Positions 1-64,000 of a DNA stretch of 64,000 bases are shown here, one piece after another; within the stretch, counting starts at the first letter, position 1; every line of letters begins with the position of its first letter. The position numbers and the translations under genes were made by a program. The notes beneath the pieces were generated by a model, which was not told where the DNA came from, ran no database searches, and saw nothing but the letters and a program-made list of their open reading frames with translations. Origin of the DNA: an uncultured Gammaproteobacteria bacterium (lineage in GTDB: Bacteria > Patescibacteriota > Patescibacteriia > UBA1558 > S5-K13). The DNA lies in contig CAYRHT010000002.1 in the NCBI GenBank assembly GCA_964424195.1, positions 80,120 through 144,119 on the forward strand. The letters are read 5' to 3'.

Positions 1-261
1 CTGAGCAGTCTTTTTACCGTGGGAAGTTAGAAGTATTTTGTTAATAAAAGTTTTGTATTTAGTTTTTTTACAGAAAGCTACAATTAAATCTCTTTCAATT
101 AAACGATTCAAACTTTTAATAATTATATTTTCAATGTCTTTGGGCTTCTTCTTAATATTTTCATAAAACTTAAAAAATGTATTTTTATCAATTCCTCCTT
201 TTTGTTTATATCCTAAAGATTTTTTTAAGATATATTCTTGGAGTTTAGATAATTGATTCAT
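1..261 (-). CDS. Partial hypothetical protein. Its N-terminus lies in the window (ATG at 261-259) and it runs off the window start.
   Basis: The reverse-complement reading from 261 gives MNQLSKLQEYILKKSLGYKQKGGIDKNTFFKFYENIKKKPKDIENIII... with no stop before the window edge. It is not in the ORF track because it is truncated. No recognisable family. Confidence 0.3.
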   Translation of the reverse strand, partial: MNQLSKLQEYILKKSLGYKQKGGIDKNTFFKFYENIKKKPKDIENIIIKSLNRLIERDLIVAFCKKTKYKTFINKILLTSHGKKTAQ

Positions 262-265
262 TTTA

Positions 266-1675
266 TTATTTTATTTCTATTCCTAACTCTTTTAATTGCT
301 CTTTGCTTACTTTTTCAGGACTATCCATCATTGGATCATGACCATCAGAAGTTAAAGGAAAGGCAGTTACTTCTTTAAGATTCTTTTCTCCCATTAGAAT
401 CATCATTAATCTTTCTACTCCTAGAGCAATTCCACCATGTGGTGGGACACCATATTTGAAAGCTTCGTAATAATGAGCAAATTCTTTCTTTTGTTCTTTA
501 GTGAAGCCAATTAAATCCCATATCTTTTCTTGGATTTTCATATCGTGAATTCTAATTGCTCCTCCACCAAGTTCAAAACCATTCAAAGCTAAATCATGTT
601 GGTAGGAATGAACTTTTTCAGGACTTTTATCTAATAACTCTAAATCTTCTTCTTTAGGAGCAGTGAACATATTATGAGAAGGTCCCCATTTACCTTTAGT
701 TCCTACAAACTCCTCTTCTTCATTATTAGCGAATAATGGGAAATCTATAATCCAAGAAAAAGCTAATTCATTTGGATCTTCTTTGTCTTTTCTTAAGTCT
801 GGCTTATCAGTACCATATTTTTCCATAGCTTCTTGGTGACTAATTCGAGGCCATGGTTTAGTAGTGATTTTCTTTTCTGGGAATAATTCTTCTACCATTT
901 TAGTCATAGTATCTTCCATTAAATCTAATATCTCTGATTGACTTAAAAAGGACATTTCAACATCTAATTGATAGAATTCTCCTGAACTACGGTCAGAACG
1001 AGCATCTTCATCTCTAAAACAAGGAGCTATTTGAAAGTATTTCTCTAAACCAGCAATCATTAAGAGTTGTTTGTATTGTTGTGGTGCTTGTGGTAAGGCA
1101 AAAAACTTACCTTTATGAAGTCGAGAAGGTACAATGTAATCACGAGCTCCTTCTGGAGTTGATTTAGTTAGAATAGGAGTTTGAACTTCAGTGAAACCCT
1201 TATCATTTAAGTTATTTCTTAAAAAGTTCATTACTTGATGGCGAGATTTAATATTCTTAGCCATTCTTTCATGACGAAGATCTAGATAGCGATGTTTTAA
1301 TCGTAATTCTTCTCCAGCTTGTCGATCTTCATTTTCAATTTCAAAAGGAGGTGTTTCAGCTTCTGATAATATTTTAATATCCTTAGCTAAGATTTCTATC
1401 TTACCAGTTAATTGATCTTCTCTGATTTGTTTTTCTCCTCGAGCTTGAATGATTCCCTTTAAACTAATTACAAATTCTGGTCGAATATTATCTAATAGTG
1501 CTGCTGATTCTTTAGTCATTTCAGCTGGAACACAAACTGCTTGAATGATTCCAGTAGAATCTCGGAGATCAATAAAAGCTATTTTTCCCATTCTTCGAAA
1601 AACATGAACCCAGCCTTTTAATTCGACTTCTTTATTAATTTCTGAATTTACAGTTTCTTTAATGTAAGTTTTCAT
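266..1675 (-). CDS. aspS: Aspartate--tRNA ligase (class II AspRS)
   Basis: 469 aa. It has an N-terminal OB-fold anticodon-binding region, the class II motifs FRDEDARSDRSSGEFYQLDVEMSF and GGGAIRIHD, and the motif 3 region GVERL. Confidence 0.9.
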   Translation of the reverse strand: MKTYIKETVNSEINKEVELKGWVHVFRRMGKIAFIDLRDSTGIIQAVCVPAEMTKESAALLDNIRPEFVISLKGIIQARGEKQIREDQLTGKIEILAKDIKILSEAETPPFEIENEDRQAGEELRLKHRYLDLRHERMAKNIKSRHQVMNFLRNNLNDKGFTEVQTPILTKSTPEGARDYIVPSRLHKGKFFALPQAPQQYKQLLMIAGLEKYFQIAPCFRDEDARSDRSSGEFYQLDVEMSFLSQSEILDLMEDTMTKMVEELFPEKKITTKPWPRISHQEAMEKYGTDKPDLRKDKEDPNELAFSWIIDFPLFANNEEEEFVGTKGKWGPSHNMFTAPKEEDLELLDKSPEKVHSYQHDLALNGFELGGGAIRIHDMKIQEKIWDLIGFTKEQKKEFAHYYEAFKYGVPPHGGIALGVERLMMILMGEKNLKEVTAFPLTSDGHDPMMDSPEKVSKEQLKELGIEIK

Positions 1676-1679
1676 ATTG

Positions 1680-2666
1680 TTATTTTATATTTAATATCTT
1701 AGTTTGTCCTGGTATTGATTTATCAACTTCACCATAATCACCTTCGTCTTCCGTTTTTTTGACCTTTTCTACTATGTAGGTTAGATTTTGATTTTTATCT
1801 ATCTTTTTTAGAGTGTAGTTTGAATTGACTTCTTCGAGTAATATTTTTTCTAATCCATCTTCTATATTTTTTAAAATAATAGATCCTTTATTTCTTTGAG
1901 TATAAGGACCATAGAATTGTAATGTTTTGTCACTGTCACCCACGAAAATTACTTTTCCATAATTATTTATAAAGATGTGGTCATATGGAGTTAAGCCTTT
2001 TATTTCTTTGCCATCTGGATTAACAGTATATGTTTTATATTTTATAGCATGACCTGAGCCAGTTAGTGACGGATTGCCCCACTCTAAAATAATTTTTTGA
2101 TCATTTTCAGACCAAGCTATTGGAAAGTATAATACTAAACTACCGCCAGCATGAGCAGATTTAATGAAAGGATATAAGGAAATTGTTTTTGGATTTGCTT
2201 CGGGATATGAGAGGATTTTTGTTGTTTCATTGGTTATTAAGTTTTTTACAAAAATATTATATTCTAAAGTTTTTGTAGAATTGTATCGTTTCCCTTCACT
2301 GTCAGCGTCATTCATTTCTTTGATTACTTTGCTGATTTCAGAGTAAACTATTTTATCTTTATTATTGGATAAAATAGAACTCACAATGAAAAAACCATCA
2401 TTAGGTTCTATTTTAATTGGGGCATCTTTTTTTTGTAAATGTTCAGCTAAGCCTGGTAAATAATAATTTTCTAGAGAAGTTTCTTTATCTTCCCCAATAC
2501 TTTCTATTTCTAGTGTTTCTACTTTTTCACTAATTTCATCAATTTGATCCTGTAATTTTAATTCTGCAAAATCAATATTTTCTTTTTGTAGAAAGTAAGT
2601 CAGTATTATTCCAGAGATTATCAATATTCCGATAATTATAGCAATGATTGTGGTTTTTTTATTCAT
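1680..2666 (-). CDS. Hypothetical membrane-anchored protein (N-terminal TM helix, extracytoplasmic domain)
   Basis: 328 aa. The N-terminal hydrophobic stretch TTIIAIIIGILIISGIILTYF is followed by a soluble domain with no recognisable motifs. It lies 4 nt downstream of aspS on the same strand. Confidence 0.45.
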   Translation of the reverse strand: MNKKTTIIAIIIGILIISGIILTYFLQKENIDFAELKLQDQIDEISEKVETLEIESIGEDKETSLENYYLPGLAEHLQKKDAPIKIEPNDGFFIVSSILSNNKDKIVYSEISKVIKEMNDADSEGKRYNSTKTLEYNIFVKNLITNETTKILSYPEANPKTISLYPFIKSAHAGGSLVLYFPIAWSENDQKIILEWGNPSLTGSGHAIKYKTYTVNPDGKEIKGLTPYDHIFINNYGKVIFVGDSDKTLQFYGPYTQRNKGSIILKNIEDGLEKILLEEVNSNYTLKKIDKNQNLTYIVEKVKKTEDEGDYGEVDKSIPGQTKILNIK

Positions 2667-2681
2667 ATTATTTATGTATTT

Positions 2682-3983
2682 TTATCTGCCAATAGAAACG
2701 TAATTAAATCCTAATTCTCTAATTTCTTGAGGTTTGTAAACATTTCGGCAATCAATTAAATTAGCTTCTTTCATAGAGTCTTTTACTTTCTTCATATCAA
2801 TTTCTTTAAAAACATTCCATTCAGTTACTAGAATTAAGAGATCTATATCTTTGGTAACTTCATAAGCATTCTGACAATATTCTATATCCTTGATTTCTTT
2901 TTTAGCATTTTCCATAGCTTCCGGATCGAAAGCTTTGACCTGAGCTCCTTGTTCTAAAAGGTCTTTGATAATAACTCTAGAAGGAGCTTCCCGAATATCA
3001 TCAGTATTAGGTTTAAAAGAAAGTCCCCAGATACCAACAGTTTTATCTTTTAAATCTGGTAATAATTGATTTACTTTTTTAATAATTGATTGTTTTTGTC
3101 TAAGGTTTACATCTTCAATTGCTTCCATTATCTTACAATCAATATTATTTTCTTTCATTTCATAGATTAAAGCTTGAACATCTTTAGGAAAACAAGCTCC
3201 ACCATAACCACAACCAGCTTGTAAGAACCGTGGACTAATTCTGTTATCCAAACCAATACCTCGAGCAATCTCTTTAATATTCGATCCGGTCTTTTCAGCA
3301 TAATGAGATAATTCATTCATGAATGATATTTTGGAAGCTAGCATAGCATTAGCTGCATATTTAATTGTTTCAGAAGTAGTAGTGTCAGTGAACATGATTG
3401 GTTTGTCAGTCCGAGCTAAAGCATCATACATTTTTAACATAATCTTTTTAGCTTGTTCATCATCTTTTTCAATACCAATTACTATTCGATCGGGAATTAA
3501 AAAGTCTTTTACAGCTGATCCTTCTCGCAGAAATTCTGGATTAGAAACTACAGAGAACTTTATTTCCCCATTGATCTCTTCAATAGTTTCTCTAACTTTT
3601 TGAGCAGTTAAAGGAGGAACTGTACTTTTGTTCACAATTACTTTGTATTCTTTCATATTCTCTCCAATAACTTTAGCTACAGCAAAAACAGCTGAGAGAT
3701 CAGCTTGACCATTAGGAGACTGAGGTGTACCCACAGCAATGAATATGGTTTGAGCAAATTCAATTCCCTTTTGAGCATCTAAACTAAATTGAAGTCTTCC
3801 TTGTTTAGTATTTCTTTTAATTAAATCAGAAAGACCAGGTTCATAGAAAGGAACTTCTCCCTTATTCAATTTCTTTATCTTTTCTTTATCAATATCAATG
3901 CATAAAACATCATGTCCAAGGTCAGCCATACAAGCTCCTTGAACTAATCCGACATATCCAGTTCCAAAAATAGTGATTCTCAT
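2682..3983 (-). CDS. ugd: UDP-glucose 6-dehydrogenase / nucleotide-sugar dehydrogenase family
   Basis: 433 aa. N-terminal Rossmann motif MRITIFGTGYVGLVQGACMADLGHDV. Catalytic Cys motif GGACFPKDV. C-terminal UDP-binding domain. Confidence 0.8.
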   Translation of the reverse strand: MRITIFGTGYVGLVQGACMADLGHDVLCIDIDKEKIKKLNKGEVPFYEPGLSDLIKRNTKQGRLQFSLDAQKGIEFAQTIFIAVGTPQSPNGQADLSAVFAVAKVIGENMKEYKVIVNKSTVPPLTAQKVRETIEEINGEIKFSVVSNPEFLREGSAVKDFLIPDRIVIGIEKDDEQAKKIMLKMYDALARTDKPIMFTDTTTSETIKYAANAMLASKISFMNELSHYAEKTGSNIKEIARGIGLDNRISPRFLQAGCGYGGACFPKDVQALIYEMKENNIDCKIMEAIEDVNLRQKQSIIKKVNQLLPDLKDKTVGIWGLSFKPNTDDIREAPSRVIIKDLLEQGAQVKAFDPEAMENAKKEIKDIEYCQNAYEVTKDIDLLILVTEWNVFKEIDMKKVKDSMKEANLIDCRNVYKPQEIRELGFNYVSIGR

Positions 3984-4005
3984 ATTTTTAATTAATAATT
4001 TTAAA

Positions 4006-5298
4006 TTAAGGAGTTAATCTGTTAATCATTCGAGGGAAAGGAATGGTTTCTCTAATGTGATGAACACCACAAATCCAACCAGTTAATCTTTCTAAACCAT
4101 AACCAAATCCAGAATGAGTAACAGAACCATATTTTCTTAGATCTAAATACCATTGGAATTCAGCCATTGGTAATTTCTCTTCTTCTATTCTAGCTTTTAA
4201 TATTTCGTAATCATCCTCTCTTTGAGAACCACCAATTATTTCTCCATGACCTTCAGTAGCAATTAAATCTGAACCTAGAACTAAATTATCATCTTCTGAG
4301 TCTCGTTTCATATAGAAGGCTTTGATTGCTTTGGGCCATTTTTCTACAAAGATTGGAACATCACTATTTTCAGTAAGCATAGTTTCATCCTCTGCTCCTA
4401 AATCATCTTCTAAAGTTATTTTAGATCCTTTGGATTGTAAAAATTCTACAGCTGCAGTGTGAGTCATTCTTTTAAAAGGAGCTTTTATCTTCTCTAATTT
4501 ACTAATATCTCTTTCTAAGATTTCTAATTCTTCACTACAATTCTTTAAAACATCTTGAACAATGTAAGAAATTAGATTTTCTTGAATTTCCATATTACCT
4601 TGATGATCACAGAAAGCCATTTCAGCATCCATCATCCAGAATTCTGTTAGATGTCTTCTAGTTTTAGATTTTTCTGCTCTAAAAGTAGGACCAAAGTCAA
4701 AGACTCGTCCATGAGACATAATTGCGGCTTCAATATATAGTTGTCCAGATTGAGAGAGATAGGCTTTTCCCATATCAAAATAATCTACTCCAAACAAAGT
4801 AGTTGTTCCTTCACAAGCATTGGGAGTTAGAATTGGTGAGTCTATTTTAATAAAGTGTTCTTTGTGGAAGAAATCATAAGTAGCTTGAATAATTCTGTCT
4901 CTTACTTTTTGAATAGCCCATTGTTTTTTAGATCTTAACCAGAGGTGTCTATTATCTAGTAAAAAAGCTTCACCATGATCTTTGTTAGAGATTGGATATT
5001 CTTCAGCAACTTGAAGTAATTTTAAATTAGAAACTTGAATTTCATATTCTTCTTTTTTAGGATGCTTAGAAACTTTACCTTCTAATTCAATAGAAGTTTC
5101 TTGAGTAATCTTTTCACATTCATTCCATAATTTTTCCTCAATATCATTTTTAGAAACAATAGCTTGAATAAATCCAGAACCATCTCTAATTTGTAAGAAA
5201 TACAAAGAACCAGATGATCTAAAATTATGGATCCAACCCTCTATTTTTACTTCTTGGTCTAAATGTTTATCTATGTCTGATATAAATACTTTTTTCAT
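4006..5298 (-). CDS. asnS: Asparagine--tRNA ligase (class II AsnRS)
   Basis: 430 aa. N-terminal OB fold, the motif FRAEKSKTRRHLTEFWMMDAEMAF, and the C-terminal GFGYGLERL. Confidence 0.85.
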   Translation of the reverse strand: MKKVFISDIDKHLDQEVKIEGWIHNFRSSGSLYFLQIRDGSGFIQAIVSKNDIEEKLWNECEKITQETSIELEGKVSKHPKKEEYEIQVSNLKLLQVAEEYPISNKDHGEAFLLDNRHLWLRSKKQWAIQKVRDRIIQATYDFFHKEHFIKIDSPILTPNACEGTTTLFGVDYFDMGKAYLSQSGQLYIEAAIMSHGRVFDFGPTFRAEKSKTRRHLTEFWMMDAEMAFCDHQGNMEIQENLISYIVQDVLKNCSEELEILERDISKLEKIKAPFKRMTHTAAVEFLQSKGSKITLEDDLGAEDETMLTENSDVPIFVEKWPKAIKAFYMKRDSEDDNLVLGSDLIATEGHGEIIGGSQREDDYEILKARIEEEKLPMAEFQWYLDLRKYGSVTHSGFGYGLERLTGWICGVHHIRETIPFPRMINRLTP

Positions 5299-5443
5299 AA
5301 AATAATTCTTAAGAATTAACTAAAAATACTAAATTTTCCTTTAATTTAGCTATGTTTATTATATAATTAATAATTTAAAGTTTCAAGTTGACTTATTATG
5401 ATAATTTTGGTAATTTAGAGTATTAAATAAAATAGGAGGAAAA

Positions 5444-5653
5444 ATGAGCAAAAAAGAAACTAGATTGAAAAAGTTAAGAGAAGATTTATTAGAAGCAAAA
5501 GAAGAGTATCGAAAAGATAGAGAAGCTTATTCAGAACTAAGAGGATGGCCTGGACGAGAAGGGGCTATGGATATGGCCCAAAATGCTAAGCGAGATTCAG
5601 AAAAAAAAGTTCGTGAATTAGAAAAAGAAATATCTGAATTAGAGAAAAAATAA
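5444..5653 (+). CDS. Small charged coiled-coil protein, hypothetical
   Basis: 69 aa, K/E-rich. A consensus RBS AGGAGG sits 7 nt upstream of the ATG. It is followed directly by a terminator hairpin. Confidence 0.45.
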   Translation: MSKKETRLKKLREDLLEAKEEYRKDREAYSELRGWPGREGAMDMAQNAKRDSEKKVRELEKEISELEKK

Positions 5654-5658
5654 AAAAC

Positions 5659-5690
5659 AAACGGTTCGTTATTCACGAACCGTTTTTATA
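5659..5690. terminator. Bidirectional Rho-independent terminator between convergent genes
   Basis: The hairpin AAACGGTTCG-ttattca-CGAACCGTTT is flanked by an A-run upstream and a T-run downstream. Confidence 0.6.
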
Positions 5691-5712
5691 TTAAAAAGTT
5701 TTTAGATAATAT

Positions 5713-6819
5713 TTAACTAAACTCTGTCTTATGTATCACAATACTTTCTAATATCCCTACAGCAATTAAACTCATCCACATGGAAGACCCACCATAAGAG
5801 ATAAATGGAAGTGGGAGACCAATCACTGGAGCCATTCCTAAATTCATAGCAATGTTCATCATGGCTTGAAAGAAAAACATAATTAGAAATCCTAGAGCCA
5901 GAAAGACTGCAAAGTTATCATTAGACTTTCTAATAATAGTAATGATTCTGTACAAGAATATACCAATAATAATAATTACTAAAGCTGAACCTAGAAAACC
6001 AAATTCTTCAGAAATAACTGCATAGATAAAGTCAGTCCTCTGCTCTGGTAAGAAGTTTAATTGACTTTGAGAACCTAAACCAAAACCTCTTCCTGTTAAT
6101 TTACCAGAACCAACTGCAATTACTGATTGAGAAAGATTGTAGCCTACTCCCAAAGGATCTGCTCCAGGATCTAAGAAAGTTAGAATTCTTTCTTTTTGAT
6201 ATGTTTTTAGAAAGCCAAACCAACCAAAAGAAATAGTGATAATAATTAAGAGGGAAATAATTAGAACCTTCTTTTTGTTGATGTTGGTAAAAAATATCAT
6301 CATGAACCAAATTACAAAAAGAATAATAGCTGAACCCATATCTGGTTGTAAGAGAACTAAGAAGATCATTAAGAAACTTACTGCTCCAGAAAAAAGAATT
6401 GGAGACCAAGAATGATAGAATTCTTTGGCAGTAGTAGAAAGATATTTAGCTAAGAAGATAATTAGTGATATTTTAACCAATTCTACTGGTTGAAATCTAA
6501 AGCCAAACAATGAAATCCAAGCACTAGCTCCTCGAATAGATCTTCCAAAGATTACTACAGCTAATAACAGAACTACAGAAAGAACTAAGAATACTTTATA
6601 GTATGATTTTAAAGATCGATAATCTAAGACAGTAAACCCTAATAATAATATGATACCAGTAATAGCATAAGCTAATTGCTTATTAAAAAAGATCATCTTA
6701 GTTTCAATATTACTTAACCCAATACTATAGATATTCAAAAGTCCAATAATGATTAACAAAAAAACTGCAATTAGCAGTACCAGATCTATTTTATGTAATG
6801 ATCTAAAAGATATTTTCAT
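5713..6819 (-). CDS. SEDS-family peptidoglycan glycosyltransferase (RodA/FtsW)
   Basis: 368 aa, about 10 TM segments. Conserved SEDS region LDPGADPLGVGYNLSQSVIAVGSGKLTGRGFGLGSQS and FIYAVISEEFGFLG. Confidence 0.85.
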   Translation of the reverse strand: MKISFRSLHKIDLVLLIAVFLLIIIGLLNIYSIGLSNIETKMIFFNKQLAYAITGIILLLGFTVLDYRSLKSYYKVFLVLSVVLLLAVVIFGRSIRGASAWISLFGFRFQPVELVKISLIIFLAKYLSTTAKEFYHSWSPILFSGAVSFLMIFLVLLQPDMGSAIILFVIWFMMIFFTNINKKKVLIISLLIIITISFGWFGFLKTYQKERILTFLDPGADPLGVGYNLSQSVIAVGSGKLTGRGFGLGSQSQLNFLPEQRTDFIYAVISEEFGFLGSALVIIIIGIFLYRIITIIRKSNDNFAVFLALGFLIMFFFQAMMNIAMNLGMAPVIGLPLPFISYGGSSMWMSLIAVGILESIVIHKTEFS

Positions 6820-6823
6820 AGTT

Positions 6824-7654
6824 TTATCTAGGGTCTATATAATTCTCAGGATTTAATAGGTTAACACTAGGCTCTATTTTTAGAGTGACATAAGAGGGCA
6901 TTTTTTGAAACCAAGATGCTTGAAGATTCTTTCCTTCCTGAGCATAGAATCTATCTGTTGTGATTTCATTAATAGCTACTAGCTTAGAACCTAAGTAAAG
7001 AGAGATATAGAACTTACTATTTAACCAATTATATGGTGATTCATTAATGGCTGTAAATTCAATCCAATTCCGAGCATTATCATTTTGATTATCAAAATGC
7101 ATCTCTTGATTGCTAATAGTAAATATCTCTTTATTAAACTCTTCTACTTCAGATATTTTTAATCTTTTCCAATTAATATTAATAACTTCAATATCTACTG
7201 TTCTGATTATCTTATTACTTTCAACATTAAAGTCGATAAGTTTTTTAGTTTCTCCTGGTAGTAAAAAAGCAGTTTTCTCTACACTAGTTTTATTATCGTA
7301 TATAAATTTGTATTTTAATTCAGTTACAGCTATTTTTTCATTAGGATTTCTCATTTCCACTACAATATCATATTTATTATTAGTTAAAGAAATTATATTT
7401 TTGTTAACTATGATTAGATCTTGAGCTTTATTCATTTCTCGAACACTTTGAAAATCTATAGTATTAGCAGTAAAATCTAATTCATTATTATCTTGAATTT
7501 TAATATCTATAAATTTAATTAAAGAAAAAGAGAATAAGCTAAAAATAATTATTAATAAAATAATAATGATAGTTCTCTTTAAAAGAGTTTTGTTTTTAAT
7601 TAACCACAAACTTCTTTCAATTTCTTGATCACTAATTTGTTCTTGAAAATTCAT
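6824..7654 (-). CDS. Hypothetical membrane-anchored protein; its stop lies 4 nt upstream of the SEDS gene
   Basis: 276 aa with a single N-terminal TM helix (IIIILLIIIFSLFSFSLIKF). No recognisable motifs. The arrangement looks like an operon with rodA/ftsW. Confidence 0.45.
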   Translation of the reverse strand: MNFQEQISDQEIERSLWLIKNKTLLKRTIIIILLIIIFSLFSFSLIKFIDIKIQDNNELDFTANTIDFQSVREMNKAQDLIIVNKNIISLTNNKYDIVVEMRNPNEKIAVTELKYKFIYDNKTSVEKTAFLLPGETKKLIDFNVESNKIIRTVDIEVININWKRLKISEVEEFNKEIFTISNQEMHFDNQNDNARNWIEFTAINESPYNWLNSKFYISLYLGSKLVAINEITTDRFYAQEGKNLQASWFQKMPSYVTLKIEPSVNLLNPENYIDPR

Positions 7655-7718
7655 AAAGTAATTTATATCTAGTATCTTTATTATACTATTTTTTTTAATA
7701 TTTATAAAATGTGATATA

Positions 7719-8069
7719 ATGAAAATGTTAAGTTTAAAAATAAAAAATAAAAATATGTTTGAAACTTCAAAAGATGTTTTGAATTTAGTTTTAGCTTTAT
7801 CAATTGCTGGAGTAACTGTTTTTATCTGTTGGCTCTTGTATTATTTTATCTCTAGCATTAGAAAATTACATGATGCAATTAGTATTTTCCAGAAAACTTT
7901 GAAAACAGCAAATGAAATAGTAGATAGTGCTAAGAAAAAATTAAAAGACTCCTCTACGCATTTAAAGTTAATTGGGATGTTGGTTCAAAAAGTTGTTGAG
8001 GAAGTTCAAAACAAAAGACAAAAAAGAAAAACAAAGACTCCTAAAGCTAAAAAGGCTAAGAAAAAATAA
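7719..8069 (+). CDS. Small membrane protein with a lysine-rich C-terminal tail, hypothetical
   Basis: 116 aa. One TM helix (LVLALSIAGVTVFICWLLYYFI). C-terminus KRQKRKTKTPKAKKAKKK. Confidence 0.4.
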   Translation: MKMLSLKIKNKNMFETSKDVLNLVLALSIAGVTVFICWLLYYFISSIRKLHDAISIFQKTLKTANEIVDSAKKKLKDSSTHLKLIGMLVQKVVEEVQNKRQKRKTKTPKAKKAKKK

Positions 8070-8163
8070 AAACAAAATTTTTTAAAGAAAAATAAAAATT
8101 TATCACTCTTTTATAGTAGTGATATAATTTTTTGAGATATTATTTCTAATTTAAATAGATTCA

Positions 8164-11100
8164 ATGCAATTTATACATCTTCACAATCATAGTCACTATA
8201 GTCTCCTGGACGGACTTCCTAAGGTCCCAGAATTAGTGGCGGAAGCTAAAAGGCTTGGTATGAAAGCTGTGGCTTTAACTGATCATGGAGTTATGTATGG
8301 TGTCATTGAGTTCTATCAAGAATGTATTAAGAACGATATTAAGCCAATTATTGGGGTAGAATTCTATTTAGCTCGACGCGGTTTGAAAGACAAGAAACCA
8401 AATATTGATGCTAAACCATATCATCTAATTCTTTTAGCTAAGAATAATATTGGCTATAATAATCTTTTGAAGTTAACTTCCATTGCTCATATGGAGGGTT
8501 TTTATTATAAACCTAGAATTGATTGGGAGACTTTAGAAAAGCACCATGATGGTTTAATAGCGATGAGTGCTTGTTTGAATGGTCAAATTCCAAAAACTAT
8601 TTTAGCTGGAGACTTAAAAGAAGCCAATAACTTAGTTGTAAAATACAAAGAACTTTTTGGAGTAGATAATTTTTATCTAGAACTTCAATCTCATCCTGGA
8701 AAAGAAGAACAAGAAAATGTTAATAAGGAATTAATTAATTTATCTAAAGTTCATGGAGTTGGTTTAGTAGCTACTAATGATGTTCATTACCTTCATCCTG
8801 AAGATGCTGAGGCTCAAGATCTTCTAATGTGTTTACAAATGAAGAAAAAGATTAGTGATCAGGACAGAATGAAATTAACAGATTTTGATTTATCTTTTCG
8901 TCCAGCAGAAAAAATGATAGAAGATTTTGCTAGTGTACCAGAAGCAATTAAAAATACTGAGAAAATTGCTAGCATGTGTAATGTAGAAATTGAATTAGGT
9001 AAGATATCTCTCCCCCACTTCGATCTTCCTAATAATGAAAATCCAGATTCTTATCTAGGAAAAATTTGTCGAGAAGGATTAAAGAAAAGATATCCAGATT
9101 GTTTTGGGGAGAAAGTTGCTAAGTCATGCGATCAAGAAAGATTAGAGAAAATAAATAAAAGATTAGAATATGAATTAGCTGTAATTGAAAAGACTGGCTA
9201 TGCTTCTTATTTCTTAATCGTACAGGATTTTATAAATTGGGCTAAGGAAAATAATATAGTTGTTGGTCCTGGTCGAGGAAGTGCTGCCGGATCTATTGTT
9301 TCTTATCTAATTAATATTACTGATGTTGATCCTTTGAAGTATAATTTAATCTTTGAAAGATTCTTGAATCCCGAGAGAATTTCTATGCCTGATATTGATA
9401 TAGATTTTGCTGATGTTCGGAGAGGAGAAATCATTAAATATGTAGAAAAGAAATATGGACACGATCATGTAGCTCAGATTATTACCTTTGGAACTATGGC
9501 TGCTAAGGCAGCTATTAGAGATGTGGGTCGAGCTTTAGGTTTAGGTCATGGTTATTGTGATCGAATCGCTAAAATGATTCCAATGTTCTTTAACTTAGAA
9601 GATGCTATTAATGCTTCACCAGAGCTTAAAGAAGCCTATGAGCATGATCCAGAAGCTAAACAATTAATAGATTTTGCTAAGAAATTAGAAGGAGTAGCTA
9701 AGCATCATTCAACACATGCTTGTGGAGTATTAATTTCTAAAGATAAGTTAGTAGAAACAGTTCCTCTTCAATATGCCTCTTCTAGTGATCAGACTATTAT
9801 ATCCCAATACTCTCTCCACCCTATCGAAGACTTAGGTTTGTTGAAGATGGACTTTTTAGGATTAAAGAATCTAACTATTTTAGAAAATGTTATTAAAATT
9901 ATTGATAGAATTCATCAGAAAGAAGTTACTTTAAAAGATGTTGATTTAGAAGACAAGACAACTTTTAAATTATTACAAAAAGGTCAGACCACTGGAGTAT
10001 TCCAACTAGAATCATCAGGAATGAAAAAGTGGTTAACTAAATTAAAGCCTAATAGATTTGAAGATATTATTGCGATGGTAGCCCTCTACCGTCCAGGTCC
10101 AATGGAATTTATTCCTGACTTTATTAATGGCAAACAAAAGAGGAAGAAAATTACCTATGATGATCCAAGATTAGAACCAATTTTGGAGGGAACTTATGGT
10201 ATTGCTGTCTATCAAGAACAAGTCATGGAAATTGCTCGGCAATTAGCTGGTTTTTCTTATGCGGAAGCAGATATTTTAAGAAAAGCGGTGGGTAAGAAAA
10301 TTAAGAAGCTATTGGATGAACAAAAAGATAAGCTAATTGATGGTATGGTAAACAATGGTCTTTCTGATGATCATGCTCGAAAGATTTGGCAAACAATTGA
10401 ACCTTTTGCTTCCTATGGTTTTAACAAAGCTCATGCTACTTGTTATGCTTTGATTGCTTTTCAAACAGCATATTTTAAAGCTAACTACCCTACTGAATTC
10501 ATGGCTGCTCTTTTAACTGCTGATCAAGATGATATTGATAAGGTAGCAATTAGAATTAGAGAAGCTAGTCAAATGAAAATAAAAGTTTTACCACCTAATA
10601 TAAATAAAAGTTTTTCTACTTTTACTGTTTTGTCAGAAGAATTGAGAAAAGGACATAAACAAATTAGATTTGGTCTAAATGCTATTAAAAATGTAGGTAG
10701 TAATATTGTGGCAGACATTATTAGGGAACGAAAAGAAAATGGAGCTTTTAAAAATATAGAAGATTTTTTAATGAGAGTGCAAGATAAGGATTTAAATCGG
10801 AAGTCATTAGAGAGTTTAATTAAATCAGGAACTATGAATGGTTTTGGAGATATTAATGTTTTACTAAATAATATAGATAAATTATTGGAGTTTAATAGAT
10901 ATCAGAAGAAAGAAAAGTTGAACGGACAATCAAGTATCTTTTCTAAAATGTCAGCTGGAAGAAGTTTCTCAATTAAATTAGACAAGTGTCCTAATGTTGA
11001 TCCAAAAGATAAATTAGCTTGGGAAAAAGAAATGTTAGGATTATACATTACCGACCATCCTTTTAAAGATTTACAAAAGAAACTATCTAAAAAGATAAAA

Positions 11101-11613
11101 GCTATTGAAGAGGTTAAAGTAGACAAACAAAGAAAAGATATTAAGATTGGAGGAATTATTAATTCAGTTCAAAAGATTGTGACTAAGAATAATGAGAATA
11201 TGATGTTTGCTCTTTTGGAAGATAGTACTGATAGTATTGAAATTATTATATTCCCCAAGATTTTTAGAGAGTTTGAATCTATGTTAATTAAAGATACTAT
11301 GGTTATTGTGAGTGGTCATTTAAATCATAAAGATGGTCAACCAAAGCTATTAGTAGAAGAGATAAAGACTTTAGATGATTTTACTAGGCGTTCTAAAAAC
11401 AAAGATAATCCTTTAATTATTAAATTAGAGAGTCAGCCTTCTAGTGAACAAATGAATAGGTTAAAGGATATTTTAAAACAAAACCCAGGAGAATCAGCAG
11501 TATATTTCTATATCAAAAAAGGAAAGAAGTTTAACAAGGTTAAAGTCAGTATTACTGTTGATAATACTGATGAATTGCAAGAAAGTATTGCTAGAATATT
11601 GGAATCTAATTAA
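8164..11613 (+). CDS. dnaE: DNA polymerase III alpha subunit
   Basis: 1149 aa. N-terminal PHP domain (MQFIHLHNHSHYSLLDG), polymerase core (GPGRGSAAGS), and a C-terminal OB fold. Confidence 0.95.
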   Translation: MQFIHLHNHSHYSLLDGLPKVPELVAEAKRLGMKAVALTDHGVMYGVIEFYQECIKNDIKPIIGVEFYLARRGLKDKKPNIDAKPYHLILLAKNNIGYNNLLKLTSIAHMEGFYYKPRIDWETLEKHHDGLIAMSACLNGQIPKTILAGDLKEANNLVVKYKELFGVDNFYLELQSHPGKEEQENVNKELINLSKVHGVGLVATNDVHYLHPEDAEAQDLLMCLQMKKKISDQDRMKLTDFDLSFRPAEKMIEDFASVPEAIKNTEKIASMCNVEIELGKISLPHFDLPNNENPDSYLGKICREGLKKRYPDCFGEKVAKSCDQERLEKINKRLEYELAVIEKTGYASYFLIVQDFINWAKENNIVVGPGRGSAAGSIVSYLINITDVDPLKYNLIFERFLNPERISMPDIDIDFADVRRGEIIKYVEKKYGHDHVAQIITFGTMAAKAAIRDVGRALGLGHGYCDRIAKMIPMFFNLEDAINASPELKEAYEHDPEAKQLIDFAKKLEGVAKHHSTHACGVLISKDKLVETVPLQYASSSDQTIISQYSLHPIEDLGLLKMDFLGLKNLTILENVIKIIDRIHQKEVTLKDVDLEDKTTFKLLQKGQTTGVFQLESSGMKKWLTKLKPNRFEDIIAMVALYRPGPMEFIPDFINGKQKRKKITYDDPRLEPILEGTYGIAVYQEQVMEIARQLAGFSYAEADILRKAVGKKIKKLLDEQKDKLIDGMVNNGLSDDHARKIWQTIEPFASYGFNKAHATCYALIAFQTAYFKANYPTEFMAALLTADQDDIDKVAIRIREASQMKIKVLPPNINKSFSTFTVLSEELRKGHKQIRFGLNAIKNVGSNIVADIIRERKENGAFKNIEDFLMRVQDKDLNRKSLESLIKSGTMNGFGDINVLLNNIDKLLEFNRYQKKEKLNGQSSIFSKMSAGRSFSIKLDKCPNVDPKDKLAWEKEMLGLYITDHPFKDLQKKLSKKIKAIEEVKVDKQRKDIKIGGIINSVQKIVTKNNENMMFALLEDSTDSIEIIIFPKIFREFESMLIKDTMVIVSGHLNHKDGQPKLLVEEIKTLDDFTRRSKNKDNPLIIKLESQPSSEQMNRLKDILKQNPGESAVYFYIKKGKKFNKVKVSITVDNTDELQESIARILESN

Positions 11614-11659
11614 ATAGTGTACTATAATTTAAATAGTAATTAATATTAATATCAAATAT

Positions 11660-12820
11660 ATGACTCAAGAAGAAAAGAAAGCTAATTCAGTTAATTTCGC
11701 TTACAAAAAGATAGGTACTCTTTTTGTAGTAGCTACAATTATTCTAGTAGCGATTATTCTGTATTTCTCTTTAGCTAAAGCTGAAATTCATTTAAAGATT
11801 AAAACTCAACCAGCTAAGATTAATTTTACTACTCAAGTTAAAGAAGATGTAGAGAATAATAATTATTTAGAGACCAATGTTTTAGAAGGTCGAATCTTAG
11901 AATTAGTAATGGAAAAGACTAGGAAATTTATTGTTTTAGGCCAGGAATCTCCAGCTGATAAGTATGGTGGTTTAATGACTGTCTATAACAAGAAATCAGA
12001 AGCCCAGCCTTTGGTTAAAAGAACTAGATTTGAATCAGCTGATGGTAGTATCTTTAGAATCCAGGAAGGGATTACTGTGCCAGCTGGTGGATCAATTGAT
12101 GCCTATGTAGTAGCTGAAGAAGTAGGAGAAGAATATAATGAATTGCCAGGTAAATTTACTTTACCAGGATTTAAAAATGAATATTCTCGAACTAGAGTTT
12201 ATGGTGAATTAAAAGAAACTATGGAAAAGAAAAGTATTGTTTCCTATATCATTACTCAAGATGAATTAAATAGAGCTAATACTGAATTAGTAGCTGGATT
12301 AAAAACAGATGCTTTGCATAAATTAAAAGAATTATTAGTTTCTGGTGAAGAGTTAGAAGACTCATCTATTACTACTGAAATCATATCCTATGAAACTGAT
12401 AAAGATGTGGGAGATGAAGCTCAAAACTTTGAATATACGGTAAAATTAAAGATAGCTGGTATTGTTTTTGATAAAGCTGAATTATTAAATCTAGCTCATA
12501 GCTTTATTAATGATCAATTAGGTAGTAATCAAGAATTAATTAACTATAATAATGATAGTTTAGAATACAGTATTAGTGATTATGAAGCTGAAGAAAAGAA
12601 TGCTACTTTAGATGTAGCATTATCTGCTAATGTAATTCAATCTTCTAATTCTGAGAGTTTTAATAAAGAGAGATTAAAGGGATTGAGTCAACAAGAAATA
12701 ATAGAATATTTTAGTGGACAACCAGCTATTGAAAGCATTGAAGTAATTTTCTTTCCTTTCTGGGTTAAGAAAGCTCCCCAGATGACTAATCATATTGAGA
12801 TTATAGTTAGTAATGAGTAA
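11660..12820 (+). CDS. Hypothetical membrane-anchored protein
   Basis: 386 aa. N-terminal TM helix (IGTLFVVATIILVAIILYF) and an acidic soluble domain. No recognisable family. Confidence 0.45.
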   Translation: MTQEEKKANSVNFAYKKIGTLFVVATIILVAIILYFSLAKAEIHLKIKTQPAKINFTTQVKEDVENNNYLETNVLEGRILELVMEKTRKFIVLGQESPADKYGGLMTVYNKKSEAQPLVKRTRFESADGSIFRIQEGITVPAGGSIDAYVVAEEVGEEYNELPGKFTLPGFKNEYSRTRVYGELKETMEKKSIVSYIITQDELNRANTELVAGLKTDALHKLKELLVSGEELEDSSITTEIISYETDKDVGDEAQNFEYTVKLKIAGIVFDKAELLNLAHSFINDQLGSNQELINYNNDSLEYSISDYEAEEKNATLDVALSANVIQSSNSESFNKERLKGLSQQEIIEYFSGQPAIESIEVIFFPFWVKKAPQMTNHIEIIVSNE

Positions 12821-12849
12821 TTGACAAATTTAAGGAGAAGACTATTATA
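12821..12849 (+). promoter_or_regulatory. Candidate sigma70-like promoter for the thrS leader
   Basis: TTGACA at 12821-12826, a 17-nt spacer, then ATTATA/TATAAA. It sits immediately after the stop codon of the upstream gene. Confidence 0.3.
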
Positions 12850-12855
12850 AATATA

Positions 12856-13064
12856 AGGTGATTGATTGGACTACAGATCCAATTTCCTTCAGGAAGATAA
12901 GCTAGAGATAGCTATCCTAAACCTTAGACAATTAAAGAGTGCTTTAGTTTTTTAAACTAAAGAATTCAGGTGGAACCACGGAACAAATCTTTCGTCCTGT
13001 AATTACTATTTTTTAGTAATTAGATGATGAGAGGTTTTTTTGTTAATTAATTAAAAATAAATAT
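12856..13064 (+). promoter_or_regulatory. Candidate T-box riboswitch leader upstream of thrS
   Basis: A leader of about 210 nt contains AATTCAGGTGGAACCACGG at 12964-12982, a 15/18 match to the T-box consensus AAUUAGGGUGGNACCGCG. The hairpin GCTAGAGATAGC (12901-12912) has an AGAGA-type loop as in Stem I. ACT/ACA threonine codons occur in a loop at 12866-12880. An AT hairpin at 13000-13023 precedes a U-run at 13034-13041. Confidence 0.35.
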
Positions 13065-14861
13065 ATGAATAATGAATTAGAAATGAAACGCCATTCTCTG
13101 GCGCATTTAATGGCGGCAGCAGTTTTAAGATTGTATCCGCATGCTAAGTTTGGTATTGGTCCAATTGTAGAAAATGGATTCTACTATGATATTGATTTGG
13201 GAGATACTACTCTCTCTCCAGAAGACTTACCAAAGATTCAGAAATTAATGAAGGTGATGATGAAAGAAAAACTTGCTTTTGAAAGACGAGAACTATCTTT
13301 AGACGCAGCTTTAGAAATTTTTAAAGCCAAAGAGCAAGACTATAAATTAGAGCTATTAAATGATTTAAAAGAAAAAGGTACTACTTTATTGGATGAAATT
13401 GAAGAACTAGATGCAGTTGATAAAGCATCTGTCTATACTACTGGTGATTTTGTAGATCTCTGTCGTGGTCCTCATGTAGAAGATTCTCAGAAATTAAAAT
13501 CAACTGCTTTTAGATTAACTAAATTAGCTGGAGCATATTGGCGAGGTGATGAGAACAACAAGATGTTGACTAGAATTTATGCCGTAGCTTTTGAAACCAA
13601 AGAAGAGCTAAAAGAATACTTAGAAAACTTAGCAGAAGCTGAAAAGAGAGATCATCGTAAATTAGGAAAAGAATTAGATTTGTTTGTATTTTCAGAATTA
13701 ATTGGACCAGGTTTACCAATCTATACTCCTAAAGGAACTATTGTTAGAAACAAGATTGTAGAATATTCTCGAGAATTACAAAAGAAAGTTGGCTATCAAG
13801 AGATTCATACTCCAAATATTAACAAAGCTGAACTATTTAAAATCTCTGGTCATTATGATAAATACAAAGATGATATGATTCAAGTTAGGTCTCATTATAC
13901 TAAGGAAGATTACTATATGAAACCTATGAATTGTCCTCATCATACTCAAGTCTATGCTTCTCAGAAAAGAAGTTATCGAGATTTACCAATTAGATATAAT
14001 GATTTTGCTAATTTGTATCGAGATGAAAAGCCAGGGGAACTAAGTGGACTTACTAGATTAAGATGTTTCTCTCAAGATGATGGACATTCTTTCTGTCGAC
14101 CAGATCAAATTAAAGAAGAATTTCTAAGTCTTTTAGAAATTGTAAATGAATCTATGAAGACCTATGGAATGGAATATAGAATTAGATTGTCTCTTTGGGA
14201 TCCTAAGCATCCAGAAAAGTATTTAGGAGAAGCAAAAGTCTGGGAGAAGTCTCAAAAGATGTTAGAAGATCTTTTGAAAGATAATCAGATTAAATATGAA
14301 GTAGAAGAAGGTGAAGCTGCAATCTATGGTCCAAAGATGGACTTAGTAGCTAAAGATTCTTTAGGAAGAGAGTTTCAACTTTCTACTATTCAATTAGATC
14401 TAATAATGCCAGAGAGATTTAAATTAACATATACTGATGAAAAAGGAGAAGAAAAAACTCCAATACTAATTCACAGAGCTATTATTGGTTCTCCAGAAAG
14501 GTTAATGGGAATTCTAATTGAACATTATGCTGGAGCTTTTCCATTATGGCTCTCCCCTATTCAAGTGAAGATTATTTCTGTGGGAGAAGGACATATTGAA
14601 TATTGTCAGAAGTTAGCTCAGGAATTTGAAGATAATGATATTCGAATTGAAATAGATAGTAATGATGAAACTGTGGGTAACAAGATTAGAAAAGCTGTAA
14701 AAGAAAGAAATCCATATATGCTAGTAATTGGTGACAAAGAAATGGGTTCTGATCAATTAGCTGTTAGAGTTAGAGGTAGCGAAGACGTGGTCGAGATTAA
14801 ACAAGATGATTTTATTGAGGGTATAAAGAGTAAAGTTAAAGAAAGAAGTTTGGAATTGTAA
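13065..14861 (+). CDS. thrS: Threonine--tRNA ligase (ThrRS) lacking the N-terminal TGS domain
   Basis: 598 aa. It begins at the editing-domain zinc motif (HSLAHLMAAAV), and has the class II core with RDHRKLGKELDLF and a C-terminal anticodon-binding domain. Confidence 0.9.
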   Translation: MNNELEMKRHSLAHLMAAAVLRLYPHAKFGIGPIVENGFYYDIDLGDTTLSPEDLPKIQKLMKVMMKEKLAFERRELSLDAALEIFKAKEQDYKLELLNDLKEKGTTLLDEIEELDAVDKASVYTTGDFVDLCRGPHVEDSQKLKSTAFRLTKLAGAYWRGDENNKMLTRIYAVAFETKEELKEYLENLAEAEKRDHRKLGKELDLFVFSELIGPGLPIYTPKGTIVRNKIVEYSRELQKKVGYQEIHTPNINKAELFKISGHYDKYKDDMIQVRSHYTKEDYYMKPMNCPHHTQVYASQKRSYRDLPIRYNDFANLYRDEKPGELSGLTRLRCFSQDDGHSFCRPDQIKEEFLSLLEIVNESMKTYGMEYRIRLSLWDPKHPEKYLGEAKVWEKSQKMLEDLLKDNQIKYEVEEGEAAIYGPKMDLVAKDSLGREFQLSTIQLDLIMPERFKLTYTDEKGEEKTPILIHRAIIGSPERLMGILIEHYAGAFPLWLSPIQVKIISVGEGHIEYCQKLAQEFEDNDIRIEIDSNDETVGNKIRKAVKERNPYMLVIGDKEMGSDQLAVRVRGSEDVVEIKQDDFIEGIKSKVKERSLEL

Positions 14862-14881
14862 GATTTAGGATTTGAAATAAA

Positions 14882-14920
14882 AAAAGTCATCAGGTCGTTT
14901 AACGCTGGTGACTTTTAAAT
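14882..14920 (+). terminator. Rho-independent terminator after thrS
   Basis: Imperfect hairpin AAAGTCATCAGG...CTGGTGACTTT followed by TTTTAAATT. Confidence 0.5.
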
Positions 14921-14935
14921 TGTTTGAACTAAGAT

Positions 14936-15346
14936 TTAAAATTTTCGATCATTTCCATGAAAAACAGATGATATTGTGCATAAACAAAAACCTCGTCCAT
15001 TTTTTATTATTAAAGGAGGTGTTATGTGAGGACCTCTTTTATTTTGATTTGAAGTTTTTATAACCTCAAAGTGTCTAATCATAAAACCAATATTTGCAAA
15101 AAATTGGACCAAATCTTCATCAAAAGATATTTTATCTCCTTCTTGTAATTCTTTTCCTTTAGTTTCTTCAATATTATATGTTTTATAATATTTTCCGTTT
15201 ATTTGAATATCAACACGGAAGATGTTTTCTTCTCCTTTTATTTCTCGTGATTTTTTATTAGATATTGTTCCTTCTATGATTTTCATTTTTTCCTCCATTG
15301 ATTTTTTTTCTAATAAAACTTTAAGCTTTTCAGGATGTTTTGTCAA
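14936..15346 (-). CDS. Hypothetical protein
   Basis: 136-aa ORF with no recognisable motifs; convergent with thrS. Confidence 0.4.
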   Translation of the reverse strand: MTKHPEKLKVLLEKKSMEEKMKIIEGTISNKKSREIKGEENIFRVDIQINGKYYKTYNIEETKGKELQEGDKISFDEDLVQFFANIGFMIRHFEVIKTSNQNKRGPHITPPLIIKNGRGFCLCTISSVFHGNDRKF

Positions 15347-15390
15347 TCAATTTATGGACTTTTTTGAGGATAGAAGGTATATTAAAACTT

Positions 15391-17544
15391 ATGAAATACT
15401 ATTTAAAATACTTTGGATGTACCATGAACCAAGCTGATGCTGAGAAATTAGTTAGTGTTTTTGATGCTGCTGGATTTGAAAAGGTAGAACAAATGAAAAA
15501 GGCAGATATTATTACTATCCTCTCTTGTAGTGTCAGACAAAGTGCTATTGATCGAGCCTATGGAGCTTTTCATCACAAGAAATTAAAAAAGGGAGCTATT
15601 AAGATTCTAAGTGGTTGTGTTTTAGATGCTGATGTTAAGAAGCTCCAAGATCGTTTTGATATTATTATTGATATTACTAAAATTAAAGAATTACCAAAGT
15701 TAATAAGAGCTCACAAGCAACATTATAAATACTGTCCAAGTAATAATAAATATTTAGAAGTAGATTCACAATCGGAAAATAAGTGGGAGCAATTAATCCC
15801 AGTTTCTAATGGTTGTAACCAATTCTGTACCTATTGTGCTGTACCATATACTCGAGGTCGAGAAGTTAATCGTTCTGCTCAGAAGATATTAAAAGAAGTT
15901 AAGAATCTTGATAAAGATGTAAAAAAGATTACTTTGTTAGGGCAAACAGTTAATTCATATCTTAACTCTGATCAGAAGAGTAAGATTAAAGACTTTGCAG
16001 ACTTGTTAGAACAAGTAGCTATTTCTAAACCTCAGACTTGGATCACCTTTCTTTCTCCATATCCAACTAAATTTAGTTTAAAGTTAATTAAAGTTATTGC
16101 TAAATATGACAATATTTCCAAGCATATTCATTTACCATTACAATCTGGGAGTGACAAGATTTTAAAGTTAATGAATCGGAAGTATAATATGAAGCAATTT
16201 TACAAGATTGTGGATCAAATTTACAAATATATCCCTGATGCTAATTTAACTACTGATATGATTCTAGGTTTTCCTGGAGAAACTAAAAAAGACTTTCAAG
16301 AATCTTTAAGAGCTATGAAGAAATGTAAATTCACAGCTATTTTTACTGGACTCTACTCTCCTCGTCCCGGAACAGTTTCCGACAAGATCTATGAAGATCA
16401 GATTATTCAGAAAGAAAAGAGAATTCGGGATGAGAAAATTACTAAAGCTGTTGCTCAGATATCAGCTCAGAAGAATAAGAAATTTGTTGGAAAACAATAT
16501 AAGGTTTTAGTACAGAATATTAAAGGTAACATCGCTATAGCTAAGACTAAAAACAATGAAGCTTTACGAGTAAAGAATGTTAATCAAGAAGATTTAGGTA
16601 AATTTATAAATGTAAAAATTACTAAAGCTTTAGATTGGAGTATGGAAGCTGAGAAAGTAAGAGATAAGTTAGTAGTAGTTTTAGGACCAACTGCTTGTGG
16701 TAAAACTAAAATTGGAGTTGATTTAGCTCAGAAATTTAATGGTGAAATAATTTCTGCTGATTCGAGACAAGTATATAAAGGAATGGATATTGGTACTGGT
16801 AAAGACTTGGGAGACTATAATGGAGTCCCTTATCATCTAATAGACATTGCTGATCCGATGAAGCAAATCACTTTAAAAGACTGGCAAAAATTAGCATTTC
16901 AGAAGATTGAAGATTTAAATAGTCAGAATAAATTAGCATTATTAGTTGGTGGAACTGGACTCTACTTAAACTCAATTATTGATGGTTATCTTTTAGAAGA
17001 TATGGAGCCTAATCAGAAATTAAGGAATCAATTAAATAAATCATCTTTAAAAGTATTACAGAATAAATTGAAGAAACTGGATAAAAAAGCATATCAGAAG
17101 ATTGATATAGATAATCCACGAAGGATAATTAGAGCTATTGAAATTGCTAAAGTTGGGAGATCTATCACTAAAATGAAAAAAAATAATCCAGATTTAGATA
17201 TTTTAGTATTAGGAATTAAGTTTGATAGAGATGTAATATATAGTAGAATTGATGACCGTTTGAAACATCGAGTAGAAAAAGAAGGAATGGTTCCTGAGAT
17301 ACGAAAATTACGTCAAAAAGGGGTCTCTTGGAAGCGTTTAGATGACTTTGGATTAGAATATCGTTGGGTAGCTAAATACCTAAAAAAGAAGATAAATAAA
17401 GAAGAATTATTTATTAATCTTTCTCAAGCAATTCATAAATTTGCTAAAAGACAATTAACTTGGTTTAGAAAAAGGAAAGATATTATATGGATTAAAGATA
17501 CAAAAGAAGCTGAGAAATTAGTTAAAAAGTTTTTAAATTCTTAA
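15391..17544 (+). CDS. miaB-miaA: Fusion protein: tRNA-i6A37 methylthiotransferase (MiaB: MTTase + radical SAM + TRAM) fused to tRNA dimethylallyltransferase (MiaA)
   Basis: A single uninterrupted frame. The N-terminal 430 aa start MKYYLKYFGCTMNQ and carry the radical-SAM motif SNGCNQFCTYCAVPY and a TRAM domain. The C-terminal roughly 290 aa start VVVLGPTACGKTKIGVDLA ... ISADSRQVYKGMDIGTGK, the MiaA P-loop and DMAPP site. The track ORF begins at 15340; I prefer the ATG at 15391 (MKYYL). Confidence 0.8.
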   Translation: MKYYLKYFGCTMNQADAEKLVSVFDAAGFEKVEQMKKADIITILSCSVRQSAIDRAYGAFHHKKLKKGAIKILSGCVLDADVKKLQDRFDIIIDITKIKELPKLIRAHKQHYKYCPSNNKYLEVDSQSENKWEQLIPVSNGCNQFCTYCAVPYTRGREVNRSAQKILKEVKNLDKDVKKITLLGQTVNSYLNSDQKSKIKDFADLLEQVAISKPQTWITFLSPYPTKFSLKLIKVIAKYDNISKHIHLPLQSGSDKILKLMNRKYNMKQFYKIVDQIYKYIPDANLTTDMILGFPGETKKDFQESLRAMKKCKFTAIFTGLYSPRPGTVSDKIYEDQIIQKEKRIRDEKITKAVAQISAQKNKKFVGKQYKVLVQNIKGNIAIAKTKNNEALRVKNVNQEDLGKFINVKITKALDWSMEAEKVRDKLVVVLGPTACGKTKIGVDLAQKFNGEIISADSRQVYKGMDIGTGKDLGDYNGVPYHLIDIADPMKQITLKDWQKLAFQKIEDLNSQNKLALLVGGTGLYLNSIIDGYLLEDMEPNQKLRNQLNKSSLKVLQNKLKKLDKKAYQKIDIDNPRRIIRAIEIAKVGRSITKMKKNNPDLDILVLGIKFDRDVIYSRIDDRLKHRVEKEGMVPEIRKLRQKGVSWKRLDDFGLEYRWVAKYLKKKINKEELFINLSQAIHKFAKRQLTWFRKRKDIIWIKDTKEAEKLVKKFLNS

Positions 17545-17644
17545 TTTATTTGACTTCTTTTCATAACTCTGTATACTTAAGAAAAATACTATGAATAATA
17601 GTTTTTTTTTGGAAAAAATTGAAAATAAAATAAAGGAGGAAAAG

Positions 17645-18553
17645 ATGAAAAATCTTATTTCAATGCGAGATTTAAGTAAAGAAGAAATCTTGCATCTTAT
17701 GGAAGTTGCTGGGAAAATTGAAAAAGGTGATGTGAAAGTGGATATGCAGAGAAGATTAGCAGCTTTGCTTTTTTTTGAACCGTCTACTCGAACTATGTTT
17801 TCATTTGATACGGCGATGAAACGAATGAATGGTGATACGATCATTATGAGTGGAACTAAAAACACTTCTGCTAAGAAAGGAGAAACTTTCGCAGATACTT
17901 TACAGACTATCGCACAATATTCGGATATAATTATTATGAGAAGTCCGATTGAAGGTGCAGCTAGATATGCTTCAGAAGTAGTTGATATTCCGGTTGTAAA
18001 TGCGGGTGACGGAGCTAATCAGCATCCCACTCAAGCTCTTCTAGACCTCTATTCAATCAAGAAGACTCAAGGAACTCTGGAAAATCAAACTATCGGAGTT
18101 GCCGGGGATTTGAAGTATGGTAGAACAGTTCACTCTTTGATTCAAGCGATGTCATTATTTGGAGCAAGGTTTAGGTTTTTTTCTCCTAGGTTTTTGAGAA
18201 TTCCTCAGTATATTCGAGATTCTCTTATCGAGAAAGAAATCGTGTTTGATGAATTTGATGAAAATATGAAGGAGATTAGAGATTTAGATATTCTCTATGT
18301 AACTAGAATTCAGAAAGAGAGATTTGCTTCTTCTGAAGATTCTGAGAAAGTTCAAAATTCTTATCATTTGACTAAGGAAATGCTACTTGAAAGTAACGTA
18401 AAACCAAACCTTAAAGTATTACATCCTCTACCTCGAGTAAAAGAATTGGACGAAGATGTGGATGATACGAAATTTGCATATTATTTCCAACAAGCAAAGA
18501 ATGGAGTTTATATGCGTCAAGCAATCATTGCTCTACTTTTGGGAGGTGTATAA
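17645..18553 (+). CDS. pyrB: Aspartate carbamoyltransferase catalytic subunit
   Basis: Motifs STRTM (carbamoyl-phosphate site), HPTQ, and GDLKYGRTVHSLIQA. The RBS AAAGGAGGAAAAG precedes the ATG at 17645; the track ORF starts further upstream at 17591. Confidence 0.85.
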   Translation: MKNLISMRDLSKEEILHLMEVAGKIEKGDVKVDMQRRLAALLFFEPSTRTMFSFDTAMKRMNGDTIIMSGTKNTSAKKGETFADTLQTIAQYSDIIIMRSPIEGAARYASEVVDIPVVNAGDGANQHPTQALLDLYSIKKTQGTLENQTIGVAGDLKYGRTVHSLIQAMSLFGARFRFFSPRFLRIPQYIRDSLIEKEIVFDEFDENMKEIRDLDILYVTRIQKERFASSEDSEKVQNSYHLTKEMLLESNVKPNLKVLHPLPRVKELDEDVDDTKFAYYFQQAKNGVYMRQAIIALLLGGV

Positions 18554-19002
18554 TGGGAAAGGCTATAAATCCTATTAAAAATGGAACGGTTATTGATCAT
18601 ATTCCGAAAAATAAAGGGAGAGTTGTATGGGATATGCTTAATTTACCTCAATCAGAAGAAAAAGAAGTTTTGGGAGTAAAGTTAAGTAGTGAGAAATTAA
18701 ACGGAAAAGATCTGTTGATGTTTGAAAATCTGGAATTAAGTTCAAAGCAACTGAATACTATAGCTTTGATTGCTCCTAATGCTACTGTCAATATAATTAA
18801 AAATGGACAAGTAATAACCAAAAAGTCAGTTAATCTTCCCGATTCAGTGGAAGGGTTTATTATTTGTCCCAATCCTAAATGTATTACCAATCAAGAAAAT
18901 GTTGATACAAAATTTCATGTTGAACAAAATGGTGATGTTGAAGTTAAATGTTACTATTGTGAAAGGAAATATGGTATTGGTGAAGTAAAAATTAAAATGT
19001 AA
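18553..19002 (+). CDS. pyrI: Aspartate carbamoyltransferase regulatory subunit
   Basis: 149 aa with an N-terminal allosteric domain. The C-terminal zinc domain has four Cys (CPNPKC ... CYYCE). Its start overlaps the pyrB stop (ATGA-type coupling). Confidence 0.8.
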   Translation: MGKAINPIKNGTVIDHIPKNKGRVVWDMLNLPQSEEKEVLGVKLSSEKLNGKDLLMFENLELSSKQLNTIALIAPNATVNIIKNGQVITKKSVNLPDSVEGFIICPNPKCITNQENVDTKFHVEQNGDVEVKCYYCERKYGIGEVKIKM

Positions 19003-19008
19003 AAATGT

Positions 19009-19042
19009 AATCCTGTCGAGCTAAGCTTGGCAGGATTTTTTA
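19009..19042 (+). terminator. Rho-independent terminator after pyrI
   Basis: Hairpin AATCCTG-(15 nt)-CAGGATT followed by TTTTT. Confidence 0.6.
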
Positions 19043-19136
19043 TTTAACTTTAATGTCATTGACATTTTAGTTAATATATGCTATGCTAATATATTGATTT
19101 TATAAAAATAAATTAAATAATAAAATAGGAGGAAAA

Positions 19137-19433
19137 ATGAAAAAGAATGAATTGTTTTATACTAAAACAGACAAGCAATTATTCAAAATAATCCATGATT
19201 TTAACAGTACTGTTGTTAAAGAAATGGTAAGTCAAATCGAGGAAAAGGCTCAAGAATTTGCAAAGATTTGTGGAGTGGACTACAAACTTGTTAGAACATT
19301 TCCCATAAATAATTCCTCAAGATATTCCGGTAAGAGAGTATTGTCTCTTGGTAATATTGAAGCTGGTGATGTGCCGAAATCAGCTTATCAATTAGGATCA
19401 GATTGGACTATGTGGAAATGGTTAAAGAGCTGA
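19137..19433 (+). CDS. Hypothetical small protein, monocistronic
   Basis: 98 aa. RBS AGGAGG 7 nt upstream. Terminators lie on both sides. No recognisable family. Confidence 0.45.
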   Translation: MKKNELFYTKTDKQLFKIIHDFNSTVVKEMVSQIEEKAQEFAKICGVDYKLVRTFPINNSSRYSGKRVLSLGNIEAGDVPKSAYQLGSDWTMWKWLKS

Positions 19434-19453
19434 TTTTAATATAATTTATCACA

Positions 19454-19490
19454 AAAGCCTTCTTGGAAACAGGAAGGCTTCTTTTTTTAT
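19454..19490. terminator. Bidirectional Rho-independent terminator between the small gene and gatB
   Basis: Hairpin AAGCCTTCTTGG-aaa-CAGGAAGGCTT followed by a T7 run (A-run on the other strand). Confidence 0.65.
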
Positions 19491-19503
19491 CTAAAATTTA
19501 GGT

Positions 19504-21000
19504 TTACTTTAAATTATCTCTAAACAAGTCTTCTCCAACTTTAGGATTAGCTTTACCTTTAGATTCTTTCATTAACATACCAACAAAGTATTTAATCAAG
19601 TTTACCTTGCCTTCTTGGTATTGTTTAACTTGTTCAGGATTCTTTTTAATTATTTGTTTAACTAATTCTTCTATTTCAGACTCATCACTAACTTGTCCTA
19701 AATCATTTTCTTCAATAATCTGAGAGGGATCTCCTCCGCTCTCAAACATAATCTTTAATATCTTCTGGGCGTTAGAACTATTAACTTTATTCAAATAGAT
19801 GGTTTTAATAAACTCAGCCATGTTCTCAGGAGTGATTTGTAGGTCTTCTATACTAACATTAGCTTCATTCATTAATTTAAATAATTCAGAAGTAATCCAA
19901 CCTTTAATTAATTTTAAGGCTTTCTTTTTATTACTATCCCAAAGTTCATTCTCGGTTTCACTAGTACTTTCTAATTCAGAAATTAGCCATTCTTTAAACT
20001 CAGAGACTACTTTTTCAAAGTATTCACTAATTATTTTGTTATCTATTAGAGTTTCTACATCTCCTAAGCTCAATTCATATTCTTTCATAAATCTCTTTCT
20101 TTTCTCAGCTGGAAGTTCTGGTAGCTCACTTTCTATTTCTTTAATAAGTTTGTCTTCAATAATTAAAGTTGGTAGATCTGGTTCTGGGAAATAACGATAG
20201 TCATTAGCTAATTCTTTTGATCTTTGAAGTTCAGTTATTTGTTGAGAATCATTCCAACCTCGAGTAGTTTCTTCTTTTGGTGGTTTGTTGGCATTCCAAA
20301 GCTCTGTTTGTCTTCTAATTTCATATTCCAGTGCTTTTTCTACGGACTTAAAGGAATTTAGGTTCTTAACTTCAGTTTTAGGATAGAGTTGTGGGTCTCC
20401 CTCTGGTCTCATGGAGATATTAACATCACATCTTAACTGTCCTTTTTCCATATCAGCATTAGATACTTCTAAATAACGACAGATTCTTCTTAAATCTTGA
20501 AGGAAAGATTTAGCCTGAGCAGGAGTCTTAATTTCTGGTTTAGTAACAATCTCAGCCAAAGGAGTTCCAGCTCGATTAAAATCAATTAAGCTATTATCTT
20601 TTTGATGAGTATTTTTAGCAGCATCATTTTCTAGATGTAATCTTTCAATACCAATTCTAACTTTTTCTTTAGTGTTTAAAATATAATAACCTTCTGATGA
20701 GAGCGGTTCTTCAAATTGAGAGATTTGATAGCCAGTTGGAAGGTCAGGATAGAAATATGATTTTCTTTCAAAAACAGATTTCTTATTTATCTTTAAATTT
20801 AAAGCTAGAGCTAATTTAATACCATAATTCACTACTTCTTTATTCAAAACTGGTAGAGTTCCGGGATGACCACTACAAACTGGACAGATTAAAGAATTAG
20901 GTAGTTGATTATGAGCATCATTAGAACAAGAACAAAACATCTTTGATTTAGTTTTTAATTGAACATGTATTTCTAATCCGATTACTGGTTCTAGTTTCAT
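19504..21000 (-). CDS. gatB: Asp-tRNA(Asn)/Glu-tRNA(Gln) amidotransferase subunit B
   Basis: 498 aa. The N-terminus MKLEPVIGLEIHVQLKTKSKMFCSCS is typical of GatB/GatE, and there is a C-terminal GatB/YqeY domain. Confidence 0.9.
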   Translation of the reverse strand: MKLEPVIGLEIHVQLKTKSKMFCSCSNDAHNQLPNSLICPVCSGHPGTLPVLNKEVVNYGIKLALALNLKINKKSVFERKSYFYPDLPTGYQISQFEEPLSSEGYYILNTKEKVRIGIERLHLENDAAKNTHQKDNSLIDFNRAGTPLAEIVTKPEIKTPAQAKSFLQDLRRICRYLEVSNADMEKGQLRCDVNISMRPEGDPQLYPKTEVKNLNSFKSVEKALEYEIRRQTELWNANKPPKEETTRGWNDSQQITELQRSKELANDYRYFPEPDLPTLIIEDKLIKEIESELPELPAEKRKRFMKEYELSLGDVETLIDNKIISEYFEKVVSEFKEWLISELESTSETENELWDSNKKKALKLIKGWITSELFKLMNEANVSIEDLQITPENMAEFIKTIYLNKVNSSNAQKILKIMFESGGDPSQIIEENDLGQVSDESEIEELVKQIIKKNPEQVKQYQEGKVNLIKYFVGMLMKESKGKANPKVGEDLFRDNLK

Positions 21001-21016
21001 ATATTTAATTTAATTT

Positions 21017-21312
21017 TTACATTTTGTTAACTACTTCTATACCAAGTAGATTTAGTCCTGATTTCAATACTAAGCTTAGAGAATTAATTAATAATAATCT
21101 AGCTTTTACAATTTCAGGATTATCAGCGTTTAGAATAGAATTTTGATTATAGTACTTATTAAAAGTTGAAGATAGTTCTAAAAGGTAATTTGTAATTAAA
21201 GATGGTTTGTAATCTCGGGCAGCATTATTTATTACTTTAGGATAACCTCTTAAGAGGTTTAATAGCTCTTTATCTAACTTTGTATTTAGTAATGAATAAT
21301 CTATTTTATTAT
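21017..21312 (-). pseudogene. argS: 3-prime remnant of arginine--tRNA ligase (argS), covering only the last ~97 codons of the C-terminal DALR anticodon-binding domain
   Basis: The reverse-strand frame with no start codon translates to ...LLELSSTFNKYYNQNSILNADNPEIVKARLLLINSLSLVLKSGLNLLGIEVVNKM*. This is the characteristic ArgRS C-terminus ending LLGI..VxxM. The frame is closed by a stop right at the 3-prime end of the adjacent glycosyltransferase gene. Confidence 0.55.
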
Positions 21313-22491
21313 TTAATTTGTTTTTTCGTTAATATAAGACAACATTTGATCTATTTTCTTAGCCCAAGTATGTTCTTTAATAGCTTGTAATCGAGCTTCT
21401 ATTTTGTCAGGAGTATTTGTTTTTAATTCTTCATTGATGAATTTATTAAACTCTTCAAAATCATTAGTAATCTTAATATAATCTTTAAATTGTTCAACTC
21501 CGGGGGCATCAGTTGTAACTATCGGAATACCACAGGCCATATATTCATACAATTTCATTGGACAAGTGTATTTAATGAATTCATTTACTAAGTGAGGAAT
21601 AATACCAACATCAAATTGATTGATATAATCATGGATTTCATGATAGGTTTTAGCTCCCAGAAGATAGATATTTGAATATTGTCTTAGTCTTTCATCGTCT
21701 TCTTTACGCCAGATAGGACCAATCATAACAATTGATTTATCAGGATTCTTCTGAGCAATATGCTCAATTAGATCCATATAGATTCTATTTTCTTGGATAA
21801 CTCCCACATAACCAATAATTGGTCGAGGTATTTGAGCAATATCATTATTTATTAACTTACTAGTAATTTGATAATGTCCTAAATCAATTCCTTGAGTTAT
21901 TTGAAACATATTTTCTTTCCGAGGATGGAATATCTTTTCAGAGTTAGAAGAAAGGATGAATATTAGTTTAGCTTTGTCTCTAATTATTTCATAGTTCTTT
22001 TTTAATTTAGGCCATAGCTTTTTGTAGGAAGCATGTTCACACCAATTATCAACTGTATCAAATACTGAAATATCATGATCAATTTCATCAAAATATTCTG
22101 TAATTAAGGGATAATTTGACCAGAGAATGATATTTTCAAAACCTTCTTTCTGAGTATATTTATTAATGCTTTTTAAAGCTCCTTTGACAGTGAATTTATT
22201 CTTAATAGTTGAATAGACAGTTATTTTCTTATCAGCTTGATAGATTCTAGTGAAGGGAGTTAATTTTATTGTTTTGCCATTGGGAGTGTTAATTATATTC
22301 TCATACCAATTCCTGAAAAATCTTTTCCAAGTGTGAGGGAGATAATCAATAGCTAGAATTCTATTAATCTGATGGTTATTTTTTAAATGATCAACAATAT
22401 GGAAATTACGATTACTAACTCCTCTATCCCATTCAGTAAAGCTAGACATATTGAACATAATCACATCATATTTTTTCTCATTTTTATCCAT
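21313..22491 (-). CDS. Glycosyltransferase, GT1/GT4-like (GT-B fold)
   Basis: 392 aa. The C-terminal motif region GPIWRKEDDERL ... EFIKYTCPMKLYEYMACGIPIVTT is typical of GT-B retaining transferases. Confidence 0.7.
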   Translation of the reverse strand: MDKNEKKYDVIMFNMSSFTEWDRGVSNRNFHIVDHLKNNHQINRILAIDYLPHTWKRFFRNWYENIINTPNGKTIKLTPFTRIYQADKKITVYSTIKNKFTVKGALKSINKYTQKEGFENIILWSNYPLITEYFDEIDHDISVFDTVDNWCEHASYKKLWPKLKKNYEIIRDKAKLIFILSSNSEKIFHPRKENMFQITQGIDLGHYQITSKLINNDIAQIPRPIIGYVGVIQENRIYMDLIEHIAQKNPDKSIVMIGPIWRKEDDERLRQYSNIYLLGAKTYHEIHDYINQFDVGIIPHLVNEFIKYTCPMKLYEYMACGIPIVTTDAPGVEQFKDYIKITNDFEEFNKFINEELKTNTPDKIEARLQAIKEHTWAKKIDQMLSYINEKTN

Positions 22492-23596
22492 TGATATATT
22501 CTATTAATTTTTTACTAATATCTTTCCAGAGGAAATTATTTTTAATTCTTTTTTGAGCATTATTTCCTAATTGATTAGCTAACTCTTTATTATCTAATAA
22601 TTTAATAATATTATCTTTTAATTCTTTAATGCTATTTTCTTTAATTAATAATCCAGTTTTGTTTTCTAGAACTGCTTCTTTAGATCCTCCTTCAGTGCTA
22701 GCGATTACTGGTTTAGCAAGGATTCCAGCTTCTAAATATACTATCCCAAATCCTTCAACATCTTTGCTAGAAGTTTTACTAACCATAGTGAAAATATCTG
22801 CTAGTTCATAGAAATATGGGAGTTCATCATTCTCAATATCAGTTAGTATTTTAATATTATCTTCTAATCCATAGGCTTTAATTCTTAAATCGTAATCTTT
22901 TTTTTGAGGACCATTACCAATTATTATATAAACTAACTCAGGAGTATCTTTTACTAGCTCTTTCATAGCATCAATAACTAATTGTTGATTCTTTCTATGT
23001 ACTAAGCGTCCAGTTGTGAGAATTACTTTTTTTTCTTTTAAATTATGTTTCTCTTTTATTTCGTTTAATTTAGTTTCGTTTATTTGAGTAAACTTTTCAC
23101 TAACTCCGGGATAAACAATTTTAATTTTACTCTGATCTTCTACTATATCTTTGAGCAAATCTTTTGTGCACTGACTATTTACAGTTATGAATTTAGCATT
23201 AGCTAGTATTTTGTTAGCGAGTTTCTTTTTTCTGAATCTTTTTTGAGAGTTAAGAATATCTAAACCATGTAAAGAAACAAAATATGGAATTTTAAAGAGT
23301 TTATGGGTGATATATGTTACTGTGCCAGAAGGTAATAAATCACCAGCCCAGAGAATTTCTACATTATGTTTCTTGATTAATTTAATAGTTGTTTTTAAAG
23401 CATAAAGCCATCTAGGCCAAATTAAAGTATATAATAGTGGTTGATTGTATATTCTAAGATTATTATCTTCTTTTTTAGCGCTAGTAAGGATAAAAATATT
23501 ATCCTTAGGGAATTTCTTCACTAGGTTATAGTAATAATTAGCCACTCCTCCTCTATTAGGCCAAAAATCTAATGTGATGAGTAATGTATTTTTCAT
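22484..23596 (-). CDS. Glycosyltransferase family 4 (GT-B fold)
   Basis: 370 aa. Motif MVSKTSSKDVEGFGIVYLEAGILAKPVIASTEGG (the EX7E-type region). It overlaps the next GT gene by 8 nt, consistent with an operon. Confidence 0.8.
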   Translation of the reverse strand: MKNTLLITLDFWPNRGGVANYYYNLVKKFPKDNIFILTSAKKEDNNLRIYNQPLLYTLIWPRWLYALKTTIKLIKKHNVEILWAGDLLPSGTVTYITHKLFKIPYFVSLHGLDILNSQKRFRKKKLANKILANAKFITVNSQCTKDLLKDIVEDQSKIKIVYPGVSEKFTQINETKLNEIKEKHNLKEKKVILTTGRLVHRKNQQLVIDAMKELVKDTPELVYIIIGNGPQKKDYDLRIKAYGLEDNIKILTDIENDELPYFYELADIFTMVSKTSSKDVEGFGIVYLEAGILAKPVIASTEGGSKEAVLENKTGLLIKENSIKELKDNIIKLLDNKELANQLGNNAQKRIKNNFLWKDISKKLIEYING

Positions 23597-23606
23597 TTGA
23601 TATAAT

Positions 23607-26600
23607 TTATCTATTCAAAGCTCCTCTAGTCTGAGGACCTACATAACCAACTTGCATGATATCATTAGCTTTTTGGAAGTCTTTTACTGCTTGAGCAGTA
23701 ATAGGTCCAAAATAACCAGTAATATATTCATATGTAAAGTATCCTAGAGCTTTAAGCTTAGTTTGTAATTGTCTTACTTCTTCACTAGTTATTCCAATGT
23801 TTAAGAAACTAGTAAAAATATGATCATTGTTAGTTGTACTTATCTCTTCTTTTTTTACAGATACATCTTCTCCATCTGAATAAGTGATACTACTATCAAT
23901 AACTTGAATATCGTTCCAATTATAGTTAAAGCTATTAAAAGTAGCTTCATCTTTAATCCATCGTTTAGTATTGTCTTCTAAGAGATATACTTTAGGACTA
24001 TTTGGATATTTGAATAAAGTGTAAATAACTGTTTCTGGTATTACATTATCTTCATTTAGATTTTTCACTGTGATTTCTGCTCTATTAACTACAACATCTT
24101 CAAACTTAACTTCTAAATCATTAATACCATCATTATCTAAATCTACATACTTAATTTCATCCAAAGTTAATGTTAAAGTAATTGGATTAGAATGAATAGT
24201 AATAGTTACTATGTTATGAAAGAGGTCTAAGTTAGTGATATTTAAACTATGATTTTGACTAACACTAGTTCCATAATTACTAACTTCAGTATCAAAACTA
24301 GCTGTAGAATTAATATACATTAATAGATTATTTCCAGTAGAACTTACATTGCCTACTTCTCCACTTTGATTCATCCCAACACTAGTATCTGCTGTTCCAG
24401 TCCCTACTGCAGGTGCTGGAGCAGAAGCTCCTCCACCGCCGGAAGTATCATTATCAGTAATTGTAACTGTAATATCAGTTAAACTATATCCATCATAGTT
24501 TGTATCATCACTAGCCGCTGTATGAGTTATTGTTCCAGAATGTGAATCATCTTCATCAGTAGTATCATCAACAGCTGTAATAGTTACTGTTTGCACTGTG
24601 TCCCAGTTAGCAGAAGTGAAGGTAAGAGTAGTTGGACTAACTGTAGATTGACTATCTGGTGTAACCGTAACTACTACATCATCGGTCGGTTCAGAATCTA
24701 AAACTAAAGTATAGGTATCAGTTGTTCCATCTTCAGTGACTGTAGCTGTAGTTTCAGATTGAGTCATTCCAGCCGTATCATTATCAGTAACATTAGCACT
24801 AACACTACTAATGGTAATTCCATCATAACTAGTATCACTACTAGCTGCTGTATGAGTAATAGTAGAAGTATGTGAAGCATCTTCATCTATATCATCATTA
24901 GTAGCTGTAACAGTTACAGTCTGAGCATCTGACCAATCCCCGGTAGTAAAGGTTAAAGTAGAAGAATCAACACTTGATTGTGAATCAACGCTAACTGTAA
25001 TTACCACACTAGCAGTTGGTAGATGATCTAAAACAACAGTATATGTATCGGTTGTTCCAGCTTCCGTTAAATCAGTTGAACTAGAAGATTCAGTGACAGT
25101 AACTCCATCTTCATAGACATATGCTCCTAAATCCCAAGTAACTCTAGTTGTTGTTGCTGGTCCTGGCCAAGTAGCTGCTTTCTCAATACCTAATTCATAT
25201 GTTGAACCTAAAGTAGTTGTTCCTACTCCAATAGCTGGTGATCCAGTCTGAAGAAAGAAATTCAAAGTTGAAGTTGATACAAATAGTGGATCTGCTTCAA
25301 TACTATTTGTAGCATCACTAGTTAATGTTTGCCAAGCTGAAATGGTATTATTATTTGTATTATTATATTTTAAATTAATGTCTCCGCTCTGAGTATAAAA
25401 ACTATTATTGTCATTAGAAAATCCTGAAGTACTATATTCACCAACATTAATAGAATAAAAAGTAGTTGTAGTTGGAGTTATACCGTATATAATATTATTA
25501 TATACTGAACAATTGGTGGAGGCTGTGGCTGTGGCTTCTTCATTATGATATCTTACATCAACACCAAAAGAATGTTCTGCTGTATCAATAGCATTATAAA
25601 TAGTATTATTAACAACATCTACTCCTCCCATTCCTTTCATCACAATTCCAGCAATATTATTATTATAAAGAATATTGTTATATACTCCACCACTAGTATA
25701 CTGCATGGTATTGTTAGATTTTACAATTATTCCATAACCACCACCAGCAACAAAATTATGCTCTATTTGAGCGTTAATATTATATCCTACAATTATATTA
25801 TGAGTAGAATGATTTAATATACTATCATCCCAATAAGCAGCTCCTAATACTTTATTACCGGTAATTATTGCTCCATCTAATTTATTCATTACTCCAATAG
25901 CAGGAGTAGCATCATGACCAACACTTAATATATACCCACCTAAACTTTTACTATTAAAAGTGTTATTAGTTATAGTTGGAGTACCGGCAGTTGATCCTAT
26001 TAGCGGAACCATCTGTATATGAGTATAATTGTCTTCAGTTTCAGTAGTAAAAGTATTATTATTAAAGGTGGAATCATAAGAATCATTCATAAAAAATAAA
26101 TGTTTATCAGCAATTTGACTTGCACTTGAAAGAGTAAAAGTATTATCGCTAATATTTGCACTGTAATTACCAAGAATTTCAAAAAAATGATCAGATGGGG
26201 CAATGCTAGTTGTAATAGTATTACTAGTTAAAGTTAGAGTTCCACCATCAGAAGTTGGTGGAATAACTATCAAATTAGTTAAAGATGTAGCTGGAGTTAT
26301 TGTGTTATCAGTAACATTAAGAGTTATATCACTATCTACATTAAAAACCGCTATAACAGCAGTAGGATTAATTGTGTTATCATCAACAGTCATCGTAGTA
26401 CCGCTCCCCTTAATATTGAAAATATATGAACTAGGATTTACATCTAATGTTGAAGTGGTCATGTTAAAATCGCTATAAATCTGGAAAGTAGCAGCCCCAC
26501 CACCAGTAACAGTAGCGTTATCTATAACTAAAGAAGCACTAGTTGAGAAAGTATAGATACCATAGGTAGATGAATCAAAGATAAAATTACAATCATTAAA

Positions 26601-27047
26601 AGTATAAGTTCCAGTAGCATCATTATGAGTATAAATACCATGAGTAATAGTGCCTACTTCATTAACATCAAAAGTAAAACCAGTAAAGCTAATATCCTGA
26701 CTTGAATTTCTAATATAGATAATATATTTACTTGAAGCATTGGCTTGTACAATAACTTCTCCACTAGCAATCCAAGTAATACCTTTAGCTGGATTCATAT
26801 AAATACCACCATATTCACTAGCTCCTATTTCTTCATAAGTACCAGCATTAACGTAAACAGTATCTCCATTAGCTGCTTGAGTATGAGCAGATTGCATAGT
26901 TAACCAAGCATTTCCAGCACCAGCACTAGTTCCAGCATTACCATCATTTCCAAGTTTATCAACATAATAAGTGGCAGCATAAATTTTCGGAGCAAATACA
27001 AAGATTCCTAGAATGATTAAGAAGGAAATTAGTAGATATTTTTTCAT
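23607..27047 (-). CDS. Large secreted cell-surface protein with a right-handed parallel beta-helix (pectin-lyase-like) region, tandem Thr/Asp-rich repeat domains, and a C-terminal peptidoglycan-binding domain
   Basis: 1146 aa. Signal peptide MKKYLLISFLIILGIFVFAPKIYA. Repeated NxTIxxN/beta-helix turns. Two tandem ~105-aa repeats. The C-terminus LQTKLKALGYFTYEYITGYFGPITAQAVKDFQKANDIMQVGYVGPQTRGAL matches PG_binding_1-type domains. Confidence 0.75.
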   Translation of the reverse strand: MKKYLLISFLIILGIFVFAPKIYAATYYVDKLGNDGNAGTSAGAGNAWLTMQSAHTQAANGDTVYVNAGTYEEIGASEYGGIYMNPAKGITWIASGEVIVQANASSKYIIYIRNSSQDISFTGFTFDVNEVGTITHGIYTHNDATGTYTFNDCNFIFDSSTYGIYTFSTSASLVIDNATVTGGGAATFQIYSDFNMTTSTLDVNPSSYIFNIKGSGTTMTVDDNTINPTAVIAVFNVDSDITLNVTDNTITPATSLTNLIVIPPTSDGGTLTLTSNTITTSIAPSDHFFEILGNYSANISDNTFTLSSASQIADKHLFFMNDSYDSTFNNNTFTTETEDNYTHIQMVPLIGSTAGTPTITNNTFNSKSLGGYILSVGHDATPAIGVMNKLDGAIITGNKVLGAAYWDDSILNHSTHNIIVGYNINAQIEHNFVAGGGYGIIVKSNNTMQYTSGGVYNNILYNNNIAGIVMKGMGGVDVVNNTIYNAIDTAEHSFGVDVRYHNEEATATASTNCSVYNNIIYGITPTTTTFYSINVGEYSTSGFSNDNNSFYTQSGDINLKYNNTNNNTISAWQTLTSDATNSIEADPLFVSTSTLNFFLQTGSPAIGVGTTTLGSTYELGIEKAATWPGPATTTRVTWDLGAYVYEDGVTVTESSSSTDLTEAGTTDTYTVVLDHLPTASVVITVSVDSQSSVDSSTLTFTTGDWSDAQTVTVTATNDDIDEDASHTSTITHTAASSDTSYDGITISSVSANVTDNDTAGMTQSETTATVTEDGTTDTYTLVLDSEPTDDVVVTVTPDSQSTVSPTTLTFTSANWDTVQTVTITAVDDTTDEDDSHSGTITHTAASDDTNYDGYSLTDITVTITDNDTSGGGGASAPAPAVGTGTADTSVGMNQSGEVGNVSSTGNNLLMYINSTASFDTEVSNYGTSVSQNHSLNITNLDLFHNIVTITIHSNPITLTLTLDEIKYVDLDNDGINDLEVKFEDVVVNRAEITVKNLNEDNVIPETVIYTLFKYPNSPKVYLLEDNTKRWIKDEATFNSFNYNWNDIQVIDSSITYSDGEDVSVKKEEISTTNNDHIFTSFLNIGITSEEVRQLQTKLKALGYFTYEYITGYFGPITAQAVKDFQKANDIMQVGYVGPQTRGALNR
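24456..25085 (-). repeat. Two tandem ~315-bp intragenic repeats encoding ~105-aa Thr/Asp-rich (Calx-beta/cadherin-like?) domains
   Basis: Protein repeats TEAGTTDTYTVVLDHLPTASVVITVSVDSQSSVDSSTLTFTTGDWSDAQTVTVTATNDDIDEDASHTSTITHTAASSDTSYDG and TEDGTTDTYTLVLDSEPTDDVVVTVTPDSQSTVSPTTLTFTSANWDTVQTVTITAVDDTTDEDDSHSGTITHTAASDDTNYDG. The boundaries are approximate. Confidence 0.65.
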
Positions 27048-27077
27048 ATTATTTTTTCATTAATAGTTTATTTAAAA

Positions 27078-28115
27078 TTATAATGTTTTTTGATACTCTA
27101 TATGAGTTGGATAAGCAAATTCAATGTTTTCTTTTCTAAATTTATCTATAATAGCTAAATTAATTTTTTCTACCATATTTAAATATTCCTTGTAGTCTTG
27201 AGTATTTACATAATATGATACCTCAAATTTCAAAGTAGACTCTCCAAAAGTTTTGAAATGACATCGATCAAATTCAAGTTCGGAGTTTGCTTCGACTATA
27301 GTTTGAATCATTTGAGGAATCTTTGTTAATTTTTCTTGCTCGGTTTCATAGGTAACATCTAAATTAAATAAACATCTTCTTTTTTCTAGTCTTTTAAAGT
27401 TTTGAACTCGAGCATCAGTTAATTCACTATTAGTAATGATTAATTGTTGACCATCTAAAGCTCTGAGTCTGCTAGTTTTAATCCCTATTTGTTCTACAGT
27501 TCCCATGTCTTTACCAACTATAATGAAATCTCCTACTTCAAAGGGCTTATCAATTAGAATAGAGAAAGAAGAAAAAATATCTTTTAAAATATTTTGCAGA
27601 GCTAAAGCAATAGCAATACCTCCAATACCAAGACCAGCAATTAGAGAAGAGATATTAACTCCTAAATTACCTAGAGCTAGAACTATTCCAAAAGACCAAA
27701 CACATATTTTTATAATCAGTTTAATAGTTCTGGTAATAGAAGCATTCTCTTTCCCTTTAGCTTTGAAAGAATAATCAACCATTCTTTCAATAGCATGAAT
27801 TACTTCATAGACGATTGCGATTATAAAAAGAATGTTAATTATTTTAATAGCTATATCAGGAATTACTAAAGTTTTAATGGAAATATATAAAGAAGCAAGT
27901 AAATAAAAAGGAGGCTTAATTGTTTTGAAGATGTCTATAAAAACATCGTCAAAGTTAGTTTTAGTTTTCTCAGCTAACTTCTTTAGTCTAGCTAAAATAA
28001 TTTCTCTAAAGATCTTTAAAATAATTAGGAGTCCAATAAAAATAACTAAAGCTTGTAAATAACTATAAGCACTATTATTCCAAAGGATTAGATTTTTTAA
28101 TTGTTCTAAAATCAT
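27078..28115 (-). CDS. Small-conductance mechanosensitive channel (MscS family)
   Basis: 345 aa. N-terminal TM helices and the conserved MscS beta-domain region FEVGDFIIVGKDMGTVEQIGIKTSRLRALDGQQLIITNSEL. Confidence 0.8.
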   Translation of the reverse strand: MILEQLKNLILWNNSAYSYLQALVIFIGLLIILKIFREIILARLKKLAEKTKTNFDDVFIDIFKTIKPPFYLLASLYISIKTLVIPDIAIKIINILFIIAIVYEVIHAIERMVDYSFKAKGKENASITRTIKLIIKICVWSFGIVLALGNLGVNISSLIAGLGIGGIAIALALQNILKDIFSSFSILIDKPFEVGDFIIVGKDMGTVEQIGIKTSRLRALDGQQLIITNSELTDARVQNFKRLEKRRCLFNLDVTYETEQEKLTKIPQMIQTIVEANSELEFDRCHFKTFGESTLKFEVSYYVNTQDYKEYLNMVEKINLAIIDKFRKENIEFAYPTHIEYQKTL

Positions 28116-28220
28116 AAGTTTAGGTATTAAATTATAACAAAAAGTGTAGATTTTCTAATTTATCTACTGTTTTTAGTATAGCAGATTTGCTCTTCAAAAC
28201 AAGTTTAAATTAGCTTACTT

Positions 28221-28231
28221 TTAGGGTATAA
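28221..28231 (+). promoter_or_regulatory. Candidate extended -10 element (TAGGGTATAAT) immediately upstream of the radical-SAM-like gene
   Basis: TATAAT at 28226-28231 lies only 7 nt before the ATG at 28239. No SD sequence is present, so a leaderless transcript is possible. Confidence 0.25.
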
Positions 28232-28238
28232 TATAGAT

Positions 28239-29261
28239 ATGCAAGAAGCATTATTGTATCAAAAAAATAAGAAGAATAAGATAGATTGTAGATTATGCAA
28301 TCGTTTTTGTAATATTTCATTAAATGAAACTGGTTCTTGTGGAGTCAGGAAAAATATAGCTGGTAAATTATATGCTTTGAATTACAATCGACTTCTTACT
28401 CAAGAAGTTGATCCAATTGAAAAGAGAGCTCTTTTTCACTTCTTGCCAGGCACTCTAACTCACTCTATTTCAGCTATGGGTTGTAATTTAAAGAACGATA
28501 GTTGCCAGAATTGGCAGATTTCTAAATTACAAAATATTGAGAAATTAGATGATAAATTTCCAGGGGAAGAAATTAAAGCTGAAGAAATTATTGAAAGAGC
28601 TCAAAAGAATAATTGTTCATCAATTTCTTATGCTTTTACAGAACCAACAGTATTCTTGGAAACTGCTTTACCAATCATGAAATTAGCTCATCAACATCAA
28701 TTAAAGAATGTTTGGATTTCTAATGGTTATATGACTAAAGAATGTTTAGATTTAATCCTCCCCTATTTAGATGCTGTTAATATTGATTTAAAATTCTTTT
28801 CAGATAAGAAGTACCAGAAAGTGTTGGGTGGATCTTTGGACCCTATTTTAGATAATCTAATTTATTTAAAAAAGAATAACATTTTTCTAGAACTAAGTAC
28901 TATTTTAATTCCTGGAAAAACAAATACTAAGAAACAATTATCAGGTATTACTAAATTTATTGTAGATCAGTTAGGAGATGATACTCCTTGGCATATTTCT
29001 AAATCTTCTTTTAAGTCTTCATTTAAATTCTTCTCTAAAAGAGCTATTTCTGACAAGGAGTTAGAAAAAGCCTATCAAATTGGTAAAGATGCTGGTTTAA
29101 AATATATTTATTTAGGAAATATAGCTACTGATGATCGAGAAAATACCTATTGTCCAGAATGTGAAGCTTTGAATATTGAGAGACAAGGTCGTGTGATTAC
29201 TCGTGATGATCAAAATGGTCTATGTCAGAATTGTAAACAAAGTTTAAATATAATAACTTAA
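28239..29261 (+). CDS. AmmeMemoRadiSam-type (PflA-like) radical SAM enzyme homologue with a degenerate cysteine motif
   Basis: 340 aa. N-terminal Cys cluster CRLCNRFCNISLNETGSCGVRKN, then DPIEKRALFHFLPG and GCNLKNDSCQNWQIS. The canonical CxxxCxxC has its middle Cys replaced by Asn (codon AAC). Confidence 0.55.
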   Translation: MQEALLYQKNKKNKIDCRLCNRFCNISLNETGSCGVRKNIAGKLYALNYNRLLTQEVDPIEKRALFHFLPGTLTHSISAMGCNLKNDSCQNWQISKLQNIEKLDDKFPGEEIKAEEIIERAQKNNCSSISYAFTEPTVFLETALPIMKLAHQHQLKNVWISNGYMTKECLDLILPYLDAVNIDLKFFSDKKYQKVLGGSLDPILDNLIYLKKNNIFLELSTILIPGKTNTKKQLSGITKFIVDQLGDDTPWHISKSSFKSSFKFFSKRAISDKELEKAYQIGKDAGLKYIYLGNIATDDRENTYCPECEALNIERQGRVITRDDQNGLCQNCKQSLNIIT

Positions 29262-29264
29262 TTT

Positions 29265-30692
29265 ATGAAAAAGTTTTTAACTCTACTTATTATCTGTTCT
29301 ATTCTAATACCTAATTTCAGTTTTGCTGATCAAGAGTTAGATGTAAATTTTAATCCTAACTATATTATTTCTGATTTTGAGCTGGAAGATTATAACTCTA
29401 TGAGTTTAAATGATATTCAATACTTCTTAAATAGACATAGTGGTCTTTTAAAACAATATGTGACAAACAATACTCAGACTGGAGAAATAATGACTGCTAG
29501 TGAAATTATCTATCAAGCAGCGCAAACATACAGAATAAATCCTAAATATCTTTTAACTCTATTACAAAAAGAACAAAGCTTAATTATTAATCCTCAGCCA
29601 ATGACTAAAGCTTTAGATTGGGCTATGGGTTATGCAATTTGTGATGATTGTGATATGAATGATCCTTATCTACAGAAGTATAAGGGATTTTACAATCAAG
29701 TAATTTCAGCAGCTCAAAGAAATAGATTTTATTTAGAAAACACAGATAAAGCTTGGCTTTTTCAAGCTGGTGAAGAATATAATATAGATGGTCAATCAGT
29801 AATTCCTTTTAATAAAGCTACAGCTGCTATGTATAGCTATACTCCTCACATTCATGGTACATATAATGCTTGGAAGATTTGGAATAAATGGTTTACTAGA
29901 AAGTATCCTAATGGTTCTATTCTGAAAGAAGTTAGGTCTGCGGGAGTTTGGTTAATTAAAGATAATAAAAGATGGCCTTTCATAACTTGGACAGCTTTTA
30001 CTAGTAGATATAATTCTCGAGATATTATTGAAGTTAATTATAGTGATTTAGCTAAATACCCTCTAGGAAACTCCATTAAATTTACTAATTATTCATATTT
30101 AAAAACTCCAGATCAAAAGACTTATCTATTAGACAATGATCAGCTCAAAGCTTTTGCTAATGATGAAGTTGTGCGTTACTTTGGAGTAAATCCTGAAGAA
30201 GTAATTAATATTGAATGGGAAGATTATCGTTACTATACTCAAGGAGAAGATATTACTATGAACAGTATGTATCCTAATGGTGCAGTTTTGAAGGATCAAG
30301 ACACAGAAGATATCTATTATGTTAAGAATGGAGTTAAATCATTAATAAGTAATCAAAAAATATTAGAAGTAAATTATCCTAATCAATATCTTGTTAAAGT
30401 TTCTAGTGAAGAATTAGATAATTTAGAAGATAGTGACTTAGTTAAATTTAAAGACGGTACTCTAATTAAATCTCAAGACAGTCCTGCCGTTTACATAGTT
30501 TCTGATGGAGAAAGAAGAGCTATTGTTAGTGGTCAGGTTTTTGAAGATTTAGAATATTCTTGGTCAGATATTATTGAAGTAGATGAAAGTATTGTAAATA
30601 TTCATAAACTTGGTAATCTACTTGATGAACAGGAAGAAGAAATTAATATTGAAGAATTAATGCCGACTGATGAAACCAGTCAACCATTATAA
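29265..30692 (+). CDS. Secreted hypothetical protein
   Basis: 475 aa. Signal peptide MKKFLTLLIICSILIPNFSFA. Rich in W/Y/N. No recognisable family. It starts 4 nt after the radical-SAM-like gene. Confidence 0.45.
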   Translation: MKKFLTLLIICSILIPNFSFADQELDVNFNPNYIISDFELEDYNSMSLNDIQYFLNRHSGLLKQYVTNNTQTGEIMTASEIIYQAAQTYRINPKYLLTLLQKEQSLIINPQPMTKALDWAMGYAICDDCDMNDPYLQKYKGFYNQVISAAQRNRFYLENTDKAWLFQAGEEYNIDGQSVIPFNKATAAMYSYTPHIHGTYNAWKIWNKWFTRKYPNGSILKEVRSAGVWLIKDNKRWPFITWTAFTSRYNSRDIIEVNYSDLAKYPLGNSIKFTNYSYLKTPDQKTYLLDNDQLKAFANDEVVRYFGVNPEEVINIEWEDYRYYTQGEDITMNSMYPNGAVLKDQDTEDIYYVKNGVKSLISNQKILEVNYPNQYLVKVSSEELDNLEDSDLVKFKDGTLIKSQDSPAVYIVSDGERRAIVSGQVFEDLEYSWSDIIEVDESIVNIHKLGNLLDEQEEEINIEELMPTDETSQPL

Positions 30693-30698
30693 AAAACT

Positions 30699-31508
30699 AT
30701 GAGTAATATTTATCCATTTTTCATACCCCATAATCCTCTAATGATTTCTAAAATTGGAGTGGAACATTCTGAAAAACTTTCTACCTCTATTAAAGCTTTG
30801 AAGGATATTAAAAACAGGATTTATGAAATAAATCCTGATAAGATTTTAGTTATCACTCCTCCCTTTCAAGACTTAAATAATATTGTTATTAATCAAAGTG
30901 AAAAGTATTTAATTAACTTTAAATCTTTTGGAGATTTATCTTTAGAGTTTGAAGCTCCGGGAGATTTAGATTATAGTACTAGATTCAGAGACTTCTTAAG
31001 AAAGAATGATTTTAATGTAAATATGTTTTCAGAAGAAAAAGTTAATCATAAAGCTTTTGTTCCTTTCTATTATTTAAATAAATATCATACTTCTTCTAAG
31101 GGTTTTGAAAATGAATTAGTTCATGATTCATCTATTAAGAATGAGTTTATGGTTTTAAACTCTTCTCAAGCAGATTTAAATTATCATTGGGAGTTTGGAA
31201 AACTATTAGCTGATTTCTTATCTGATAAGAAAGAAGATATTGTAATTATAGCTACTAGTGATCTATTAGGTAGAGTTAAAAAGCAAGAAGAATACTTAGA
31301 AATAGCTCAAGAGATTATTGATTTAATTAAATTAGGAAAATATGAAGAGATTATTGGATTAGAAGAGAAATTAAAAAAAGGCTCTTATCCAGGGATTAAG
31401 CCTTTAATGATTATTGCACCATTGATTTCTAAATTAAACTTAAACTCAAATATATTATCTTTAGATAAGGAGTTTGGAGAAATATATCTAACAACAGAAT
31501 TTAAATAG
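30699..31508 (+). CDS. Memo/LigB-like (class III extradiol dioxygenase fold) protein, probably catalytically degenerate
   Basis: 269 aa. The N-terminus YPFFIPHNPLMI ... PDKILVITPPFQ parallels the (V/I)PHAGY ... vvilgPsH pattern of Memo/DODA-type proteins, but the second His position is substituted. Confidence 0.35.
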   Translation: MSNIYPFFIPHNPLMISKIGVEHSEKLSTSIKALKDIKNRIYEINPDKILVITPPFQDLNNIVINQSEKYLINFKSFGDLSLEFEAPGDLDYSTRFRDFLRKNDFNVNMFSEEKVNHKAFVPFYYLNKYHTSSKGFENELVHDSSIKNEFMVLNSSQADLNYHWEFGKLLADFLSDKKEDIVIIATSDLLGRVKKQEEYLEIAQEIIDLIKLGKYEEIIGLEEKLKKGSYPGIKPLMIIAPLISKLNLNSNILSLDKEFGEIYLTTEFK

Positions 31509-32334
31509 AACTCTTTTCTTTACTTGAGGGACAGGATTTTGGTAAATCCTGTTTTTTCCATTTTCGGAGGTAATAGAACCAATCTTTTAAATGAATCCAA
31601 GATAATTTATTGAATATAGATTTAAATACATTTTTTTCAGCTGATGCTTTTTGATGTAAATGAATAGCGGAAGTATTTCCTAAGTAATAGACAGCTTTGT
31701 TTTGACTCCATAAGTTTCGACATAAATCCATATCACTAAAATACAGAAAGAAGTTTTCATCATGAATATTATTATCCATTAAATCTTCTCTTTTTAATAG
31801 TAAGCAAGAACCCATGACCCAATCTACTTTTTTTACTGATTGATGATCAAAGTCTTTCATTAAGAATTTAGCTAGCCATTTTTGTCCAGCTTTAGTTCTT
31901 CCTAGAGAAGTTCTTCGATAGAAGGGGTAGTATAGATTAGGGAAACTATAGCAAGTATCTTGAATGCTAGTATCAGCATTATTTAAACGAGAGGCAACTA
32001 ATCCAGCATCAGAATTATTCTTCATAAATTCTAACATCTTCTCAATAGTTTCTTTCTCAATTCGAATATCAGGATTAAGGATTAAAATATATTTACCTTG
32101 AGCATTTTTAATAGCTAGATTATTCCCAGCTGGATAACCAATATTAGTAGAAGATTTAATAAATTTAATATTTGGAAAATCTTTCTTCACTATTTCTTCA
32201 ATATTATCTTGGGAGTTGTTATCTATCACAATAATCTCTGAATCAAACTCAAAATTATAACTATCTAACTTTTGAAGTTGATATTTAATTAAATTAGCAC
32301 TTTTGTAATTTAAGATGATTATAGATAGTTCCAT
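31501..32334 (-). CDS. Glycosyltransferase family 2
   Basis: 277 aa. N-terminal GT-A signature MELSIIILNYKSANLI ... VIDNNSQD. Confidence 0.8.
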   Translation of the reverse strand: MELSIIILNYKSANLIKYQLQKLDSYNFEFDSEIIVIDNNSQDNIEEIVKKDFPNIKFIKSSTNIGYPAGNNLAIKNAQGKYILILNPDIRIEKETIEKMLEFMKNNSDAGLVASRLNNADTSIQDTCYSFPNLYYPFYRRTSLGRTKAGQKWLAKFLMKDFDHQSVKKVDWVMGSCLLLKREDLMDNNIHDENFFLYFSDMDLCRNLWSQNKAVYYLGNTSAIHLHQKASAEKNVFKSIFNKLSWIHLKDWFYYLRKWKKQDLPKSCPSSKEKSSI

Positions 32335-32338
32335 AAAG

Positions 32339-33373
32339 TTAGTTATAGTATTTTTCTAATTCTTCAGCTTCTATTTTTACAATATTCTTAAAAATATATT
32401 TTCTTTTTATCTTCATCTTTTTAATTTGTTTCTTATTCTGAAGAAAGAATTTAAAAGTTTGTTTTTCAAATAATAGAATATATCCTAGTTTTTTAAATTC
32501 ATACCAGAAGATAGGCCAGAAATGTTTAAAAATATTCTTAGTAAATTCATTTTTAATAATACAGAATAAATGATTCTTGTAAGAATGTTGATTAATCCAA
32601 GTAGATTTAACCTTTCGGTTTTGGATAATAGATTTACCTCTTTTAATACTTCGATCATGATGAGCTACAACTTCAGGTAAGAAGTAGGATTTGTATCCAG
32701 CTAATTGCAATCTGTAAGCTAAATCAACATCTTCTTTGTAAGAAAAGAAGTCTTCATCAAAATACTCATTATCCATCTTTATCTTCTCTAAAGCCTTTCT
32801 GTTGTAAATTGGACAAGCTCCAGAAGTTCCAAATACTTTTTTTTGTTTTTGGAATTCTTCTTTATCCTTTTCTCCTTGTCCAATATCAAGAACTTGATGA
32901 TTAGGAAGTATTTCTAAACCACAGGTATCAATATTATTAGTTTTTTCCACATCTAGTAATTCTCGAGCTTTTTCTGGTTCAAGATTATCTCCAATATCCA
33001 TCTTCTTAAAATTCCATTGATATACCTTAGGACTCAAAGAACCAATATTCTTTTTTTGATCCAAGAACTCTAAAGAATTCTTTAAGAAGTCTTTGTCTAA
33101 AATTACATCTTGGTTTAAGCAAAGAACATATTCAGAATTAGTCCAAGAAAGTAATTTGTTATGACCCTGAGCAAAACCAGTGTTTTCTTTAAGAGCTACA
33201 ACTTTTAAGTTAGGATAATGTTCCTTTAAGTATTTAACTGAATCATCAGTAGATCCATTGTCTAAGATATTTAATTGCCAATCTGAAAAACTTTGTTGGA
33301 AAATAGATTCTAAACAAAAAGGTAGGTATTTTTTACCATTCCAAACTACTAAGTTGATATCGACTTTTGCCAT
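32339..33373 (-). CDS. Glycosyltransferase family 2
   Basis: 344 aa. GT-A signature VVWNGKKYLPFCLESIFQQSFSDWQLNILDNGSTDDS. Confidence 0.75.
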   Translation of the reverse strand: MAKVDINLVVWNGKKYLPFCLESIFQQSFSDWQLNILDNGSTDDSVKYLKEHYPNLKVVALKENTGFAQGHNKLLSWTNSEYVLCLNQDVILDKDFLKNSLEFLDQKKNIGSLSPKVYQWNFKKMDIGDNLEPEKARELLDVEKTNNIDTCGLEILPNHQVLDIGQGEKDKEEFQKQKKVFGTSGACPIYNRKALEKIKMDNEYFDEDFFSYKEDVDLAYRLQLAGYKSYFLPEVVAHHDRSIKRGKSIIQNRKVKSTWINQHSYKNHLFCIIKNEFTKNIFKHFWPIFWYEFKKLGYILLFEKQTFKFFLQNKKQIKKMKIKRKYIFKNIVKIEAEELEKYYN

Positions 33374-34839
33374 TTTATTTTTTCTAATATTATAATACTA
33401 ATAACTAGGAAACCTATTCCTAAAGGATGATCTAGATAAGGTGAAAATACATGGATGACAGAGATAGTTATTAAACTTAGAGCTAGGGAAATAATTAGTA
33501 TTCCTTCACTCCTCGGCCATTTCTTCATGGCTAGTTTAACAGAATCAATCAGTATTTTCAATATTAAATAGAGATACGCTAAAAGACCTAAGATTCCAAA
33601 CTTCATCCAAATACTTAACCAACCCCATTCAAAACTATATGTTGTCACTGAACCATCAGGATTCTTCTCATTCCTATTCCGAGGATCATGAGACATATAT
33701 GTAATTTCTTGAGCTAAACCATTTCCTAGAATTGGTTGAGCTTTAATTTTTTCTAACATATGAGGTAATAATTCTAAACGGGAATTACTAGCTGCTTCTC
33801 CAGAAGTTAATCTTTTAGCAAATAAGTCATCTAAATCAGTATCAGTATATGGAACTTTAACAAGTAGGAAGATGAACAAAACACTAAGAGCAGTAATTCC
33901 AATGAATTTTAGATAGACTTTAATAATCTCTAAGAACTTGATTTTCTTAACTATTAACCAAACAAAGAGCATGAATAGAAATACGGCTAATCCTACCCAA
34001 TAGCTTCGAGAAAGACTAATTAACAAAGCACTTAGATTTAAAACACTAAGAGTGATTAATAATTTCTTGTCTTTTAAATCAACTAAATCTCTTTTAAAAG
34101 CTAAGATACAGAAAGTAATAATTAGAGAGATAAGGATGTAGATTTGACTTTGGAAGAAGATTCTAAAGAAGCTCGGATTAACAATAGTTATTTCCCCAAT
34201 CCGAGAGTCACGAAGCCATTCATACAAGATAGTTAAATTTACTCCTGGAAAGTGATGGGAGAAGATATAGAAAGTTAGGATAGTTTTAATAGAAAAGAAG
34301 AATGATCCAGCTAGGAAGATATAGAAGAGATTCTTGAATATCTTTTGGTCTTTAGCTATTTGATAGAAGATAGGGAGAATGAAGATGAAGAGATAGCCAT
34401 TTAAATCAAAGAAAATATCTATCAGTCCTCTGTTTTTAAATAAAGCAATTACTATTCCTAAAATTAACATTCCTAAATATATTAGAATAGGAATTAGATA
34501 GGAGCTCTTTAGAAAATCAAATCTTTTTCTTTTAAATAAATATCTAATTCCAGCTAAGAAAGCTAAGATGAAAATAGCCATTCTCAAAGAAACTGTAAAT
34601 CCATTAATATTTAAGTCCATTAAATGCCCTTGAGAACCAACAAAGAGTTCTAGTAAGGGAATATAGACAATAAAGCTACTCTTCTTAAGCATTAAATAGA
34701 ACAAAGCTAGACAAGTAATGATGAAGAATACTATTTCAAATCTAGGAAAGGTATGAGTGTAAAAGAAAAAAATGTCAGCAATTATTAGTGACCAAAAAGT
34801 ATATTTAAAGTAACTATTATTCCAAGTTGGAGAGATCAT
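33349..34839 (-). CDS. O-antigen ligase/polymerase-like (Wzy_C family) integral membrane protein
   Basis: 496 aa, roughly 10-12 TM helices. LSRSYWVGLAVFLF-type motif in a periplasmic loop. It lies within the glycosyltransferase cluster. Confidence 0.55.
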   Translation of the reverse strand: MISPTWNNSYFKYTFWSLIIADIFFFYTHTFPRFEIVFFIITCLALFYLMLKKSSFIVYIPLLELFVGSQGHLMDLNINGFTVSLRMAIFILAFLAGIRYLFKRKRFDFLKSSYLIPILIYLGMLILGIVIALFKNRGLIDIFFDLNGYLFIFILPIFYQIAKDQKIFKNLFYIFLAGSFFFSIKTILTFYIFSHHFPGVNLTILYEWLRDSRIGEITIVNPSFFRIFFQSQIYILISLIITFCILAFKRDLVDLKDKKLLITLSVLNLSALLISLSRSYWVGLAVFLFMLFVWLIVKKIKFLEIIKVYLKFIGITALSVLFIFLLVKVPYTDTDLDDLFAKRLTSGEAASNSRLELLPHMLEKIKAQPILGNGLAQEITYMSHDPRNRNEKNPDGSVTTYSFEWGWLSIWMKFGILGLLAYLYLILKILIDSVKLAMKKWPRSEGILIISLALSLITISVIHVFSPYLDHPLGIGFLVISIIILEKIKWQKSIST

Positions 34840-35690
34840 TATGTTTTTACTTTTGATTTAAGATTAATTTTACTAATTAGATAACCAATAAGCCAAGCTA
34901 TCCTTAATAATATAAATTGCCAAGGAGAATGCCATTTTTTAAAATACTTAATCATAGAATTCTGAAAGTATTTTTGAGTAATACCTCTTGGTACTTGCTC
35001 AAAACTTTTACCAACATAATCAATACATTCAGCTACTGGAGTATACCAAACTTCTCCTCCACTCTTAGATACTTTCTGACAGAAATCTACTTCTTCAAAC
35101 CAAATAAAGTATCTTTCATCTAAACCATTTAATTCTTCATAGATATTTCTTCTCATCATAAAGAAAGCTCCTCGGATAGAATCTACTTTAGAAGCTTGAG
35201 AATAATCAAAGTTTTTACAAAGGTATTTATCTAATATGAATGGTAGAATATGGGGTATTTTAAGAGTAATAGCAAGTTGGTCCCAGAATCTAGGAAAACG
35301 TCTAATATGGTGCAAAGTTTTACGATTTTGGTCTATTAAATGACAACCAGCTATACTAACTTGAGGGTTTTCATCCATCCACTTAATCATGTTCTCTAGA
35401 GTATGAGGAAGAATTTGCATATCTGGGTTTAAGAGTAAAACATAGTCATATTTAGTCTTTTCAAATCCCAGGTTATTGGCTTTAGCAAATCCTAGATTCT
35501 TACGAGAATCAATTAAATTTACTTGAGGGTACTTTTCTTTAATCATTTTTAGACTTCCATCTTGGGAGTTGTTATCAACTACAATTACATCTAATTCAAT
35601 ATTTTCAGAATTAGAAAAGATAGATTGGAGACAATTGTCTAACAAGTCTTTGACTTTGTAATTAACAATGATTATGGATAATTTATGCAT
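34839..35690 (-). CDS. Glycosyltransferase family 2
   Basis: 283 aa. GT-A signature MHKLSIIIVNYKVKDLLDNCLQSIF ... VVDNNSQDGS. Confidence 0.8.
   Translation of the reverse strand: MHKLSIIIVNYKVKDLLDNCLQSIFSNSENIELDVIVVDNNSQDGSLKMIKEKYPQVNLIDSRKNLGFAKANNLGFEKTKYDYVLLLNPDMQILPHTLENMIKWMDENPQVSIAGCHLIDQNRKTLHHIRRFPRFWDQLAITLKIPHILPFILDKYLCKNFDYSQASKVDSIRGAFFMMRRNIYEELNGLDERYFIWFEEVDFCQKVSKSGGEVWYTPVAECIDYVGKSFEQVPRGITQKYFQNSMIKYFKKWHSPWQFILLRIAWLIGYLISKINLKSKVKT
35656..35690. repeat. Direct repeat copy A (GT2 gene 5-prime end) flanking the HEPN-like gene
   Basis: ttgtaattaacaatgattatggataatttatgcat. The first 20 nt are identical to copy B at 36354-36373. Confidence 0.7.
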
Positions 35691-36324
35691 GTTGTTTTTT
35701 AAAGTTTTTTGTTTTTATCAATTTTTGAGCTTCTGAAAACAAATTATTAAATTTTTCTTCTAGTATTTTATGATTATCTCCTGATGACAAATAAAAATTT
35801 ATATTTCCAGATTTTTTTACCAGAAAGTTGATAATGAATAAAGTATTCGAAAATATTCTAGGTAAACCAGATATTTCCAGTGCCCATAATTTTGGTATAA
35901 AGTGAATAAAATCATTTCTTAGATTATTTAATCTTTTTATATCATCATCAATTTCTTTCGTTGATTTTAATTTTTTACTATTTATATATTGGATCATTAT
36001 ATTGCTTTTAATTTTATTGTATAATTTCGGAAAATAATCCAATTTTTCATTGGGTCTTTTTAAATTTTTATTTCGATTATTATATTGATAATAATTTAAC
36101 ATTTTTTTACCAGATTTTTTATCTAAAATAGGAAAATTATTAGTACCTCTAAGTGCATGAACCATAAAATTTTGAAAAGAATTATGTAGGGAAATAATAG
36201 CCCATTTCCAATAATGGTTGTCTTTGGGTATTTTTTTAAGAAATAAGACGAAAACTTCTAGGCTATTAATAGCTTCTAGAATTGTATCTGTTTCTAGATA
36301 TTCTTCGTTATTTTTTTCTAGCAT
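35683..36324 (-). CDS. Hypothetical protein with an R-N-x3-H (HEPN-like) motif
   Basis: 213 aa, very AT-rich codon usage. Motif DIKRLNNLRNDFIHFIP (R136/H141, encoded at about 35896-35925). No other recognisable domain. Its stop overlaps the GT2 start (ATGCATAA). Confidence 0.4.
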   Translation of the reverse strand: MLEKNNEEYLETDTILEAINSLEVFVLFLKKIPKDNHYWKWAIISLHNSFQNFMVHALRGTNNFPILDKKSGKKMLNYYQYNNRNKNLKRPNEKLDYFPKLYNKIKSNIMIQYINSKKLKSTKEIDDDIKRLNNLRNDFIHFIPKLWALEISGLPRIFSNTLFIINFLVKKSGNINFYLSSGDNHKILEEKFNNLFSEAQKLIKTKNFKKQHA

Positions 36325-36325
36325 T

Positions 36326-36385
36326 AATTTAGAATTTATTCATTAAAGATTTTTTGTAATTAACAATGATTATAGAGAAATTCAT
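36326..36385 (-). pseudogene. Vestigial 19-codon remnant of a GT2 gene 5-prime end
   Basis: On the minus strand, ATG at 36385-36383 (an ATGA overlap with the TGA stop of the upstream gene) gives MNFSIIIVNYKKSLMNKF*. This matches the MHKLSIIIVNYK start of the GT2 gene at 35690. Confidence 0.5.
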
Positions 36386-36388
36386 AGA
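36354..36388. repeat. Direct repeat copy B (GT2 5-prime remnant) flanking the HEPN-like gene
   Basis: ttgtaattaacaatgattatagagaaattcataga. A 20-nt exact match to copy A, with about 70% identity over the following 15 nt. Confidence 0.7.
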
Positions 36389-37362
36389 TTTATTTTTTTA
36401 TGTTCTGAGTTAAAAGATATTGTGGATGCTTCTCTAATAAAATATTTTATGATTTTTGGTATTGCTTCTTCAAATATCCATAGAGTTATTTTTTCAAATA
36501 TCCATAGAGAGGATACAATGTAAATAGCTGTTAAAAAGATATTTTTATATATGTTGATTATGAATAAAGGTTTAATATTTTTAAAATAAAAAAAGGAGTA
36601 GAATAATAAATGTAATATCGAATAGAATACTAAAACTTTAGTATTAACCACAAGTCCTATTCCTAAGAGATTGCTTTTTGGAGCTGAGCTCTCTTTTTTC
36701 TCTTTTAAGTAATCTTCTAATTTTTCCTTTTCTATGCTGTTGGGAATGGTAGAACTTATAATAACTTCGTTAATTGTTTCTTGTTTGAATATTGGTGTAT
36801 ATTTATATTTATCTTTAGTTATTATAAGTAGTAGAAAACTAAAAAAATTGGATATATAATAAAATAAATTTTTTACAAGAATACAGTGAAAGAATAATCT
36901 TAATCTAATATACCACCCTTTATTTAAACTAGTTGGTTTTATATGAAGACTATATATTTTATTTAGCAGTTCTACTGCTTGAACTTCTTTATTTTTTTTA
37001 GCCAAGAAGAACTTTTTACTAGTAAGGTTGAAATAATAGTCTTTAGATTCTAGATCAATTGGTTCTGTAATTTTTGGCTTACTACGAAAACTAATTCCAC
37101 CATTAGTATGCTCCTCGCCATATATGACTCTAATGAATAATATTTTATTATTTTCATTATTTTTATATTTTTCATTTGAAATGTAAATAGATATCATGGA
37201 AGCATTTTTATCGTCTTCCATTTTTTTCTTAATACTTATTCCGGGTACATCATTTATATATGGAGTTATATTGTAAAAACCATTTCCAATATTATTGAAT
37301 TTTTCTGCTAACGAATTATTGTTACGATTTTGTTCCATATTATATCTTCTCACAAAACTCAA
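36382..37362 (-). CDS. Hypothetical integral membrane protein (N-terminal soluble ~150 aa plus ~4 TM helices)
   Basis: 326 aa, extremely N/K/I/F-rich. TGA stop. The start region overlaps the gap gene's stop; an alternative start MEQNRNN lies at 37338. No recognisable family. Confidence 0.45.
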   Translation of the reverse strand: MSFVRRYNMEQNRNNNSLAEKFNNIGNGFYNITPYINDVPGISIKKKMEDDKNASMISIYISNEKYKNNENNKILFIRVIYGEEHTNGGISFRSKPKITEPIDLESKDYYFNLTSKKFFLAKKNKEVQAVELLNKIYSLHIKPTSLNKGWYIRLRLFFHCILVKNLFYYISNFFSFLLLIITKDKYKYTPIFKQETINEVIISSTIPNSIEKEKLEDYLKEKKESSAPKSNLLGIGLVVNTKVLVFYSILHLLFYSFFYFKNIKPLFIINIYKNIFLTAIYIVSSLWIFEKITLWIFEEAIPKIIKYFIREASTISFNSEHKKINL

Positions 37363-38338
37363 TTAATCTATTTGAATATCCCCATTCATTATCATACCAA
37401 GAAACTACTTTAACTAAATTGTCACAGATTACAGTGGTTGATAAAAGGTCTACAATAGAAGAATGGGGATTACCAATAATATCAGTAGAAACAATTGGCT
37501 CTTCAGTAGCTTGGAGAATACCTTGCCATTTTTTAAGTTTAGCTTCCTTTTTAAATACTTTGTTAATTTGTTCAGCAGTAACTTTCTTTTTAGTTCGAAT
37601 AGTAATATCTGATAATGAACCATCAGCTACTGGAACTCGAATAGCCATACCATCAAATTTACCTTTTAATTTAGGAATTACTTTAGTAGTAGCAATAGCT
37701 GCTCCAGTTGTTGTGGGAATAATATTAATAGCTGCAGAACGAGCTCTTCTTAAGTCTTTATGAGGAGCATCAATTAGTTTTTGATCAGCAGTATATCCAT
37801 GAACTGTAGTCATTAAAGCTTTTTCAACACCAAAATTATCACACATAATTTTCATTACTGGAGTAATACAATTAGTAGTACAAGAAGCTAGGTCATAGAT
37901 CTTTTTACTTTTAGATATTTTGTCTTCATTTACTCCAGGAACTATAGTTTGGATACCATTGCCTTTAGAAGGAGCGGAAATAACTACTTTCTGAGCTCCA
38001 GCTTTGAGATGTAAACTAGCTCCAGCTTTGTCTCTAAATACTCCAGTAGATTCAATAACTATATCAACTTCTAATTCTTTCCAAGGTAAATTAACTGGAT
38101 CTTTTTCAGAGAAAGCTGGTATCTTTTTACCATTGATAGTTAAAGCATCTCCACTAGCCTTAATATCTCCTTTAAAGTTTTCTTGCACAGAATCATACTT
38201 TAAAAGATGAGCTAGGGTTTTGTTATCTGTTAGATCATTAATAGCTACTATTTGAATATTCTTATTCTTCAAAGCTATTTTAAAAGTTCCTCTACCTATT
38301 CTACCAAAACCATTGATAGCGATTCTTATTTTCTTCAT
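37340..38338 (-). CDS. gap: Type I glyceraldehyde-3-phosphate dehydrogenase
   Basis: 332 aa. NAD-binding motif INGFGRIGR and the catalytic motif ASCTTNC. Confidence 0.9.
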   Translation of the reverse strand: MKKIRIAINGFGRIGRGTFKIALKNKNIQIVAINDLTDNKTLAHLLKYDSVQENFKGDIKASGDALTINGKKIPAFSEKDPVNLPWKELEVDIVIESTGVFRDKAGASLHLKAGAQKVVISAPSKGNGIQTIVPGVNEDKISKSKKIYDLASCTTNCITPVMKIMCDNFGVEKALMTTVHGYTADQKLIDAPHKDLRRARSAAINIIPTTTGAAIATTKVIPKLKGKFDGMAIRVPVADGSLSDITIRTKKKVTAEQINKVFKKEAKLKKWQGILQATEEPIVSTDIIGNPHSSIVDLLSTTVICDNLVKVVSWYDNEWGYSNRLIEFCEKI

Positions 38339-38354
38339 ATGTTTATTTAATTAT

Positions 38355-38894
38355 TTATTTTAAATTATATCCAGCCTCTAAAGCTGCAATATTCATCTTT
38401 TTAAGCTCAGGATATTGTTTGTATTTGTGAGCTAATTTTTTGTTCACTTCCTTTTTAATATCTTCTAAACTTAGAATATCTTTAATATGTCTAACTATTA
38501 ATCCTAGAACTAACATATTCATTACTCGATTACTTCCCATTTCATTAGCTAGAGTATCAAAAGCATATCCTTTAGCTCCTTTGGGAGCTGATTTTACAAA
38601 GTCTTTGTTGTAGATAATTACAGATTTGTTATTAACATAGTCTTCTGCTCGAGCAATAGATCTTTCGGATAGGAAGACAGCTATGTCAGCGATAATAAAC
38701 TTAGGATAGTTAATTTTATCTTTTCCAAACTTAATATATCCTAAAGAAACTCCACCTCTTTGTTCTACTCCATAGTTAGGAACAAAAGAAACTTCTAAGC
38801 CTTTGTGATAAGCAGTTTCAGTTAAGATTTTACTAATAGTTTGAACTCCTTGTCCTCCTTCACCAGCTATAAGTATTTTAATATTATGTTTCAT
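38355..38894 (-). CDS. 2-oxoacid:ferredoxin oxidoreductase gamma subunit (PorG/KorC-like)
   Basis: 179 aa. Motif IKILIAGEGGQGVQTISKIL, typical of POR gamma subunits. Confidence 0.7.
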   Translation of the reverse strand: MKHNIKILIAGEGGQGVQTISKILTETAYHKGLEVSFVPNYGVEQRGGVSLGYIKFGKDKINYPKFIIADIAVFLSERSIARAEDYVNNKSVIIYNKDFVKSAPKGAKGYAFDTLANEMGSNRVMNMLVLGLIVRHIKDILSLEDIKKEVNKKLAHKYKQYPELKKMNIAALEAGYNLK

Positions 38895-38895
38895 G

Positions 38896-39531
38896 TTATT
38901 TAATTGGTTTTAAATATTTACGATATTTTTTCATCATAAACTTAATATCTTCAGTAAATTTTTCTGGATTTTCTTGAATATCTTTTTCTAGTTCTTTTAG
39001 AGAAAAAGTTTCAATTCCAGAACTTTCACCATCAATAAATTTAATTGGTCCATTGTAGTAACCTATATAAATTTGTGTAATGTAGGGTTGAATAAACTTT
39101 TTTTTGTTTTTAATTGTTCTTATAGATTCAAAGTTTTCAAGGTATTCAACTTCTTTAAAAATACCAATAATATTAAGATCAGTTACTTTTATTGCTTTAT
39201 TGAAATTTTCTTGCGATAAGACTGCTGCTGGAAAACCTAATTCTTCAGCACATTCTCTGATTACTGTCATTTCAGCGCTATCTCCAGCAGAAACGTGTCC
39301 ACCAACAGTTTTATCATATAACCCAGTATTTTCTTCTTTTATTTTACTTCTTTTTTGTAAATAAATAGTACCATTAGAATTCATCAATAGTAGTCTTATA
39401 GTTTTTACTTTTTTAGTAACTTTACCTTTTTTAGTAAATTCATTTTTTGTATTTTTGTAGAATTTTCCTCTTTCTTCTACATCAATCATTTTCCCATTTA
39501 AATCATATACTTCTAATAATTCCTTGTTCAT
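38896..39531 (-). CDS. NUDIX hydrolase
   Basis: 211 aa. Nudix box GGHVSAGDSAEMTVIRECAEELG (GX5EX7REUXEEXGU). Confidence 0.75.
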   Translation of the reverse strand: MNKELLEVYDLNGKMIDVEERGKFYKNTKNEFTKKGKVTKKVKTIRLLLMNSNGTIYLQKRSKIKEENTGLYDKTVGGHVSAGDSAEMTVIRECAEELGFPAAVLSQENFNKAIKVTDLNIIGIFKEVEYLENFESIRTIKNKKKFIQPYITQIYIGYYNGPIKFIDGESSGIETFSLKELEKDIQENPEKFTEDIKFMMKKYRKYLKPIK

Positions 39532-39535
39532 ATAT

Positions 39536-40255
39536 TTATTTATTATTTATCTCCCCTACTGGATAGATAGTTTTTAATTTATTTAAAAAGTTTAAAGTTT
39601 CTTTAGCATCTGTTTTCCAATTAGTTGGACAGAATGCTAGAACTTCTACAAATGAAAATCCTTTCCCAGCTAATTGCCATTCCAGAGCTTTCTTTAAGAA
39701 CATTTTTAATTGAATAGGATTATCAACTGTTCCTCTGGCTACATAAGCTGGAACATCATTCATATTAGCTACCATTTCTGGTCCTTTCAAATGAAATTCA
39801 TCAGCTCCTTTAACAGAAGTAGTAGTAATTTGATCTGGAATAGATGTAGGAGCTTTTTGTCCGCCGGTCATAGCATAATTAGCATTATTAATCACAATAG
39901 TAGTGATATTATCATTTCTCATTCGAGAGTTAACTAAATGTTGAGCTCCGATAGCATAGGCTCCTCCATCACCAACATAGGCAATAGCGAGAGCATCTGG
40001 TCGAGATCTTTTAGCACCAACAATTACCGGAACAGTTCTACCATGATGAGTTTGAACAGTATCAATGTTAAAGAAATCCCAAGCTAGAAGTGAACAACCA
40101 ATATCTACTCCGAATAAAGTATTATTTTGTAATTTTAATTCATCAATTATTTCTCCCAGCATTTTAAGAACAATAGGATGTCCACATCCGGGACAAAAAT
40201 TATGTGGTTTTGAAGAATGTTTCCAACATTTTGGCCAAGCAAGATTATTATTCAT
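39536..40255 (-). CDS. 2-oxoacid:ferredoxin oxidoreductase beta subunit (TPP-binding)
   Basis: 239 aa. Motifs CPGCGHPIV and the TPP-binding GDGGAYAIG. Confidence 0.8.
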   Translation of the reverse strand: MNNNLAWPKCWKHSSKPHNFCPGCGHPIVLKMLGEIIDELKLQNNTLFGVDIGCSLLAWDFFNIDTVQTHHGRTVPVIVGAKRSRPDALAIAYVGDGGAYAIGAQHLVNSRMRNDNITTIVINNANYAMTGGQKAPTSIPDQITTTSVKGADEFHLKGPEMVANMNDVPAYVARGTVDNPIQLKMFLKKALEWQLAGKGFSFVEVLAFCPTNWKTDAKETLNFLNKLKTIYPVGEINNK

Positions 40256-40258
40256 ATA

Positions 40259-41308
40259 TTATTTAATTAATTTTATTATTTCTTCAGGACTAATTCCTAA
40301 TGCTGGTCGACAATATTCTTGAATTGGAATCTTACTTCCATAGATATTTTCTTTAACTAATTTCAATAACTGATTAGCAGCTGACTCCATAACTATAATC
40401 TTTTTAATTCCTTTTAATTCTTTCTTTAAAGCTTTGTCTGGAAAAGGATTAATAGTAATTGGTCTAAATAGTTTTACTTTCTTGTTCTGAGAGTCATTAA
40501 TAGCTTGCTGAACTGAAGCAGCTACAATACCATGAGCAATTATTAAAGTCTTAGCAGATTTATTCAAAGAATATGTTTCTGATTCACTAATTTCATTCTT
40601 TATTTTGTTAAAAGCACTTAATAATTCAGTGTTAACTTTAAAACATTGTTCTTCAGTGGTAAATGTATTGTTTAAATTATTGTAGCTTGATTCTTTAGAA
40701 CCATCTCTAACTTTAGATTTTAATACTAAAGGATGTGATTTAACTAAGTTAGCGGGCTTTTTAAGTTCTACTAAAGCTCTAGTCTTTAAAGTATATCCAT
40801 CACTTAGTATGAAAGTAGGGAATTTGTATTTCCAAGCTGTATTAAAAGCTTTAATAGTTTGATCGTAAAGTTCTTGAATATTTGATGGAGAATAGACAAT
40901 ACGATAACCTTCTCCATTACCACCAAAAGCTGTTAGAGTAAGTTCTTGCTGAGAATAGATTACTGAACCAGTAGATGGTCCTCCTCTTTGTCCAATTATA
41001 GCTACAGTTGGGATTCTCATTGCTTCCGCCATTGCAAAAGCATCTTGCATTAGAATGTTCCCTGGACCAGCAGTAGCTGTGAAAGCTTTCATTCCTGTTA
41101 AAACTGAACCAATCATGGCAAAACCAGCTGACATTTCATCTTCAGTTTGTAAAAAAACTAACTTCTTTTTATTCTTTTCATATTCTTGGTCCCATTCAGT
41201 CATTATCTCAGTAGCTGGAGTTATGGGATAACCAAAGTAAGCTCTAGCACCAGCAGCTAAAGCTGCTTTGACTACTATTTCATTTCCAGTAAGTAATTGT
41301 TTTTTCAT
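40259..41308 (-). CDS. 2-oxoacid:ferredoxin oxidoreductase alpha subunit
   Basis: 349 aa. The N-terminus LTGNEIVVKAALAAGARAYFGYPITPATEI is typical of POR/KOR alpha subunits. Confidence 0.8.
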   Translation of the reverse strand: MKKQLLTGNEIVVKAALAAGARAYFGYPITPATEIMTEWDQEYEKNKKKLVFLQTEDEMSAGFAMIGSVLTGMKAFTATAGPGNILMQDAFAMAEAMRIPTVAIIGQRGGPSTGSVIYSQQELTLTAFGGNGEGYRIVYSPSNIQELYDQTIKAFNTAWKYKFPTFILSDGYTLKTRALVELKKPANLVKSHPLVLKSKVRDGSKESSYNNLNNTFTTEEQCFKVNTELLSAFNKIKNEISESETYSLNKSAKTLIIAHGIVAASVQQAINDSQNKKVKLFRPITINPFPDKALKKELKGIKKIIVMESAANQLLKLVKENIYGSKIPIQEYCRPALGISPEEIIKLIK

Positions 41309-41324
41309 TATATTATATATTTAT

Positions 41325-41759
41325 TTATTCATCATGAGGTTCAGAATATATTATCTCATCCTCTTCAGATATTGGTATATTCTTTTTAACTTTAGCATCT
41401 TCTAAATAATTCTCATGTCTTTTAATTTCTAAATTAATCTGAGAAAGATTTTTAATTAATCTAATTAATACTAAAACGATAGTTGAAAGAATAATTAGGA
41501 GAAGCCAAAATTGCCAAGATCTGTAATCTAAATATCCTGGAATTTGATATTCTTCTTCACTTTCTTCTTCCTCAATTATGTTATTAAATAATCCTGGTTC
41601 TAATTCATCCCTTTCTTCAATATATGTATATGTTCCTTCATTCTCTACTTCTTCTTCAATGTCTGAAGGTCCATCATAAGCAGTATATTCTTGAGCTAGA
41701 ACTAAACAAGGTCCAGTAAGAACTATTAAGGCTAGGATTATAATTAAGTATTTTTTCAT
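41325..41759 (-). CDS. Hypothetical acidic protein with a signal peptide and a C-terminal TM helix
   Basis: 144 aa. MKKYLIIILALIVLTGPCLVLA signal. E-rich. TM helix WQFWLLLIILSTIVLVLIRLI. Confidence 0.4.
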   Translation of the reverse strand: MKKYLIIILALIVLTGPCLVLAQEYTAYDGPSDIEEEVENEGTYTYIEERDELEPGLFNNIIEEEESEEEYQIPGYLDYRSWQFWLLLIILSTIVLVLIRLIKNLSQINLEIKRHENYLEDAKVKKNIPISEEDEIIYSEPHDE

Positions 41760-41762
41760 AAT

Positions 41763-42902
41763 TTACTTAGTAGCTATTTCAGCCATTATTTTTTCTTCAT
41801 TACATTTAACAATTATCTTACGGTATTTCTTAGGAAAATGCACGTTTTTAAATATTAGGTTTCGAATATCAGCGTTTCTTTCACCAATGCCACCACTGAA
41901 TACAATAGCATCTACTTTAGGTAATAATGTAAGGTATGATGAAATTTGTCTTTGGATTTGGTAGATGAATAGATTTAAAGCTAATTTTGCTAAGTCTTTC
42001 TTTTCTTTACTAGGTCGAACGCTAGATTTATAATCCTTAATTTTGTATCCAGCGAGAATCATAATATCTCGTAAGTCATCTATCTTAGTAATACCTTTTA
42101 ATCCAGAATTATGATTTAGTAAGCCATATATTTCTGGAAGACTAAGTTTAGCTTGTTTTTTAAGGTAAAAGATAATAGCTGGGTCAATATTACCACTGCG
42201 AGTCATCATCATTAGCCCAGACATCGGACTAAAGCCCATAGAAGTTTCAATAGCTTGATCGTTTTTAATAGTGCTAATACTAGAACCACCACCAAGATGA
42301 CAAGTAATTAAATTACATTTACTAGTTTTCTTTTTTAAGACTTTAGATGCTCCTTGAAGCATTCCTTGATGAGAAAAGCCATGAAAACCAAATTTCCGAA
42401 CATGATATTTTTTAAAGTATTTCAAAGGTAAAGGATAAAGGTAAGAAGTTGGAGCTAAAGTATTAAAAAACATAGTATCAAAGACTGCGATTTGTTTAAC
42501 TGACCATAATTCTAGGGAATATTTAGCAACTCTGAGATTAACTGGATTATGTAAGGGAGCTAGATTATTATACTTACTAATCTTATTGATAGTCTTATTA
42601 TCCAGCTTAATAGCTTTAGTAAACTCTACTCCACCATGAACTATTCGGTGAGCTATTAAAGTGATGTTAATATTAGTTTCTTTATCTAAAAAATCTTTAA
42701 TTATTTTCAAAGCTTGTTGATGTGATTTAATACTTTTGTTTTTAGCTACAATAGTTTTGTTAAACTCAATAATTGATTTTTTAGATCCTATCTTTTCAAT
42801 GATTCCGCTATGTATTTCTTTTAAGCTTTCTTGATTAAATACTTTAAATTTTAAGGAAGTACTTCCACTATTTAAAACTAAAATGTATTTTAATTTCTTC
42901 AT
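41763..42902 (-). CDS. ackA: Acetate (or short-chain acyl) kinase
   Basis: 379 aa. Motifs VLNSGSTSLKF, HRIVHGG, and ITCHLGGGSSI from the ASKHA fold. Confidence 0.8.
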   Translation of the reverse strand: MKKLKYILVLNSGSTSLKFKVFNQESLKEIHSGIIEKIGSKKSIIEFNKTIVAKNKSIKSHQQALKIIKDFLDKETNINITLIAHRIVHGGVEFTKAIKLDNKTINKISKYNNLAPLHNPVNLRVAKYSLELWSVKQIAVFDTMFFNTLAPTSYLYPLPLKYFKKYHVRKFGFHGFSHQGMLQGASKVLKKKTSKCNLITCHLGGGSSISTIKNDQAIETSMGFSPMSGLMMMTRSGNIDPAIIFYLKKQAKLSLPEIYGLLNHNSGLKGITKIDDLRDIMILAGYKIKDYKSSVRPSKEKKDLAKLALNLFIYQIQRQISSYLTLLPKVDAIVFSGGIGERNADIRNLIFKNVHFPKKYRKIIVKCNEEKIMAEIATK

Positions 42903-43462
42903 ATAATTTTTCCTTTATCATTTTGTTTAATTCCAGCTGCATTAGCTTCTTCTATATCAAGATGAACTTTAGTTTGAAACCCTTCTTTAACTCTGGCAAT
43001 TATTTCTTTAAATATTATTGCCCGTTCTCCTTTAATTTCTAATTCTATTTTTTGTCCATTTTTAATTTTGTTCTTCTGAGCATCTTCGGGAGAGATGTGC
43101 AGATGTCTTTTAGCAATAATTACTCCCTCTTCTAAATCAAGTTCATTTAAACTACTAACTATTTTTACTCCAGGAGTTTCATCTAAATCTCCGGATAATC
43201 TCAAAGGAGCGTCTATTCCTAGAAGAAAGGCATCTGATTTCAAGATTTCAATTTGGGTTTTTTCTCGAACTGGGCCAATAATTCTAACATTTTCTAACTT
43301 TCCTTTTGGTCCAATTAAGGTAAGTGTTTCTCGAGCAGCAAAATCTTCAGCTTGGGATAATTTTTTCTCAGAACTTAAATTGTATTCTGGACCAAAAAGT
43401 CTTTCCATAACTTCTTTAGTGACATGAATATGTCGATTAGAATATTCAATAGCTACTTCCAT
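42899..43462 (-). CDS. pduL: PduL/EutD-type phosphate acyltransferase (phosphotransacylase)
   Basis: 187 aa with two PduL repeats carrying SNRHIHV and AKRHLHIS motifs. Its stop overlaps the ack start. Confidence 0.7.
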   Translation of the reverse strand: MEVAIEYSNRHIHVTKEVMERLFGPEYNLSSEKKLSQAEDFAARETLTLIGPKGKLENVRIIGPVREKTQIEILKSDAFLLGIDAPLRLSGDLDETPGVKIVSSLNELDLEEGVIIAKRHLHISPEDAQKNKIKNGQKIELEIKGERAIIFKEIIARVKEGFQTKVHLDIEEANAAGIKQNDKGKII

Positions 43463-43467
43463 AGTAT

Positions 43468-44460
43468 TTATATTTTAAATTTTTTAATTTGAGATTTATT
43501 CAGTAATCCCACCTGAGCTCCTATTCTTTTGATTACTGCATTGCTTTGATAAGTGGCTAGTTTAAGACTTCTTTCTAGATTAGCTTTATACATAATTAAT
43601 CCAGCTACAAAGCTAGAACCAAAAGCATCTCCAGCTCCAGTAGTATTCATTCTTTTGGTATTTGGTAAAGCTTTTCTAAAACATTTCTTTTCACCATTGT
43701 AAATATGAGCTCCTTTGTGACCATCAGTAATTACTACTATTCTTGGTCCCCAGGAATAGATTGTTTCTAATAAGGTATTCATATTAGTTGTTTTAAGACC
43801 AGTAGATAATACTAATTCAATAGCTTCATCTTTATTCAAGTTAAATACTTCTACTTGGGGGAGATATTTTTTAAAGAATTTAAAACCAAGTTTTAATTGA
43901 GCTCCACCAGGATTCCAAGCTATTTTAATTCTCTTTTTGTTTTCAAAAATATTCTTTAGATTAGCTTTTATTAATTGATCTTTGCCACTCAAAGAAGCAA
44001 TGTAAATCCATTTAGTATTTAATTTAGAAATATCATTCTTAATTATTTTCAATTCTGTATTAGCTCCGCGATGACCTAGAATAGCGTGCTCATTTTGATC
44101 ACCATGGTTGATGATGAAAGAAAAACCAGAATAAGTATCTTTATTCTGACTAATATATTTAAGATCAACTTTTTTCTTTTTAAGTTCTTTCAGAATTAAT
44201 TCTCCAATCCAATCTTCTCCTAAGTTTAAAAAACTTGCTGTCTTTAAATTTAAACTAGCAAAGTTAAGGGCAGTATTCATTCCACCACCACCAAAGGTTA
44301 TATGAACATCATCAGAAATTATCTTAGCTCCGTATTCAAAAGCTATTAGTTTTTGCTTCAGAATATCTTTTTTATTCTTAATAATTTCAGCTTCATCTGT
44401 GTAGTACATAATGTCTTGAGTAGCTCCACCAATTGTAATTATATCGAATTTTTTTAACAT
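43468..44460 (-). CDS. PfkB-family carbohydrate kinase (ribokinase-like)
   Basis: 330 aa. N-terminal GG motif (FGGGGMNTA) and the C-terminal signature NTTGAGDAFGSSFVAGL. Confidence 0.75.
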   Translation of the reverse strand: MLKKFDIITIGGATQDIMYYTDEAEIIKNKKDILKQKLIAFEYGAKIISDDVHITFGGGGMNTALNFASLNLKTASFLNLGEDWIGELILKELKKKKVDLKYISQNKDTYSGFSFIINHGDQNEHAILGHRGANTELKIIKNDISKLNTKWIYIASLSGKDQLIKANLKNIFENKKRIKIAWNPGGAQLKLGFKFFKKYLPQVEVFNLNKDEAIELVLSTGLKTTNMNTLLETIYSWGPRIVVITDGHKGAHIYNGEKKCFRKALPNTKRMNTTGAGDAFGSSFVAGLIMYKANLERSLKLATYQSNAVIKRIGAQVGLLNKSQIKKFKI

Positions 44461-44707
44461 AAATTAAAAAATTAGTTGTATAAGGAAATATATAAACTAC
44501 CTTTATTATAGCAGAAAAATTATTAAATGAAAAAAATAAAAAACCAGGACAAAGCCTAGTTTTAAAAGTCTAAAAAATCAGTTTCATCGGAAATCTCACA
44601 AACCACATAGTGGGTGAAGATTAGGTTAGATAGCCACGACTAAATAACACTTAAAATCCCAATGTTAATGATGTAGTTTTCCAATCGCTGATTCTTTAGA
44701 CAAGTTA

Positions 44708-44750
44708 ATTATATCAAAAAACAAAACAGCTTGGCAAATGCCAAGCTGTT
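44708..44750 (-). terminator. Rho-independent terminator downstream of ndk
   Basis: On the minus strand: AACAGCTTGGC-attt-GCCAAGCTGTT followed by TTGTTTTTTG. Confidence 0.7.
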
Positions 44751-44770
44751 GATATCTCTAGATAATAAAT

Positions 44771-45358
44771 TTAGAAAGCACTAGATTCCATACTTCTTTC
44801 GTAATCATGAATTTCTTCTGGGCTAAACCAATGACTAATTTCATGCTCAGCTTCTTCTGATGTTTCAGAAGCATGAACAATATTCTTTACAGCTCTTTTA
44901 CCTTTGTTAGCAGCAATTGGAGAATCTACTGAATAATCACCTCGAATAGTTCCCATTTCAGCCATAGAAGGCATTGTCGGACCAGCTAGTTTCCGAACCA
45001 TATCAATAGCATGAATTCCTTGAACTACCATTTTAATCATAGGAGCAGAAGTCATGAAGTCAAGCAACCAACCTCTAACCATGGTTCCAATTTCAAAAGT
45101 ATCAGTAGTTCCTACTTCTTTTATAGCATCTAAATTATACTTAGCATAAGTGTCCAATGTTTTTTGTCCTAGTCGAGAAATCCATTCTTTATCTTTTGGA
45201 TAGTGATCATCTACTTGTTTATGACTTGGTTTAAACATTGAAAGAGCTACTATCTTTAAACCTCTTTGTTCAATTCTTTCAATAATATCACCAGTTAGTC
45301 CTCTAGTAACTCCATCTGGCTTAATCATTAGATAAGTTCGTTCTTGTTTTGGTTCCAT
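44771..45358 (-). CDS. ndk: Nucleoside diphosphate kinase (long form)
   Basis: 195 aa. N-terminus ERTYLMIKPDGVTRGLTGDIIERIEQRGLKIVAL and the active-site region NIVHASET. Confidence 0.75.
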   Translation of the reverse strand: MEPKQERTYLMIKPDGVTRGLTGDIIERIEQRGLKIVALSMFKPSHKQVDDHYPKDKEWISRLGQKTLDTYAKYNLDAIKEVGTTDTFEIGTMVRGWLLDFMTSAPMIKMVVQGIHAIDMVRKLAGPTMPSMAEMGTIRGDYSVDSPIAANKGKRAVKNIVHASETSEEAEHEISHWFSPEEIHDYERSMESSAF

Positions 45359-45382
45359 ATTTTTATTTATTTAATTATATTA

Positions 45383-45763
45383 TTACTTACTAAGTACTTC
45401 TTTAACTTTTTCTACTACTTGAGCTGGAGTTAAATTAGCTTTTACTAGATAATCAATAGCTCCTAATTTAGTTCCTTTCTCAACATCTTCTTCTTGTCCT
45501 AGATTAGTTAACATGATGATTGGAATATTTTTAGTAGCAGGATCTTCTTTTAAATCTTTTAGAACCATAAAACCATCTACTTCAGGCATCATAATATCTA
45601 AGAGAATAACATCTGGTTTCATAGTTTTAGCTTCTTCTAGACCAACTCTACCATTTTCAGATTTTTCAGCTTGATATCCTTCTTTTTCAAATTTAGAAAT
45701 ATACATATTAGCTAGCATTTCTTCATCTTCGATAATTAGAACTTTTGTTTTTTTCTCAGTCAT
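45383..45763 (-). CDS. Single-domain response regulator (CheY-like receiver)
   Basis: 126 aa. Motifs KVLIIEDEE ... DVILLDIMMPEVDGF ... T ... K. Confidence 0.8.
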   Translation of the reverse strand: MTEKKTKVLIIEDEEMLANMYISKFEKEGYQAEKSENGRVGLEEAKTMKPDVILLDIMMPEVDGFMVLKDLKEDPATKNIPIIMLTNLGQEEDVEKGTKLGAIDYLVKANLTPAQVVEKVKEVLSK

Positions 45764-45848
45764 AAATTTTAATTCTTTTAGTAATAATAAAATGTAGATT
45801 TTTAAAATCTTAGCTTTAGTATATCATAAGCTATTTTTATTTCAACTA

Positions 45849-45877
45849 TTGACATTATTCAATAAATATGCTATATT
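45849..45877 (+). promoter_or_regulatory. Sigma70-type promoter (TTGACA-N17-TATATT)
   Basis: An exact -35 at 45849-45854, a 17-nt spacer, and the -10 TATATT at 45872-45877. It lies about 40 nt upstream of the gene at 45917, which has an AGGAGG RBS. Confidence 0.5.
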
Positions 45878-45916
45878 ATAGTAATGCCTAAAAATTAGGT
45901 AAAAAAAGGAGGAAGT

Positions 45917-46471
45917 ATGAAAAAGAGTATTTTTATCGTGTTGGCAATCGTATTGTCATTAGTATTGTTCGCAGAGGTCATTGTTATTGATTCGGAAAAA
46001 GCAACTTCTGATGATTCAAGCCTTGTAAGAGAAGAGGCTGAAAGAGTTGCTGACGAAATGATAAGAGTCGTTGAAGAAATCAAAGCAGAAAGTGGTATTG
46101 GGTATGGGATTAATACCTATATATATAGTGAATTAATTTCTTTGATTAAAGAAAAAGGAATGAAAACTTCGATTGATGCGGATCGAGTTGCTTATCAAAT
46201 AGAAGATAAAACTATAAATATCATCTATATTGAAGGTAAAAGCAATTTTAAGTATCTAATTTGTGAAGACTTACTCAATCCGGATAATGGTTTGATAGAT
46301 TATAACTTAGATGGATTGGTTTCATCGAACGTTATATCTCCGGACTATATTTATACGGGTGATTTCAAATTCTGTTATTCAAAAGATAACGAGCTTTTAC
46401 TGCCGGTTTGGGGTTGCTATCGAGAGCAACTTGTAAAAGCAATTTCATACTTTACAAATAAAATTTCTTGA
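45917..46471 (+). CDS. Hypothetical secreted protein
   Basis: 184 aa. Signal peptide MKKSIFIVLAIVLSLVLFA and a strong RBS. Confidence 0.45.
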   Translation: MKKSIFIVLAIVLSLVLFAEVIVIDSEKATSDDSSLVREEAERVADEMIRVVEEIKAESGIGYGINTYIYSELISLIKEKGMKTSIDADRVAYQIEDKTINIIYIEGKSNFKYLICEDLLNPDNGLIDYNLDGLVSSNVISPDYIYTGDFKFCYSKDNELLLPVWGCYREQLVKAISYFTNKIS

Positions 46472-46489
46472 TAATCTAAGGAATTTTCA

Positions 46490-46523
46490 ATTTGAGCTCG
46501 GATTTATTCGAGCTCTTTTTTTA
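46490..46523. terminator. Bidirectional Rho-independent terminator
   Basis: Hairpin GAGCTCG-gatttatt-CGAGCTC followed by a T7 run (an A-run lies upstream on the plus strand). Confidence 0.6.
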
Positions 46524-47361
46524 CCCAATACTTCTCCCCATCACTCTCAATCCAAATATCACCTAATTCATCATTCCTTAATATCTTAATACTCCTCTCT
46601 TCCAACCTTTCTAAAGTCTCCAAATGAGGATGTTTGTGCTGATTATCTAAACCAGACTGAATAATTGCCAGCTCTGGTTTTAATTTATCCAAAATATCAT
46701 CACAGTTACTCCATCTGGAACCATGATGACTAGCTTTGTAAATTTCAGTCTCTGTATTCAATCCTTGTCTAATAATCTCCTCCTCCCCTTCACAAGTTAA
46801 ATCTCCAGCTAACCAGAAATCTATCTCTCCATAACTTAGAATCAAAGACACTGAAGTATTGTTTATATCTTCTGCTTCCTCCTCTTTCAGAATATGAGTC
46901 GGATAAACAACTCTAATTTTTAGATCATCTTCAATTAAATATTCTTGCCCCAGAAGAGCTACTTTAGTATCTAGCTTGTCAGCTATATTTTGAAAGTATT
47001 GATATTCTGACCATTGAGATTCAACTCCGGACCAAAGAACTAATTTAATATCATATCTTTTAACTATTTCTACTAAACCATAGAAATGATCAGCATGAGC
47101 ATGAGTTAAAACTAGAATATCTATTTGATGGTTTTGATAGGAGTGCTTGTTTCCTAATTGATGAATTAAATTAGCATCTGGTCCTCCATCAATTAGAATA
47201 TTCTTTCCCTGAGGACTTTTAATTAAAACAGCATCTCCTTGACCAACATCTAAGAAACAAACTCGAAGTAAATTTGATTGATCTTCAAACTTGTAATAGC
47301 AGAGAGCAATGATGATTAAGATGGTGATAATACTAATTTTTTTTCTTTTGGACATAAACAA
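46504..47361 (-). CDS. comEC: ComEC/Rec2 C-terminal metallo-beta-lactamase domain protein, encoded as a separate ORF
   Basis: 285 aa. N-terminal TM helix. MBL motifs LDVGQGDAVLI and VLTHAHADHFYGL. It overlaps the upstream ComEC-N ORF by 29 nt in a different frame. Confidence 0.7.
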   Translation of the reverse strand: MFMSKRKKISIITILIIIALCYYKFEDQSNLLRVCFLDVGQGDAVLIKSPQGKNILIDGGPDANLIHQLGNKHSYQNHQIDILVLTHAHADHFYGLVEIVKRYDIKLVLWSGVESQWSEYQYFQNIADKLDTKVALLGQEYLIEDDLKIRVVYPTHILKEEEAEDINNTSVSLILSYGEIDFWLAGDLTCEGEEEIIRQGLNTETEIYKASHHGSRWSNCDDILDKLKPELAIIQSGLDNQHKHPHLETLERLEERSIKILRNDELGDIWIESDGEKYWVKKELE

Positions 47362-48697
47362 AGATGATAATTATTAAAAGATAACTAAAGGTCATAGCTA
47401 AAACATTAAAGTTGGATATATTAATACTAGAAAACTCTATCTCTGAAATACTATTCACTATTTCAAATAGTACTTTAGCTAGAATGTATTCAATAAATCC
47501 AATTAGTTTAGCTAGGGTCAGGGAGATGTAGGATAATAGAATACTTAGAAATCCAAAGAGCATTAAGATAGGAATCATTGGGAGAACAAAGAGATTAGAA
47601 ATGGGAGCTAGAATAGAAATAGTTTTGAATTGGTAAGTGGTCAGAGGTAAGGTCATAATAATTGCTGAGAAACTAGAAACAAAAGTACTTTGGATTTCCA
47701 TTCTTTGAGGAAGAAATTTAAAGAGCTTTTGAAAGATGGGAGATAAATAGATTAAACCAATGGTTGCTAAGAAACTTAATTGAAAACCTAAGTCATGGAA
47801 TAGGAGTAAGGGGTTTAGAAGAAGAATAATTACTGCTGTATAGATTAGAATTAGATGTTTTTGGATGGGACGACCAATATTTTGACTAAAGAGAACAATT
47901 AATCCCATAATACTAGCTCTAATTGTTGAGGCTGAGAATCCAGAGAGAATAGCGAAGATAGTTAAGATTATTAAGATGATGGGTAATTGTTTTTCTCGAT
48001 TAATGTTTAGAGAATAAAGTATTTTAGAAAGCAAAAGAGTGATTAAAGTAATATGTAATCCAGAGATGACAATAATGTGAGAAACTCCAGCTCTTCTAAA
48101 TTCTTCTTTTAAATCTTCAGACATAGCTTTTTTGTAACCTAAGAGAATGCTATTTACAAAGCTAGCAGTTGGTTCCGGCCAGATCCTATTTATCTTCTGA
48201 GAAATATTACTCCGGAGCTTGTAAATAATTTGAAGAACGGGATTAGCTTGTTTGGATTTAATTAATTTAACTCGAGCTCCATAGGCTAGAGAATATATCT
48301 GGTCTTTAGCTAAGTATTTATCATATCTAAAGTCCTCTATTGCTTCAGGTTGAATCAAAAAACTAGTAACTTCTATTCCATCTCCATAATTATATGGTGG
48401 GTATAATTGAGTTTTAACTAAAACATTTCCCGATACTTCTTTGTTAAGAGGTTCTAGTAACTGAGTAGTTTTAATCTTTAATTTCTGATGATCAATTCTA
48501 GTATCTGGTGGAGCAATAATTATTCCTTGATAAGTATATTTAGGATGATTTTTGAATTCAAAACCTTGGGAGTTGTAATACCAAATCTGAGATTTATCAT
48601 CTTGATCAATTATTCCCAGTAAACCAAAAGCATTAGCAATGATTAATCCTAGGATAAAGAGAAGTCCAATACTAAAATTACGGGTAGATTTTTTCAT
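47333..48697 (-). CDS. comEC: ComEC/Rec2 N-terminal part (DUF4131 + competence channel domain)
   Basis: 454 aa, polytopic membrane protein with the competence-domain region VSHIIVISGLHITLITLLL. Confidence 0.7.
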   Translation of the reverse strand: MKKSTRNFSIGLLFILGLIIANAFGLLGIIDQDDKSQIWYYNSQGFEFKNHPKYTYQGIIIAPPDTRIDHQKLKIKTTQLLEPLNKEVSGNVLVKTQLYPPYNYGDGIEVTSFLIQPEAIEDFRYDKYLAKDQIYSLAYGARVKLIKSKQANPVLQIIYKLRSNISQKINRIWPEPTASFVNSILLGYKKAMSEDLKEEFRRAGVSHIIVISGLHITLITLLLSKILYSLNINREKQLPIILIILTIFAILSGFSASTIRASIMGLIVLFSQNIGRPIQKHLILIYTAVIILLLNPLLLFHDLGFQLSFLATIGLIYLSPIFQKLFKFLPQRMEIQSTFVSSFSAIIMTLPLTTYQFKTISILAPISNLFVLPMIPILMLFGFLSILLSYISLTLAKLIGFIEYILAKVLFEIVNSISEIEFSSINISNFNVLAMTFSYLLIIIIFVYVQKKKN

Positions 48698-48758
48698 AAA
48701 TAAAAAAAGTCGCTAAAATTCGCGACCTATTAATATCTTATTCCTATTTAGAAATAAA

Positions 48759-49964
48759 TCAAGTTTTTTCTATCCTCTTTGGAATTCTAAAAAATATGAT
48801 TACTATAATAACTAGTGTTAATGAAAATATGAAAGGATAATTAATATTAATACCTATTAAAACAGAAGCTATAAATATTAAAGGAATATCTAAGATGCTT
48901 TTTAAAAAATTTGACAAAGATAATGTGGTGGCTCGGTTAAAAGAAAAACTTTTTTTGTTATATAGTTCAGAGTATAATGGCCAACGCATTACTTCAGTAG
49001 TAATAATTAGCCCATATATGATTAGGAGCCAATATTTGTTTGTTAGCATAAAGGTACTGATTACAAACAGGGTTAGGAAAAAGGCTACTAAGTAATTTAA
49101 AATATTTATTTTGGAAGTTAAATTTTTGGAATGTACGAATTTCATTATGTTTTGATAGAAGGCAAAGACAATTATATTAATACTAGCACCCATAATTCCT
49201 AAAGTAATGATTGATATATCAATATCAATAAAAAATTTTTGATGAAATCTCCACATAATAAAGATGGCTGTGAATATTATTACCCGACTTAAGATAGCTC
49301 TGGTTAATTGCCAATCTTTTTTTATTAACTTAAAAGCATCTTTAATTATATTAGCTTCTTGTTTCTCTACATCTATATAATGGTTAGCTTCTATTAATTT
49401 AAAAGAGATAATTAGAGCAGTAATCGTAGCAATTAAATCAATTAAGATAATGATATTAAATTGATATCCTTGGAGGTCTTTAGCAATTAAAACAGCAACT
49501 ATGGGAGTGATGATTTTGAATAAATGTCTAGCAGAATGAAAATTACCTAATTTTTTCAAACTATCAGACTCTTGATTTAATTCTTTATTAGTATCATAAA
49601 CTAGAGCTTCAATAGTTCCAGAAAATAGAGCAAATTGGAGAGCTGAGAATATATAGGCGAGAATGAATATTGGAAAACTGCGAGCTAAGATTAATAGTAT
49701 AAAGAAAATTAGATTGAAAGCAGTTCCTAAAATAATTGTTTTCTTTCGACCCCATTTATCTGCTAAGTAACTAGAAGGGATTTCAAAGATTAAATTAATG
49801 ATTGACCAAACTATTGATAGATAAAATACTTGAGATAGAGTTAATCCTCGATGTAGAAAAAGTAGGACACTGATAATACTAAATACTCTGACAGTTGAAA
49901 AAGCCTGAATCCAAAATAACCGACTGAAGTTTTTTTCTAGTTTTTTCTCTCTAACACTATTCAT
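48759..49964 (-). CDS. Major facilitator superfamily transporter
   Basis: 401 aa, about 12 TM segments. The motif-A-like region LADKWGRKKTII lies after TM2. Confidence 0.65.
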   Translation of the reverse strand: MNSVREKKLEKNFSRLFWIQAFSTVRVFSIISVLLFLHRGLTLSQVFYLSIVWSIINLIFEIPSSYLADKWGRKKTIILGTAFNLIFFILLILARSFPIFILAYIFSALQFALFSGTIEALVYDTNKELNQESDSLKKLGNFHSARHLFKIITPIVAVLIAKDLQGYQFNIIILIDLIATITALIISFKLIEANHYIDVEKQEANIIKDAFKLIKKDWQLTRAILSRVIIFTAIFIMWRFHQKFFIDIDISIITLGIMGASINIIVFAFYQNIMKFVHSKNLTSKINILNYLVAFFLTLFVISTFMLTNKYWLLIIYGLIITTEVMRWPLYSELYNKKSFSFNRATTLSLSNFLKSILDIPLIFIASVLIGININYPFIFSLTLVIIVIIFFRIPKRIEKT

Positions 49965-51049
49965 TTTTTTATCCTTAGAACACTCTCTATAAACTCTAAT
50001 AAATTTCCATCAAGTACTTTGTCTACTTGATCAGTTTCATATTTACTTCTTAAATCTTTAATCATTTTGTAAGGATGTAGAACGTAAGAACGAATTTGGT
50101 TTCCCCAAGCAGCTTCTTGAACTTCACCTTGAATCTTTTTTCTTTCTTCTTCAGATTGTTCTTCATTAAACTTACTAAGCTTAGCTTTTAAATGCTTCAT
50201 AGCTTGTTCTTTGTTCTGTAATTGAGAACGTTCATTTTGACAGCTAACTACAATGTTAGTTGGGAGATGAGTTATTCGAACAGCAGAATCAGTAGTATTT
50301 ACTCCCTGTCCTCCTTTACCAGATGATTTAAAAGTATCTATCTTTAAGTCTTTTTCTTGAATCTCAATCTCAGTATCTTCAATCTCTGGAAATAGTTCTA
50401 CCATAGCAAAAGAAGTATGACGAGCATGGTCAGCATCAAATGGTGATAATCTTACTAAGCGATGAACTCCATCCTCTATTTTAAGGTAACCATAACTAAG
50501 ATTACCAGTTATTTCTAAAGTAATACTTTTGTATCCAACTTCATCACCTTTTGATTCATCAATAATCTTAGCTTTCCAATCCATCTTCTCAAAGAATCTT
50601 AAATACATTCTTAAAAGCATTGAGACCCAATCTTGAGATTCAGTACCACCAGCTCCAGCAAAGATAGTCATGATAGCGTTATTAGAATCATATTTATTAT
50701 TAAAGAACAAAGTAATTTCTAATTTTTTAAATTTCTTTTCTAGTTGATAGTATTTATCAGTTATTTCTTTTAATAAATTTACACTTTCGTCAGCTTTATC
50801 TAGCTCAGCCATTTCTAGAAGTTCATTATTCTCTTTCTCAATACTATTCCAATTATCTAATTGTTCTTGAAGGTTTTTTAGAGTTTGAGACTTTTTAGAA
50901 GCTTGATTCTGATTATCCCAAAATCCAGGTTCATTCATTTCATTTTCCAAGTCTTTAATCTTTTTTTCAGCATTTTGAATATCAAAAAACTTAATAGCTT
51001 CAACTATTTTCTTCTGTAATTCCTTAATTTTATCTATGATCTCGTCCAT
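49961..51049 (-). CDS. prfB: Peptide chain release factor 2
   Basis: 362 aa. SPF tripeptide (RLVRLSPFDA), a GGQ motif (SSGKGGQGVNTTDSAVRITH), and a single uninterrupted frame. Confidence 0.85.
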   Translation of the reverse strand: MDEIIDKIKELQKKIVEAIKFFDIQNAEKKIKDLENEMNEPGFWDNQNQASKKSQTLKNLQEQLDNWNSIEKENNELLEMAELDKADESVNLLKEITDKYYQLEKKFKKLEITLFFNNKYDSNNAIMTIFAGAGGTESQDWVSMLLRMYLRFFEKMDWKAKIIDESKGDEVGYKSITLEITGNLSYGYLKIEDGVHRLVRLSPFDADHARHTSFAMVELFPEIEDTEIEIQEKDLKIDTFKSSGKGGQGVNTTDSAVRITHLPTNIVVSCQNERSQLQNKEQAMKHLKAKLSKFNEEQSEEERKKIQGEVQEAAWGNQIRSYVLHPYKMIKDLRSKYETDQVDKVLDGNLLEFIESVLRIKK

Positions 51050-51132
51050 CTCTATTCTTTTTTACTATTCTATTGTATTATTATAATACATTGGATTAAG
51101 GATATTATCAATAATTATTAGATATTAAAAAT

Positions 51133-52080
51133 ATGTTAGAGAAAAATAATTTATCAAATGAAGAGGTTTTAATTGAAAACCCAAAAAGTGAAAAAGAAAA
51201 TGAATTTCTTTTAAGAGAAACATTAGAGAAAGCATTAACTAAAGGTATAAAATTAAATGAAGGTAATGATGGTATAATTTTGGAATTGGATATCAATGAT
51301 TTTTCACCAGAAGCTAGAAGTCATTTTTTTCCAGGAGAAAAAGATAATTCTGATAATACTCTAATTGCTAAGACTTTAAAAATATTTACACCTGGCAGTA
51401 TTAGTAGAGAATTTGAAAGTAATAAAAATGCTTACGATTTAGTAGAGTCAGAATCTGCTAAGCCCGAGAATAAAGGAAAATTTGCTAAAATAGTTAGACC
51501 TTATTTTTCTAAAGAATTAGATATAGAAGATGAATCAATTAAAAAGAAGTTGAAAAGTTTAGGTGTTAAAAACCAGGAAAAGGTTAGTATTTTGATTGAA
51601 GACTATATTGCTGGTGAAAACTTCTCTCTTCATGTTTTTAAGAAAATGATGGATGAGATACCATTTTTAGCTGGTTTAAAAAAAGAAGTTTTAGAATGGC
51701 AGAAAGAAAAAAATTTAGATCAAGAAGAAGAAAATACTGTTCATAAACAAATTTTATTATCCTTGGGTATAAAGAAAAACATTTTAGCTGATGAATATCA
51801 AGAATCTTTGAGAATTGCTGGTAGATTAAAAGAATTTATGAAAGATAATGATGTTAGAGTAGATCAACGGATTATTAATAAAGTTGTTAATACTATGAAT
51901 CTATTGAATCAAAATGGTATTTATCATAATGATCTTCATGAAAGAAATATAATGATTGAACTTGATAAAGATGGTAATATGTCTGATGTTGTTATTATAG
52001 ATTTTGGAAAAGCATCTGAGAATGAGAATATTAGCACTGATAATAACGTTATTAAAGGATATGAAGAATTTGGTAAATAG
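51133..52080 (+). CDS. Protein-kinase-like fold protein (APH/Kdo-kinase/RIO-like), hypothetical
   Basis: 315 aa. Catalytic-loop-like YHNDLHERNIMI and the DFG-like VVIIDFGKA. Confidence 0.45.
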   Translation: MLEKNNLSNEEVLIENPKSEKENEFLLRETLEKALTKGIKLNEGNDGIILELDINDFSPEARSHFFPGEKDNSDNTLIAKTLKIFTPGSISREFESNKNAYDLVESESAKPENKGKFAKIVRPYFSKELDIEDESIKKKLKSLGVKNQEKVSILIEDYIAGENFSLHVFKKMMDEIPFLAGLKKEVLEWQKEKNLDQEEENTVHKQILLSLGIKKNILADEYQESLRIAGRLKEFMKDNDVRVDQRIINKVVNTMNLLNQNGIYHNDLHERNIMIELDKDGNMSDVVIIDFGKASENENISTDNNVIKGYEEFGK

Positions 52081-52100
52081 AAATTAAAGATTTATATTCA

Positions 52101-52131
52101 AAAATCCCTCATACATGGAGGGATTTTTTTA
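52101..52131. terminator. Bidirectional Rho-independent terminator
   Basis: Hairpin AAATCCCTC-atacatg-GAGGGATTT followed by a T7 run. Confidence 0.65.
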
Positions 52132-52150
52132 TTTCCTAATTAATATAATA

Positions 52151-53842
52151 TTATTTACAAGTAGAATGCTTCCTATATTTAGTATGTAAGAGATGATGAG
52201 ATTTTTTACCAAGAGGTTTACCTAAATATTCATTATATAGTTGTTTAATTTGAGGATTATTATGAGCTTGTCTGTATTTCAATATCCGATCTTGCTGGTA
52301 AATAGCAGAAGCTCTTTTCTTTACTATTTCTTGAGTAGTTGGCTTTGGTTGTCCTCCACCACCAATACATCCACCCGGACAAGCCATAACTTCTACAAAA
52401 TCATACTTTGCTTTACCAGATTTAATTTCTTCCATTAACTTTCGGGCATTAGCTAAACCATGAACAACTCCTAAATTTAATTTATGACCAGCAACTTTCA
52501 AAGTTGCTTTTTTAATTCCGGAACTATTTCGAACAGCCTGATATTCAATATCCTTTATTTCCTTACCAGTTAAAACATGATGAGCAGTTCGAATAGCTGA
52601 CTCCATGACTCCCCCAGTAGCTCCAAAGATAGCTCCACCTCCAGATCCTAAACCTAAGGGCATATCAAACTCACTGTCTTTTAACTTCTTTAAATCTATA
52701 TCTTTTTCTTTTAGTAACTTAGCTAGTCCTCTAGTAGTTAGAACATAATCAACATCTAAACAACCATCACAAGCCATACCATCTCTTTGAATTTCATATT
52801 TCTTAGCAGTACAAGGCATAATACTAACTACAACTATATTGTAAGGGTTGATGTTAAATTTATGAGCGTAATATGATTTTACAATAGCTCCAAACATTTG
52901 ATGAGGTGATTTAGCTGAAGAAAGATGTTTTAAATGCTGAGGATAGAAGATTTCCATAAAGTTTACCCAAGCTGGACAACAAGAAGTAAACATTGGCATA
53001 GTTTTTTTATTCTTGATTCGATGAATTAACTCATTAGCCTCTTCCATAATAGTTAGATCAGCTCCGAAGTTAGTATCAAATACCATATTAAATCCTAAAT
53101 TCCTTAAAGCCGTAACCATTTTCTTAGTTACTAAACTACCAACTGGCATCCCAAATTCTTCTCCTAGAGCTACTCGCACTGAAGGAGCTGTTTGAACTAC
53201 AACATGCTTATTCTTGTCCTTTAATACTGCTTTAACTTCATCTATATTCTCATGTTCTTTAATAGCTCCAGTGGGACAAACTACTGAACATTGACCACAT
53301 TGCACACAAGTAGTCTGATCTAGATTAAATCCCATGGCAGTATCTAATTTCATAGCATTGGCTCTTTCAGAAAAACAAATTGCATTTACACTTTGGGTGT
53401 CTCTACATTTCTGAATACAACGACCACAAAGAATACAATCTTCAAAATTAATACTAATAGCCGGACTAGAGATATCTGGTTTTTTAGAAGGCTTTGCTTT
53501 AAATCTAAGTTCTTTAACATCGGGTAAATGTTCTAGTTTTAACCATTTTCTAAACTCCTCTTCTTTTTCAAAATTACAACCAACCAATTGAACATTTGTT
53601 TTTCTTTGTTGTAATACTTTGGGAGATTTAGTTTTTACTATCATTCCGTCTTTAACTAAATTATTACAAGAAGTCATGATTTTTCCATTAACTTCAACCA
53701 CACAAATACCACAACGACCGCTGGGTTTTAAATCAGGATGATAACAAAGAGTTGGAATATTTATTTTAGCTTTTTGAGCGGCCTTTAAAATAGTCCAATC
53801 TGCTTCTACTTTAACTTTTTTATTATCTATTGTTATTTGCAT
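52151..53842 (-). CDS. hydA: [FeFe]-hydrogenase catalytic subunit (HydA-like) with N-terminal 2Fe-2S and 4Fe-4S ferredoxin domains
   Basis: 563 aa. H-cluster motifs FTSCCPAW, MPCTAKKYE, and VEVMACPGGCIGGGGQP, plus an N-terminal plant-type ferredoxin Cys pattern. Confidence 0.85.
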   Translation of the reverse strand: MQITIDNKKVKVEADWTILKAAQKAKINIPTLCYHPDLKPSGRCGICVVEVNGKIMTSCNNLVKDGMIVKTKSPKVLQQRKTNVQLVGCNFEKEEEFRKWLKLEHLPDVKELRFKAKPSKKPDISSPAISINFEDCILCGRCIQKCRDTQSVNAICFSERANAMKLDTAMGFNLDQTTCVQCGQCSVVCPTGAIKEHENIDEVKAVLKDKNKHVVVQTAPSVRVALGEEFGMPVGSLVTKKMVTALRNLGFNMVFDTNFGADLTIMEEANELIHRIKNKKTMPMFTSCCPAWVNFMEIFYPQHLKHLSSAKSPHQMFGAIVKSYYAHKFNINPYNIVVVSIMPCTAKKYEIQRDGMACDGCLDVDYVLTTRGLAKLLKEKDIDLKKLKDSEFDMPLGLGSGGGAIFGATGGVMESAIRTAHHVLTGKEIKDIEYQAVRNSSGIKKATLKVAGHKLNLGVVHGLANARKLMEEIKSGKAKYDFVEVMACPGGCIGGGGQPKPTTQEIVKKRASAIYQQDRILKYRQAHNNPQIKQLYNEYLGKPLGKKSHHLLHTKYRKHSTCK

Positions 53843-54915
53843 AATTTTTTAAATTCATCAGGAAAATATTTAATAGCTGTTTGTAAATGTAATGCTGAAG
53901 ATTGTCCTAAAGCACATTGAGAACCTTGTTCAATAAACGGTATTAATTCTTGAATTAATTTAAATTCTTCAGCGGTCCATTTTCTTTTTAAATAAACTTG
54001 GAATAATTGTAATAATCTAAAATTACCTTCTCGGCAAGGAACACATTTACCACAATTTTCATCAACGAAAAATTGAATTGTTGATCGACAAATATCAACT
54101 ATACTCCTTTTTTTATTAGCAACAATAATTCCTCCAGAACCTAGCATAGCTCCTTTGCTTTTAATATTTTCATGAGTTAATACTAGACTGTCATCATATG
54201 GTAAACAGCCACCAGAAGCTCCAAAGAAGATAGCTTTAGGATTTTCTGCTCGTGCTTCTTTTAATAAATCTGCTAGCCTAACGCCTTGAGAAGCTTCATA
54301 AATTCCCGGATTTTCTACATCTCCAGAGACAGCAAAAAGCATTAATTTAGGATCAAAGTCTTCATGCCAGATTAATGGTAATCTAGCAAGAGTCTCAACA
54401 TTATTTACGCATGTTTTTTCGCTGAATAAGCCCTTTTCAGCCGGATAAGGTGGTTTATGTCTACTTTCAGCTCGATAGCCTTCTAAGCTATTAATTTGAG
54501 CCATTTCTTCGCCACAAATGTATGCTCCAGCACCAATTATTACTTCAATATCGTATTGTGAATGTTTCTTAATTATCTTTTTAAATTTAGGCTTTAAATG
54601 TTTGTATTCTTCTCTTAAATAGATATATGTTTTCTTTGCTCCCAGGGCTTTGATAGCGATATTAATTCCTTCAATTAAAAGTTCTGGGTTATGTTTGAGG
54701 ATGAATCTATCTTTAAAAGTTCCTGGTTCAGATTCATCAGCATTACAAATTAGGTATTTAACTGGACAGGATAATTCCCACTTTTTCCCAGTAGAAAAAT
54801 TAGCTCCACCTTTACCAGTGAGCTCGGACTCCATAATTTTTTTAATTATTTTTTGGGAGCTGAGATTTTTTATTTTCTCCCAAGTTTGGAAATTATTCTT
54901 AGTAAGAATTTTCAT
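53833..54915 (-). CDS. NuoF-like NADH-binding/FMN subunit of a bifurcating hydrogenase (HydB)
   Basis: 360 aa. Motifs GKGGANFSTGKKWE (FMN/NAD site) and CGKCVPCREG. Confidence 0.75.
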   Translation of the reverse strand: MKILTKNNFQTWEKIKNLSSQKIIKKIMESELTGKGGANFSTGKKWELSCPVKYLICNADESEPGTFKDRFILKHNPELLIEGINIAIKALGAKKTYIYLREEYKHLKPKFKKIIKKHSQYDIEVIIGAGAYICGEEMAQINSLEGYRAESRHKPPYPAEKGLFSEKTCVNNVETLARLPLIWHEDFDPKLMLFAVSGDVENPGIYEASQGVRLADLLKEARAENPKAIFFGASGGCLPYDDSLVLTHENIKSKGAMLGSGGIIVANKKRSIVDICRSTIQFFVDENCGKCVPCREGNFRLLQLFQVYLKRKWTAEEFKLIQELIPFIEQGSQCALGQSSALHLQTAIKYFPDEFKKLCK

Positions 54916-55331
54916 TTACTTAATTTTTGTTTTTTTAATATTTTGGTAATTTTTTCTTTTGTTAATTTAGTAAAAAACTTACCACTAATTTCCATGACCG
55001 GAGCTTCATCACATAGACCTAAACATTGAGCTGTCTCCAAAGCAACTTTAGCATTTTTTTCTCCTACCTTAATTCCAATTAACTTTTCAATATGTTTTAG
55101 TAAATTTTCACTACCTTTCATATGACAAACTGGACTATCACATATTTTAATAACCTTCTTAGGTTTTTTACTAAAGCTAAAAAAAGCATAGGAAGATGCT
55201 GTTTCATATAACTCAGCGGGAGACTTATTTACTTTAAGAGATAGTTTCTTTAAAGAAGACTTGGGAATAAATCCATGCTTATCCTGAATCTCGTGTAAAT
55301 ACTCTATAATTAATTTTTCTTTTTTAACCAT
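54912..55331 (-). CDS. NuoE-like thioredoxin-fold [2Fe-2S] ferredoxin subunit (HydC)
   Basis: 139 aa. Cys pattern CDSPVCHMKG ... CLGLCDEAP. Confidence 0.7.
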   Translation of the reverse strand: MVKKEKLIIEYLHEIQDKHGFIPKSSLKKLSLKVNKSPAELYETASSYAFFSFSKKPKKVIKICDSPVCHMKGSENLLKHIEKLIGIKVGEKNAKVALETAQCLGLCDEAPVMEISGKFFTKLTKEKITKILKKQKLSK

Positions 55332-55873
55332 TTTTCAATATTTAATTCACTAAATACTACTAGACCACCAATCATAGCTGTTACAAATTGCATATATCCC
55401 ATAGCCATTAATAATGGTTTAGGAATAATGTTTAAGGTGTACATTAGGAAAGCTATGGAGAATAGGAAGGCAGTTTTTGCTAAAGCTCCTAAAATTAGTG
55501 TTTTAAAATAATTCTTTTCAGTTCTCTTTCGAAAGATATGAACTAGAATTGCATTAGCAGCCCAAATTGCGGGAATCATGTAGAAAACAAATTTAGTTAA
55601 TTCACTAAAAAGATATCCACTAAGAACTACACCAACTGAAGGAAGAATAATCAAAGGTAAAGTTTGATATTTTTTTAATGAAAAAGCTCCTTTAATTAAA
55701 AGAGCGTTAATTATTATTCCAACAAGGATTTGTGGATGCTTTAAAAACATTGGAGTAATTAAAGCTATGGTTGATAAGATGGTCATTTCTAGAGTACTAG
55801 AAATTGCAGAAGTAAATGTACCAATATGCATTAGATCTTGGACTCTTAAATATAACTTTGTTCTGGTTTTCAT
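55310..55873 (-). CDS. Small polytopic membrane protein, possibly an ECF-type/BioY-like substrate-capture component
   Basis: 187 aa with 5-6 TM helices. No strong motif; the assignment is weak. Confidence 0.3.
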   Translation of the reverse strand: MKTRTKLYLRVQDLMHIGTFTSAISSTLEMTILSTIALITPMFLKHPQILVGIIINALLIKGAFSLKKYQTLPLIILPSVGVVLSGYLFSELTKFVFYMIPAIWAANAILVHIFRKRTEKNYFKTLILGALAKTAFLFSIAFLMYTLNIIPKPLLMAMGYMQFVTAMIGGLVVFSELNIEKWLKKKN

Positions 55874-55924
55874 ATAATTAAAAATTAGAAATTAAATTTC
55901 TTACATCTTTATTATACCACATTA

Positions 55925-57010
55925 TTAAAAACTAGTTTTGAGTTTAGTTTGTTTTTTAGATCTTTCTAAAGCTAAGGTTATAAGTCTATCTATTAATTTA
56001 GTTTGGGAGATACCAGTTTTTTCCCAGAGCTTAGGATACATACTAATGCTAGTGAATCCGGGAATAGTATTGATTTCATTAACATAAAGTTTTCCAGAAG
56101 GAGTTAAAAACATATCTACTCGAGACATTCCTTCACATTCTAATGTTTGAAAAGCTCGGACAGCTAAATCTTGTACTTTCTTCATCACAACTTTAGAAAG
56201 CTGAGCGGGAGCTTCTAAAATGGCTCCTTTTTCATCTACATATTTGGCATCATAAGAATAGAATTTACCTTGAGGAGTAATGATCTCACCAATTAAAGAG
56301 CCCTGAGGGTTTTCATTTCCTAAAACAGCACATTCAATTTCTCTTCCTTTTATAAACTCCTCTATGATTATTTTATGATCATATTGAAAAGCATTCTTAA
56401 CAGCAAAGTTAAATTCTTTTTCATTATCTACTCGATTAATTCCTACAGAAGATCCCATATTAGCTGGTTTTATAAAAAGTGGTAAACCCAATTCTTTTTT
56501 AACTTTAACAAAACTAATTTTATCTTCTTTGGTAAAAGTTAAAAATTTAGAATTAGGAATCTTAGCCTGAGTTAATAATTTTTTAGCTACATCTTTATCC
56601 ATACAAATACTAGAACCTAAAAGATCTACACCAACAAAAGGAATATTTAATAATTTTAATAATCCTTGCACGGTTCCATCTTCTCCATAAGTTCCATGAA
56701 GTACTGGGAAAATGGCATCAAGGTGAATAGTCTTTTTATTTGAAATCTGCATCAACTGTCCTCTATCTTGACCAGCAATGATAGCTAATTGTTTATTTGA
56801 TTTTTTAAGTTTTACTTTCTGAGGATCTAAGGAATTAGTACTAAAGCTTTTATCCTGCAAAAACCATTTTCCTTTTTTATCAATCCCAATTAGAACAGCA
56901 TTATACTTTTTCTTATCTAAAGAATTATATACATTCAAAGCTGAGATTAATGAGATTTCATGTTCGGCTGATTTACCTCCTAAAAGTATTCCAATATTTA
57001 ATTTTTTCAT
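55925..57010 (-). CDS. ddl: D-alanine--D-alanine ligase
   Basis: 361 aa. N-terminus KKLNIGILLGGKSAEHEISLISA, an ATP-grasp core, and the C-terminal region MSRVDMFLTPSGKLYVNEINTIPGFT. Confidence 0.9.
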   Translation of the reverse strand: MKKLNIGILLGGKSAEHEISLISALNVYNSLDKKKYNAVLIGIDKKGKWFLQDKSFSTNSLDPQKVKLKKSNKQLAIIAGQDRGQLMQISNKKTIHLDAIFPVLHGTYGEDGTVQGLLKLLNIPFVGVDLLGSSICMDKDVAKKLLTQAKIPNSKFLTFTKEDKISFVKVKKELGLPLFIKPANMGSSVGINRVDNEKEFNFAVKNAFQYDHKIIIEEFIKGREIECAVLGNENPQGSLIGEIITPQGKFYSYDAKYVDEKGAILEAPAQLSKVVMKKVQDLAVRAFQTLECEGMSRVDMFLTPSGKLYVNEINTIPGFTSISMYPKLWEKTGISQTKLIDRLITLALERSKKQTKLKTSF

Positions 57011-57023
57011 ATGATTTTATATT

Positions 57024-57464
57024 TTAATCATCTAATTTAAGTAATAATCTTGCTTCGCCATCTCCAAAATAATTATTTTTCCATTCTTTAATTTTAAAAC
57101 CAGATTTTAGATAAACTATTATAGCAGAATTGTTTTCAGGATGAACTACTAAATAAAGCTTCTTCTTGTCTTTTATTTTATCCAGAACTTTTTTAATAGC
57201 TTTAGATCCTAAGCCTTGTTTACGATATTTTTTTAAAATTGTTAATCCATTAAAATGAATTGAATTTTTTTCTTTTTCAAAAGAGACAGTGCCAATTTTT
57301 TCTTTGTCTAGAATAATAAAAAAGACTTGGCTGTTTTTGATATATTTTTTAACATCATCTTCTCTATTGAATGCTTTAAATGTTTTGCTAGCAGATTTCT
57401 TTTCTAAAATAGCTACATCTTTCCATTCTTTTTCAGTAACTTGTTTTAAAGTTATTTTATTCAT
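57024..57464 (-). CDS. GNAT-family N-acetyltransferase
   Basis: 146 aa. Acetyl-CoA-binding motif region RKQGLGSKAIKKVL. Confidence 0.6.
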   Translation of the reverse strand: MNKITLKQVTEKEWKDVAILEKKSASKTFKAFNREDDVKKYIKNSQVFFIILDKEKIGTVSFEKEKNSIHFNGLTILKKYRKQGLGSKAIKKVLDKIKDKKKLYLVVHPENNSAIIVYLKSGFKIKEWKNNYFGDGEARLLLKLDD

Positions 57465-57465
57465 A

Positions 57466-57996
57466 TTATTTTTTATATTCTTCTTTTAAAATACCATAAA
57501 TAAATATATCTAGCCACTTCCTATTCTTATATACTTTTTTTCTTAAAGTACCTTCCTGTTTGAAACCATGTTTTTCCAATGCTTTCATAGATCCTTTATT
57601 TGGTTTCATGACTGAAGCCTGAACTCGAGTTAATTTTAATTTAGAAAAAGCATATTTTAAAATTAAAGATATGGCTTCAGTTATAATTCCTTGTTTCCAA
57701 TATTTTTTACCTAACCAATACCCTAAGATAGCTCCTTTATTATTATGAAAGTTAATACTAGTTAAATCAATTACTCCTATTACCTCTTTAGTCTCAGGAT
57801 TTTCTACACCAAAGACTACTACATTCTTTTTCTTCTGAGATTCTTTGATAAAGCTCTGAGCATCTTGAAGGGTGTAAGGATAGGGAATACGAGCTGTATA
57901 ACGGCTCACATCTCTATTATTTAAGTTTTGGTAGATACTCTGAGCATCTTTCTTCTTAAGACTACGAAGATTTATTTTTTTACCTTTGATTATCAT
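57466..57996 (-). CDS. GNAT-family N-acetyltransferase (RimJ/RimL-like)
   Basis: 176 aa. Motif WKQGIITEAISLILKYAF. Confidence 0.65.
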   Translation of the reverse strand: MIIKGKKINLRSLKKKDAQSIYQNLNNRDVSRYTARIPYPYTLQDAQSFIKESQKKKNVVVFGVENPETKEVIGVIDLTSINFHNNKGAILGYWLGKKYWKQGIITEAISLILKYAFSKLKLTRVQASVMKPNKGSMKALEKHGFKQEGTLRKKVYKNRKWLDIFIYGILKEEYKK

Positions 57997-58035
57997 ATAT
58001 ATTATATTTGTAATATGTATCTTTTACACATTATT

Positions 58036-58428
58036 TTAAAATAAATTTCTGTATTTTTTGTAATTATCTTTAATTAATTTTTTCCATTGAGCTGTTTCAT
58101 TTTTACCACTCAAATCATTCTTGTTGTAAACTAAGAGAATAGAAACAATTTGAGAATCATTATTAATAGCTAAAATACATCTATTTCCTGACCCCTTACG
58201 AGATTGTTTGGTTCCAGCAATTCTAAATTCAGTTTTAACTATTTTAACTTTAGAGGAATTAATAATAATTTCTGCAATAGATGTATTAAATAATTGATCA
58301 ATACGTTTGTATTGTTCAATTAAGGCTTGCCAAGTTATGTCCCAAGGTTTTTTGTATTTTTTCTGGAATTTTTTGATAAAATGGTTTTTGGCAAATTGTT
58401 CAATGGTAACTGAATATTTAGTAGACAT
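58036..58428 (-). CDS. Putative RelE/HigB-like (Gp49-type) toxin of a type II TA pair
   Basis: 130 aa. The C-terminal region FRIAGTKQSRKGSGNRCILAINNDSQIVSILLVYNKNDLSGKNETAQWKKLI parallels the RelE/HigB-2 pattern ...ELR..GK.SGGYR.IY.....I.LL..Y.K.E..DLS. It overlaps the upstream antitoxin by 11 nt. Confidence 0.5.
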   Translation of the reverse strand: MSTKYSVTIEQFAKNHFIKKFQKKYKKPWDITWQALIEQYKRIDQLFNTSIAEIIINSSKVKIVKTEFRIAGTKQSRKGSGNRCILAINNDSQIVSILLVYNKNDLSGKNETAQWKKLIKDNYKKYRNLF

Positions 58429-59101
58429 AACTAGGATCTTCTTGAGTTATCAATTCATAAGGGATTATTTCATCAGGAGAACAAATTTTATAAGGCAATT
58501 GGTTATGAGTAAAATCAACAATCTCACTAGTTTTTTTGTTTTTCCATTTTTTAGATATTTTTTCAATTAACTTTAATTCTGTAGGAGATAATTTTTTTAA
58601 TTTTTTCTTTTGAGATCCTCTGTTTTCAGAAATTAAAAGCATTTCTCCTTTATGACAGATATTTATTTTCCCTTCTGTTTCTAATTCATCTATAGCTCTA
58701 AAATACATATCAGGAACTGGACCAAATTTAATTCGACGATATTGCATTCCGCTCATGCTTTCTAATTTTTCATAAAACCAAGTAAAATCTGCTAGATACA
58801 ACATTTTAGCTAATTTAGTTTTTAAGATTTGTCCATCCCCAGATGAAGCCTTACGAATATATGCTAGAATCATCTCCTTGTATTTTTCATAATTAGATTG
58901 GGTTCCACTTTCTACCTCTTCTAAAGAAACACCAAAAATATTAGATAGCTTCACTATCTGAGAAAAATTTAATTCTGTTTTACCTTGTTCAAAAGAAATG
59001 TAAGAAGAACGAGAGATGTCTAGTCTTTTAGAAATTTCTTCTTGACTAATTCCTTTTTGAGTCCTTAGTTTTTTAATTAGTTTAAAATATTGGTTAACCA
59101 T
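58418..59101 (-). CDS. HTH-XRE plus Panacea (DUF4065/SocA-like) domain antitoxin
   Basis: 227 aa. N-terminal Cro/C1-type HTH (LRTQKGISQEEISKRLDISRSSYISFEQGK). C-terminal region KTKLAKMLYLADFTWFYEKLESMSGMQYRRIKFGPVPDMYF is typical of DUF4065 (Panacea) domains. Confidence 0.6.
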   Translation of the reverse strand: MVNQYFKLIKKLRTQKGISQEEISKRLDISRSSYISFEQGKTELNFSQIVKLSNIFGVSLEEVESGTQSNYEKYKEMILAYIRKASSGDGQILKTKLAKMLYLADFTWFYEKLESMSGMQYRRIKFGPVPDMYFRAIDELETEGKINICHKGEMLLISENRGSQKKKLKKLSPTELKLIEKISKKWKNKKTSEIVDFTHNQLPYKICSPDEIIPYELITQEDPSYVY

Positions 59102-59186
59102 ATTTTTATCTTATTAATATATAACTAAATTATATATTTTATATGTCTAAAAGTCAAACTTGTAATGTCTATATTTTAAACTTATT

Positions 59187-59843
59187 CTAGTTCCCTAACT
59201 TATCTGGATAATTCAGAAAAGCTCCATCAAAATTTAAACCATTGGTATCTTTAATATCATTAAATGACCAAACAATAATTTTAAATCCCTTTCGATGAAC
59301 TCTTTCAATCACTTTATTATCTATTCTTTCTATATCTGGGTTAATTGAAATAGCTTTTAATTCTCGAGCTAAATCAATATGTTCTTCTTTAACATCATCT
59401 ACTAATACCGCAATTTTAATTTCTGGACTGAGTTCGTGAAACTTTTTAAGTTCTTCATGATTGAAAGAAGAAACTACTAAGTCAGTAGATTCATATTCTT
59501 TGATTACTTTTGAAACGGCTTTGGCAGTATTGTCACCTTTAAGTTCAATGTTAACTTTTACTCTTCCGTCTATTAAATCTAGCACTTCTTCTAAAGTAGG
59601 AATATGTTTTCCCTTTCCAGCATCGAGTTCTTTAAGTTCAGCTAAACTTTTCTCAGCTACTAATCCTTTACCATCAGTAGTTCTATTTATTTTTTCATCA
59701 TGGATTACTACTATTTCTCCACTAGCACAAAGATGGACATCAAATTCAATCATATCAACATTAAGATCTAGAGCTTTTTGAAAAGATCTCAATGTATTTT
59801 CAGGTTCATAACCCATAGCACCTCGATGTCCGATTATAATCAT
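59187..59843 (-). CDS. Glycerophosphodiester phosphodiesterase
   Basis: 218 aa. GDPD motifs IIGHRGAMGYEPENTLRSF and MIEFDVHL. Confidence 0.8.
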   Translation of the reverse strand: MIIIGHRGAMGYEPENTLRSFQKALDLNVDMIEFDVHLCASGEIVVIHDEKINRTTDGKGLVAEKSLAELKELDAGKGKHIPTLEEVLDLIDGRVKVNIELKGDNTAKAVSKVIKEYESTDLVVSSFNHEELKKFHELSPEIKIAVLVDDVKEEHIDLARELKAISINPDIERIDNKVIERVHRKGFKIIVWSFNDIKDTNGLNFDGAFLNYPDKLGN

Positions 59844-59844
59844 A

Positions 59845-60240
59845 TTACTTTTTCTTACATTTTAAACAAAAATTTCTGTGAGCTGAAAGAACTGCTCCAC
59901 ACTTTTTACATTTCCACCTAGCCTTCTCTCTTTTAAGAAACTCTCTAATACCTAACTTCTCAATATTTTCTAGATTCTCCAACATACTCATTCTATACTT
60001 GTTTTTATACCTTTTATCTAAGTTTTTTAATCTAGTACAAGGAAACTTTTCACACTTAGGAGAACAAAACTTTAATTTTTTCTTTTTTAATGTAGGGCAA
60101 TGCATGATGATACATTTTCTACAACCCTCGGGTTTGTTTTCACTCATTCCTCTACAACCCAAACATTTATTCTTTTCTCTAAGAAAGCCAATACAAATTC
60201 CACAGTTCATGCCACAAGGTGCAATAAGTTTTGATTTCAT
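59845..60240 (-). CDS. Cysteine-rich (DUF3795-like) putative zinc/iron-binding protein
   Basis: 131 aa with about 18 Cys. N-terminus APCGMNCGICIGF, and further CxxC pairs through to the C-terminus. Confidence 0.45.
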   Translation of the reverse strand: MKSKLIAPCGMNCGICIGFLREKNKCLGCRGMSENKPEGCRKCIIMHCPTLKKKKLKFCSPKCEKFPCTRLKNLDKRYKNKYRMSMLENLENIEKLGIREFLKREKARWKCKKCGAVLSAHRNFCLKCKKK

Positions 60241-60262
60241 ATGTTTTATTTATTAAAGAATT

Positions 60263-61096
60263 TTAATAAGGCCATTTCAATGTTGATATTTCGTGAATAT
60301 CAAATAAAAAATTGAAAGGATAATGTAATTTAAAGTCAGTTGCTTTTTTTGAACTAATATTTTCTGGTGCGATTTTGTTTATCCCAGATTGGATATGTGA
60401 ACCAATATTAAATTTTTTGGAATCGGAATAAATTTCGCCATTTGATAGATTTACACTATAGTAATTTTTTTTATTTTCTGAAGTTCGAATATTGAATTGA
60501 TATAGTATATTTGAATTTTTATCTTTTTTAATTTCTATATCATAGAAATTTTTATACAACTTGTCGGTTTTTATCCCAGAAAGGTTCTTGATAGTTGTAA
60601 TTTTAAGAGTGTCTAAATTAAGGGTCATAATTTTTTTATCTCTGGCATAGTATAAAAGATTATCTGAGTAATACAAAGGATATTCTATTGAATTATTTAT
60701 TATATATTCAAATTCAAAATCATTTTTTAAATTGGTCGATTCAAGATGATATATAGCTGTTTTATTTGGTTTGTTTATTTCTCTTTTTTGCCCGAATATA
60801 TACTTCCCAAAAGAATATTGAGGATTAAATTTTGTATTATCATGATTTATAATCATATTATCTTTCCAAATAACCCAACTAGAAACATTTTTATGAAAAC
60901 GAATCTTTGAAAAAGGATTTAGTGCTTGCAGCCATCCAGCGTCCTTTTTAAGATTACAAGATGCTTTTTTAGCAATAGTGCCCTCGTTCATATCTTTAAT
61001 TTCTTCATTATACACATTACATTCTTCTCTAGAGGGAGTGCAAGACATTAAAATTAAAAAATATAGAATAGGGATTAAAAAATATCTTTTTTTCAT
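60263..61096 (-). CDS. Hypothetical lipoprotein
   Basis: 277 aa. Lipobox-like LILMSC after the signal peptide. No recognisable domain. Confidence 0.45.
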   Translation of the reverse strand: MKKRYFLIPILYFLILMSCTPSREECNVYNEEIKDMNEGTIAKKASCNLKKDAGWLQALNPFSKIRFHKNVSSWVIWKDNMIINHDNTKFNPQYSFGKYIFGQKREINKPNKTAIYHLESTNLKNDFEFEYIINNSIEYPLYYSDNLLYYARDKKIMTLNLDTLKITTIKNLSGIKTDKLYKNFYDIEIKKDKNSNILYQFNIRTSENKKNYYSVNLSNGEIYSDSKKFNIGSHIQSGINKIAPENISSKKATDFKLHYPFNFLFDIHEISTLKWPY

Positions 61097-61125
61097 ATAT
61101 TTTATTTGTTATTTATTAATATTGT

Positions 61126-61968
61126 CTACCAACCACCAGAAGAACCTCCGCCACCAGATCGTCCACCTCCAAAACCTCCACCACCAAAGAATATTCCTCC
61201 CTTACCACCTTTTCCTCCCTTAGTGTTAGAAGCTATATAATCTAGTAATAATCCACCAAGTCCTAAAACTATAGCAAAGATAAGTCCACTAGCAACAGAA
61301 GCCTTAATTAAGCCAATAATTACCCCAATAACAACTCCTAGAACTCCTCCTTGCCAAATAGACTTAGTTTTTCTGAAGAAGTTCATTAAAAGTTGTAAAG
61401 CTATTAATCCAATAATAAAGATGAATTTGTAAGAAGAAGAACCTTCAGAAGTATCATTGGAACTTTCATCAACTACAAACTCCTCTCCTTTCACAGCAGA
61501 TATAATCTGATTAATAGCTTTATCTATTCCAGTATAATATTCTTCTGATTTAAAGGCAGGAGTTAAAGTATTTCGAATAATCTGTCCAGATTGTAAATCA
61601 GTCAAAGCTCCTTCTAATCCATAACCAACTTCAATTCTTAACTTTCTTTCTTCTAAAGCAATAAGTAGTAATACTCCATTATCATTCTCTTTAGTTCCAA
61701 TACCCCAATCTTCAAATAATTGGACAGCAAAACCCTCAATAGTATCTTCTTCTAAGCTATTGATTATAACTACTGCTAATTCAGTGCTAGTTTCATTCTT
61801 AAAGCTAGTGAGTTTGTTTTCTAAGTTTTCTTTTTCAGAACTACTAAGTAAGTTAGTATAGTCATTTACATGTCCTTGAGGTTCTCCAGGATTGTAATAT
61901 GCCCCTGCTGAGAAACAAAAGAATAGTAAAAAGAAAACAAAGAAAAGTTTAATTTGTCTTTTAAACAT
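61126..61968 (-). CDS. TPM-domain (YgcG-like) protein with a C-terminal TM segment and a Gly-rich tail
   Basis: 280 aa. TPM region LAVVIINSLEEDTIEGFAVQLFEDWGIGTKENDNGVLLLIALEERKLRIEVGYGLEG. Tail GGKGGKGGIFFGGGGFGGGRSGGGGSSGGW. Confidence 0.75.
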   Translation of the reverse strand: MFKRQIKLFFVFFLLFFCFSAGAYYNPGEPQGHVNDYTNLLSSSEKENLENKLTSFKNETSTELAVVIINSLEEDTIEGFAVQLFEDWGIGTKENDNGVLLLIALEERKLRIEVGYGLEGALTDLQSGQIIRNTLTPAFKSEEYYTGIDKAINQIISAVKGEEFVVDESSNDTSEGSSSYKFIFIIGLIALQLLMNFFRKTKSIWQGGVLGVVIGVIIGLIKASVASGLIFAIVLGLGGLLLDYIASNTKGGKGGKGGIFFGGGGFGGGRSGGGGSSGGW

Positions 61969-61970
61969 AT

Positions 61971-62528
61971 TTATTCAAAGTTTACTTCAGGAGCTTCTTC
62001 TGAACCTTCTGCAGATTCAAAGTATGATTTTTCTTCAAAGTCAAACATACCTGCTACCCACTTAGCTGGTATTCTTTTAGTCATTAAATTATACCCTTTT
62101 ACAGCATCATTAAATCTTTTTCTTTCAACACTAATTCTGTTTTCACTACCTTCTAATTGAGTCATTAAATCAGTAACATTATCAGCAGACTTTAAATTAG
62201 GATAATTTTCCATAACTACTAATAATCTTCCTAAAGCACTTTCTACTTGTCCTGCGGCAGCAGCTTTTTCATTAACACTAGTAGCACCAGAATACTTAGT
62301 TCTAGCATCAGCAATTCCTAAGAATATTTCTGTTTCTTGATTCATTACTCCTTTAACAGCATTAACTAAGTTAGGTATTAAATCAAATCTTCTTTGGTAT
62401 TGAGTTTCTACCTGCGCCCATTTGTTTTCTACTCCTTCATTAGAAGTAATTAGTTTGTTGTAAGTAGTCCAGATGTATCCACCTAGAACAACAACAACGA
62501 TTAGTAAGATAATAATTCCTTTTTTCAT
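61971..62528 (-). CDS. LemA-family protein
   Basis: 185 aa. N-terminal TM helix followed by YNKLITSNEGVENKWAQVETQYQRRFDLIPNLV, typical of LemA. It lies directly upstream of the TPM protein, the usual LemA-TPM pairing. Confidence 0.8.
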   Translation of the reverse strand: MKKGIIILLIVVVVLGGYIWTTYNKLITSNEGVENKWAQVETQYQRRFDLIPNLVNAVKGVMNQETEIFLGIADARTKYSGATSVNEKAAAAGQVESALGRLLVVMENYPNLKSADNVTDLMTQLEGSENRISVERKRFNDAVKGYNLMTKRIPAKWVAGMFDFEEKSYFESAEGSEEAPEVNFE

Positions 62529-62553
62529 ATGTTTTGTTTATTTGTTATTTATT

Positions 62554-62772
62554 TTATTCTCGTTCTAAGTATTGTCCAAGATTTTCAATAGCAACCCCGG
62601 CTATTGAAAGTTTTTCTTTAGCACTTCTTTCTAATTCATCTTGTCCTGGTAACTTTTCTTTTCCTTCTCCAGAATAATGAAAATGAATGTATGTTATTAT
62701 TTCCTGTTCTTCTTTGGAGAGTTGAGCCCAGGCAGATTTAAAAATACTTTCTTGTGTTGGTATTTGTTCCAT
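62554..62772 (-). CDS. Hypothetical small protein
   Basis: 72-aa ORF with no recognisable features. Confidence 0.35.
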   Translation of the reverse strand: MEQIPTQESIFKSAWAQLSKEEQEIITYIHFHYSGEGKEKLPGQDELERSAKEKLSIAGVAIENLGQYLERE

Positions 62773-63033
62773 AGTGTTTTTTAAATTATTTAGATTAGTT
62801 TAATTATACAATATAGGTGATTAAAATGAAACAAAAAACACCTACATAGTAGATGATTTCTGTGGCGGGCTTCTTCGAGCTGGAACCGTAATTTTTACAA
62901 GCCCAGTAGGGTTATTCTAGTATTTTTTATGATTTTGATAAATAAGTGTCTCGTGCGCTCTATATTTTTATAAAAAGTGACAAAAGTGACACAAAATTAA
63001 GATTTAAAATTATAGTAATCTGTAACCTTTATA

Positions 63034-63987
63034 TTAATAACATTTTTCTAACTTTATTCCATTTTTGTTTTTGCTGGCAAACCAATTATTAAAAAATCCA
63101 ACAAATGATTGATCAATAATAGTTTTTGCAAATGGGTTATTTACAAAAATACAATCATCTCCAATTTTTTTAGGGTGGTTTAATACATTCTTGTTAGAAA
63201 ATAAAACACCACTCACAAAATTAAAATCTGGATTAGAAAAATAGTTTACAGGGACAACTTTATTACTTTCTTTTTTTACATCATCTCTATACGAATAACT
63301 TGTTGATCTATTTTTTATATTAATTTGCATATATTGGAATCCGAACAATGTCTTTAAAACGTTTGGCATACAGGAATTATCTACGTGTCCTAAATCGGCT
63401 GTATTTATGGCAATTATAAAAGGAGTATTTTCATTAAACCATTTCTTACCCTTCCATTTTTTATAATGGTTTACTTTTTCTTTTATTGATTGAGATATTC
63501 TTAGAATCATTTTATCAACAGGCACATTTTGTACTACAATTTTATCTAATTTTTCTGCTATATACATTTCTGGAACGGAATCATTTTTCGTGGGATCACC
63601 TTTTGTAGGTGCTACACATTCAATATACGCTATATTAGGGATAATAAAGTCTGGTCCTTCGTTTCCGGATTCTAACTCTAATCCTTTTTCTAATAATACG
63701 TTACCAATATACATTTCCCAGGATCTTTGATGAAAATGTATTTTGATTTCATTTAAGAAATGATTGTCAGCATAGGGCTTATATTTTTTCCAGAGTCTAT
63801 CAAATTTTTCTTTTCTATCACTACAACAACCACTTACAATATAATAAGGGTCATATTGGGAATTTTCTTTCTTTATTTCTAATAACTCTTGATCAGAACA
63901 ATCAAGCGGTAAATTAGATATAAAAATGGAATCTTCTTTAATATTATTCATTTTAGAGTTTATTTTTTTATTTTTTCCACCAATCAT
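63034..63987 (-). CDS. Hypothetical cytoplasmic protein
   Basis: 317 aa with no confident family. An alternative start MNNIKED lies at 63951. It contains GPDFIIPNIAYIECVAPTK, loosely reminiscent of PD-(D/E)xK nuclease cores. Confidence 0.45.
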   Translation of the reverse strand: MIGGKNKKINSKMNNIKEDSIFISNLPLDCSDQELLEIKKENSQYDPYYIVSGCCSDRKEKFDRLWKKYKPYADNHFLNEIKIHFHQRSWEMYIGNVLLEKGLELESGNEGPDFIIPNIAYIECVAPTKGDPTKNDSVPEMYIAEKLDKIVVQNVPVDKMILRISQSIKEKVNHYKKWKGKKWFNENTPFIIAINTADLGHVDNSCMPNVLKTLFGFQYMQINIKNRSTSYSYRDDVKKESNKVVPVNYFSNPDFNFVSGVLFSNKNVLNHPKKIGDDCIFVNNPFAKTIIDQSFVGFFNNWFASKNKNGIKLEKCY

Positions 63988-64000
63988 CAGAAAGAAAACA

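Follow-up and report, generated by a model that had tools for sequence, protein, structure and literature searches.

A start-less 3' remnant of argS between a glycosyltransferase gene and gatB in a Patescibacteria genome, and its probable origin by deletion between short direct repeats

The window analyzed here, i.e., the whole stretch of 64 kb of DNA, comes from a member of the Patescibacteria/CPR with a low GC content (29.6%), and carries on its minus strand two intact genes that are separated by a piece of a third. The upstream gene encodes a GT1-family glycosyltransferase (GT1; 21313..22491, 392 aa; Pfam Glycos_transf_1, Glyco_trans_1_4, and Glyco_trans_1_2) and terminates in a TAA stop codon at 21315-21313, while the downstream gene is gatB (19504..21000, 498 aa; Pfam GatB_N, E=1.4e-113, and GatB_Yqey). 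The piece between them is a fragment of argS, the gene of arginyl-tRNA synthetase (ArgRS), which runs on the minus strand from 21328 to 21020 as an open frame of 103 sense codons, with a translation that ends in ...KSGLNLLGIEVVNKM, and is followed by the native argS stop codon, a TAA at 21019-21017 of the same strand, as all the intact orthologs end at the position of the C-terminal ...KM* in the alignment. The 16-nt spacer between argS and gatB (21001..21016, minus strand) has also been retained, and resembles the argS-gatB spacer of a close relative (locus L088). At its upstream end, the frame of the fragment is closed by a TAA at 21331-21329, within the 3' end of GT1, and no ORF of at least 20 aa initiated by ATG, GTG, or TTG is found in this frame, which bears out the description of the feature in the first-pass annotation as an orphan argS 3' fragment that lacks a start.

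The assignment to ArgRS is supported by each of the profiles used. The only Pfam domain detected in the fragment is DALR_1 (E=1.1e-27, profile positions 19-117 of 117), while the TIGR00456 argS model aligns through its positions 477-569 of 569 with 85.3 bits, below the family cutoff of 261.65, and an ArgRS profile built in this analysis from 90 full-length sequences matches at E=6.9e-37 through its model positions 469-568. The fragment also aligns with the last residues of the solved ArgRS structures (2zue, residues 537-628 of 629; yeast 1bs2, residues 514-607 of 607), and is 84% identical to the C-terminus of P0158, an intact ArgRS in syntenic position. The N-terminal domain Arg_tRNA_synt_N (PF03485), which was found in the orthologs P0154-P0165, is absent from the fragment, and the class-I Rossmann core (tRNA-synt_1d, PF00750), with its HIGH and KMSK motifs, is absent from the locus. 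Given that the remnant has neither a start codon nor catalytic residues, it cannot charge tRNA.

The 103 codons of the open frame do not all have the same origin. Codons 7-103 (21020..21310, minus strand), which make up nearly the whole DALR anticodon-binding domain as delimited by Pfam and TIGR00456, are derived solely from argS, and these last 97 sense codons agree with the figure of approximately 97 given by the first-pass annotation. Codons 4-6 belong to a repeat at the junction, which is described below, and codons 1-3 (21320..21328, minus strand; R-K-N) are GT1 coding sequence that is open by chance in the argS frame, with nucleotides that match the 3' end of GT1 in the related locus L107. 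The R and the N of these codons are seen in none of 13 orthologs, because these three codons result from reading GT1 in the -1 frame.

The gene order of the relatives defines what the locus would have looked like before the loss. In a synteny survey of 80 GTDB loci around homologs of gatB, a full-length argS lies directly upstream of gatB, on the same strand, in the three loci closest by gatB identity (L004, 74%; L005, 61%; L007, 60%), and the other 77 have no argS in this position. In these three loci, an ortholog of GT1 (62-67% identical) is found directly upstream of argS, and beyond it, in L005 and L007, an ortholog of GT4 is followed by the radical-SAM, 475-aa, and LigB genes, which lie at 28-31 kb in the window. 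When the ArgRS of L004 was used as the query, closer intact orthologs were retrieved, with C-termini 74-84% identical to the fragment. The loci of this group (L084, L085, and L086, together with L087 and L088) share the order MscS, GT4 (370 aa), GT1 (391-392 aa), argS (566-584 aa), and gatB, with identities to the window of 89-90% for gatB and 87-92% for GT1, and their syntenic ArgRS proteins are intact (P0158, 567 aa, in L084-L086; P0164, 584 aa, in L087; P0160, 566 aa, in L088). In L088, the shared order extends as far as the radical SAM, 475-aa, LigB, GT2, GT2, and Wzy genes, which correspond to 27-35 kb of the window, and in L107, argS starts 5 nt after GT1. The order GT4-GT1-argS-gatB, with argS at its full length, is thus present in every close relative recovered, from six distinct Patescibacteria lineages. 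To judge from this gene order, GT1 is the ancestral upstream neighbor of argS and gatB its ancestral downstream neighbor, and what had been called a glycosylation island is a conserved core neighborhood.

The two genes meet at a stretch of 9 nt, AAATTAAAT (21311..21319, minus strand), which overlaps the GT1 stop codon and, at the same time, corresponds to the argS codons K-L-N, so that one copy of a repeat has been kept. In the relatives, copies of AAATTAAAT are found at the stop codon of GT1 in L107 and at the argS codons K-L-N (485-487 of 584) in L087. To the left of this stretch, the window matches the end of the L107 GT1 at 28 of 31 nt and argS at 11 of 31, whereas to its right, the match is to the argS of L087 (34 of 40 nt), rather than to the spacer and argS 5' end of L107 (18 of 40). 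The L107 gene has the terminus ...TCTTATATTAACGAAAAAATAAATTAAAT, which is followed by CAT ATG, where argS starts, and its nucleotides are nearly identical to those of the window. The presence of AAATTAAAT at both endpoints and the switch of the flanking identities across it are the signature of a short direct-repeat deletion, in which the two endpoints are seen in different relatives (L107 on the GT1 side and L087 on the argS side) and their co-existence in a single ancestor is inferred. Measured on the relatives, the lost segment has 1,420-1,489 bp, which is made up of a spacer of 15-38 nt and the argS codons 1 to approximately 467. GT1 itself is unchanged, given that its ...NEKTN* end is native, as can be seen from the ...NEKIN* and ...NEKMN* ends in relatives. 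A breakpoint inside the last GT1 codons, with a new TN* end, was considered and dropped, as the native ...NEKIN* of L107 has the same nucleotides.

The interpretation that best fits the locus, and one in which considerable confidence can be placed, is that it represents the in-situ pseudogene remnant of the ancestral argS, produced by a single direct-repeat deletion of approximately 1.42-1.49 kb. The ancestor would have had the order GT4-GT1-argS-gatB on the minus strand, and a single deletion would have occurred between two copies of AAATTAAAT, one at the GT1 stop codon and the other at argS codons ~468-470 (in the numbering of a 567-aa ortholog). This event would have removed the spacer between GT1 and argS and the first ~83% of argS, with the loss of the N-terminal tRNA-binding domain and of the whole catalytic Rossmann core, as well as of the helix with which the anticodon-binding domain begins, and would have left GT1, the last ~97-100 codons of argS, the argS-gatB spacer, and gatB untouched. 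Established knowledge of such deletions points to slippage or illegitimate recombination as the likely mechanism, and the event may have been recent. The loss would have been tolerable owing to another, divergent ArgRS gene at a different site of the ~953 kb genome. The remnant is probably transcribed within a read-through message from GT1 to gatB and not translated. The first-pass annotation had named a deletion scar as its second option, and this option has been upheld by the synteny of the relatives and by the repeat at the junction.

A number of other features were observed in the window. A gene (23607-27047, minus strand) whose product of 1146 aa carries a PG_binding_1 domain at its C-terminus lies between MscS and GT4, which are directly adjacent in L084 and L088, and it looks like a lineage-specific insertion of 3.4 kb, at 2.3 kb from the argS deletion. 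On the other side of gatB, an ORF of 98 aa (19137-19433, plus strand) has a strong GGAGG ribosome-binding site, but no Pfam match and no homolog in the relatives that were fetched; in L088, its slot is occupied by a different ORF of 92 aa, with the upstream leader conserved. An inverted match of 24 of 25 nt flanks gatB (21301-21325 and 19104-19128), and such a copy was found for 1 of 9140 sampled 25-mers. As a meaningful repeat, this match was rejected and judged a coincidence, as both copies are native sequence conserved in relatives: the copy at 19.1 kb is the conserved 5' leader of the small ORF, also present in L088, and the copy at 21.3 kb is native argS and GT1 sequence, with a 14-mer that is also found in the argS of L087. 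Further away, a single ORF (15340-17544, plus strand) joins MiaB, a radical SAM methylthiotransferase, to MiaA (IPPT), in a fusion that has 706-756 aa in this organism and its close relatives and is represented by two separate ORFs in L005 and L007. Two genes of class-II synthetases of the tRNA-synt_2 type (Asp/Asn/Lys) are located within 4 kb of one another (266-1675 and 4006-5298, both on the minus strand).

Genomic islands, ICEs, and prophages can integrate into the 3' end of a gene or tRNA, with the duplication of this end as attL and attR. The fragment had been read in these terms, as the att-type boundary and left edge of an envelope or glycosylation island of approximately 16 kb, which would have integrated into the 3' end of argS and supplied a replacement, and the locus does present a gene 3' fragment that adjoins a block of glycosyltransferase genes, as well as a weak, AT-rich direct match of 36 nt (83%) between 21290-21325 and 37131-37164. 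This match falls inside an ORF, however, and is at the level expected by chance in AT-rich DNA, and the genes of the supposed island (GT1, GT4, MscS, radical-SAM, LigB, GT2, GT2, and Wzy) are found in the same order beside an intact argS in the relatives, which argues that the glycosyltransferase genes are ancestral neighbors and not an insertion. The comparison of synteny in relatives, which had been proposed as a check, provides no empty site, since GT4-GT1-argS-gatB is common to the close relatives. Nor is there a shift in GC content (28.6% versus 29.6%), and a left edge of an island at the fragment is not supported. An integrase was sought at the other end, where the Pfam scan of the ORFs at 33349-40255 identified Wzy, GT2, two ORFs with no match, GAPDH, POR, NUDIX, and a TPP enzyme, with no integrase or recombinase at 33-40 kb, and the GT1 end is likewise devoid of an integrase. 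A second copy of the ~300 bp was likewise sought, and apart from short AT-rich matches, blastn and tblastn of the fragment against the window recover only the fragment itself; the 34 ArgRS queries and the ArgRS HMM revealed neither a complete argS at the far boundary nor another DALR copy in the window. The integration-footprint reading is refuted by the synteny, on the evidence of gene order, and an island that replaced the end of argS must be considered highly improbable.

A mis-join in the assembly or binning, with an argS that is truly intact, would be another way to produce this junction, and it must be kept in mind that the data come from a metagenome and that the sequence around the junction is AT-rich and of low complexity. 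Against this, the junction region is identical to the window, with no mismatches over up to 21.5 kb, in three assemblies, one from JGI (3300022916, contig Ga0233431_1000003, 952,420 bp, in which the window occupies positions 643,887-707,886) and two from ENA. The exact GT1 and gatB proteins were each found on 19 contigs from four sources (NCBI, JGI, Logan, and ENA), the longest with 953,322 bp, where the junction is implied. The three loci compared with the window come from 24 contigs that were read, in a collection in which 44 blocks index the exact gatB protein. In addition, among the matches listed from a collection of 5.8 billion clusters, the identity of intact ArgRS proteins to the remnant does not exceed 84%. 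Identity across independent assemblies argues that this is not an assembly error, so that the suggestion of a fragment wrongly joined to a full argS did not hold up, and the probability of an artefact can be considered close to negligible.

The state of conservation of the remnant bears on both its age and its possible function. Its dN/dS against the intact orthologs is 0.127-0.145, in comparison with 0.092-0.117 between intact orthologs over the same 100 codons, and its amino-acid distances are no larger than those among the intact orthologs. Of the 40 columns that are invariant in the clade (13 intact orthologs), none has changed, and the two novel residues are both at variable columns, which makes the remnant as conservative as any intact sequence, with no stops, indels, or excess of nonsynonymous change. 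With approximately 91 nonsynonymous sites in the invariant codons and zero changes, the 95% upper bound on the neutral substitutions per site since the loss of constraint is ~0.033, while dS to the nearest sampled relatives is ~0.8. This pattern indicates that either the deletion would be very recent, dating to the final few percent of the lineage's branch, or the piece would still be under selection, and the status of pseudogene is compatible with an undecayed remnant only if the deletion was very recent. Recency is favored over continued selection, because there is no start codon, no called gene, and no RNA family or promoter signal, and because the A-run at the junction is ancestral and non-canonical. 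Scans for promoters, terminators, and Rfam families over 20.5-21.9 kb yielded nothing above background.

The alternative is that the remnant would be a functional DALR module, either free-standing or fused with GT1, expressed through a non-canonical start or a -1 slip on the A-run at the 3' end of GT1, and kept undecayed by purifying selection. This possibility draws on the unchanged invariant residues and on a dN/dS of 0.13, equal to that of the intact orthologs, on the retention of nearly the entire Pfam DALR_1 domain, and on the frame of argS, which is offset by -1 from that of GT1, with GAAAAAAC at the junction. NrtL (NCBIfam) is, moreover, a known family of free-standing anticodon-binding proteins related to ArgS, and other ORFs with only a DALR domain or a chimeric structure (P0004, P0005, and P0008) are found in metagenomes. 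A very recent deletion accounts equally well for the lack of decay, however, and no Shine-Dalgarno motif was seen upstream on reading the sequence, in addition to the lack of ATG, GTG, and TTG starts. Read in the GT1 frame, the A-run does not form a canonical X XXY YYZ heptamer, and it is ancestral in L107, which keeps an intact argS, and a GT1-DALR fusion by -1 frameshift was rejected on these grounds, i.e., a non-canonical slippery run that pre-exists in relatives with an intact argS. The gene callers of all the source assemblies called no gene at the fragment, the NrtL score was 32 bits, where the cutoff is 340, and the other DALR-only ORFs lie on contigs of 650-900 bp, one with a coverage of ~1. 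A retained module is, on balance, unlikely.

These metagenomic ORFs (L105, 578-871; L106, 120-545; and P0005) are scars of similar deletions or, alternatively, chimeric contigs of low coverage. P0004 has 97 aa and an ATG start, and is internal to a contig of 900 bp, while in P0008 and P0005 the DALR C-terminus of ArgRS is fused to the first residues of EF-Tu and of an NDK-like protein, respectively.

If argS was lost through a direct-repeat deletion, as is proposed here, the working ArgRS has to be sought elsewhere, given that the enzyme is essential and a second ArgRS is thus expected. No other ArgRS-like sequence was found in the 64 kb window by tblastn with 34 full-length ArgRS queries, and a profile HMM search of the six-frame translation found no other ArgRS in 84 kb, which comprise the window and 10 kb of flank on each side. 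Two types of CPR ArgRS were used as queries, that of the clade itself (L004) and that of a sister clade (L005), with listed matches that reach down to ~50% identity, and neither type has a match on the contig of this genome (952,420 or 953,322 bp) among the best 120 listed, so a replacement, if present, would be less than ~50% identical to both types. An intact allele of the organism's own argS, expected as the top match, is absent from the matches listed, where the best C-terminal match of an intact ArgRS to the remnant is 84%. With the fragment itself as the query, the matches were only short edge fragments, a search of representative sequences gave matches of at most 51% identity, and the matches listed from a metagenome scan with the fragment comprise only AT-rich patterns and distant relatives. 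In the case of L088, a second ArgRS type on a large contig was not among the best 120 matches listed. A weak match of the ArgRS HMM in L103 (9403-10017, E=0.015) was discarded as an AAA-like ORF and not an ArgRS.

The working ArgRS presumably lies elsewhere in the genome, in a divergent form. A genome of ~0.95 Mb with no functional ArgRS, which would have just lost its only copy and would depend on a host or partner for the charging of arginyl-tRNA, or in which the DALR domain would be kept as a trans-acting or GT1-fused tRNA-binding module, is very unlikely. No relevant literature was found on the sample or on CPR ArgRS pseudogenes. The ArgRS of the clade (L004, 597-2345; P0154-P0165) is 50-62% identical to sequences labeled Woesearchaeota or Nanoarchaeota, but it shares only 35% identity with the ArgRS encoded between GT1 and gatB in the sister CPR lineages L005 and L007. 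These identities suggest in-situ replacement or a transfer between CPR and DPANN.

The annotation of the locus can be corrected: the glycosyltransferase block is not a mobile island but belongs to the syntenic core of the genome, and the argS piece is probably a deletion scar. The feature is real but is an ordinary gene remnant, of modest interest apart from the whereabouts of the working ArgRS, although it would also provide a clean and datable case of how a streamlined CPR genome loses a gene through short repeats. As the gene lost is that of an essential synthetase, a divergent gene would have taken the place of argS recently, in a non-orthologous or xenologous displacement. If the genome had no other ArgRS, on the other hand, it would be a rare free-standing bacterial genome without an essential synthetase, which would bear on the dependence of CPR episymbionts on their hosts.

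In comparison with known systems, the locus has a superficial likeness to the islands that integrate at gene 3' ends, in that a 3' gene fragment stands beside envelope genes of accessory appearance, but it differs from them in the lack of an integrase, of a duplicated 3' end, and of an intact copy of the target, and in the synteny of the block in relatives. The remnant corresponds to the orthologous C-terminal DALR domain of ArgRS (TIGR00456; PF03485, PF00750, and PF05746), with the conserved C-terminal Met kept, but, unlike the functional enzyme, it has neither the N-terminal domain nor the catalytic core and scores below the family cutoff, and it cannot be an enzyme. As in NrtL (NF045898), a DALR-type domain is found without the catalytic core of ArgRS, although NrtL has 327 aa and its own start, and the remnant matches only positions 240-323 of its model. 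Finally, deletions between short direct repeats through replication slippage or illegitimate recombination are classic in lacI of E. coli and widespread in reduced bacterial genomes. The locus departs from the pseudogenes formed in this way in that argS is an essential, single-copy aminoacyl-tRNA synthetase gene, that the remnant is wholly undecayed, and that the repeat was pieced together from two relatives and not observed in a single ancestor; it resembles them in the presence of intact orthologs at the same locus in relatives, in a remnant without its 5' part or a start codon between untouched neighbors, and in the single copy of a 9-nt repeat that marks the junction.

Follow-up and report, generated by a model that had tools for sequence, protein, structure and literature searches.

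A radical SAM homolog without the middle cysteine of its cluster motif in a probably degenerate AmmeMemoRadiSam-type locus of Patescibacteria

A conserved three-gene unit from a member of the Patescibacteria/CPR with a tiny genome (~0.95 Mb, 29% GC) encodes a radical SAM (rSAM) homolog that has lost the middle cysteine of its CX3CX2C cluster motif and a LigB-fold protein whose metal and catalytic site is abolished. We regard the locus as probably the product of a stepwise, lineage-specific degeneration of the known Patescibacteria AmmeMemoRadiSam-type system, and not as a new kind of system. The unit occupies positions 28239-31508 of the 64 kb stretch of DNA that was analyzed (the window), and its genes are co-directional on the + strand: gene 1 (28239..29261, 340 aa) codes for the rSAM homolog, gene 2 or "mid" (29265..30692, 475 aa) for a secreted protein, and gene 3 (30699..31508, 269 aa) for the LigB-fold member of the class III extradiol dioxygenase superfamily. 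The open reading frames were found at exactly the coordinates given in the original prediction, although the intergenic gaps measure 3 and 6 nt and not 4 and 7 nt as it had reported. The best promoter-like site, TTTAAA-17-TATAAT at 28204..28232 (+), lies just 5' of the rSAM start codon and matches at 10/12 positions, but it is weak evidence, as a scan of this AT-rich region yielded 23 sites against 23.1 expected from shuffles and hence no excess. Similarity to the relative L001, whose contig is Ga0675942_0000136, begins at 28220, and the locus is syntenic with those of L001-L004, which carry canonical rSAMs; in a scan of GTDB genomes the close clade was absent among the matches listed, the best of which reached 50% identity. 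No tRNA or Rfam element was found in the window.

The AmmeMemoRadiSam system combines a TIGR04337 rSAM with the Memo-type protein B (TIGR04336) and the AMMECR1 protein A (TIGR04335), and it is widespread among archaea and many bacteria, with Memo and AMMECR1 occurring also in eukaryotes. Its gene neighborhood is reportedly described by Burroughs and coworkers in a JBC article of 2019. To our knowledge the system is without a demonstrated function, and no study of its function turned up in literature searches on AmmeMemoRadiSam and AMMECR1. The neighborhood has been described by Aravind and colleagues (PMC2034487). The window resembles this arrangement in that the TIGR04337 score of gene 1 exceeds the cutoff and gene 3 belongs to the LigB/Memo superfamily of protein B. 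It departs from the arrangement in four respects: the rSAM is without its middle Cys, protein B is of the LigB type with its metal site lost and without a TIGR04336 match, AMMECR1 is missing within 64 kb, and a gene for a secreted wall protein is intercalated.

Assignment of gene 1 to the AmmeMemoRadiSam-type, PflA-like rSAMs, as originally predicted, was borne out by the TIGR04337 model, which covers residues 7-336 with 278.7 bits (cutoff 220). At E<=0.1 the Pfam Radical_SAM model (PF04055) does not match gene 1; precomputed matches exist for homologs at 72-74% identity, and among these relatives the window protein is the only one in which the match is missing. The cluster loop (28482..28505, +), sequence GCNLKNDSCQNW, has been rewritten to C82-N-L-K-N86-D-S-C89 where relatives have C-N-F-H-C-L-N-C, so that the predicted replacement of the middle Cys by Asn (codon AAC, 28494-28496) is confirmed. 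All 24 aligned close homologs read GCN[FL]xCxNCQNW at the loop, position 86 is Cys in 119/119 homologs, and the canonical CxxxCxxC is present in all of the 203 others checked (119 database matches plus 84 loci, two sets that may overlap). The loss is confined to the species of the window. A nearby alternative cysteine, which would have completed the cluster site, was also considered: the window rSAM has gained no Cys and keeps every remaining invariant one, and a compensating Cys is therefore ruled out. All eight auxiliary cysteines are kept, in the N-terminal Cys4 motif (C17, C20, C24, C34; 28287..28340, +), where they are Cys in 119/119 homologs as well, and in the C-terminal CX2C...CX2C motif (C305, C308, C329, C332; 29151..29234, +). 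Among solved structures, PflA (PDB 3c8f) is the nearest by sequence profile (E 3.3e-7), and it shares the partial-barrel rSAM core; unlike the window protein, PflA has an intact CX3CX2C, contains neither the N-terminal nor the C-terminal Cys4 module, and acts on a glycyl-radical enzyme, none of which is encoded near the locus.

The rSAM also stands out from its relatives in evolutionary rate. At clade columns conserved to at least 90%, the window protein deviates at 21/172 and its relatives at no more than 6, and a leave-one-out recount gave 24 of 175 clade-conserved positions against 1-9; at columns conserved to at least 95%, the corresponding figures are 9/93 and no more than 5. Substitutions in the active-site motifs are approximately five-fold in excess. 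In pairwise comparison with L001, the rSAM has the highest dN/dS (0.227) of seven syntenic genes (range of the others 0.08-0.19), and its dN is ~0.118 on the window branch against 0.064 on that of L001. Tajima's relative-rate test was significant for the rSAM (46 vs 25, p=0.013) and not for its six neighbors pooled (110 vs 92, p=0.21). The open reading frame is intact over 340 codons, which together with a dN/dS of ~0.23 in a genome of 29% GC argues that the gene is not drifting freely. Most likely, then, the window rSAM is radical-dead and under selection that is relaxed but not absent. Some function of the protein may accordingly persist.

Gene 3 matches Pfam LigB (PF02900) with 56.9 bits (gathering cutoff 26.3), and its AF2 model (pLDDT 89.2, pTM 0.90) aligns in Foldseek with APD, DesB, DODA, and TK2203 at TM 0.70-0.79 and with MEMO1 at 0.60. 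Neither gene 3 nor its L001 counterpart matches TIGR04336 or Pfam Memo (PF01875), whereas in the same test the intact Patescibacteria partners reach 38.5 bits (L010) and 49 bits (L025) against a cutoff of 26, and that in L037 scores 249.9; with its fold nearer LigB/DODA, membership of gene 3 in TIGR04336 is ruled out. The view that gene 3 is a degenerate member of the LigB/Memo superfamily stood, but its loss goes far beyond the single conserved His originally noted. Only one of five catalytic/metal motifs remains, the PH motif (H11), and relative to intact relatives SPHG has become TPP, DHG has become N-H-K, SGDLSH has become TSDLLG, and GECG has become SYPG; the possibility that all Memo metal ligands are retained is accordingly excluded. 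These losses are common to the whole clade (at least 26 sequences), whose consensus is equally degenerate and whose other rSAMs are intact, and the loss in the LigB-like protein is therefore older than that in the rSAM. Changes specific to the window lineage are C186T and G187S, in the segment A-T-S-D-L (31251..31265, +) that reads A-C-G-D-L nearly invariantly in the clade. The LigB-like clade has also acquired an insertion and new invariant residues of its own, and the dN/dS of gene 3 is 0.19; motif loss, purifying selection, and these novel features together indicate that the protein is a pseudo-dioxygenase. Its best Foldseek match (E 1.9e-15, TM 0.70) is the 2-aminophenol 1,6-dioxygenase alpha subunit AmnA (PDB 3vsg chain A), which we take to be a LigB-fold paralog that acts as a non-catalytic partner after losing its catalytic iron site. 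The beta subunit with which AmnA pairs is active, whereas no active LigB paralog is adjacent to gene 3, and the identity between gene 3 and AmnA is only 14%. MEMO1 (PDB 3bcz, 7kq8) has the same superfamily fold, but gene 3 lacks its His/Cys metal ligands.

The secreted protein appears untouched by this decay, its level of conservation in the window being normal. Mid begins with a signal-like helix, MKKFLTLLIICSILIPNFSFA, and a signal peptide of approximately aa 1-21, followed by a lysozyme/GH73-like N-terminal domain (~aa 30-212) and four EccB/PlyCB-like repeats of ~60 aa each (~aa 215-455). These domains emerged from an AF2 model (pLDDT 89), a structure prediction of the kind originally suggested for this protein. 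Foldseek searches with the model retrieved EccB (E 1e-7) and the autolysins AtlE, Acp, LytB, and SagB (probability 0.9-1.0), for the latter with TMt of only 0.35-0.48. The catalytic domains of the GH73 N-acetylglucosaminidase autolysins (Staphylococcus aureus AtlE, 4pi7; Clostridium perfringens Acp; pneumococcal LytB; SagB) superpose on the N-terminal domain of mid, and the repeat domains of EccB, a component of type VII secretion, match its C-terminal repeats; global TM values are low because the domains are arranged differently from those of both. Pfam searches with the window protein gave no Glucosaminidase or EccB match, and PDB sequence searches with genes 2 and 3, singly or as profiles, gave nothing significant. 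Within the mid family the segment Q101-K-E103-Q-S105 is invariant, with E103 invariant in 55 sequences, and a catalytic role may be supposed for this residue. Some homologs are fused to Peptidase_S11. The gene lies directly upstream of a LigB-type gene in L010, L011, L016, L087, L088, L089, and the window clade, and the pairing recurs across the Patescibacteria with or without an rSAM nearby. This linkage is robust and, apparently, so far undescribed, and it offers a testable lead from the LigB-type partner, through a secreted peptidoglycan-hydrolase-like protein, to an envelope function of the system.

The original prediction also held that AMMECR1 had been replaced by the secreted protein. 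A jackhmmer search that started from the P0149 AMMECR1 domain and covered all ORFs of at least 70 aa found none in the window and recovered AMMECR1 in 11 other loci; the gene is not adjacent to the unit in the window, nor present within +/-6 kb in relatives. Replacement is nevertheless ruled out, as both proteins co-occur in L010, where mid accompanies a complete triad whose AMMECR1 is bona fide (141.8 bits on TIGR04335) and whose LigB-type protein B is intact, and as the mid-LigB pair is general. The full triad is carried by relatives such as L010, L025, L030, and L067. Of the proposal that the unit is a reshaped, possibly non-catalytic derivative of the triad, the non-catalytic state is retained here as the most likely reading, and the exchange of AMMECR1 is not.

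Stepwise degeneration would have started from a Patescibacteria version of the system in which an rSAM gene is followed by that of a secreted cell-wall protein and then by that of a LigB-type protein B. At a first step the AMMECR1 gene would not be adjacent; at a second, the LigB-type protein of the clade ancestor would have lost four of five catalytic/metal motifs and stayed under purifying selection, the resulting pseudo-dioxygenase presumably surviving in a binding or scaffolding capacity. At a third step, confined to the species of the window, the middle Cys of CX3CX2C would have disappeared as the whole rSAM loop was rewritten. A protein without the three cysteines should be unable to hold the site-differentiated [4Fe-4S] cluster on which SAM binding and cleavage depend, so that, given the established Cys requirement of the superfamily, the window rSAM would be incapable of radical chemistry. 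Constraint would then have relaxed specifically at the active-site elements, namely the cluster loop, the upstream motif EKKPFFH, the GGE-like motif YTYTEPT, and the segment FSPEISFK. Preservation of the fold, of the two CX2C-type Cys4 sites, and of the open reading frame suggests that the rSAM either lost its activity recently and survives as a relic or is a non-catalytic subunit, and throughout these steps mid would have remained an intact secreted peptidoglycan-hydrolase-like protein. On this scheme, catalytic residues can disappear from one partner earlier than from another, and the genes still survive.

The probability that the motif change is an artifact of sequencing, assembly, or a frameshift is negligible. 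JGI contig Ga0233431_1000003 (3300022916; 952 kb) matches the window at 100% identity, and according to the index the locus is identical in 6 more contigs (0.2-1 Mb) as well. A second, separate sample yields the same loop, its one SNP (A114S) lying elsewhere. Recovery of the same sequence from independent metagenome assemblies rules out an assembly error, and in comparison with L001 10/15 nt of the loop have changed in frame and without an indel, replacing five consecutive residues. The locus is a natural, population-confirmed knock-out of the cluster site, for which intact orthologs at 72-74% identity could provide matched pairs of active and inactive proteins for biochemistry. One degenerate ortholog from one uncultivated species is, alone, of modest importance. 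It is also very improbable that the rSAM is still active with its [4Fe-4S] cluster completed by a non-canonical ligand such as His75, Asp87, or Asn86. Non-Cys ligands of Fe-S clusters exist in other proteins, two of the three loop cysteines remain, the SAM-binding elements E135-P136, S161-N162-G163, and D183/K185 are kept, and the window-specific Y75H near the loop introduces the only new potential ligand. D87, however, is already frequent in canonical family members, and replacement of five consecutive residues that include the near-invariant N88 points to lost constraint on the loop and not to a precise ligand swap. The excess of active-site substitutions likewise stands against an active enzyme. 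We know of no rSAM with a CX3NX2C site.

A stronger contender, though still an unlikely one, is that the rSAM and the metal-less LigB homologs are not headed for deletion but are maintained by selection in a non-catalytic role, for instance as a complex that either binds a ligand or controls the co-transcribed secreted wall hydrolase. Intact open reading frames with dN/dS of 0.19-0.23, retention of the auxiliary cysteines, the new invariant residues and insertion of the LigB-like clade, and a mid-LigB pairing that holds regardless of a nearby rSAM are all consistent with such a role. A recent loss of function, however, would account equally well for the asymmetric rates and for the excess of changes at conserved positions, and the rSAM change is found in one species only; we continue to favor stepwise degeneration. 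A more specific and improbable version envisages the cluster-less rSAM and metal-less LigB protein as a cytoplasmic pseudoenzyme pair acting with the tightly linked secreted GH73-like/EccB-repeat hydrolase; on this view the mid-LigB pairing throughout the Patescibacteria would imply that the Memo/AMMECR1/rSAM system acts on the envelope, e.g. on an isoprenoid carrier lipid or a peptidoglycan precursor. Also in keeping with a selected non-catalytic role, degeneration has occurred more than once: the LigB partners of L016 and L089 became degenerate independently, and P0272, encoded on a contig of only 1.6 kb, is an independent full-length rSAM variant with a degenerate, doubly Cys-deficient motif that nonetheless scores 49.9 bits on Pfam Radical_SAM.

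The three genes form a compact, co-directional unit in the window (29% GC): a radical SAM homologue (rSAM; 28239-29261, plus strand, 340 aa), a secreted protein here termed mid (29265-30692, plus strand, 475 aa) and a LigB-like protein (30699-31508, plus strand, 269 aa). The original prediction placed these ORFs exactly, although the intergenic gaps that it gave as 4 and 7 nt are counted here as 3 and 6 nt. No intrinsic-terminator-like site was found on the plus strand within the unit, and a convergent glycosyltransferase gene overlaps the LigB-like gene at its 3' end by 8 nt. The best promoter-like site in the scan, TTTAAA-17-TATAAT, ends 6 nt upstream of the rSAM ATG, such matches being no more frequent in window DNA than expected by chance. 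Neither tRNA genes nor Rfam families at the gathering threshold were detected across the entire 64 kb. A public JGI call starts the LigB-like protein at an internal Met (255 aa; region 30699-30741); the family alignment favours the ATG at 30699, which includes the invariant P10-H11-x-P13 motif.

The first gene belongs to the radical SAM family of the AmmeMemoRadiSam system, which combines such an enzyme (TIGR04337) with a Memo/LigB-type protein B (TIGR04336) and AMMECR1 (TIGR04335). It scores 278.7 bits against TIGR04337 (AmmeMemoRadiSam system radical SAM enzyme; cutoff 220) and far more weakly against PflA-type activases, PflA being the nearest solved structure in a profile search; Pfam Radical_SAM does not match it, but does match homologues at 72-74% identity. 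As predicted, the cluster loop, G-C82-N-L-K-N86-D-S-C89-Q-N-W (codons TGT AAT TTA AAG AAC GAT AGT TGC at 28482-28505), carries Asn in place of the middle Cys found in all other homologues compared. The change is confined to the window species: C-N-[FL]-x-C-x-N-C is present in 24/24 closest homologues, and a canonical cluster motif in 119/119 other database matches and 84/84 other rSAM loci. Five consecutive residues differ (FHCLN in relatives, LKNDS in the window), as do 10 of the 15 loop nucleotides in comparison with L001, one of four close relatives with window-type synteny (L001-L004), which argues that the whole loop was released from constraint rather than a single ligand swapped. The family-invariant Cys residues at the N terminus (C17/C20/C24/C34) and C terminus (C305/C308/C329/C332) are kept, no new Cys has been gained relative to the family, and no alternative Cys able to complete a [4Fe-4S] site was found. 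For an enzyme still active by way of a non-canonical cluster ligand, which we consider unlikely, H75 is the sole newly acquired potential ligand near the loop, D87 being already frequent among canonical family members. Judged from its sequence, the rSAM of the window species is most likely unable to assemble a SAM-cleaving cluster and radical-dead.

An artefactual origin of the loop is rejected, since the same loop occurs in independent contigs and in a separate sample. Over 10.8 kb, the window matches a 952 kb JGI metagenome contig at 100% identity; the exact LigB-like protein is indexed on 7 contigs of 0.2-1 Mb, and a contig of 7.5 kb obtained from a different sample carries the same loop, with a single SNP in 6.8 kb. 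This SNP (window 28578, G to T) is nonsynonymous (A114S in rSAM); as a single event it is not significant, yet it is consistent with relaxed constraint. The locus is a genuine variant of a known system, degenerate in this lineage specifically. Independently, the cluster motif has also degenerated in a second full-length member of the family, P0272 (GSNFSCEYGLNW; L090:150-1160), which is known from a 1.6 kb contig only; P0272 reads G-S-N-F-S-C-E-Y-G-L-N-W, having lost the first and third Cys, and keeps all eight auxiliary Cys and a Pfam Radical_SAM match of 49.9 bits. Together with the window rSAM, it indicates that degenerate-motif variants recur.

Of 172 columns with at least 90% conservation among 24 clade members, the window rSAM departs from the consensus at 21, versus at most 6 in relatives (24/175 versus 1-9 in a leave-one-out recount), and in a 120-sequence set at 9 of 93 columns at least 95% conserved, versus at most 5 elsewhere. 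In the clade comparison these deviations are concentrated in functional elements: the EKKPFFH motif (K63R/P64A), the cluster loop (C86N/N88S), the GGE-like YTYTEPT motif (T132A/Y133F) and the stretch after PWHISKF (F256S/E259K/I260S/L264F/L265F). The rSAM dN/dS between window and L001, 0.227, exceeds that of every other gene in the syntenic set of seven (0.08-0.19), and with L002 as outgroup the branch dN is ~0.118 for the window versus 0.064 for L001. Tajima's relative-rate test gives 46 versus 25 unique substitutions (p=0.013), compared with 110 versus 92 for six neighbours pooled (p=0.21). The ORF remains intact despite an AT-rich genome in which stop codons arise easily. From this conserved-site excess, rate asymmetry and open frame, constraint on the rSAM appears clearly relaxed yet not abolished. 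The protein may be a recent relic or may be retained as a non-catalytic subunit; both views predict an excess of substitutions concentrated on the active site, while an omega of ~0.23 and the preserved Cys4 sites favour some retained role.

The third gene had been described as degenerate Memo/LigB-like. Its reading as a degenerate member of the LigB/Memo superfamily stands (Pfam LigB, 56.9 bits); membership of Memo proper is rejected, as neither Pfam Memo nor TIGR04336 matches. Its confident AF2 model (pLDDT 89.2, pTM 0.90) resembles class III extradiol dioxygenases (2-aminophenol 1,6-dioxygenase, DesB, DODA, TK2203 and LigB; TM 0.70-0.79), whereas MEMO1 is farther (TM 0.60). Five motifs are common to the intact Patescibacteria partners (loci L010, L019, L025, L067, L087 and L088, and protein P0149), and the window clade (26 sequences) retains only the first: PHPP keeps its PH, while SPHG is replaced by TPP, DHG by N-[HYS]-K, SGDLSH by CGDLLG and GECG by SYPG. 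Four of the five are lost clade-wide, and the window protein lacks the MEMO1 His/Cys metal ligands. A further clade-wide change is the gain of an insertion of ~20 residues, which brings new invariants (Y124, L126, N127, H130, S133, G135); in the window lineage the near-invariant ACGDL has become ATSDL as well. The clade-wide degeneration predates the rSAM change, because in L001-L004 the rSAM is canonical although the LigB-like protein is already degenerate; the partner was most likely a pseudo-dioxygenase by then. The best structural match is 3vsg chain A, the alpha subunit of aminophenol dioxygenase, which is itself non-catalytic and so sets a precedent for LigB-fold partners that lack a metal. 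LigB-type partners degenerated independently in two further Patescibacteria lineages, with catalytic motifs lost in L016 (L016:5651-6463; DYS / SANFCN) and L089 (L089:7430-8200; TPKR / DSC / LGDMSR / LQNYS).

The observation behind the original prediction was thus confirmed and its interpretation only partly supported; in particular, the proposal that the secreted protein replaces AMMECR1 does not hold. AMMECR1 was not detected in the 64 kb window. L010, a Patescibacteria locus, has both mid and AMMECR1, in the order rSAM-mid-LigB with AMMECR1 ~0.8 kb further downstream, all its parts scoring above curated cutoffs (TIGR04336, 38.5 bits, cutoff 26; TIGR04335, 141.8 bits, cutoff 99). Among the GTDB matches listed, 80 loci were annotated with HMMs from our own alignments: the classical rSAM-Memo/LigB-AMMECR1 order occurs in L009, L019, L025, L030, L037 and L067, Memo-AMMECR1 fusions in L007 and L014, and mid directly 5' of the LigB-type gene in L010, L011 and L016. 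In the more distant mid homologues L087, L088 and L089 a LigB/Memo gene lies 2-20 nt downstream; L087 also has an rSAM gene 3 kb upstream, and L088 and L089 lack one within 6 kb. In all, mid directly precedes a LigB-type gene in 9/9 lineages with downstream sequence (including window 29265-31508), with or without rSAM or AMMECR1 nearby. This pairing, with the co-occurrence in L010, indicates that mid is a regular upstream partner in Patescibacteria, not an AMMECR1 substitute. No description of this phylum-wide linkage was found in the searchable literature, and it is the more useful lead from the locus.

The mid protein matches no Pfam or NCBIfam family and has at least 790 homologues, essentially all in Patescibacteria. 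In its AF2 model (pLDDT 89), a signal helix at the N terminus is followed by a helical domain and four beta-rich repeats, each ~60 residues long. Foldseek pairs these repeats with EccB (E 1e-7) and the N-terminal domain with autolysins of the GH73 family (AtlE, Acp, LytB and SagB; probability 0.9-1.0, TMt 0.35-0.48). Q101-K-E103-Q-S105 is invariant among 55 family sequences, making E103 a candidate catalytic Glu, and C-terminal fusions to a Peptidase_S11 (D-Ala-D-Ala carboxypeptidase) domain in some homologues (P0259, P0264, P0268) support a peptidoglycan-related role. The window copy is conserved normally (4 deviations versus up to 7 in relatives).

The gene neighbourhood of AMMECR1 has long been known to include a ring-opening dioxygenase and a radical SAM enzyme, and a part for AMMECR1 in an uncharacterised modification of RNA bases was predicted (PMC2034487). 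Our literature search found no functional study of the AmmeMemoRadiSam system. A 2019 JBC survey by Burroughs et al. reportedly connected the contexts of Memo with the modification of nucleotide bases and isoprenoids.

Several minor observations concern relatives and flanks. Outside the window, TIGR04337 rSAMs of ~710-811 aa (P0270, P0315, P0324, P0338, P0349, P0355, P0372, P0388, P0408) are interrupted exactly inside CX3CX2C by an intein that bears a LAGLIDADG homing-endonuclease domain (junctions …GCNFACKN/C…intein…VGN/CQNW), which makes the third cluster Cys the +1 extein residue; these inteins are confirmed by matches to Pfam Intein_splicing and LAGLIDADG_3. A 220-aa ORF between the MscS and rSAM genes of L001 is absent from the window. 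Upstream, a predicted surface protein (23607-27047, minus strand, 1146 aa) with a C-terminal PG_binding_1 domain has repeats that match the mid HMM (3e-08); its gene sits between GT4 and MscS genes that are adjacent in L001, which suggests an insertion or lineage-specific acquisition.

Follow-up and report, generated by a model that had tools for sequence, protein, structure and literature searches.

How did the start of a GT2 glycosyltransferase gene come to stand twice in one glycosylation operon, with a single gene of very low GC content between the two copies? The question arose in a window of 64,000 nt (contig CAYRHT010000002.1 of assembly GCA_964424195.1) from an uncultured Patescibacteria species; "the window" denotes this whole stretch of analysed DNA. 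A sequence-only reading had described direct repeats of a GT2 gene start around an HEPN-like ORF and had proposed a gene insertion with duplication of the target. In our assessment, a foreign HEPN-fold gene was inserted in this lineage specifically, and the GT2 start was duplicated in the process (probability roughly 0.75). The case is a clean but one-off instance of ordinary horizontal gene insertion.

The repeat and the genes around it

All genes at the GAPDH-GT2 junction region lie on the minus strand, as do the other annotated features given below. A repeat search of the window identified a direct repeat whose exact core, ATAATCATTGTTAATTACAAA on the coding strand, spans 21 nt (35655-35675 and 36353-36373). 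Ungapped extension gave 27/30 matches between copy A (35655-35684, found by repeat and pattern search) and copy B (36353-36382, repeat family D1 and pattern search), which are spaced 698 nt apart. The earlier report of a repeat occurring twice in the window was therefore correct, although the exact match is 21 nt rather than 20 nt long, and the ungapped 27/30 match replaces an imperfect one of about 35 nt. Copy A, the copy with the live GT2 start (ATG at 35690-35688; MHKLSIIIVNYK), comprises codons 3-12 of the live gene. The two copies differ at three third codon positions, all clustered within the 5' 9 nt, and the other 21 nt are perfect. This pattern could mean that the core was a crossover site, and hence that the event was site-specific or homology-guided rather than random breakage. 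At 30-33 nt, the duplication also exceeds classic target-site duplications.

The intact GT2 gene (34839-35690), which encodes 283 aa beginning MHKLSIIIVNYKVKD..., was assigned by Pfam Glycos_transf_2 (E = 2.8e-27). Copy B belongs to a vestigial GT2 start (36329-36385), read from the sequence as 18 codons and a TAA stop (MNFSIIIVNYKKSLMNKF*). The stub ATG (36385-36383) and the TGA that ends the membrane-protein gene (36384-36382) share an ATGA overlap; the vestige, given as 19 codons in the sequence-only reading, and its overlap were thus as first described. Alignment of this stub with orthologous GT2 starts revealed homology from the ATG to TACAAA, followed by divergence. Beyond TACAAA, an alignment with a 3-nt gap matched at 10/24 positions, no more than an AT-rich background gives. 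The alignment break right after TACAAA marks the left end of the inserted DNA, a 28-nt segment (36325-36352) with no GT2 homology that holds the stub's last seven codons, its stop, and a 4-nt spacer.

The 213-aa ORF (35683-36324), which encodes a stand-alone HEPN-fold protein and predicted RNase, starts 4 nt past the stub TAA and is the sole gene of the insert. Its stop and the GT2 ATG both lie within ATGCATAA. Because of this overlap, the insert contains no 3' non-coding DNA, and with a 28-nt leader and no trailer it is trimmed to a single ORF. With a GC content of 22.4%, the 213-aa ORF ranks lowest among the window's 51 long ORFs (mean 29.9%, sd 2.8), in agreement with the earlier description of a single very-low-GC ORF that lies between the repeats and overlaps the GT2 start.

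Upstream of the stub, the membrane-protein gene (36382-37338) encodes 318 aa if read from its ATG and 326 aa if read from a TTG further upstream, at 37362. A GAPDH gene (37340-38338; Pfam Gp_dh_N and Gp_dh_C) precedes it. Downstream of the intact GT2 gene, the remaining glycosylation operon (31501-34839), assigned by Pfam and found in the same gene order in relatives L009 and L173, contains a Wzy_C/O-antigen-ligase-like gene (33349-34839) and two further GT2 genes (32339-33373 and 31501-32334).

Tests of chance and artefact, and the empty site

A repeat of this kind might arise by chance or convergence, from a common (S)IIIVNYK motif in an AT-rich genome, or as an assembly artefact. The peptide IIIVNYK is encoded in 63 places of the related loci, and the start of another GT2 gene in the window (32302-32322) matches the core at 18/21 positions with three mismatches. 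The sequence-only reading had itself named a motif common to many GT2 starts as an outcome that would count against it. However, an identical 21-mer was present at 0/63 of the IIIVNYK-encoding sites. When up to three mismatches were allowed, the core had 3 matches in the window against 0.05 expected, and the probability that all seven codons of IIIVNYK coincide, given the peptide and the window's codon usage, was 0.0097. An upstream near-copy of the GT2 start scored 27/33 in the source organism only, compared with a best score of 23/33 in the other 155 loci; over the full set of 159 scanned loci, the median was 19. Among 175 loci the 21-nt core was confined to the source organism, and neither the window nor 173 other loci held a further copy. 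In addition, the stub occupies the position of the live start in the related locus L008. The core motif is the conserved GT2 N-terminus, yet judging from these comparisons its codon-level identity is specific to the two copies.

Four independent assemblies were 100% identical over 3.5 kb from GAPDH to GT2 (those compared were JGI 3300022916, JGI 3300028174, and Logan SRR8437084), and therefore the insertion is not an assembly artefact. All 24 of the 24 contigs read showed the same context, with no empty-site variant among them. The insertion is fixed in all sampled assemblies, and chance and artefact are already refuted as explanations.

An empty site with the same flanking genes was found in L008. 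There, only 4 nt separate the end of the membrane-gene orthologue (51% aa identity) from an intact GT2 gene (79% aa identity), whose start, ATGAATCTTTCCATAATCATAGTTAATTACAAA, aligns with the stub; in the source species, an empty site would read …TCTATGAATTTCTCT-core-GTCAAAGAC…. GT2 orthologues (70-86% identity) begin with MNLS or MNQLS followed by IIIVNYKVKD, and their common start is MNLSIIIVNYK. The stub start, MNFS..., is closer to the orthologous MNLS... than is the live gene start, MHKLS.... Because MNFS provides the better fit, the stub represents the old GT2 start, which, as had been proposed, was formerly coupled to the membrane gene.

The comparison of relatives suggested with that proposal also favored it. 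Besides the empty site in L008, all other relatives were without the 213-aa gene: none of about 155 related GT2 loci carried a homologue of it, and a duplicated GT2 start was found in none of 155 other related loci. The empty site and the absence of the gene from relatives support the claimed footprint of an insertion with target duplication. For the direction of the event the argument is one of parsimony, since an empty site could likewise result if the repeats recombined and the insert was precisely excised.

A foreign HEPN-fold gene

The earlier label of the 213-aa ORF as HEPN-like was borne out by fold and motif. Its product has the all-alpha helical-bundle fold of the HEPN superfamily and carries the superfamily's conserved Rx4-6H motif in the form R136-N-D-F-I-H141, within LRNDFIHFIPK (35902-35919). 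The motif was located in alignments of 13 and 62 sequences: R136 and H141 were both invariant in the former, whereas in the latter R136 was invariant and H141 was conserved in at least 90%. The closest known counterparts are HepT of HEPN/MNT modules (e.g. SO_3166, PDB 5yep), AbiV, the HEPN domain of AbiA, and the HEPN region of Csm6, members of a superfamily of toxins and RNases (PMC3710099, PMC4621449, PMC7641770). Metal-independent RNase activity is a trait of this superfamily, and the 213-aa protein is a putative RNase that, like other HEPN proteins, would act through a composite Rx4H site. We predict that it is an RNase toxin or a defence effector.

No curated HEPN model in Pfam, NCBIfam, or PADLOC matched the 213-aa ORF above threshold. 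Across Pfam, NCBIfam, PADLOC, and PHROGs, it gave only a weak match to a Csm6-like HEPN region (E = 0.011) and noise. The 62 family members likewise had sub-threshold matches only, to HEPN_Apea (4), HEPN_RiboL-PSP (4), and HEPN_Cthe2314 (1). PDB profile searches with the 13 and the 62 sequences returned nothing meaningful, and longer family members had no Pfam domain in their N-terminal extension. The family differs from minimal HEPN proteins (~130 aa) in its length of ~200 aa and its extra helices. Unlike HepT in HEPN/MNT modules, the 213-aa gene has no MNT antitoxin gene or other conserved partner beside it: its neighbors, the membrane ORF and GT2, lack an MNT domain, no MNT gene was seen in the contexts of homologues, and no antitoxin partner for the putative toxin was evident.

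The 213-aa gene is foreign and patchily distributed; its GC content, lower than that of any other long ORF in the window, is one sign of its foreign origin. In a search for a donor, the closest homologue shared 47% identity. The genomes with homologues had a GC content of 40-49%; some homologues were carried by plasmids of Alteromonas and Methylomonas, and an Mrr endonuclease was a neighbor in one context. These contexts had no neighbor in common, and none of the homologues lay beside a GT2 gene. A phage origin received no match in phage records, with only three distant IMG/VR loci. The HEPN-fold family comprises ~1,800 clusters at 50% identity, mostly stand-alone proteins of ~200 aa. A family of this size with no Pfam model deserves a name and a test.

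Proposed mode of insertion and competing explanations

We propose that ~0.67 kb of foreign DNA with exactly one gene entered the 5' end of GT2 after codon 11 (…AAT TAC AAA), 33 bases in, and left the first 30-33 nt of GT2 in two copies. Of these, the downstream one, whose ATG lies at the right edge of the insert, would have kept GT2 intact, and the upstream one would have been left as a dead 18-codon stub joined to the membrane-protein gene by ATGA. The process would most simply be a single illegitimate or short-homology recombination in which no specialised machinery for cassettes or transposons took part; candidate routes are template switching, homology-facilitated illegitimate recombination (HFIR), and a single crossover by which a circularised fragment joined at the 21-nt core. 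That it was a single one-off and non-site-specific event seems to us an even bet or slightly better.

The 213-aa gene, which appears to have no promoter or terminator of its own, would be expressed from the operon through coupled junctions. In the insert region the coding strand showed no terminator, no Rfam family was matched, and promoter-like sites were not above shuffles (14 vs 9.5, sd 2.7). The coupling chain would run from the membrane-gene TGA and stub ATG, through the stub TAA, 4 nt, and the HEPN ATG, to the HEPN TAA within the overlap with GT2; such a chain would account for the stub ORF remaining open. With both copies of the target gene start in place, the newcomer and the host gene both stay translatable. 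The locus therefore provides an example, resolved to the base pair, of a streamlined Patescibacteria (CPR) genome gaining a probably conflict-related accessory gene with its packed operon undisturbed. It overturns no current view; its value lies in a well-documented case and in a lead to an uncharacterised HEPN family.

Several other origins of the arrangement were weighed. The insert may be a minimal non-autonomous integrative cassette in which the 21-nt core is an att-like site and the recombinase is encoded elsewhere; the element would target the GT2 5' end and bring a substitute gene start, as integrative elements rebuild tRNA gene ends. A perfect core with divergence on both sides is the pattern expected of attL/attR hybrids, and the reduction of the insert to one ORF with a short leader, together with the variety of genes at the GAPDH|GT2 junction of relatives, points the same way. 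Excision would then give the circular junction …ATGCATAAATTATCC-core-AAATCTTTAATG… (also written …CAACATGCATAAATTATCC-core-AAATCTTTAATGAAT…). The direct repeats, one of which restores the target gene, are indeed those of an att-flanked element, but neither recurrence at the core in independent lineages nor an associated recombinase was found: genes called within ~10 kb on each side were housekeeping or glycosylation genes and included no integrase or transposase. The restriction of the core and of the duplicated start to this organism, homologues that are never beside GT2, and the lack of any hairpin or attC-like structure likewise make this quite improbable. We consider it unlikely, if less strongly so, that the DNA was imported with the help of homology from a related strain that already had the HEPN gene upstream of its MNQLS-type GT2. 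Inside GT2, homology would have joined the right end, and the left end would have attached illegitimately after recipient GT2 codon 11; copy A would then come from the donor and copy B from the recipient. That foreign DNA can enter by HFIR is established (PMC3240628, PMC5361080), and the 5' part of copy A (ATGCATAAATTATCC, in a 283-aa protein) is similar to the starts of 283-aa orthologues of the MNQLS type, whereas the stub is of the MNLS type. However, import merely moves the original insertion one step back, a donor-like locus was seen in 0/175 loci, and the ungapped 27/30 alignment is more parsimonious than derivation from MNQLS. Since each orthologue core has 1-6 nt of difference from the window core, a 21/21 identity of donor and recipient is not expected. 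Sliding-window nucleotide identity along GT2 against 10 relatives showed no break, at a low resolution given best relatives that are ~84% identical.

The sequence-only reading had also allowed for an exchange. The stub could be the relic of a tandem second GT2 that was replaced or deleted as the HEPN gene came in, or the HEPN gene could be ancestral and lost elsewhere by recombination between the repeats. Direct repeats do permit precise excision, and the operon has several GT2 paralogues. Nevertheless, a single GT2 stands between the upstream gene and the Wzy-like gene in every relative, which speaks against an exchange, and since the stub and live start share 27/30 nt, the tandem genes would have to be very recent duplicates. 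Ancestral presence would require loss in all of at least eight related lineages, and the repeats would still demand an insertion. Both versions are highly improbable.

The preferred reading, a one-off insertion, was also compared with known systems. Like single-crossover (Campbell-type) integration and HFIR, it would involve foreign DNA that brings no recombinase of its own, a target segment duplicated or a gene fragment orphaned, and a site inside a conserved operon. When a circular molecule integrates by a single crossover, the homologous segment is documented to be duplicated (PMC3240628); the E. coli experiments duplicated 109-950 bp, compared with only 30-33 nt here. For T6SS and Rhs loci, a role of HFIR in producing orphaned gene pieces has been proposed (PMC5361080), but the orphan here is a 5' gene start rather than a 3' end, and the closest homologue from the donor search is only 47% identical. 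Integron gene cassettes similarly consist of one promoterless ORF at a defined junction that depends on upstream signals for expression. The term "cassette", used in the earlier reading, does not apply in this sense: there was no 3' attC (no imperfect palindrome or hairpin at the insert end and no structured RNA/DNA match), no attI or IntI nearby, no repeat-bounded array, and no second such insertion in 155 loci, and the duplicated sequence is coding. Integrative elements at tRNA gene 3' ends (attL/attR) share the flanking direct repeats, one restoring an intact target, but here the target is a protein-coding 5' end, and the 0.7 kb insert is a single occurrence with no integrase. Transposons and IS elements also leave direct target duplications flanking the inserted DNA, of 2-15 nt rather than 30-33 nt; the insert lacked terminal inverted repeats and a transposase, and the window contained no second copy of it.

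The GAPDH|GT2 boundary is occupied by differing genes across relatives, which makes it a hot spot of gene content in the clade. The GT2 start might be a reusable capture site in these reduced genomes, where small promoterless cassettes arrive at a short att-like core a few codons into the gene, bring or rebuild the GT2 start, and adopt translational coupling, the membrane gene being an earlier and the HEPN gene a later capture, with the stub as a coupling leader that sets expression of an antitoxin-less HEPN toxin. We regard this as very unlikely, as no other lineage among the 155 loci had a duplicated GT2 start. GAPDH itself, with 85-97% protein identity to relatives, anchors the variable junction on its upstream side as a conserved gene, and its stop-T-ATG junction (ATATAATATG) is unchanged whether GT2 (L009) or the membrane ORF (the window and L008) comes next. 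The membrane gene is an older accessory gene at this junction. It matched no family in Pfam, NCBIfam, PADLOC, or PHROGs, its only homologue was P0137 in L008, and it is missing in L009 and L012, where GAPDH directly adjoins GT2. At 24.0%, its GC content is the second-lowest among the 51 long ORFs in the window.

The duplicated GT2 start

The window belongs to a 952-kb contig from an uncultured Patescibacteria/Parcubacteria-like organism (29.6% GC), and the minus strand carries all genes of the locus as a tightly packed series. A POR subunit (38355-38894) is followed after 16 nt by GAPDH (37340-38338). Then come a membrane-protein ORF (36382-37338; 318 aa counted from ATG), an 18-codon stub resembling a GT2 start (36329-36385), the 213-aa ORF (35683-36324), the live GT2 glycosyltransferase gene (34839-35690), a Wzy_C/O-antigen-ligase-like gene (33349-34839), and a second and a third GT2 gene (32339-33373 and 31501-32334). 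All junctions from GAPDH onward are overlaps or gaps of ≤4 nt. The membrane-gene TGA overlaps the stub ATG (ATGA), as the sequence-only reading had described, 4 nt lie between the stub stop and the 213-aa ORF start, and ATGCATAA contains both the TAA of the 213-aa ORF and the GT2 start.

The repeat first described as 20 nt exact and about 35 nt imperfect was real, with its lengths revised to 21 nt exact and 27/30 after ungapped extension. On the coding strand, the exact repeat is ATAATCATTGTTAATTACAAA, located at 35655-35675 and 36353-36373, with the two starts 698 nt apart. Copy A corresponds to codons 3-12 of the live GT2 (MHKLSIIIVNYK...), and copy B to the open frame MNFSIIIVNYKKSLMNKF*. 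The three differences between the copies are all at third codon positions, confined to the first 9 nt at the 5' end; the other 21 nt match perfectly.

Because the repeated motif is the conserved GT2 N-terminus, coincidence had to be assessed. The window held three matches to the repeat at ≤3 mismatches (0.05 expected), the third, with 3 mismatches, lying at the start of a different GT2 gene. For the peptide IIIVNYK encoded with window codon usage, the probability of all seven codons coinciding was P = 0.0097. The motif is indeed common at GT2 starts, which is a caveat to the insertion reading, but the identical 21-mer occurred at 0/63 IIIVNYK-encoding sites in the fetched related loci, which differed at 1-6 positions. 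In 159 loci we also scanned the 4 kb 5' of the GT2 orthologue for near-copies of that gene's first codons. Only the four source-locus copies gave a score of 27/33, and the best score among the remaining 155 loci was 23/33 (median 19 across all 159). Four assemblies, drawn from three data sets, carried the identical arrangement (0 mismatches over 3.5 kb), and the same context was found in 24/24 contigs read with GT2 or the 213-aa protein, ruling out an assembly artefact. Together with the chance tests, these results establish the repeat as a real duplication.

The GAPDH-GT2 boundary in relatives

GT2 orthologues (70-86% identity) start MNLSIIIVNYKVKDLL (282 aa) or MNQLSIIIVNYKVKDLL (283 aa), so the MNFS... 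of the stub is nearer the usual start than the live MHKLS. DNA homology between the stub and orthologue starts runs from the ATG through TACAAA and then ends, while copy A aligns to the orthologues from AAATTATCC on, continuing into the gene. The decisive locus for comparison is L008, which carries the only homologue found of the membrane protein (51% identity), followed after 4 nt by an intact GT2 orthologue, without the 213-aa gene. Its live GT2 start occupies exactly the position of the stub in the window. The sequence-only reading, which proposed that an HEPN-like gene was inserted at a defined junction with target duplication and suggested looking for an empty site in related genomes, is thus supported by L008 and the duplicated GT2 start.

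The interval varied among the other relatives. GAPDH abuts GT2 in L009 and L012, and a spacer of ~200 nt intervenes in L013 and L091. An asparaginase-like gene lies there in L010 (211-732) and L011 (722-1243), encoding 173 aa, and in L090 (720-1817), encoding 365 aa; L170 (5639-5997), L171, and L172 (233-592) retain decayed asparaginase-like fragments (42 plus 84 aa, or 119 aa). In this clade, the boundary is a hot spot of varying gene content. The 213-aa protein had no relative encoded in any fetched GT2-orthologue locus. On the simplest history, the membrane gene first entered a shared ancestor of L008 and the window lineage, and the 213-aa gene was inserted later, in the window lineage only.

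The sequence ATATAA-T-ATG after GAPDH is identical in the window (37330-37345, minus strand), L009 (9990-10005), and L008 (395-410), and leads into GT2 in L009 (ATGAAC...) versus the membrane ORF in the window and L008 (ATGGAAC...). As this junction is identical whichever gene comes next, the membrane gene may likewise have landed just within the GT2 start, taking over its start codon; the similarity spans ~6-7 nt and could be due to chance. The membrane gene has the second-lowest GC among the 51 window ORFs. Its 3' part contains a 24-nt tandem duplication (36466-36509, plus-strand coordinates), TTCTTCAAATATCCATAGAG and TTTTTCAAATATCCATAGAG, 24 nt apart and encoding SLWIFEKI and TLWIFEEA; this unit is present once in the L008 homologue.

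Other differences were seen in this conserved block. Upstream of GT2, the L013 and L091 spacer is made up of short tandem units (TGTAAATTGTAAATTTCAAATTGTAAATTGTA; L013 5950-5995). A conserved spacer 3' of GAPDH in L011 (560-720) and L090 (557-720) contains an inverted repeat (…TTGTCATTCTGAACTTGTTTCAGAATCT…) that may be a terminator or regulatory hairpin, and has no counterpart in the window. In another indel, L009 (7260-8991) has an additional gene for glutamine synthetase plus a 132-aa ORF separating the POR subunit from GAPDH, neither of which is in the window.

Origin and expression of the insert

The insert (~0.67 kb) comprises one ORF with a 28-nt leader and no trailer, flanked by a 30-33-nt GT2-start duplication. 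The most likely cause, in our view, is one illegitimate or short-homology recombination (probability about 0.5-0.6). It may have been template switching, homology-facilitated illegitimate recombination (PMC3240628, PMC5361080), or integration of a circularised fragment by one crossover, a process known to copy the homologous stretch (PMC3240628). With no known donor, and no mosaic break seen along GT2 at the resolution available, none of these routes is preferred over the others. The mismatch pattern fits either duplication with a few later substitutions or crossing over inside the core; by our estimate, three random differences would all fall in one end segment with a chance of ~0.05, which does not decide between the two. 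An att-like cassette moved by a recombinase would fit a core with diverged flanks, but nothing further supports it, and we consider it improbable. The insert had no terminal inverted repeats, attC-like structure, RNA family, or terminator, and no recombinase lay within ~10 kb. No further copy of core or insert was present in the window or the 173 other-organism loci fetched, nor was a similar footprint detected in other lineages (155 other loci scanned). Nothing points to a dedicated cassette system, nor to the exchange that was earlier suggested as an alternative to insertion.

The 213-aa gene had neither a promoter-like signal above background nor a terminator. Ribosomes finishing the membrane gene would restart on the stub via ATGA, terminate 4 nt ahead of the HEPN ATG and, after translating the HEPN gene, stop within the GT2 start. 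From these junctions, we infer that the membrane gene, stub, HEPN gene, and GT2 are co-transcribed and translationally coupled. Such coupling probably explains why the stub is still an open frame.

The HEPN-like family

The locus provides a well-resolved case of a known event type and a lead to an unannotated, putative HEPN family. No curated family covers the 213-aa protein. A word-indexed search returned 15 relatives (35-47% identity), and an exhaustive profile search 1,812 representative clusters at E ≤1e-3 (297 at E ≤1e-30). Members are mostly stand-alone proteins of ~200 aa; a few have N-terminal extensions without a Pfam domain. R136 and H141, within LRNDFIHFIPK, have Rx4H spacing and are invariant in a 13-sequence alignment; across 62 sequences, R136 never varies and at least 90% keep H141. 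An AlphaFold2 model from the family alignment was confident (pLDDT 84.5, pTM 0.84), Foldseek placed HEPN entries at the top, weakly, and some members had sub-threshold Pfam matches to HEPN_Apea, HEPN_RiboL-PSP, and HEPN_Cthe2314. On this motif and predicted fold, we file the protein in the HEPN superfamily, as a family without a curated model, in agreement with its initial description as HEPN-like. RNase activity is established for HEPN proteins (PMC3710099, PMC4621449, PMC7641770), and the 213-aa protein is a predicted RNase.

The very low GC noted from sequence also held, as the 213-aa ORF is the lowest of the 51 window ORFs (22.4% vs 29.9%, sd 2.8). Its GC3 is normal, so the deviation sits in amino-acid composition. 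Homologues occur in genomes of 40-49% GC and on Alteromonas and Methylomonas plasmids, where they are annotated as hypothetical proteins, and are rare in viral contigs. One adjoins an Mrr-type restriction endonuclease and one sits in a string of small ORFs; no common neighbour or MNT antitoxin was found in the contexts inspected. Loci L171 and L001 both come from ENA sample ERZ24794656, which holds a close host relative without the insert (GT2 85% identical) and a 49% GC contig with a 45%-identical HEPN-like homologue adjoining an Mrr endonuclease. Members of the HEPN-like family are therefore found together with host relatives.
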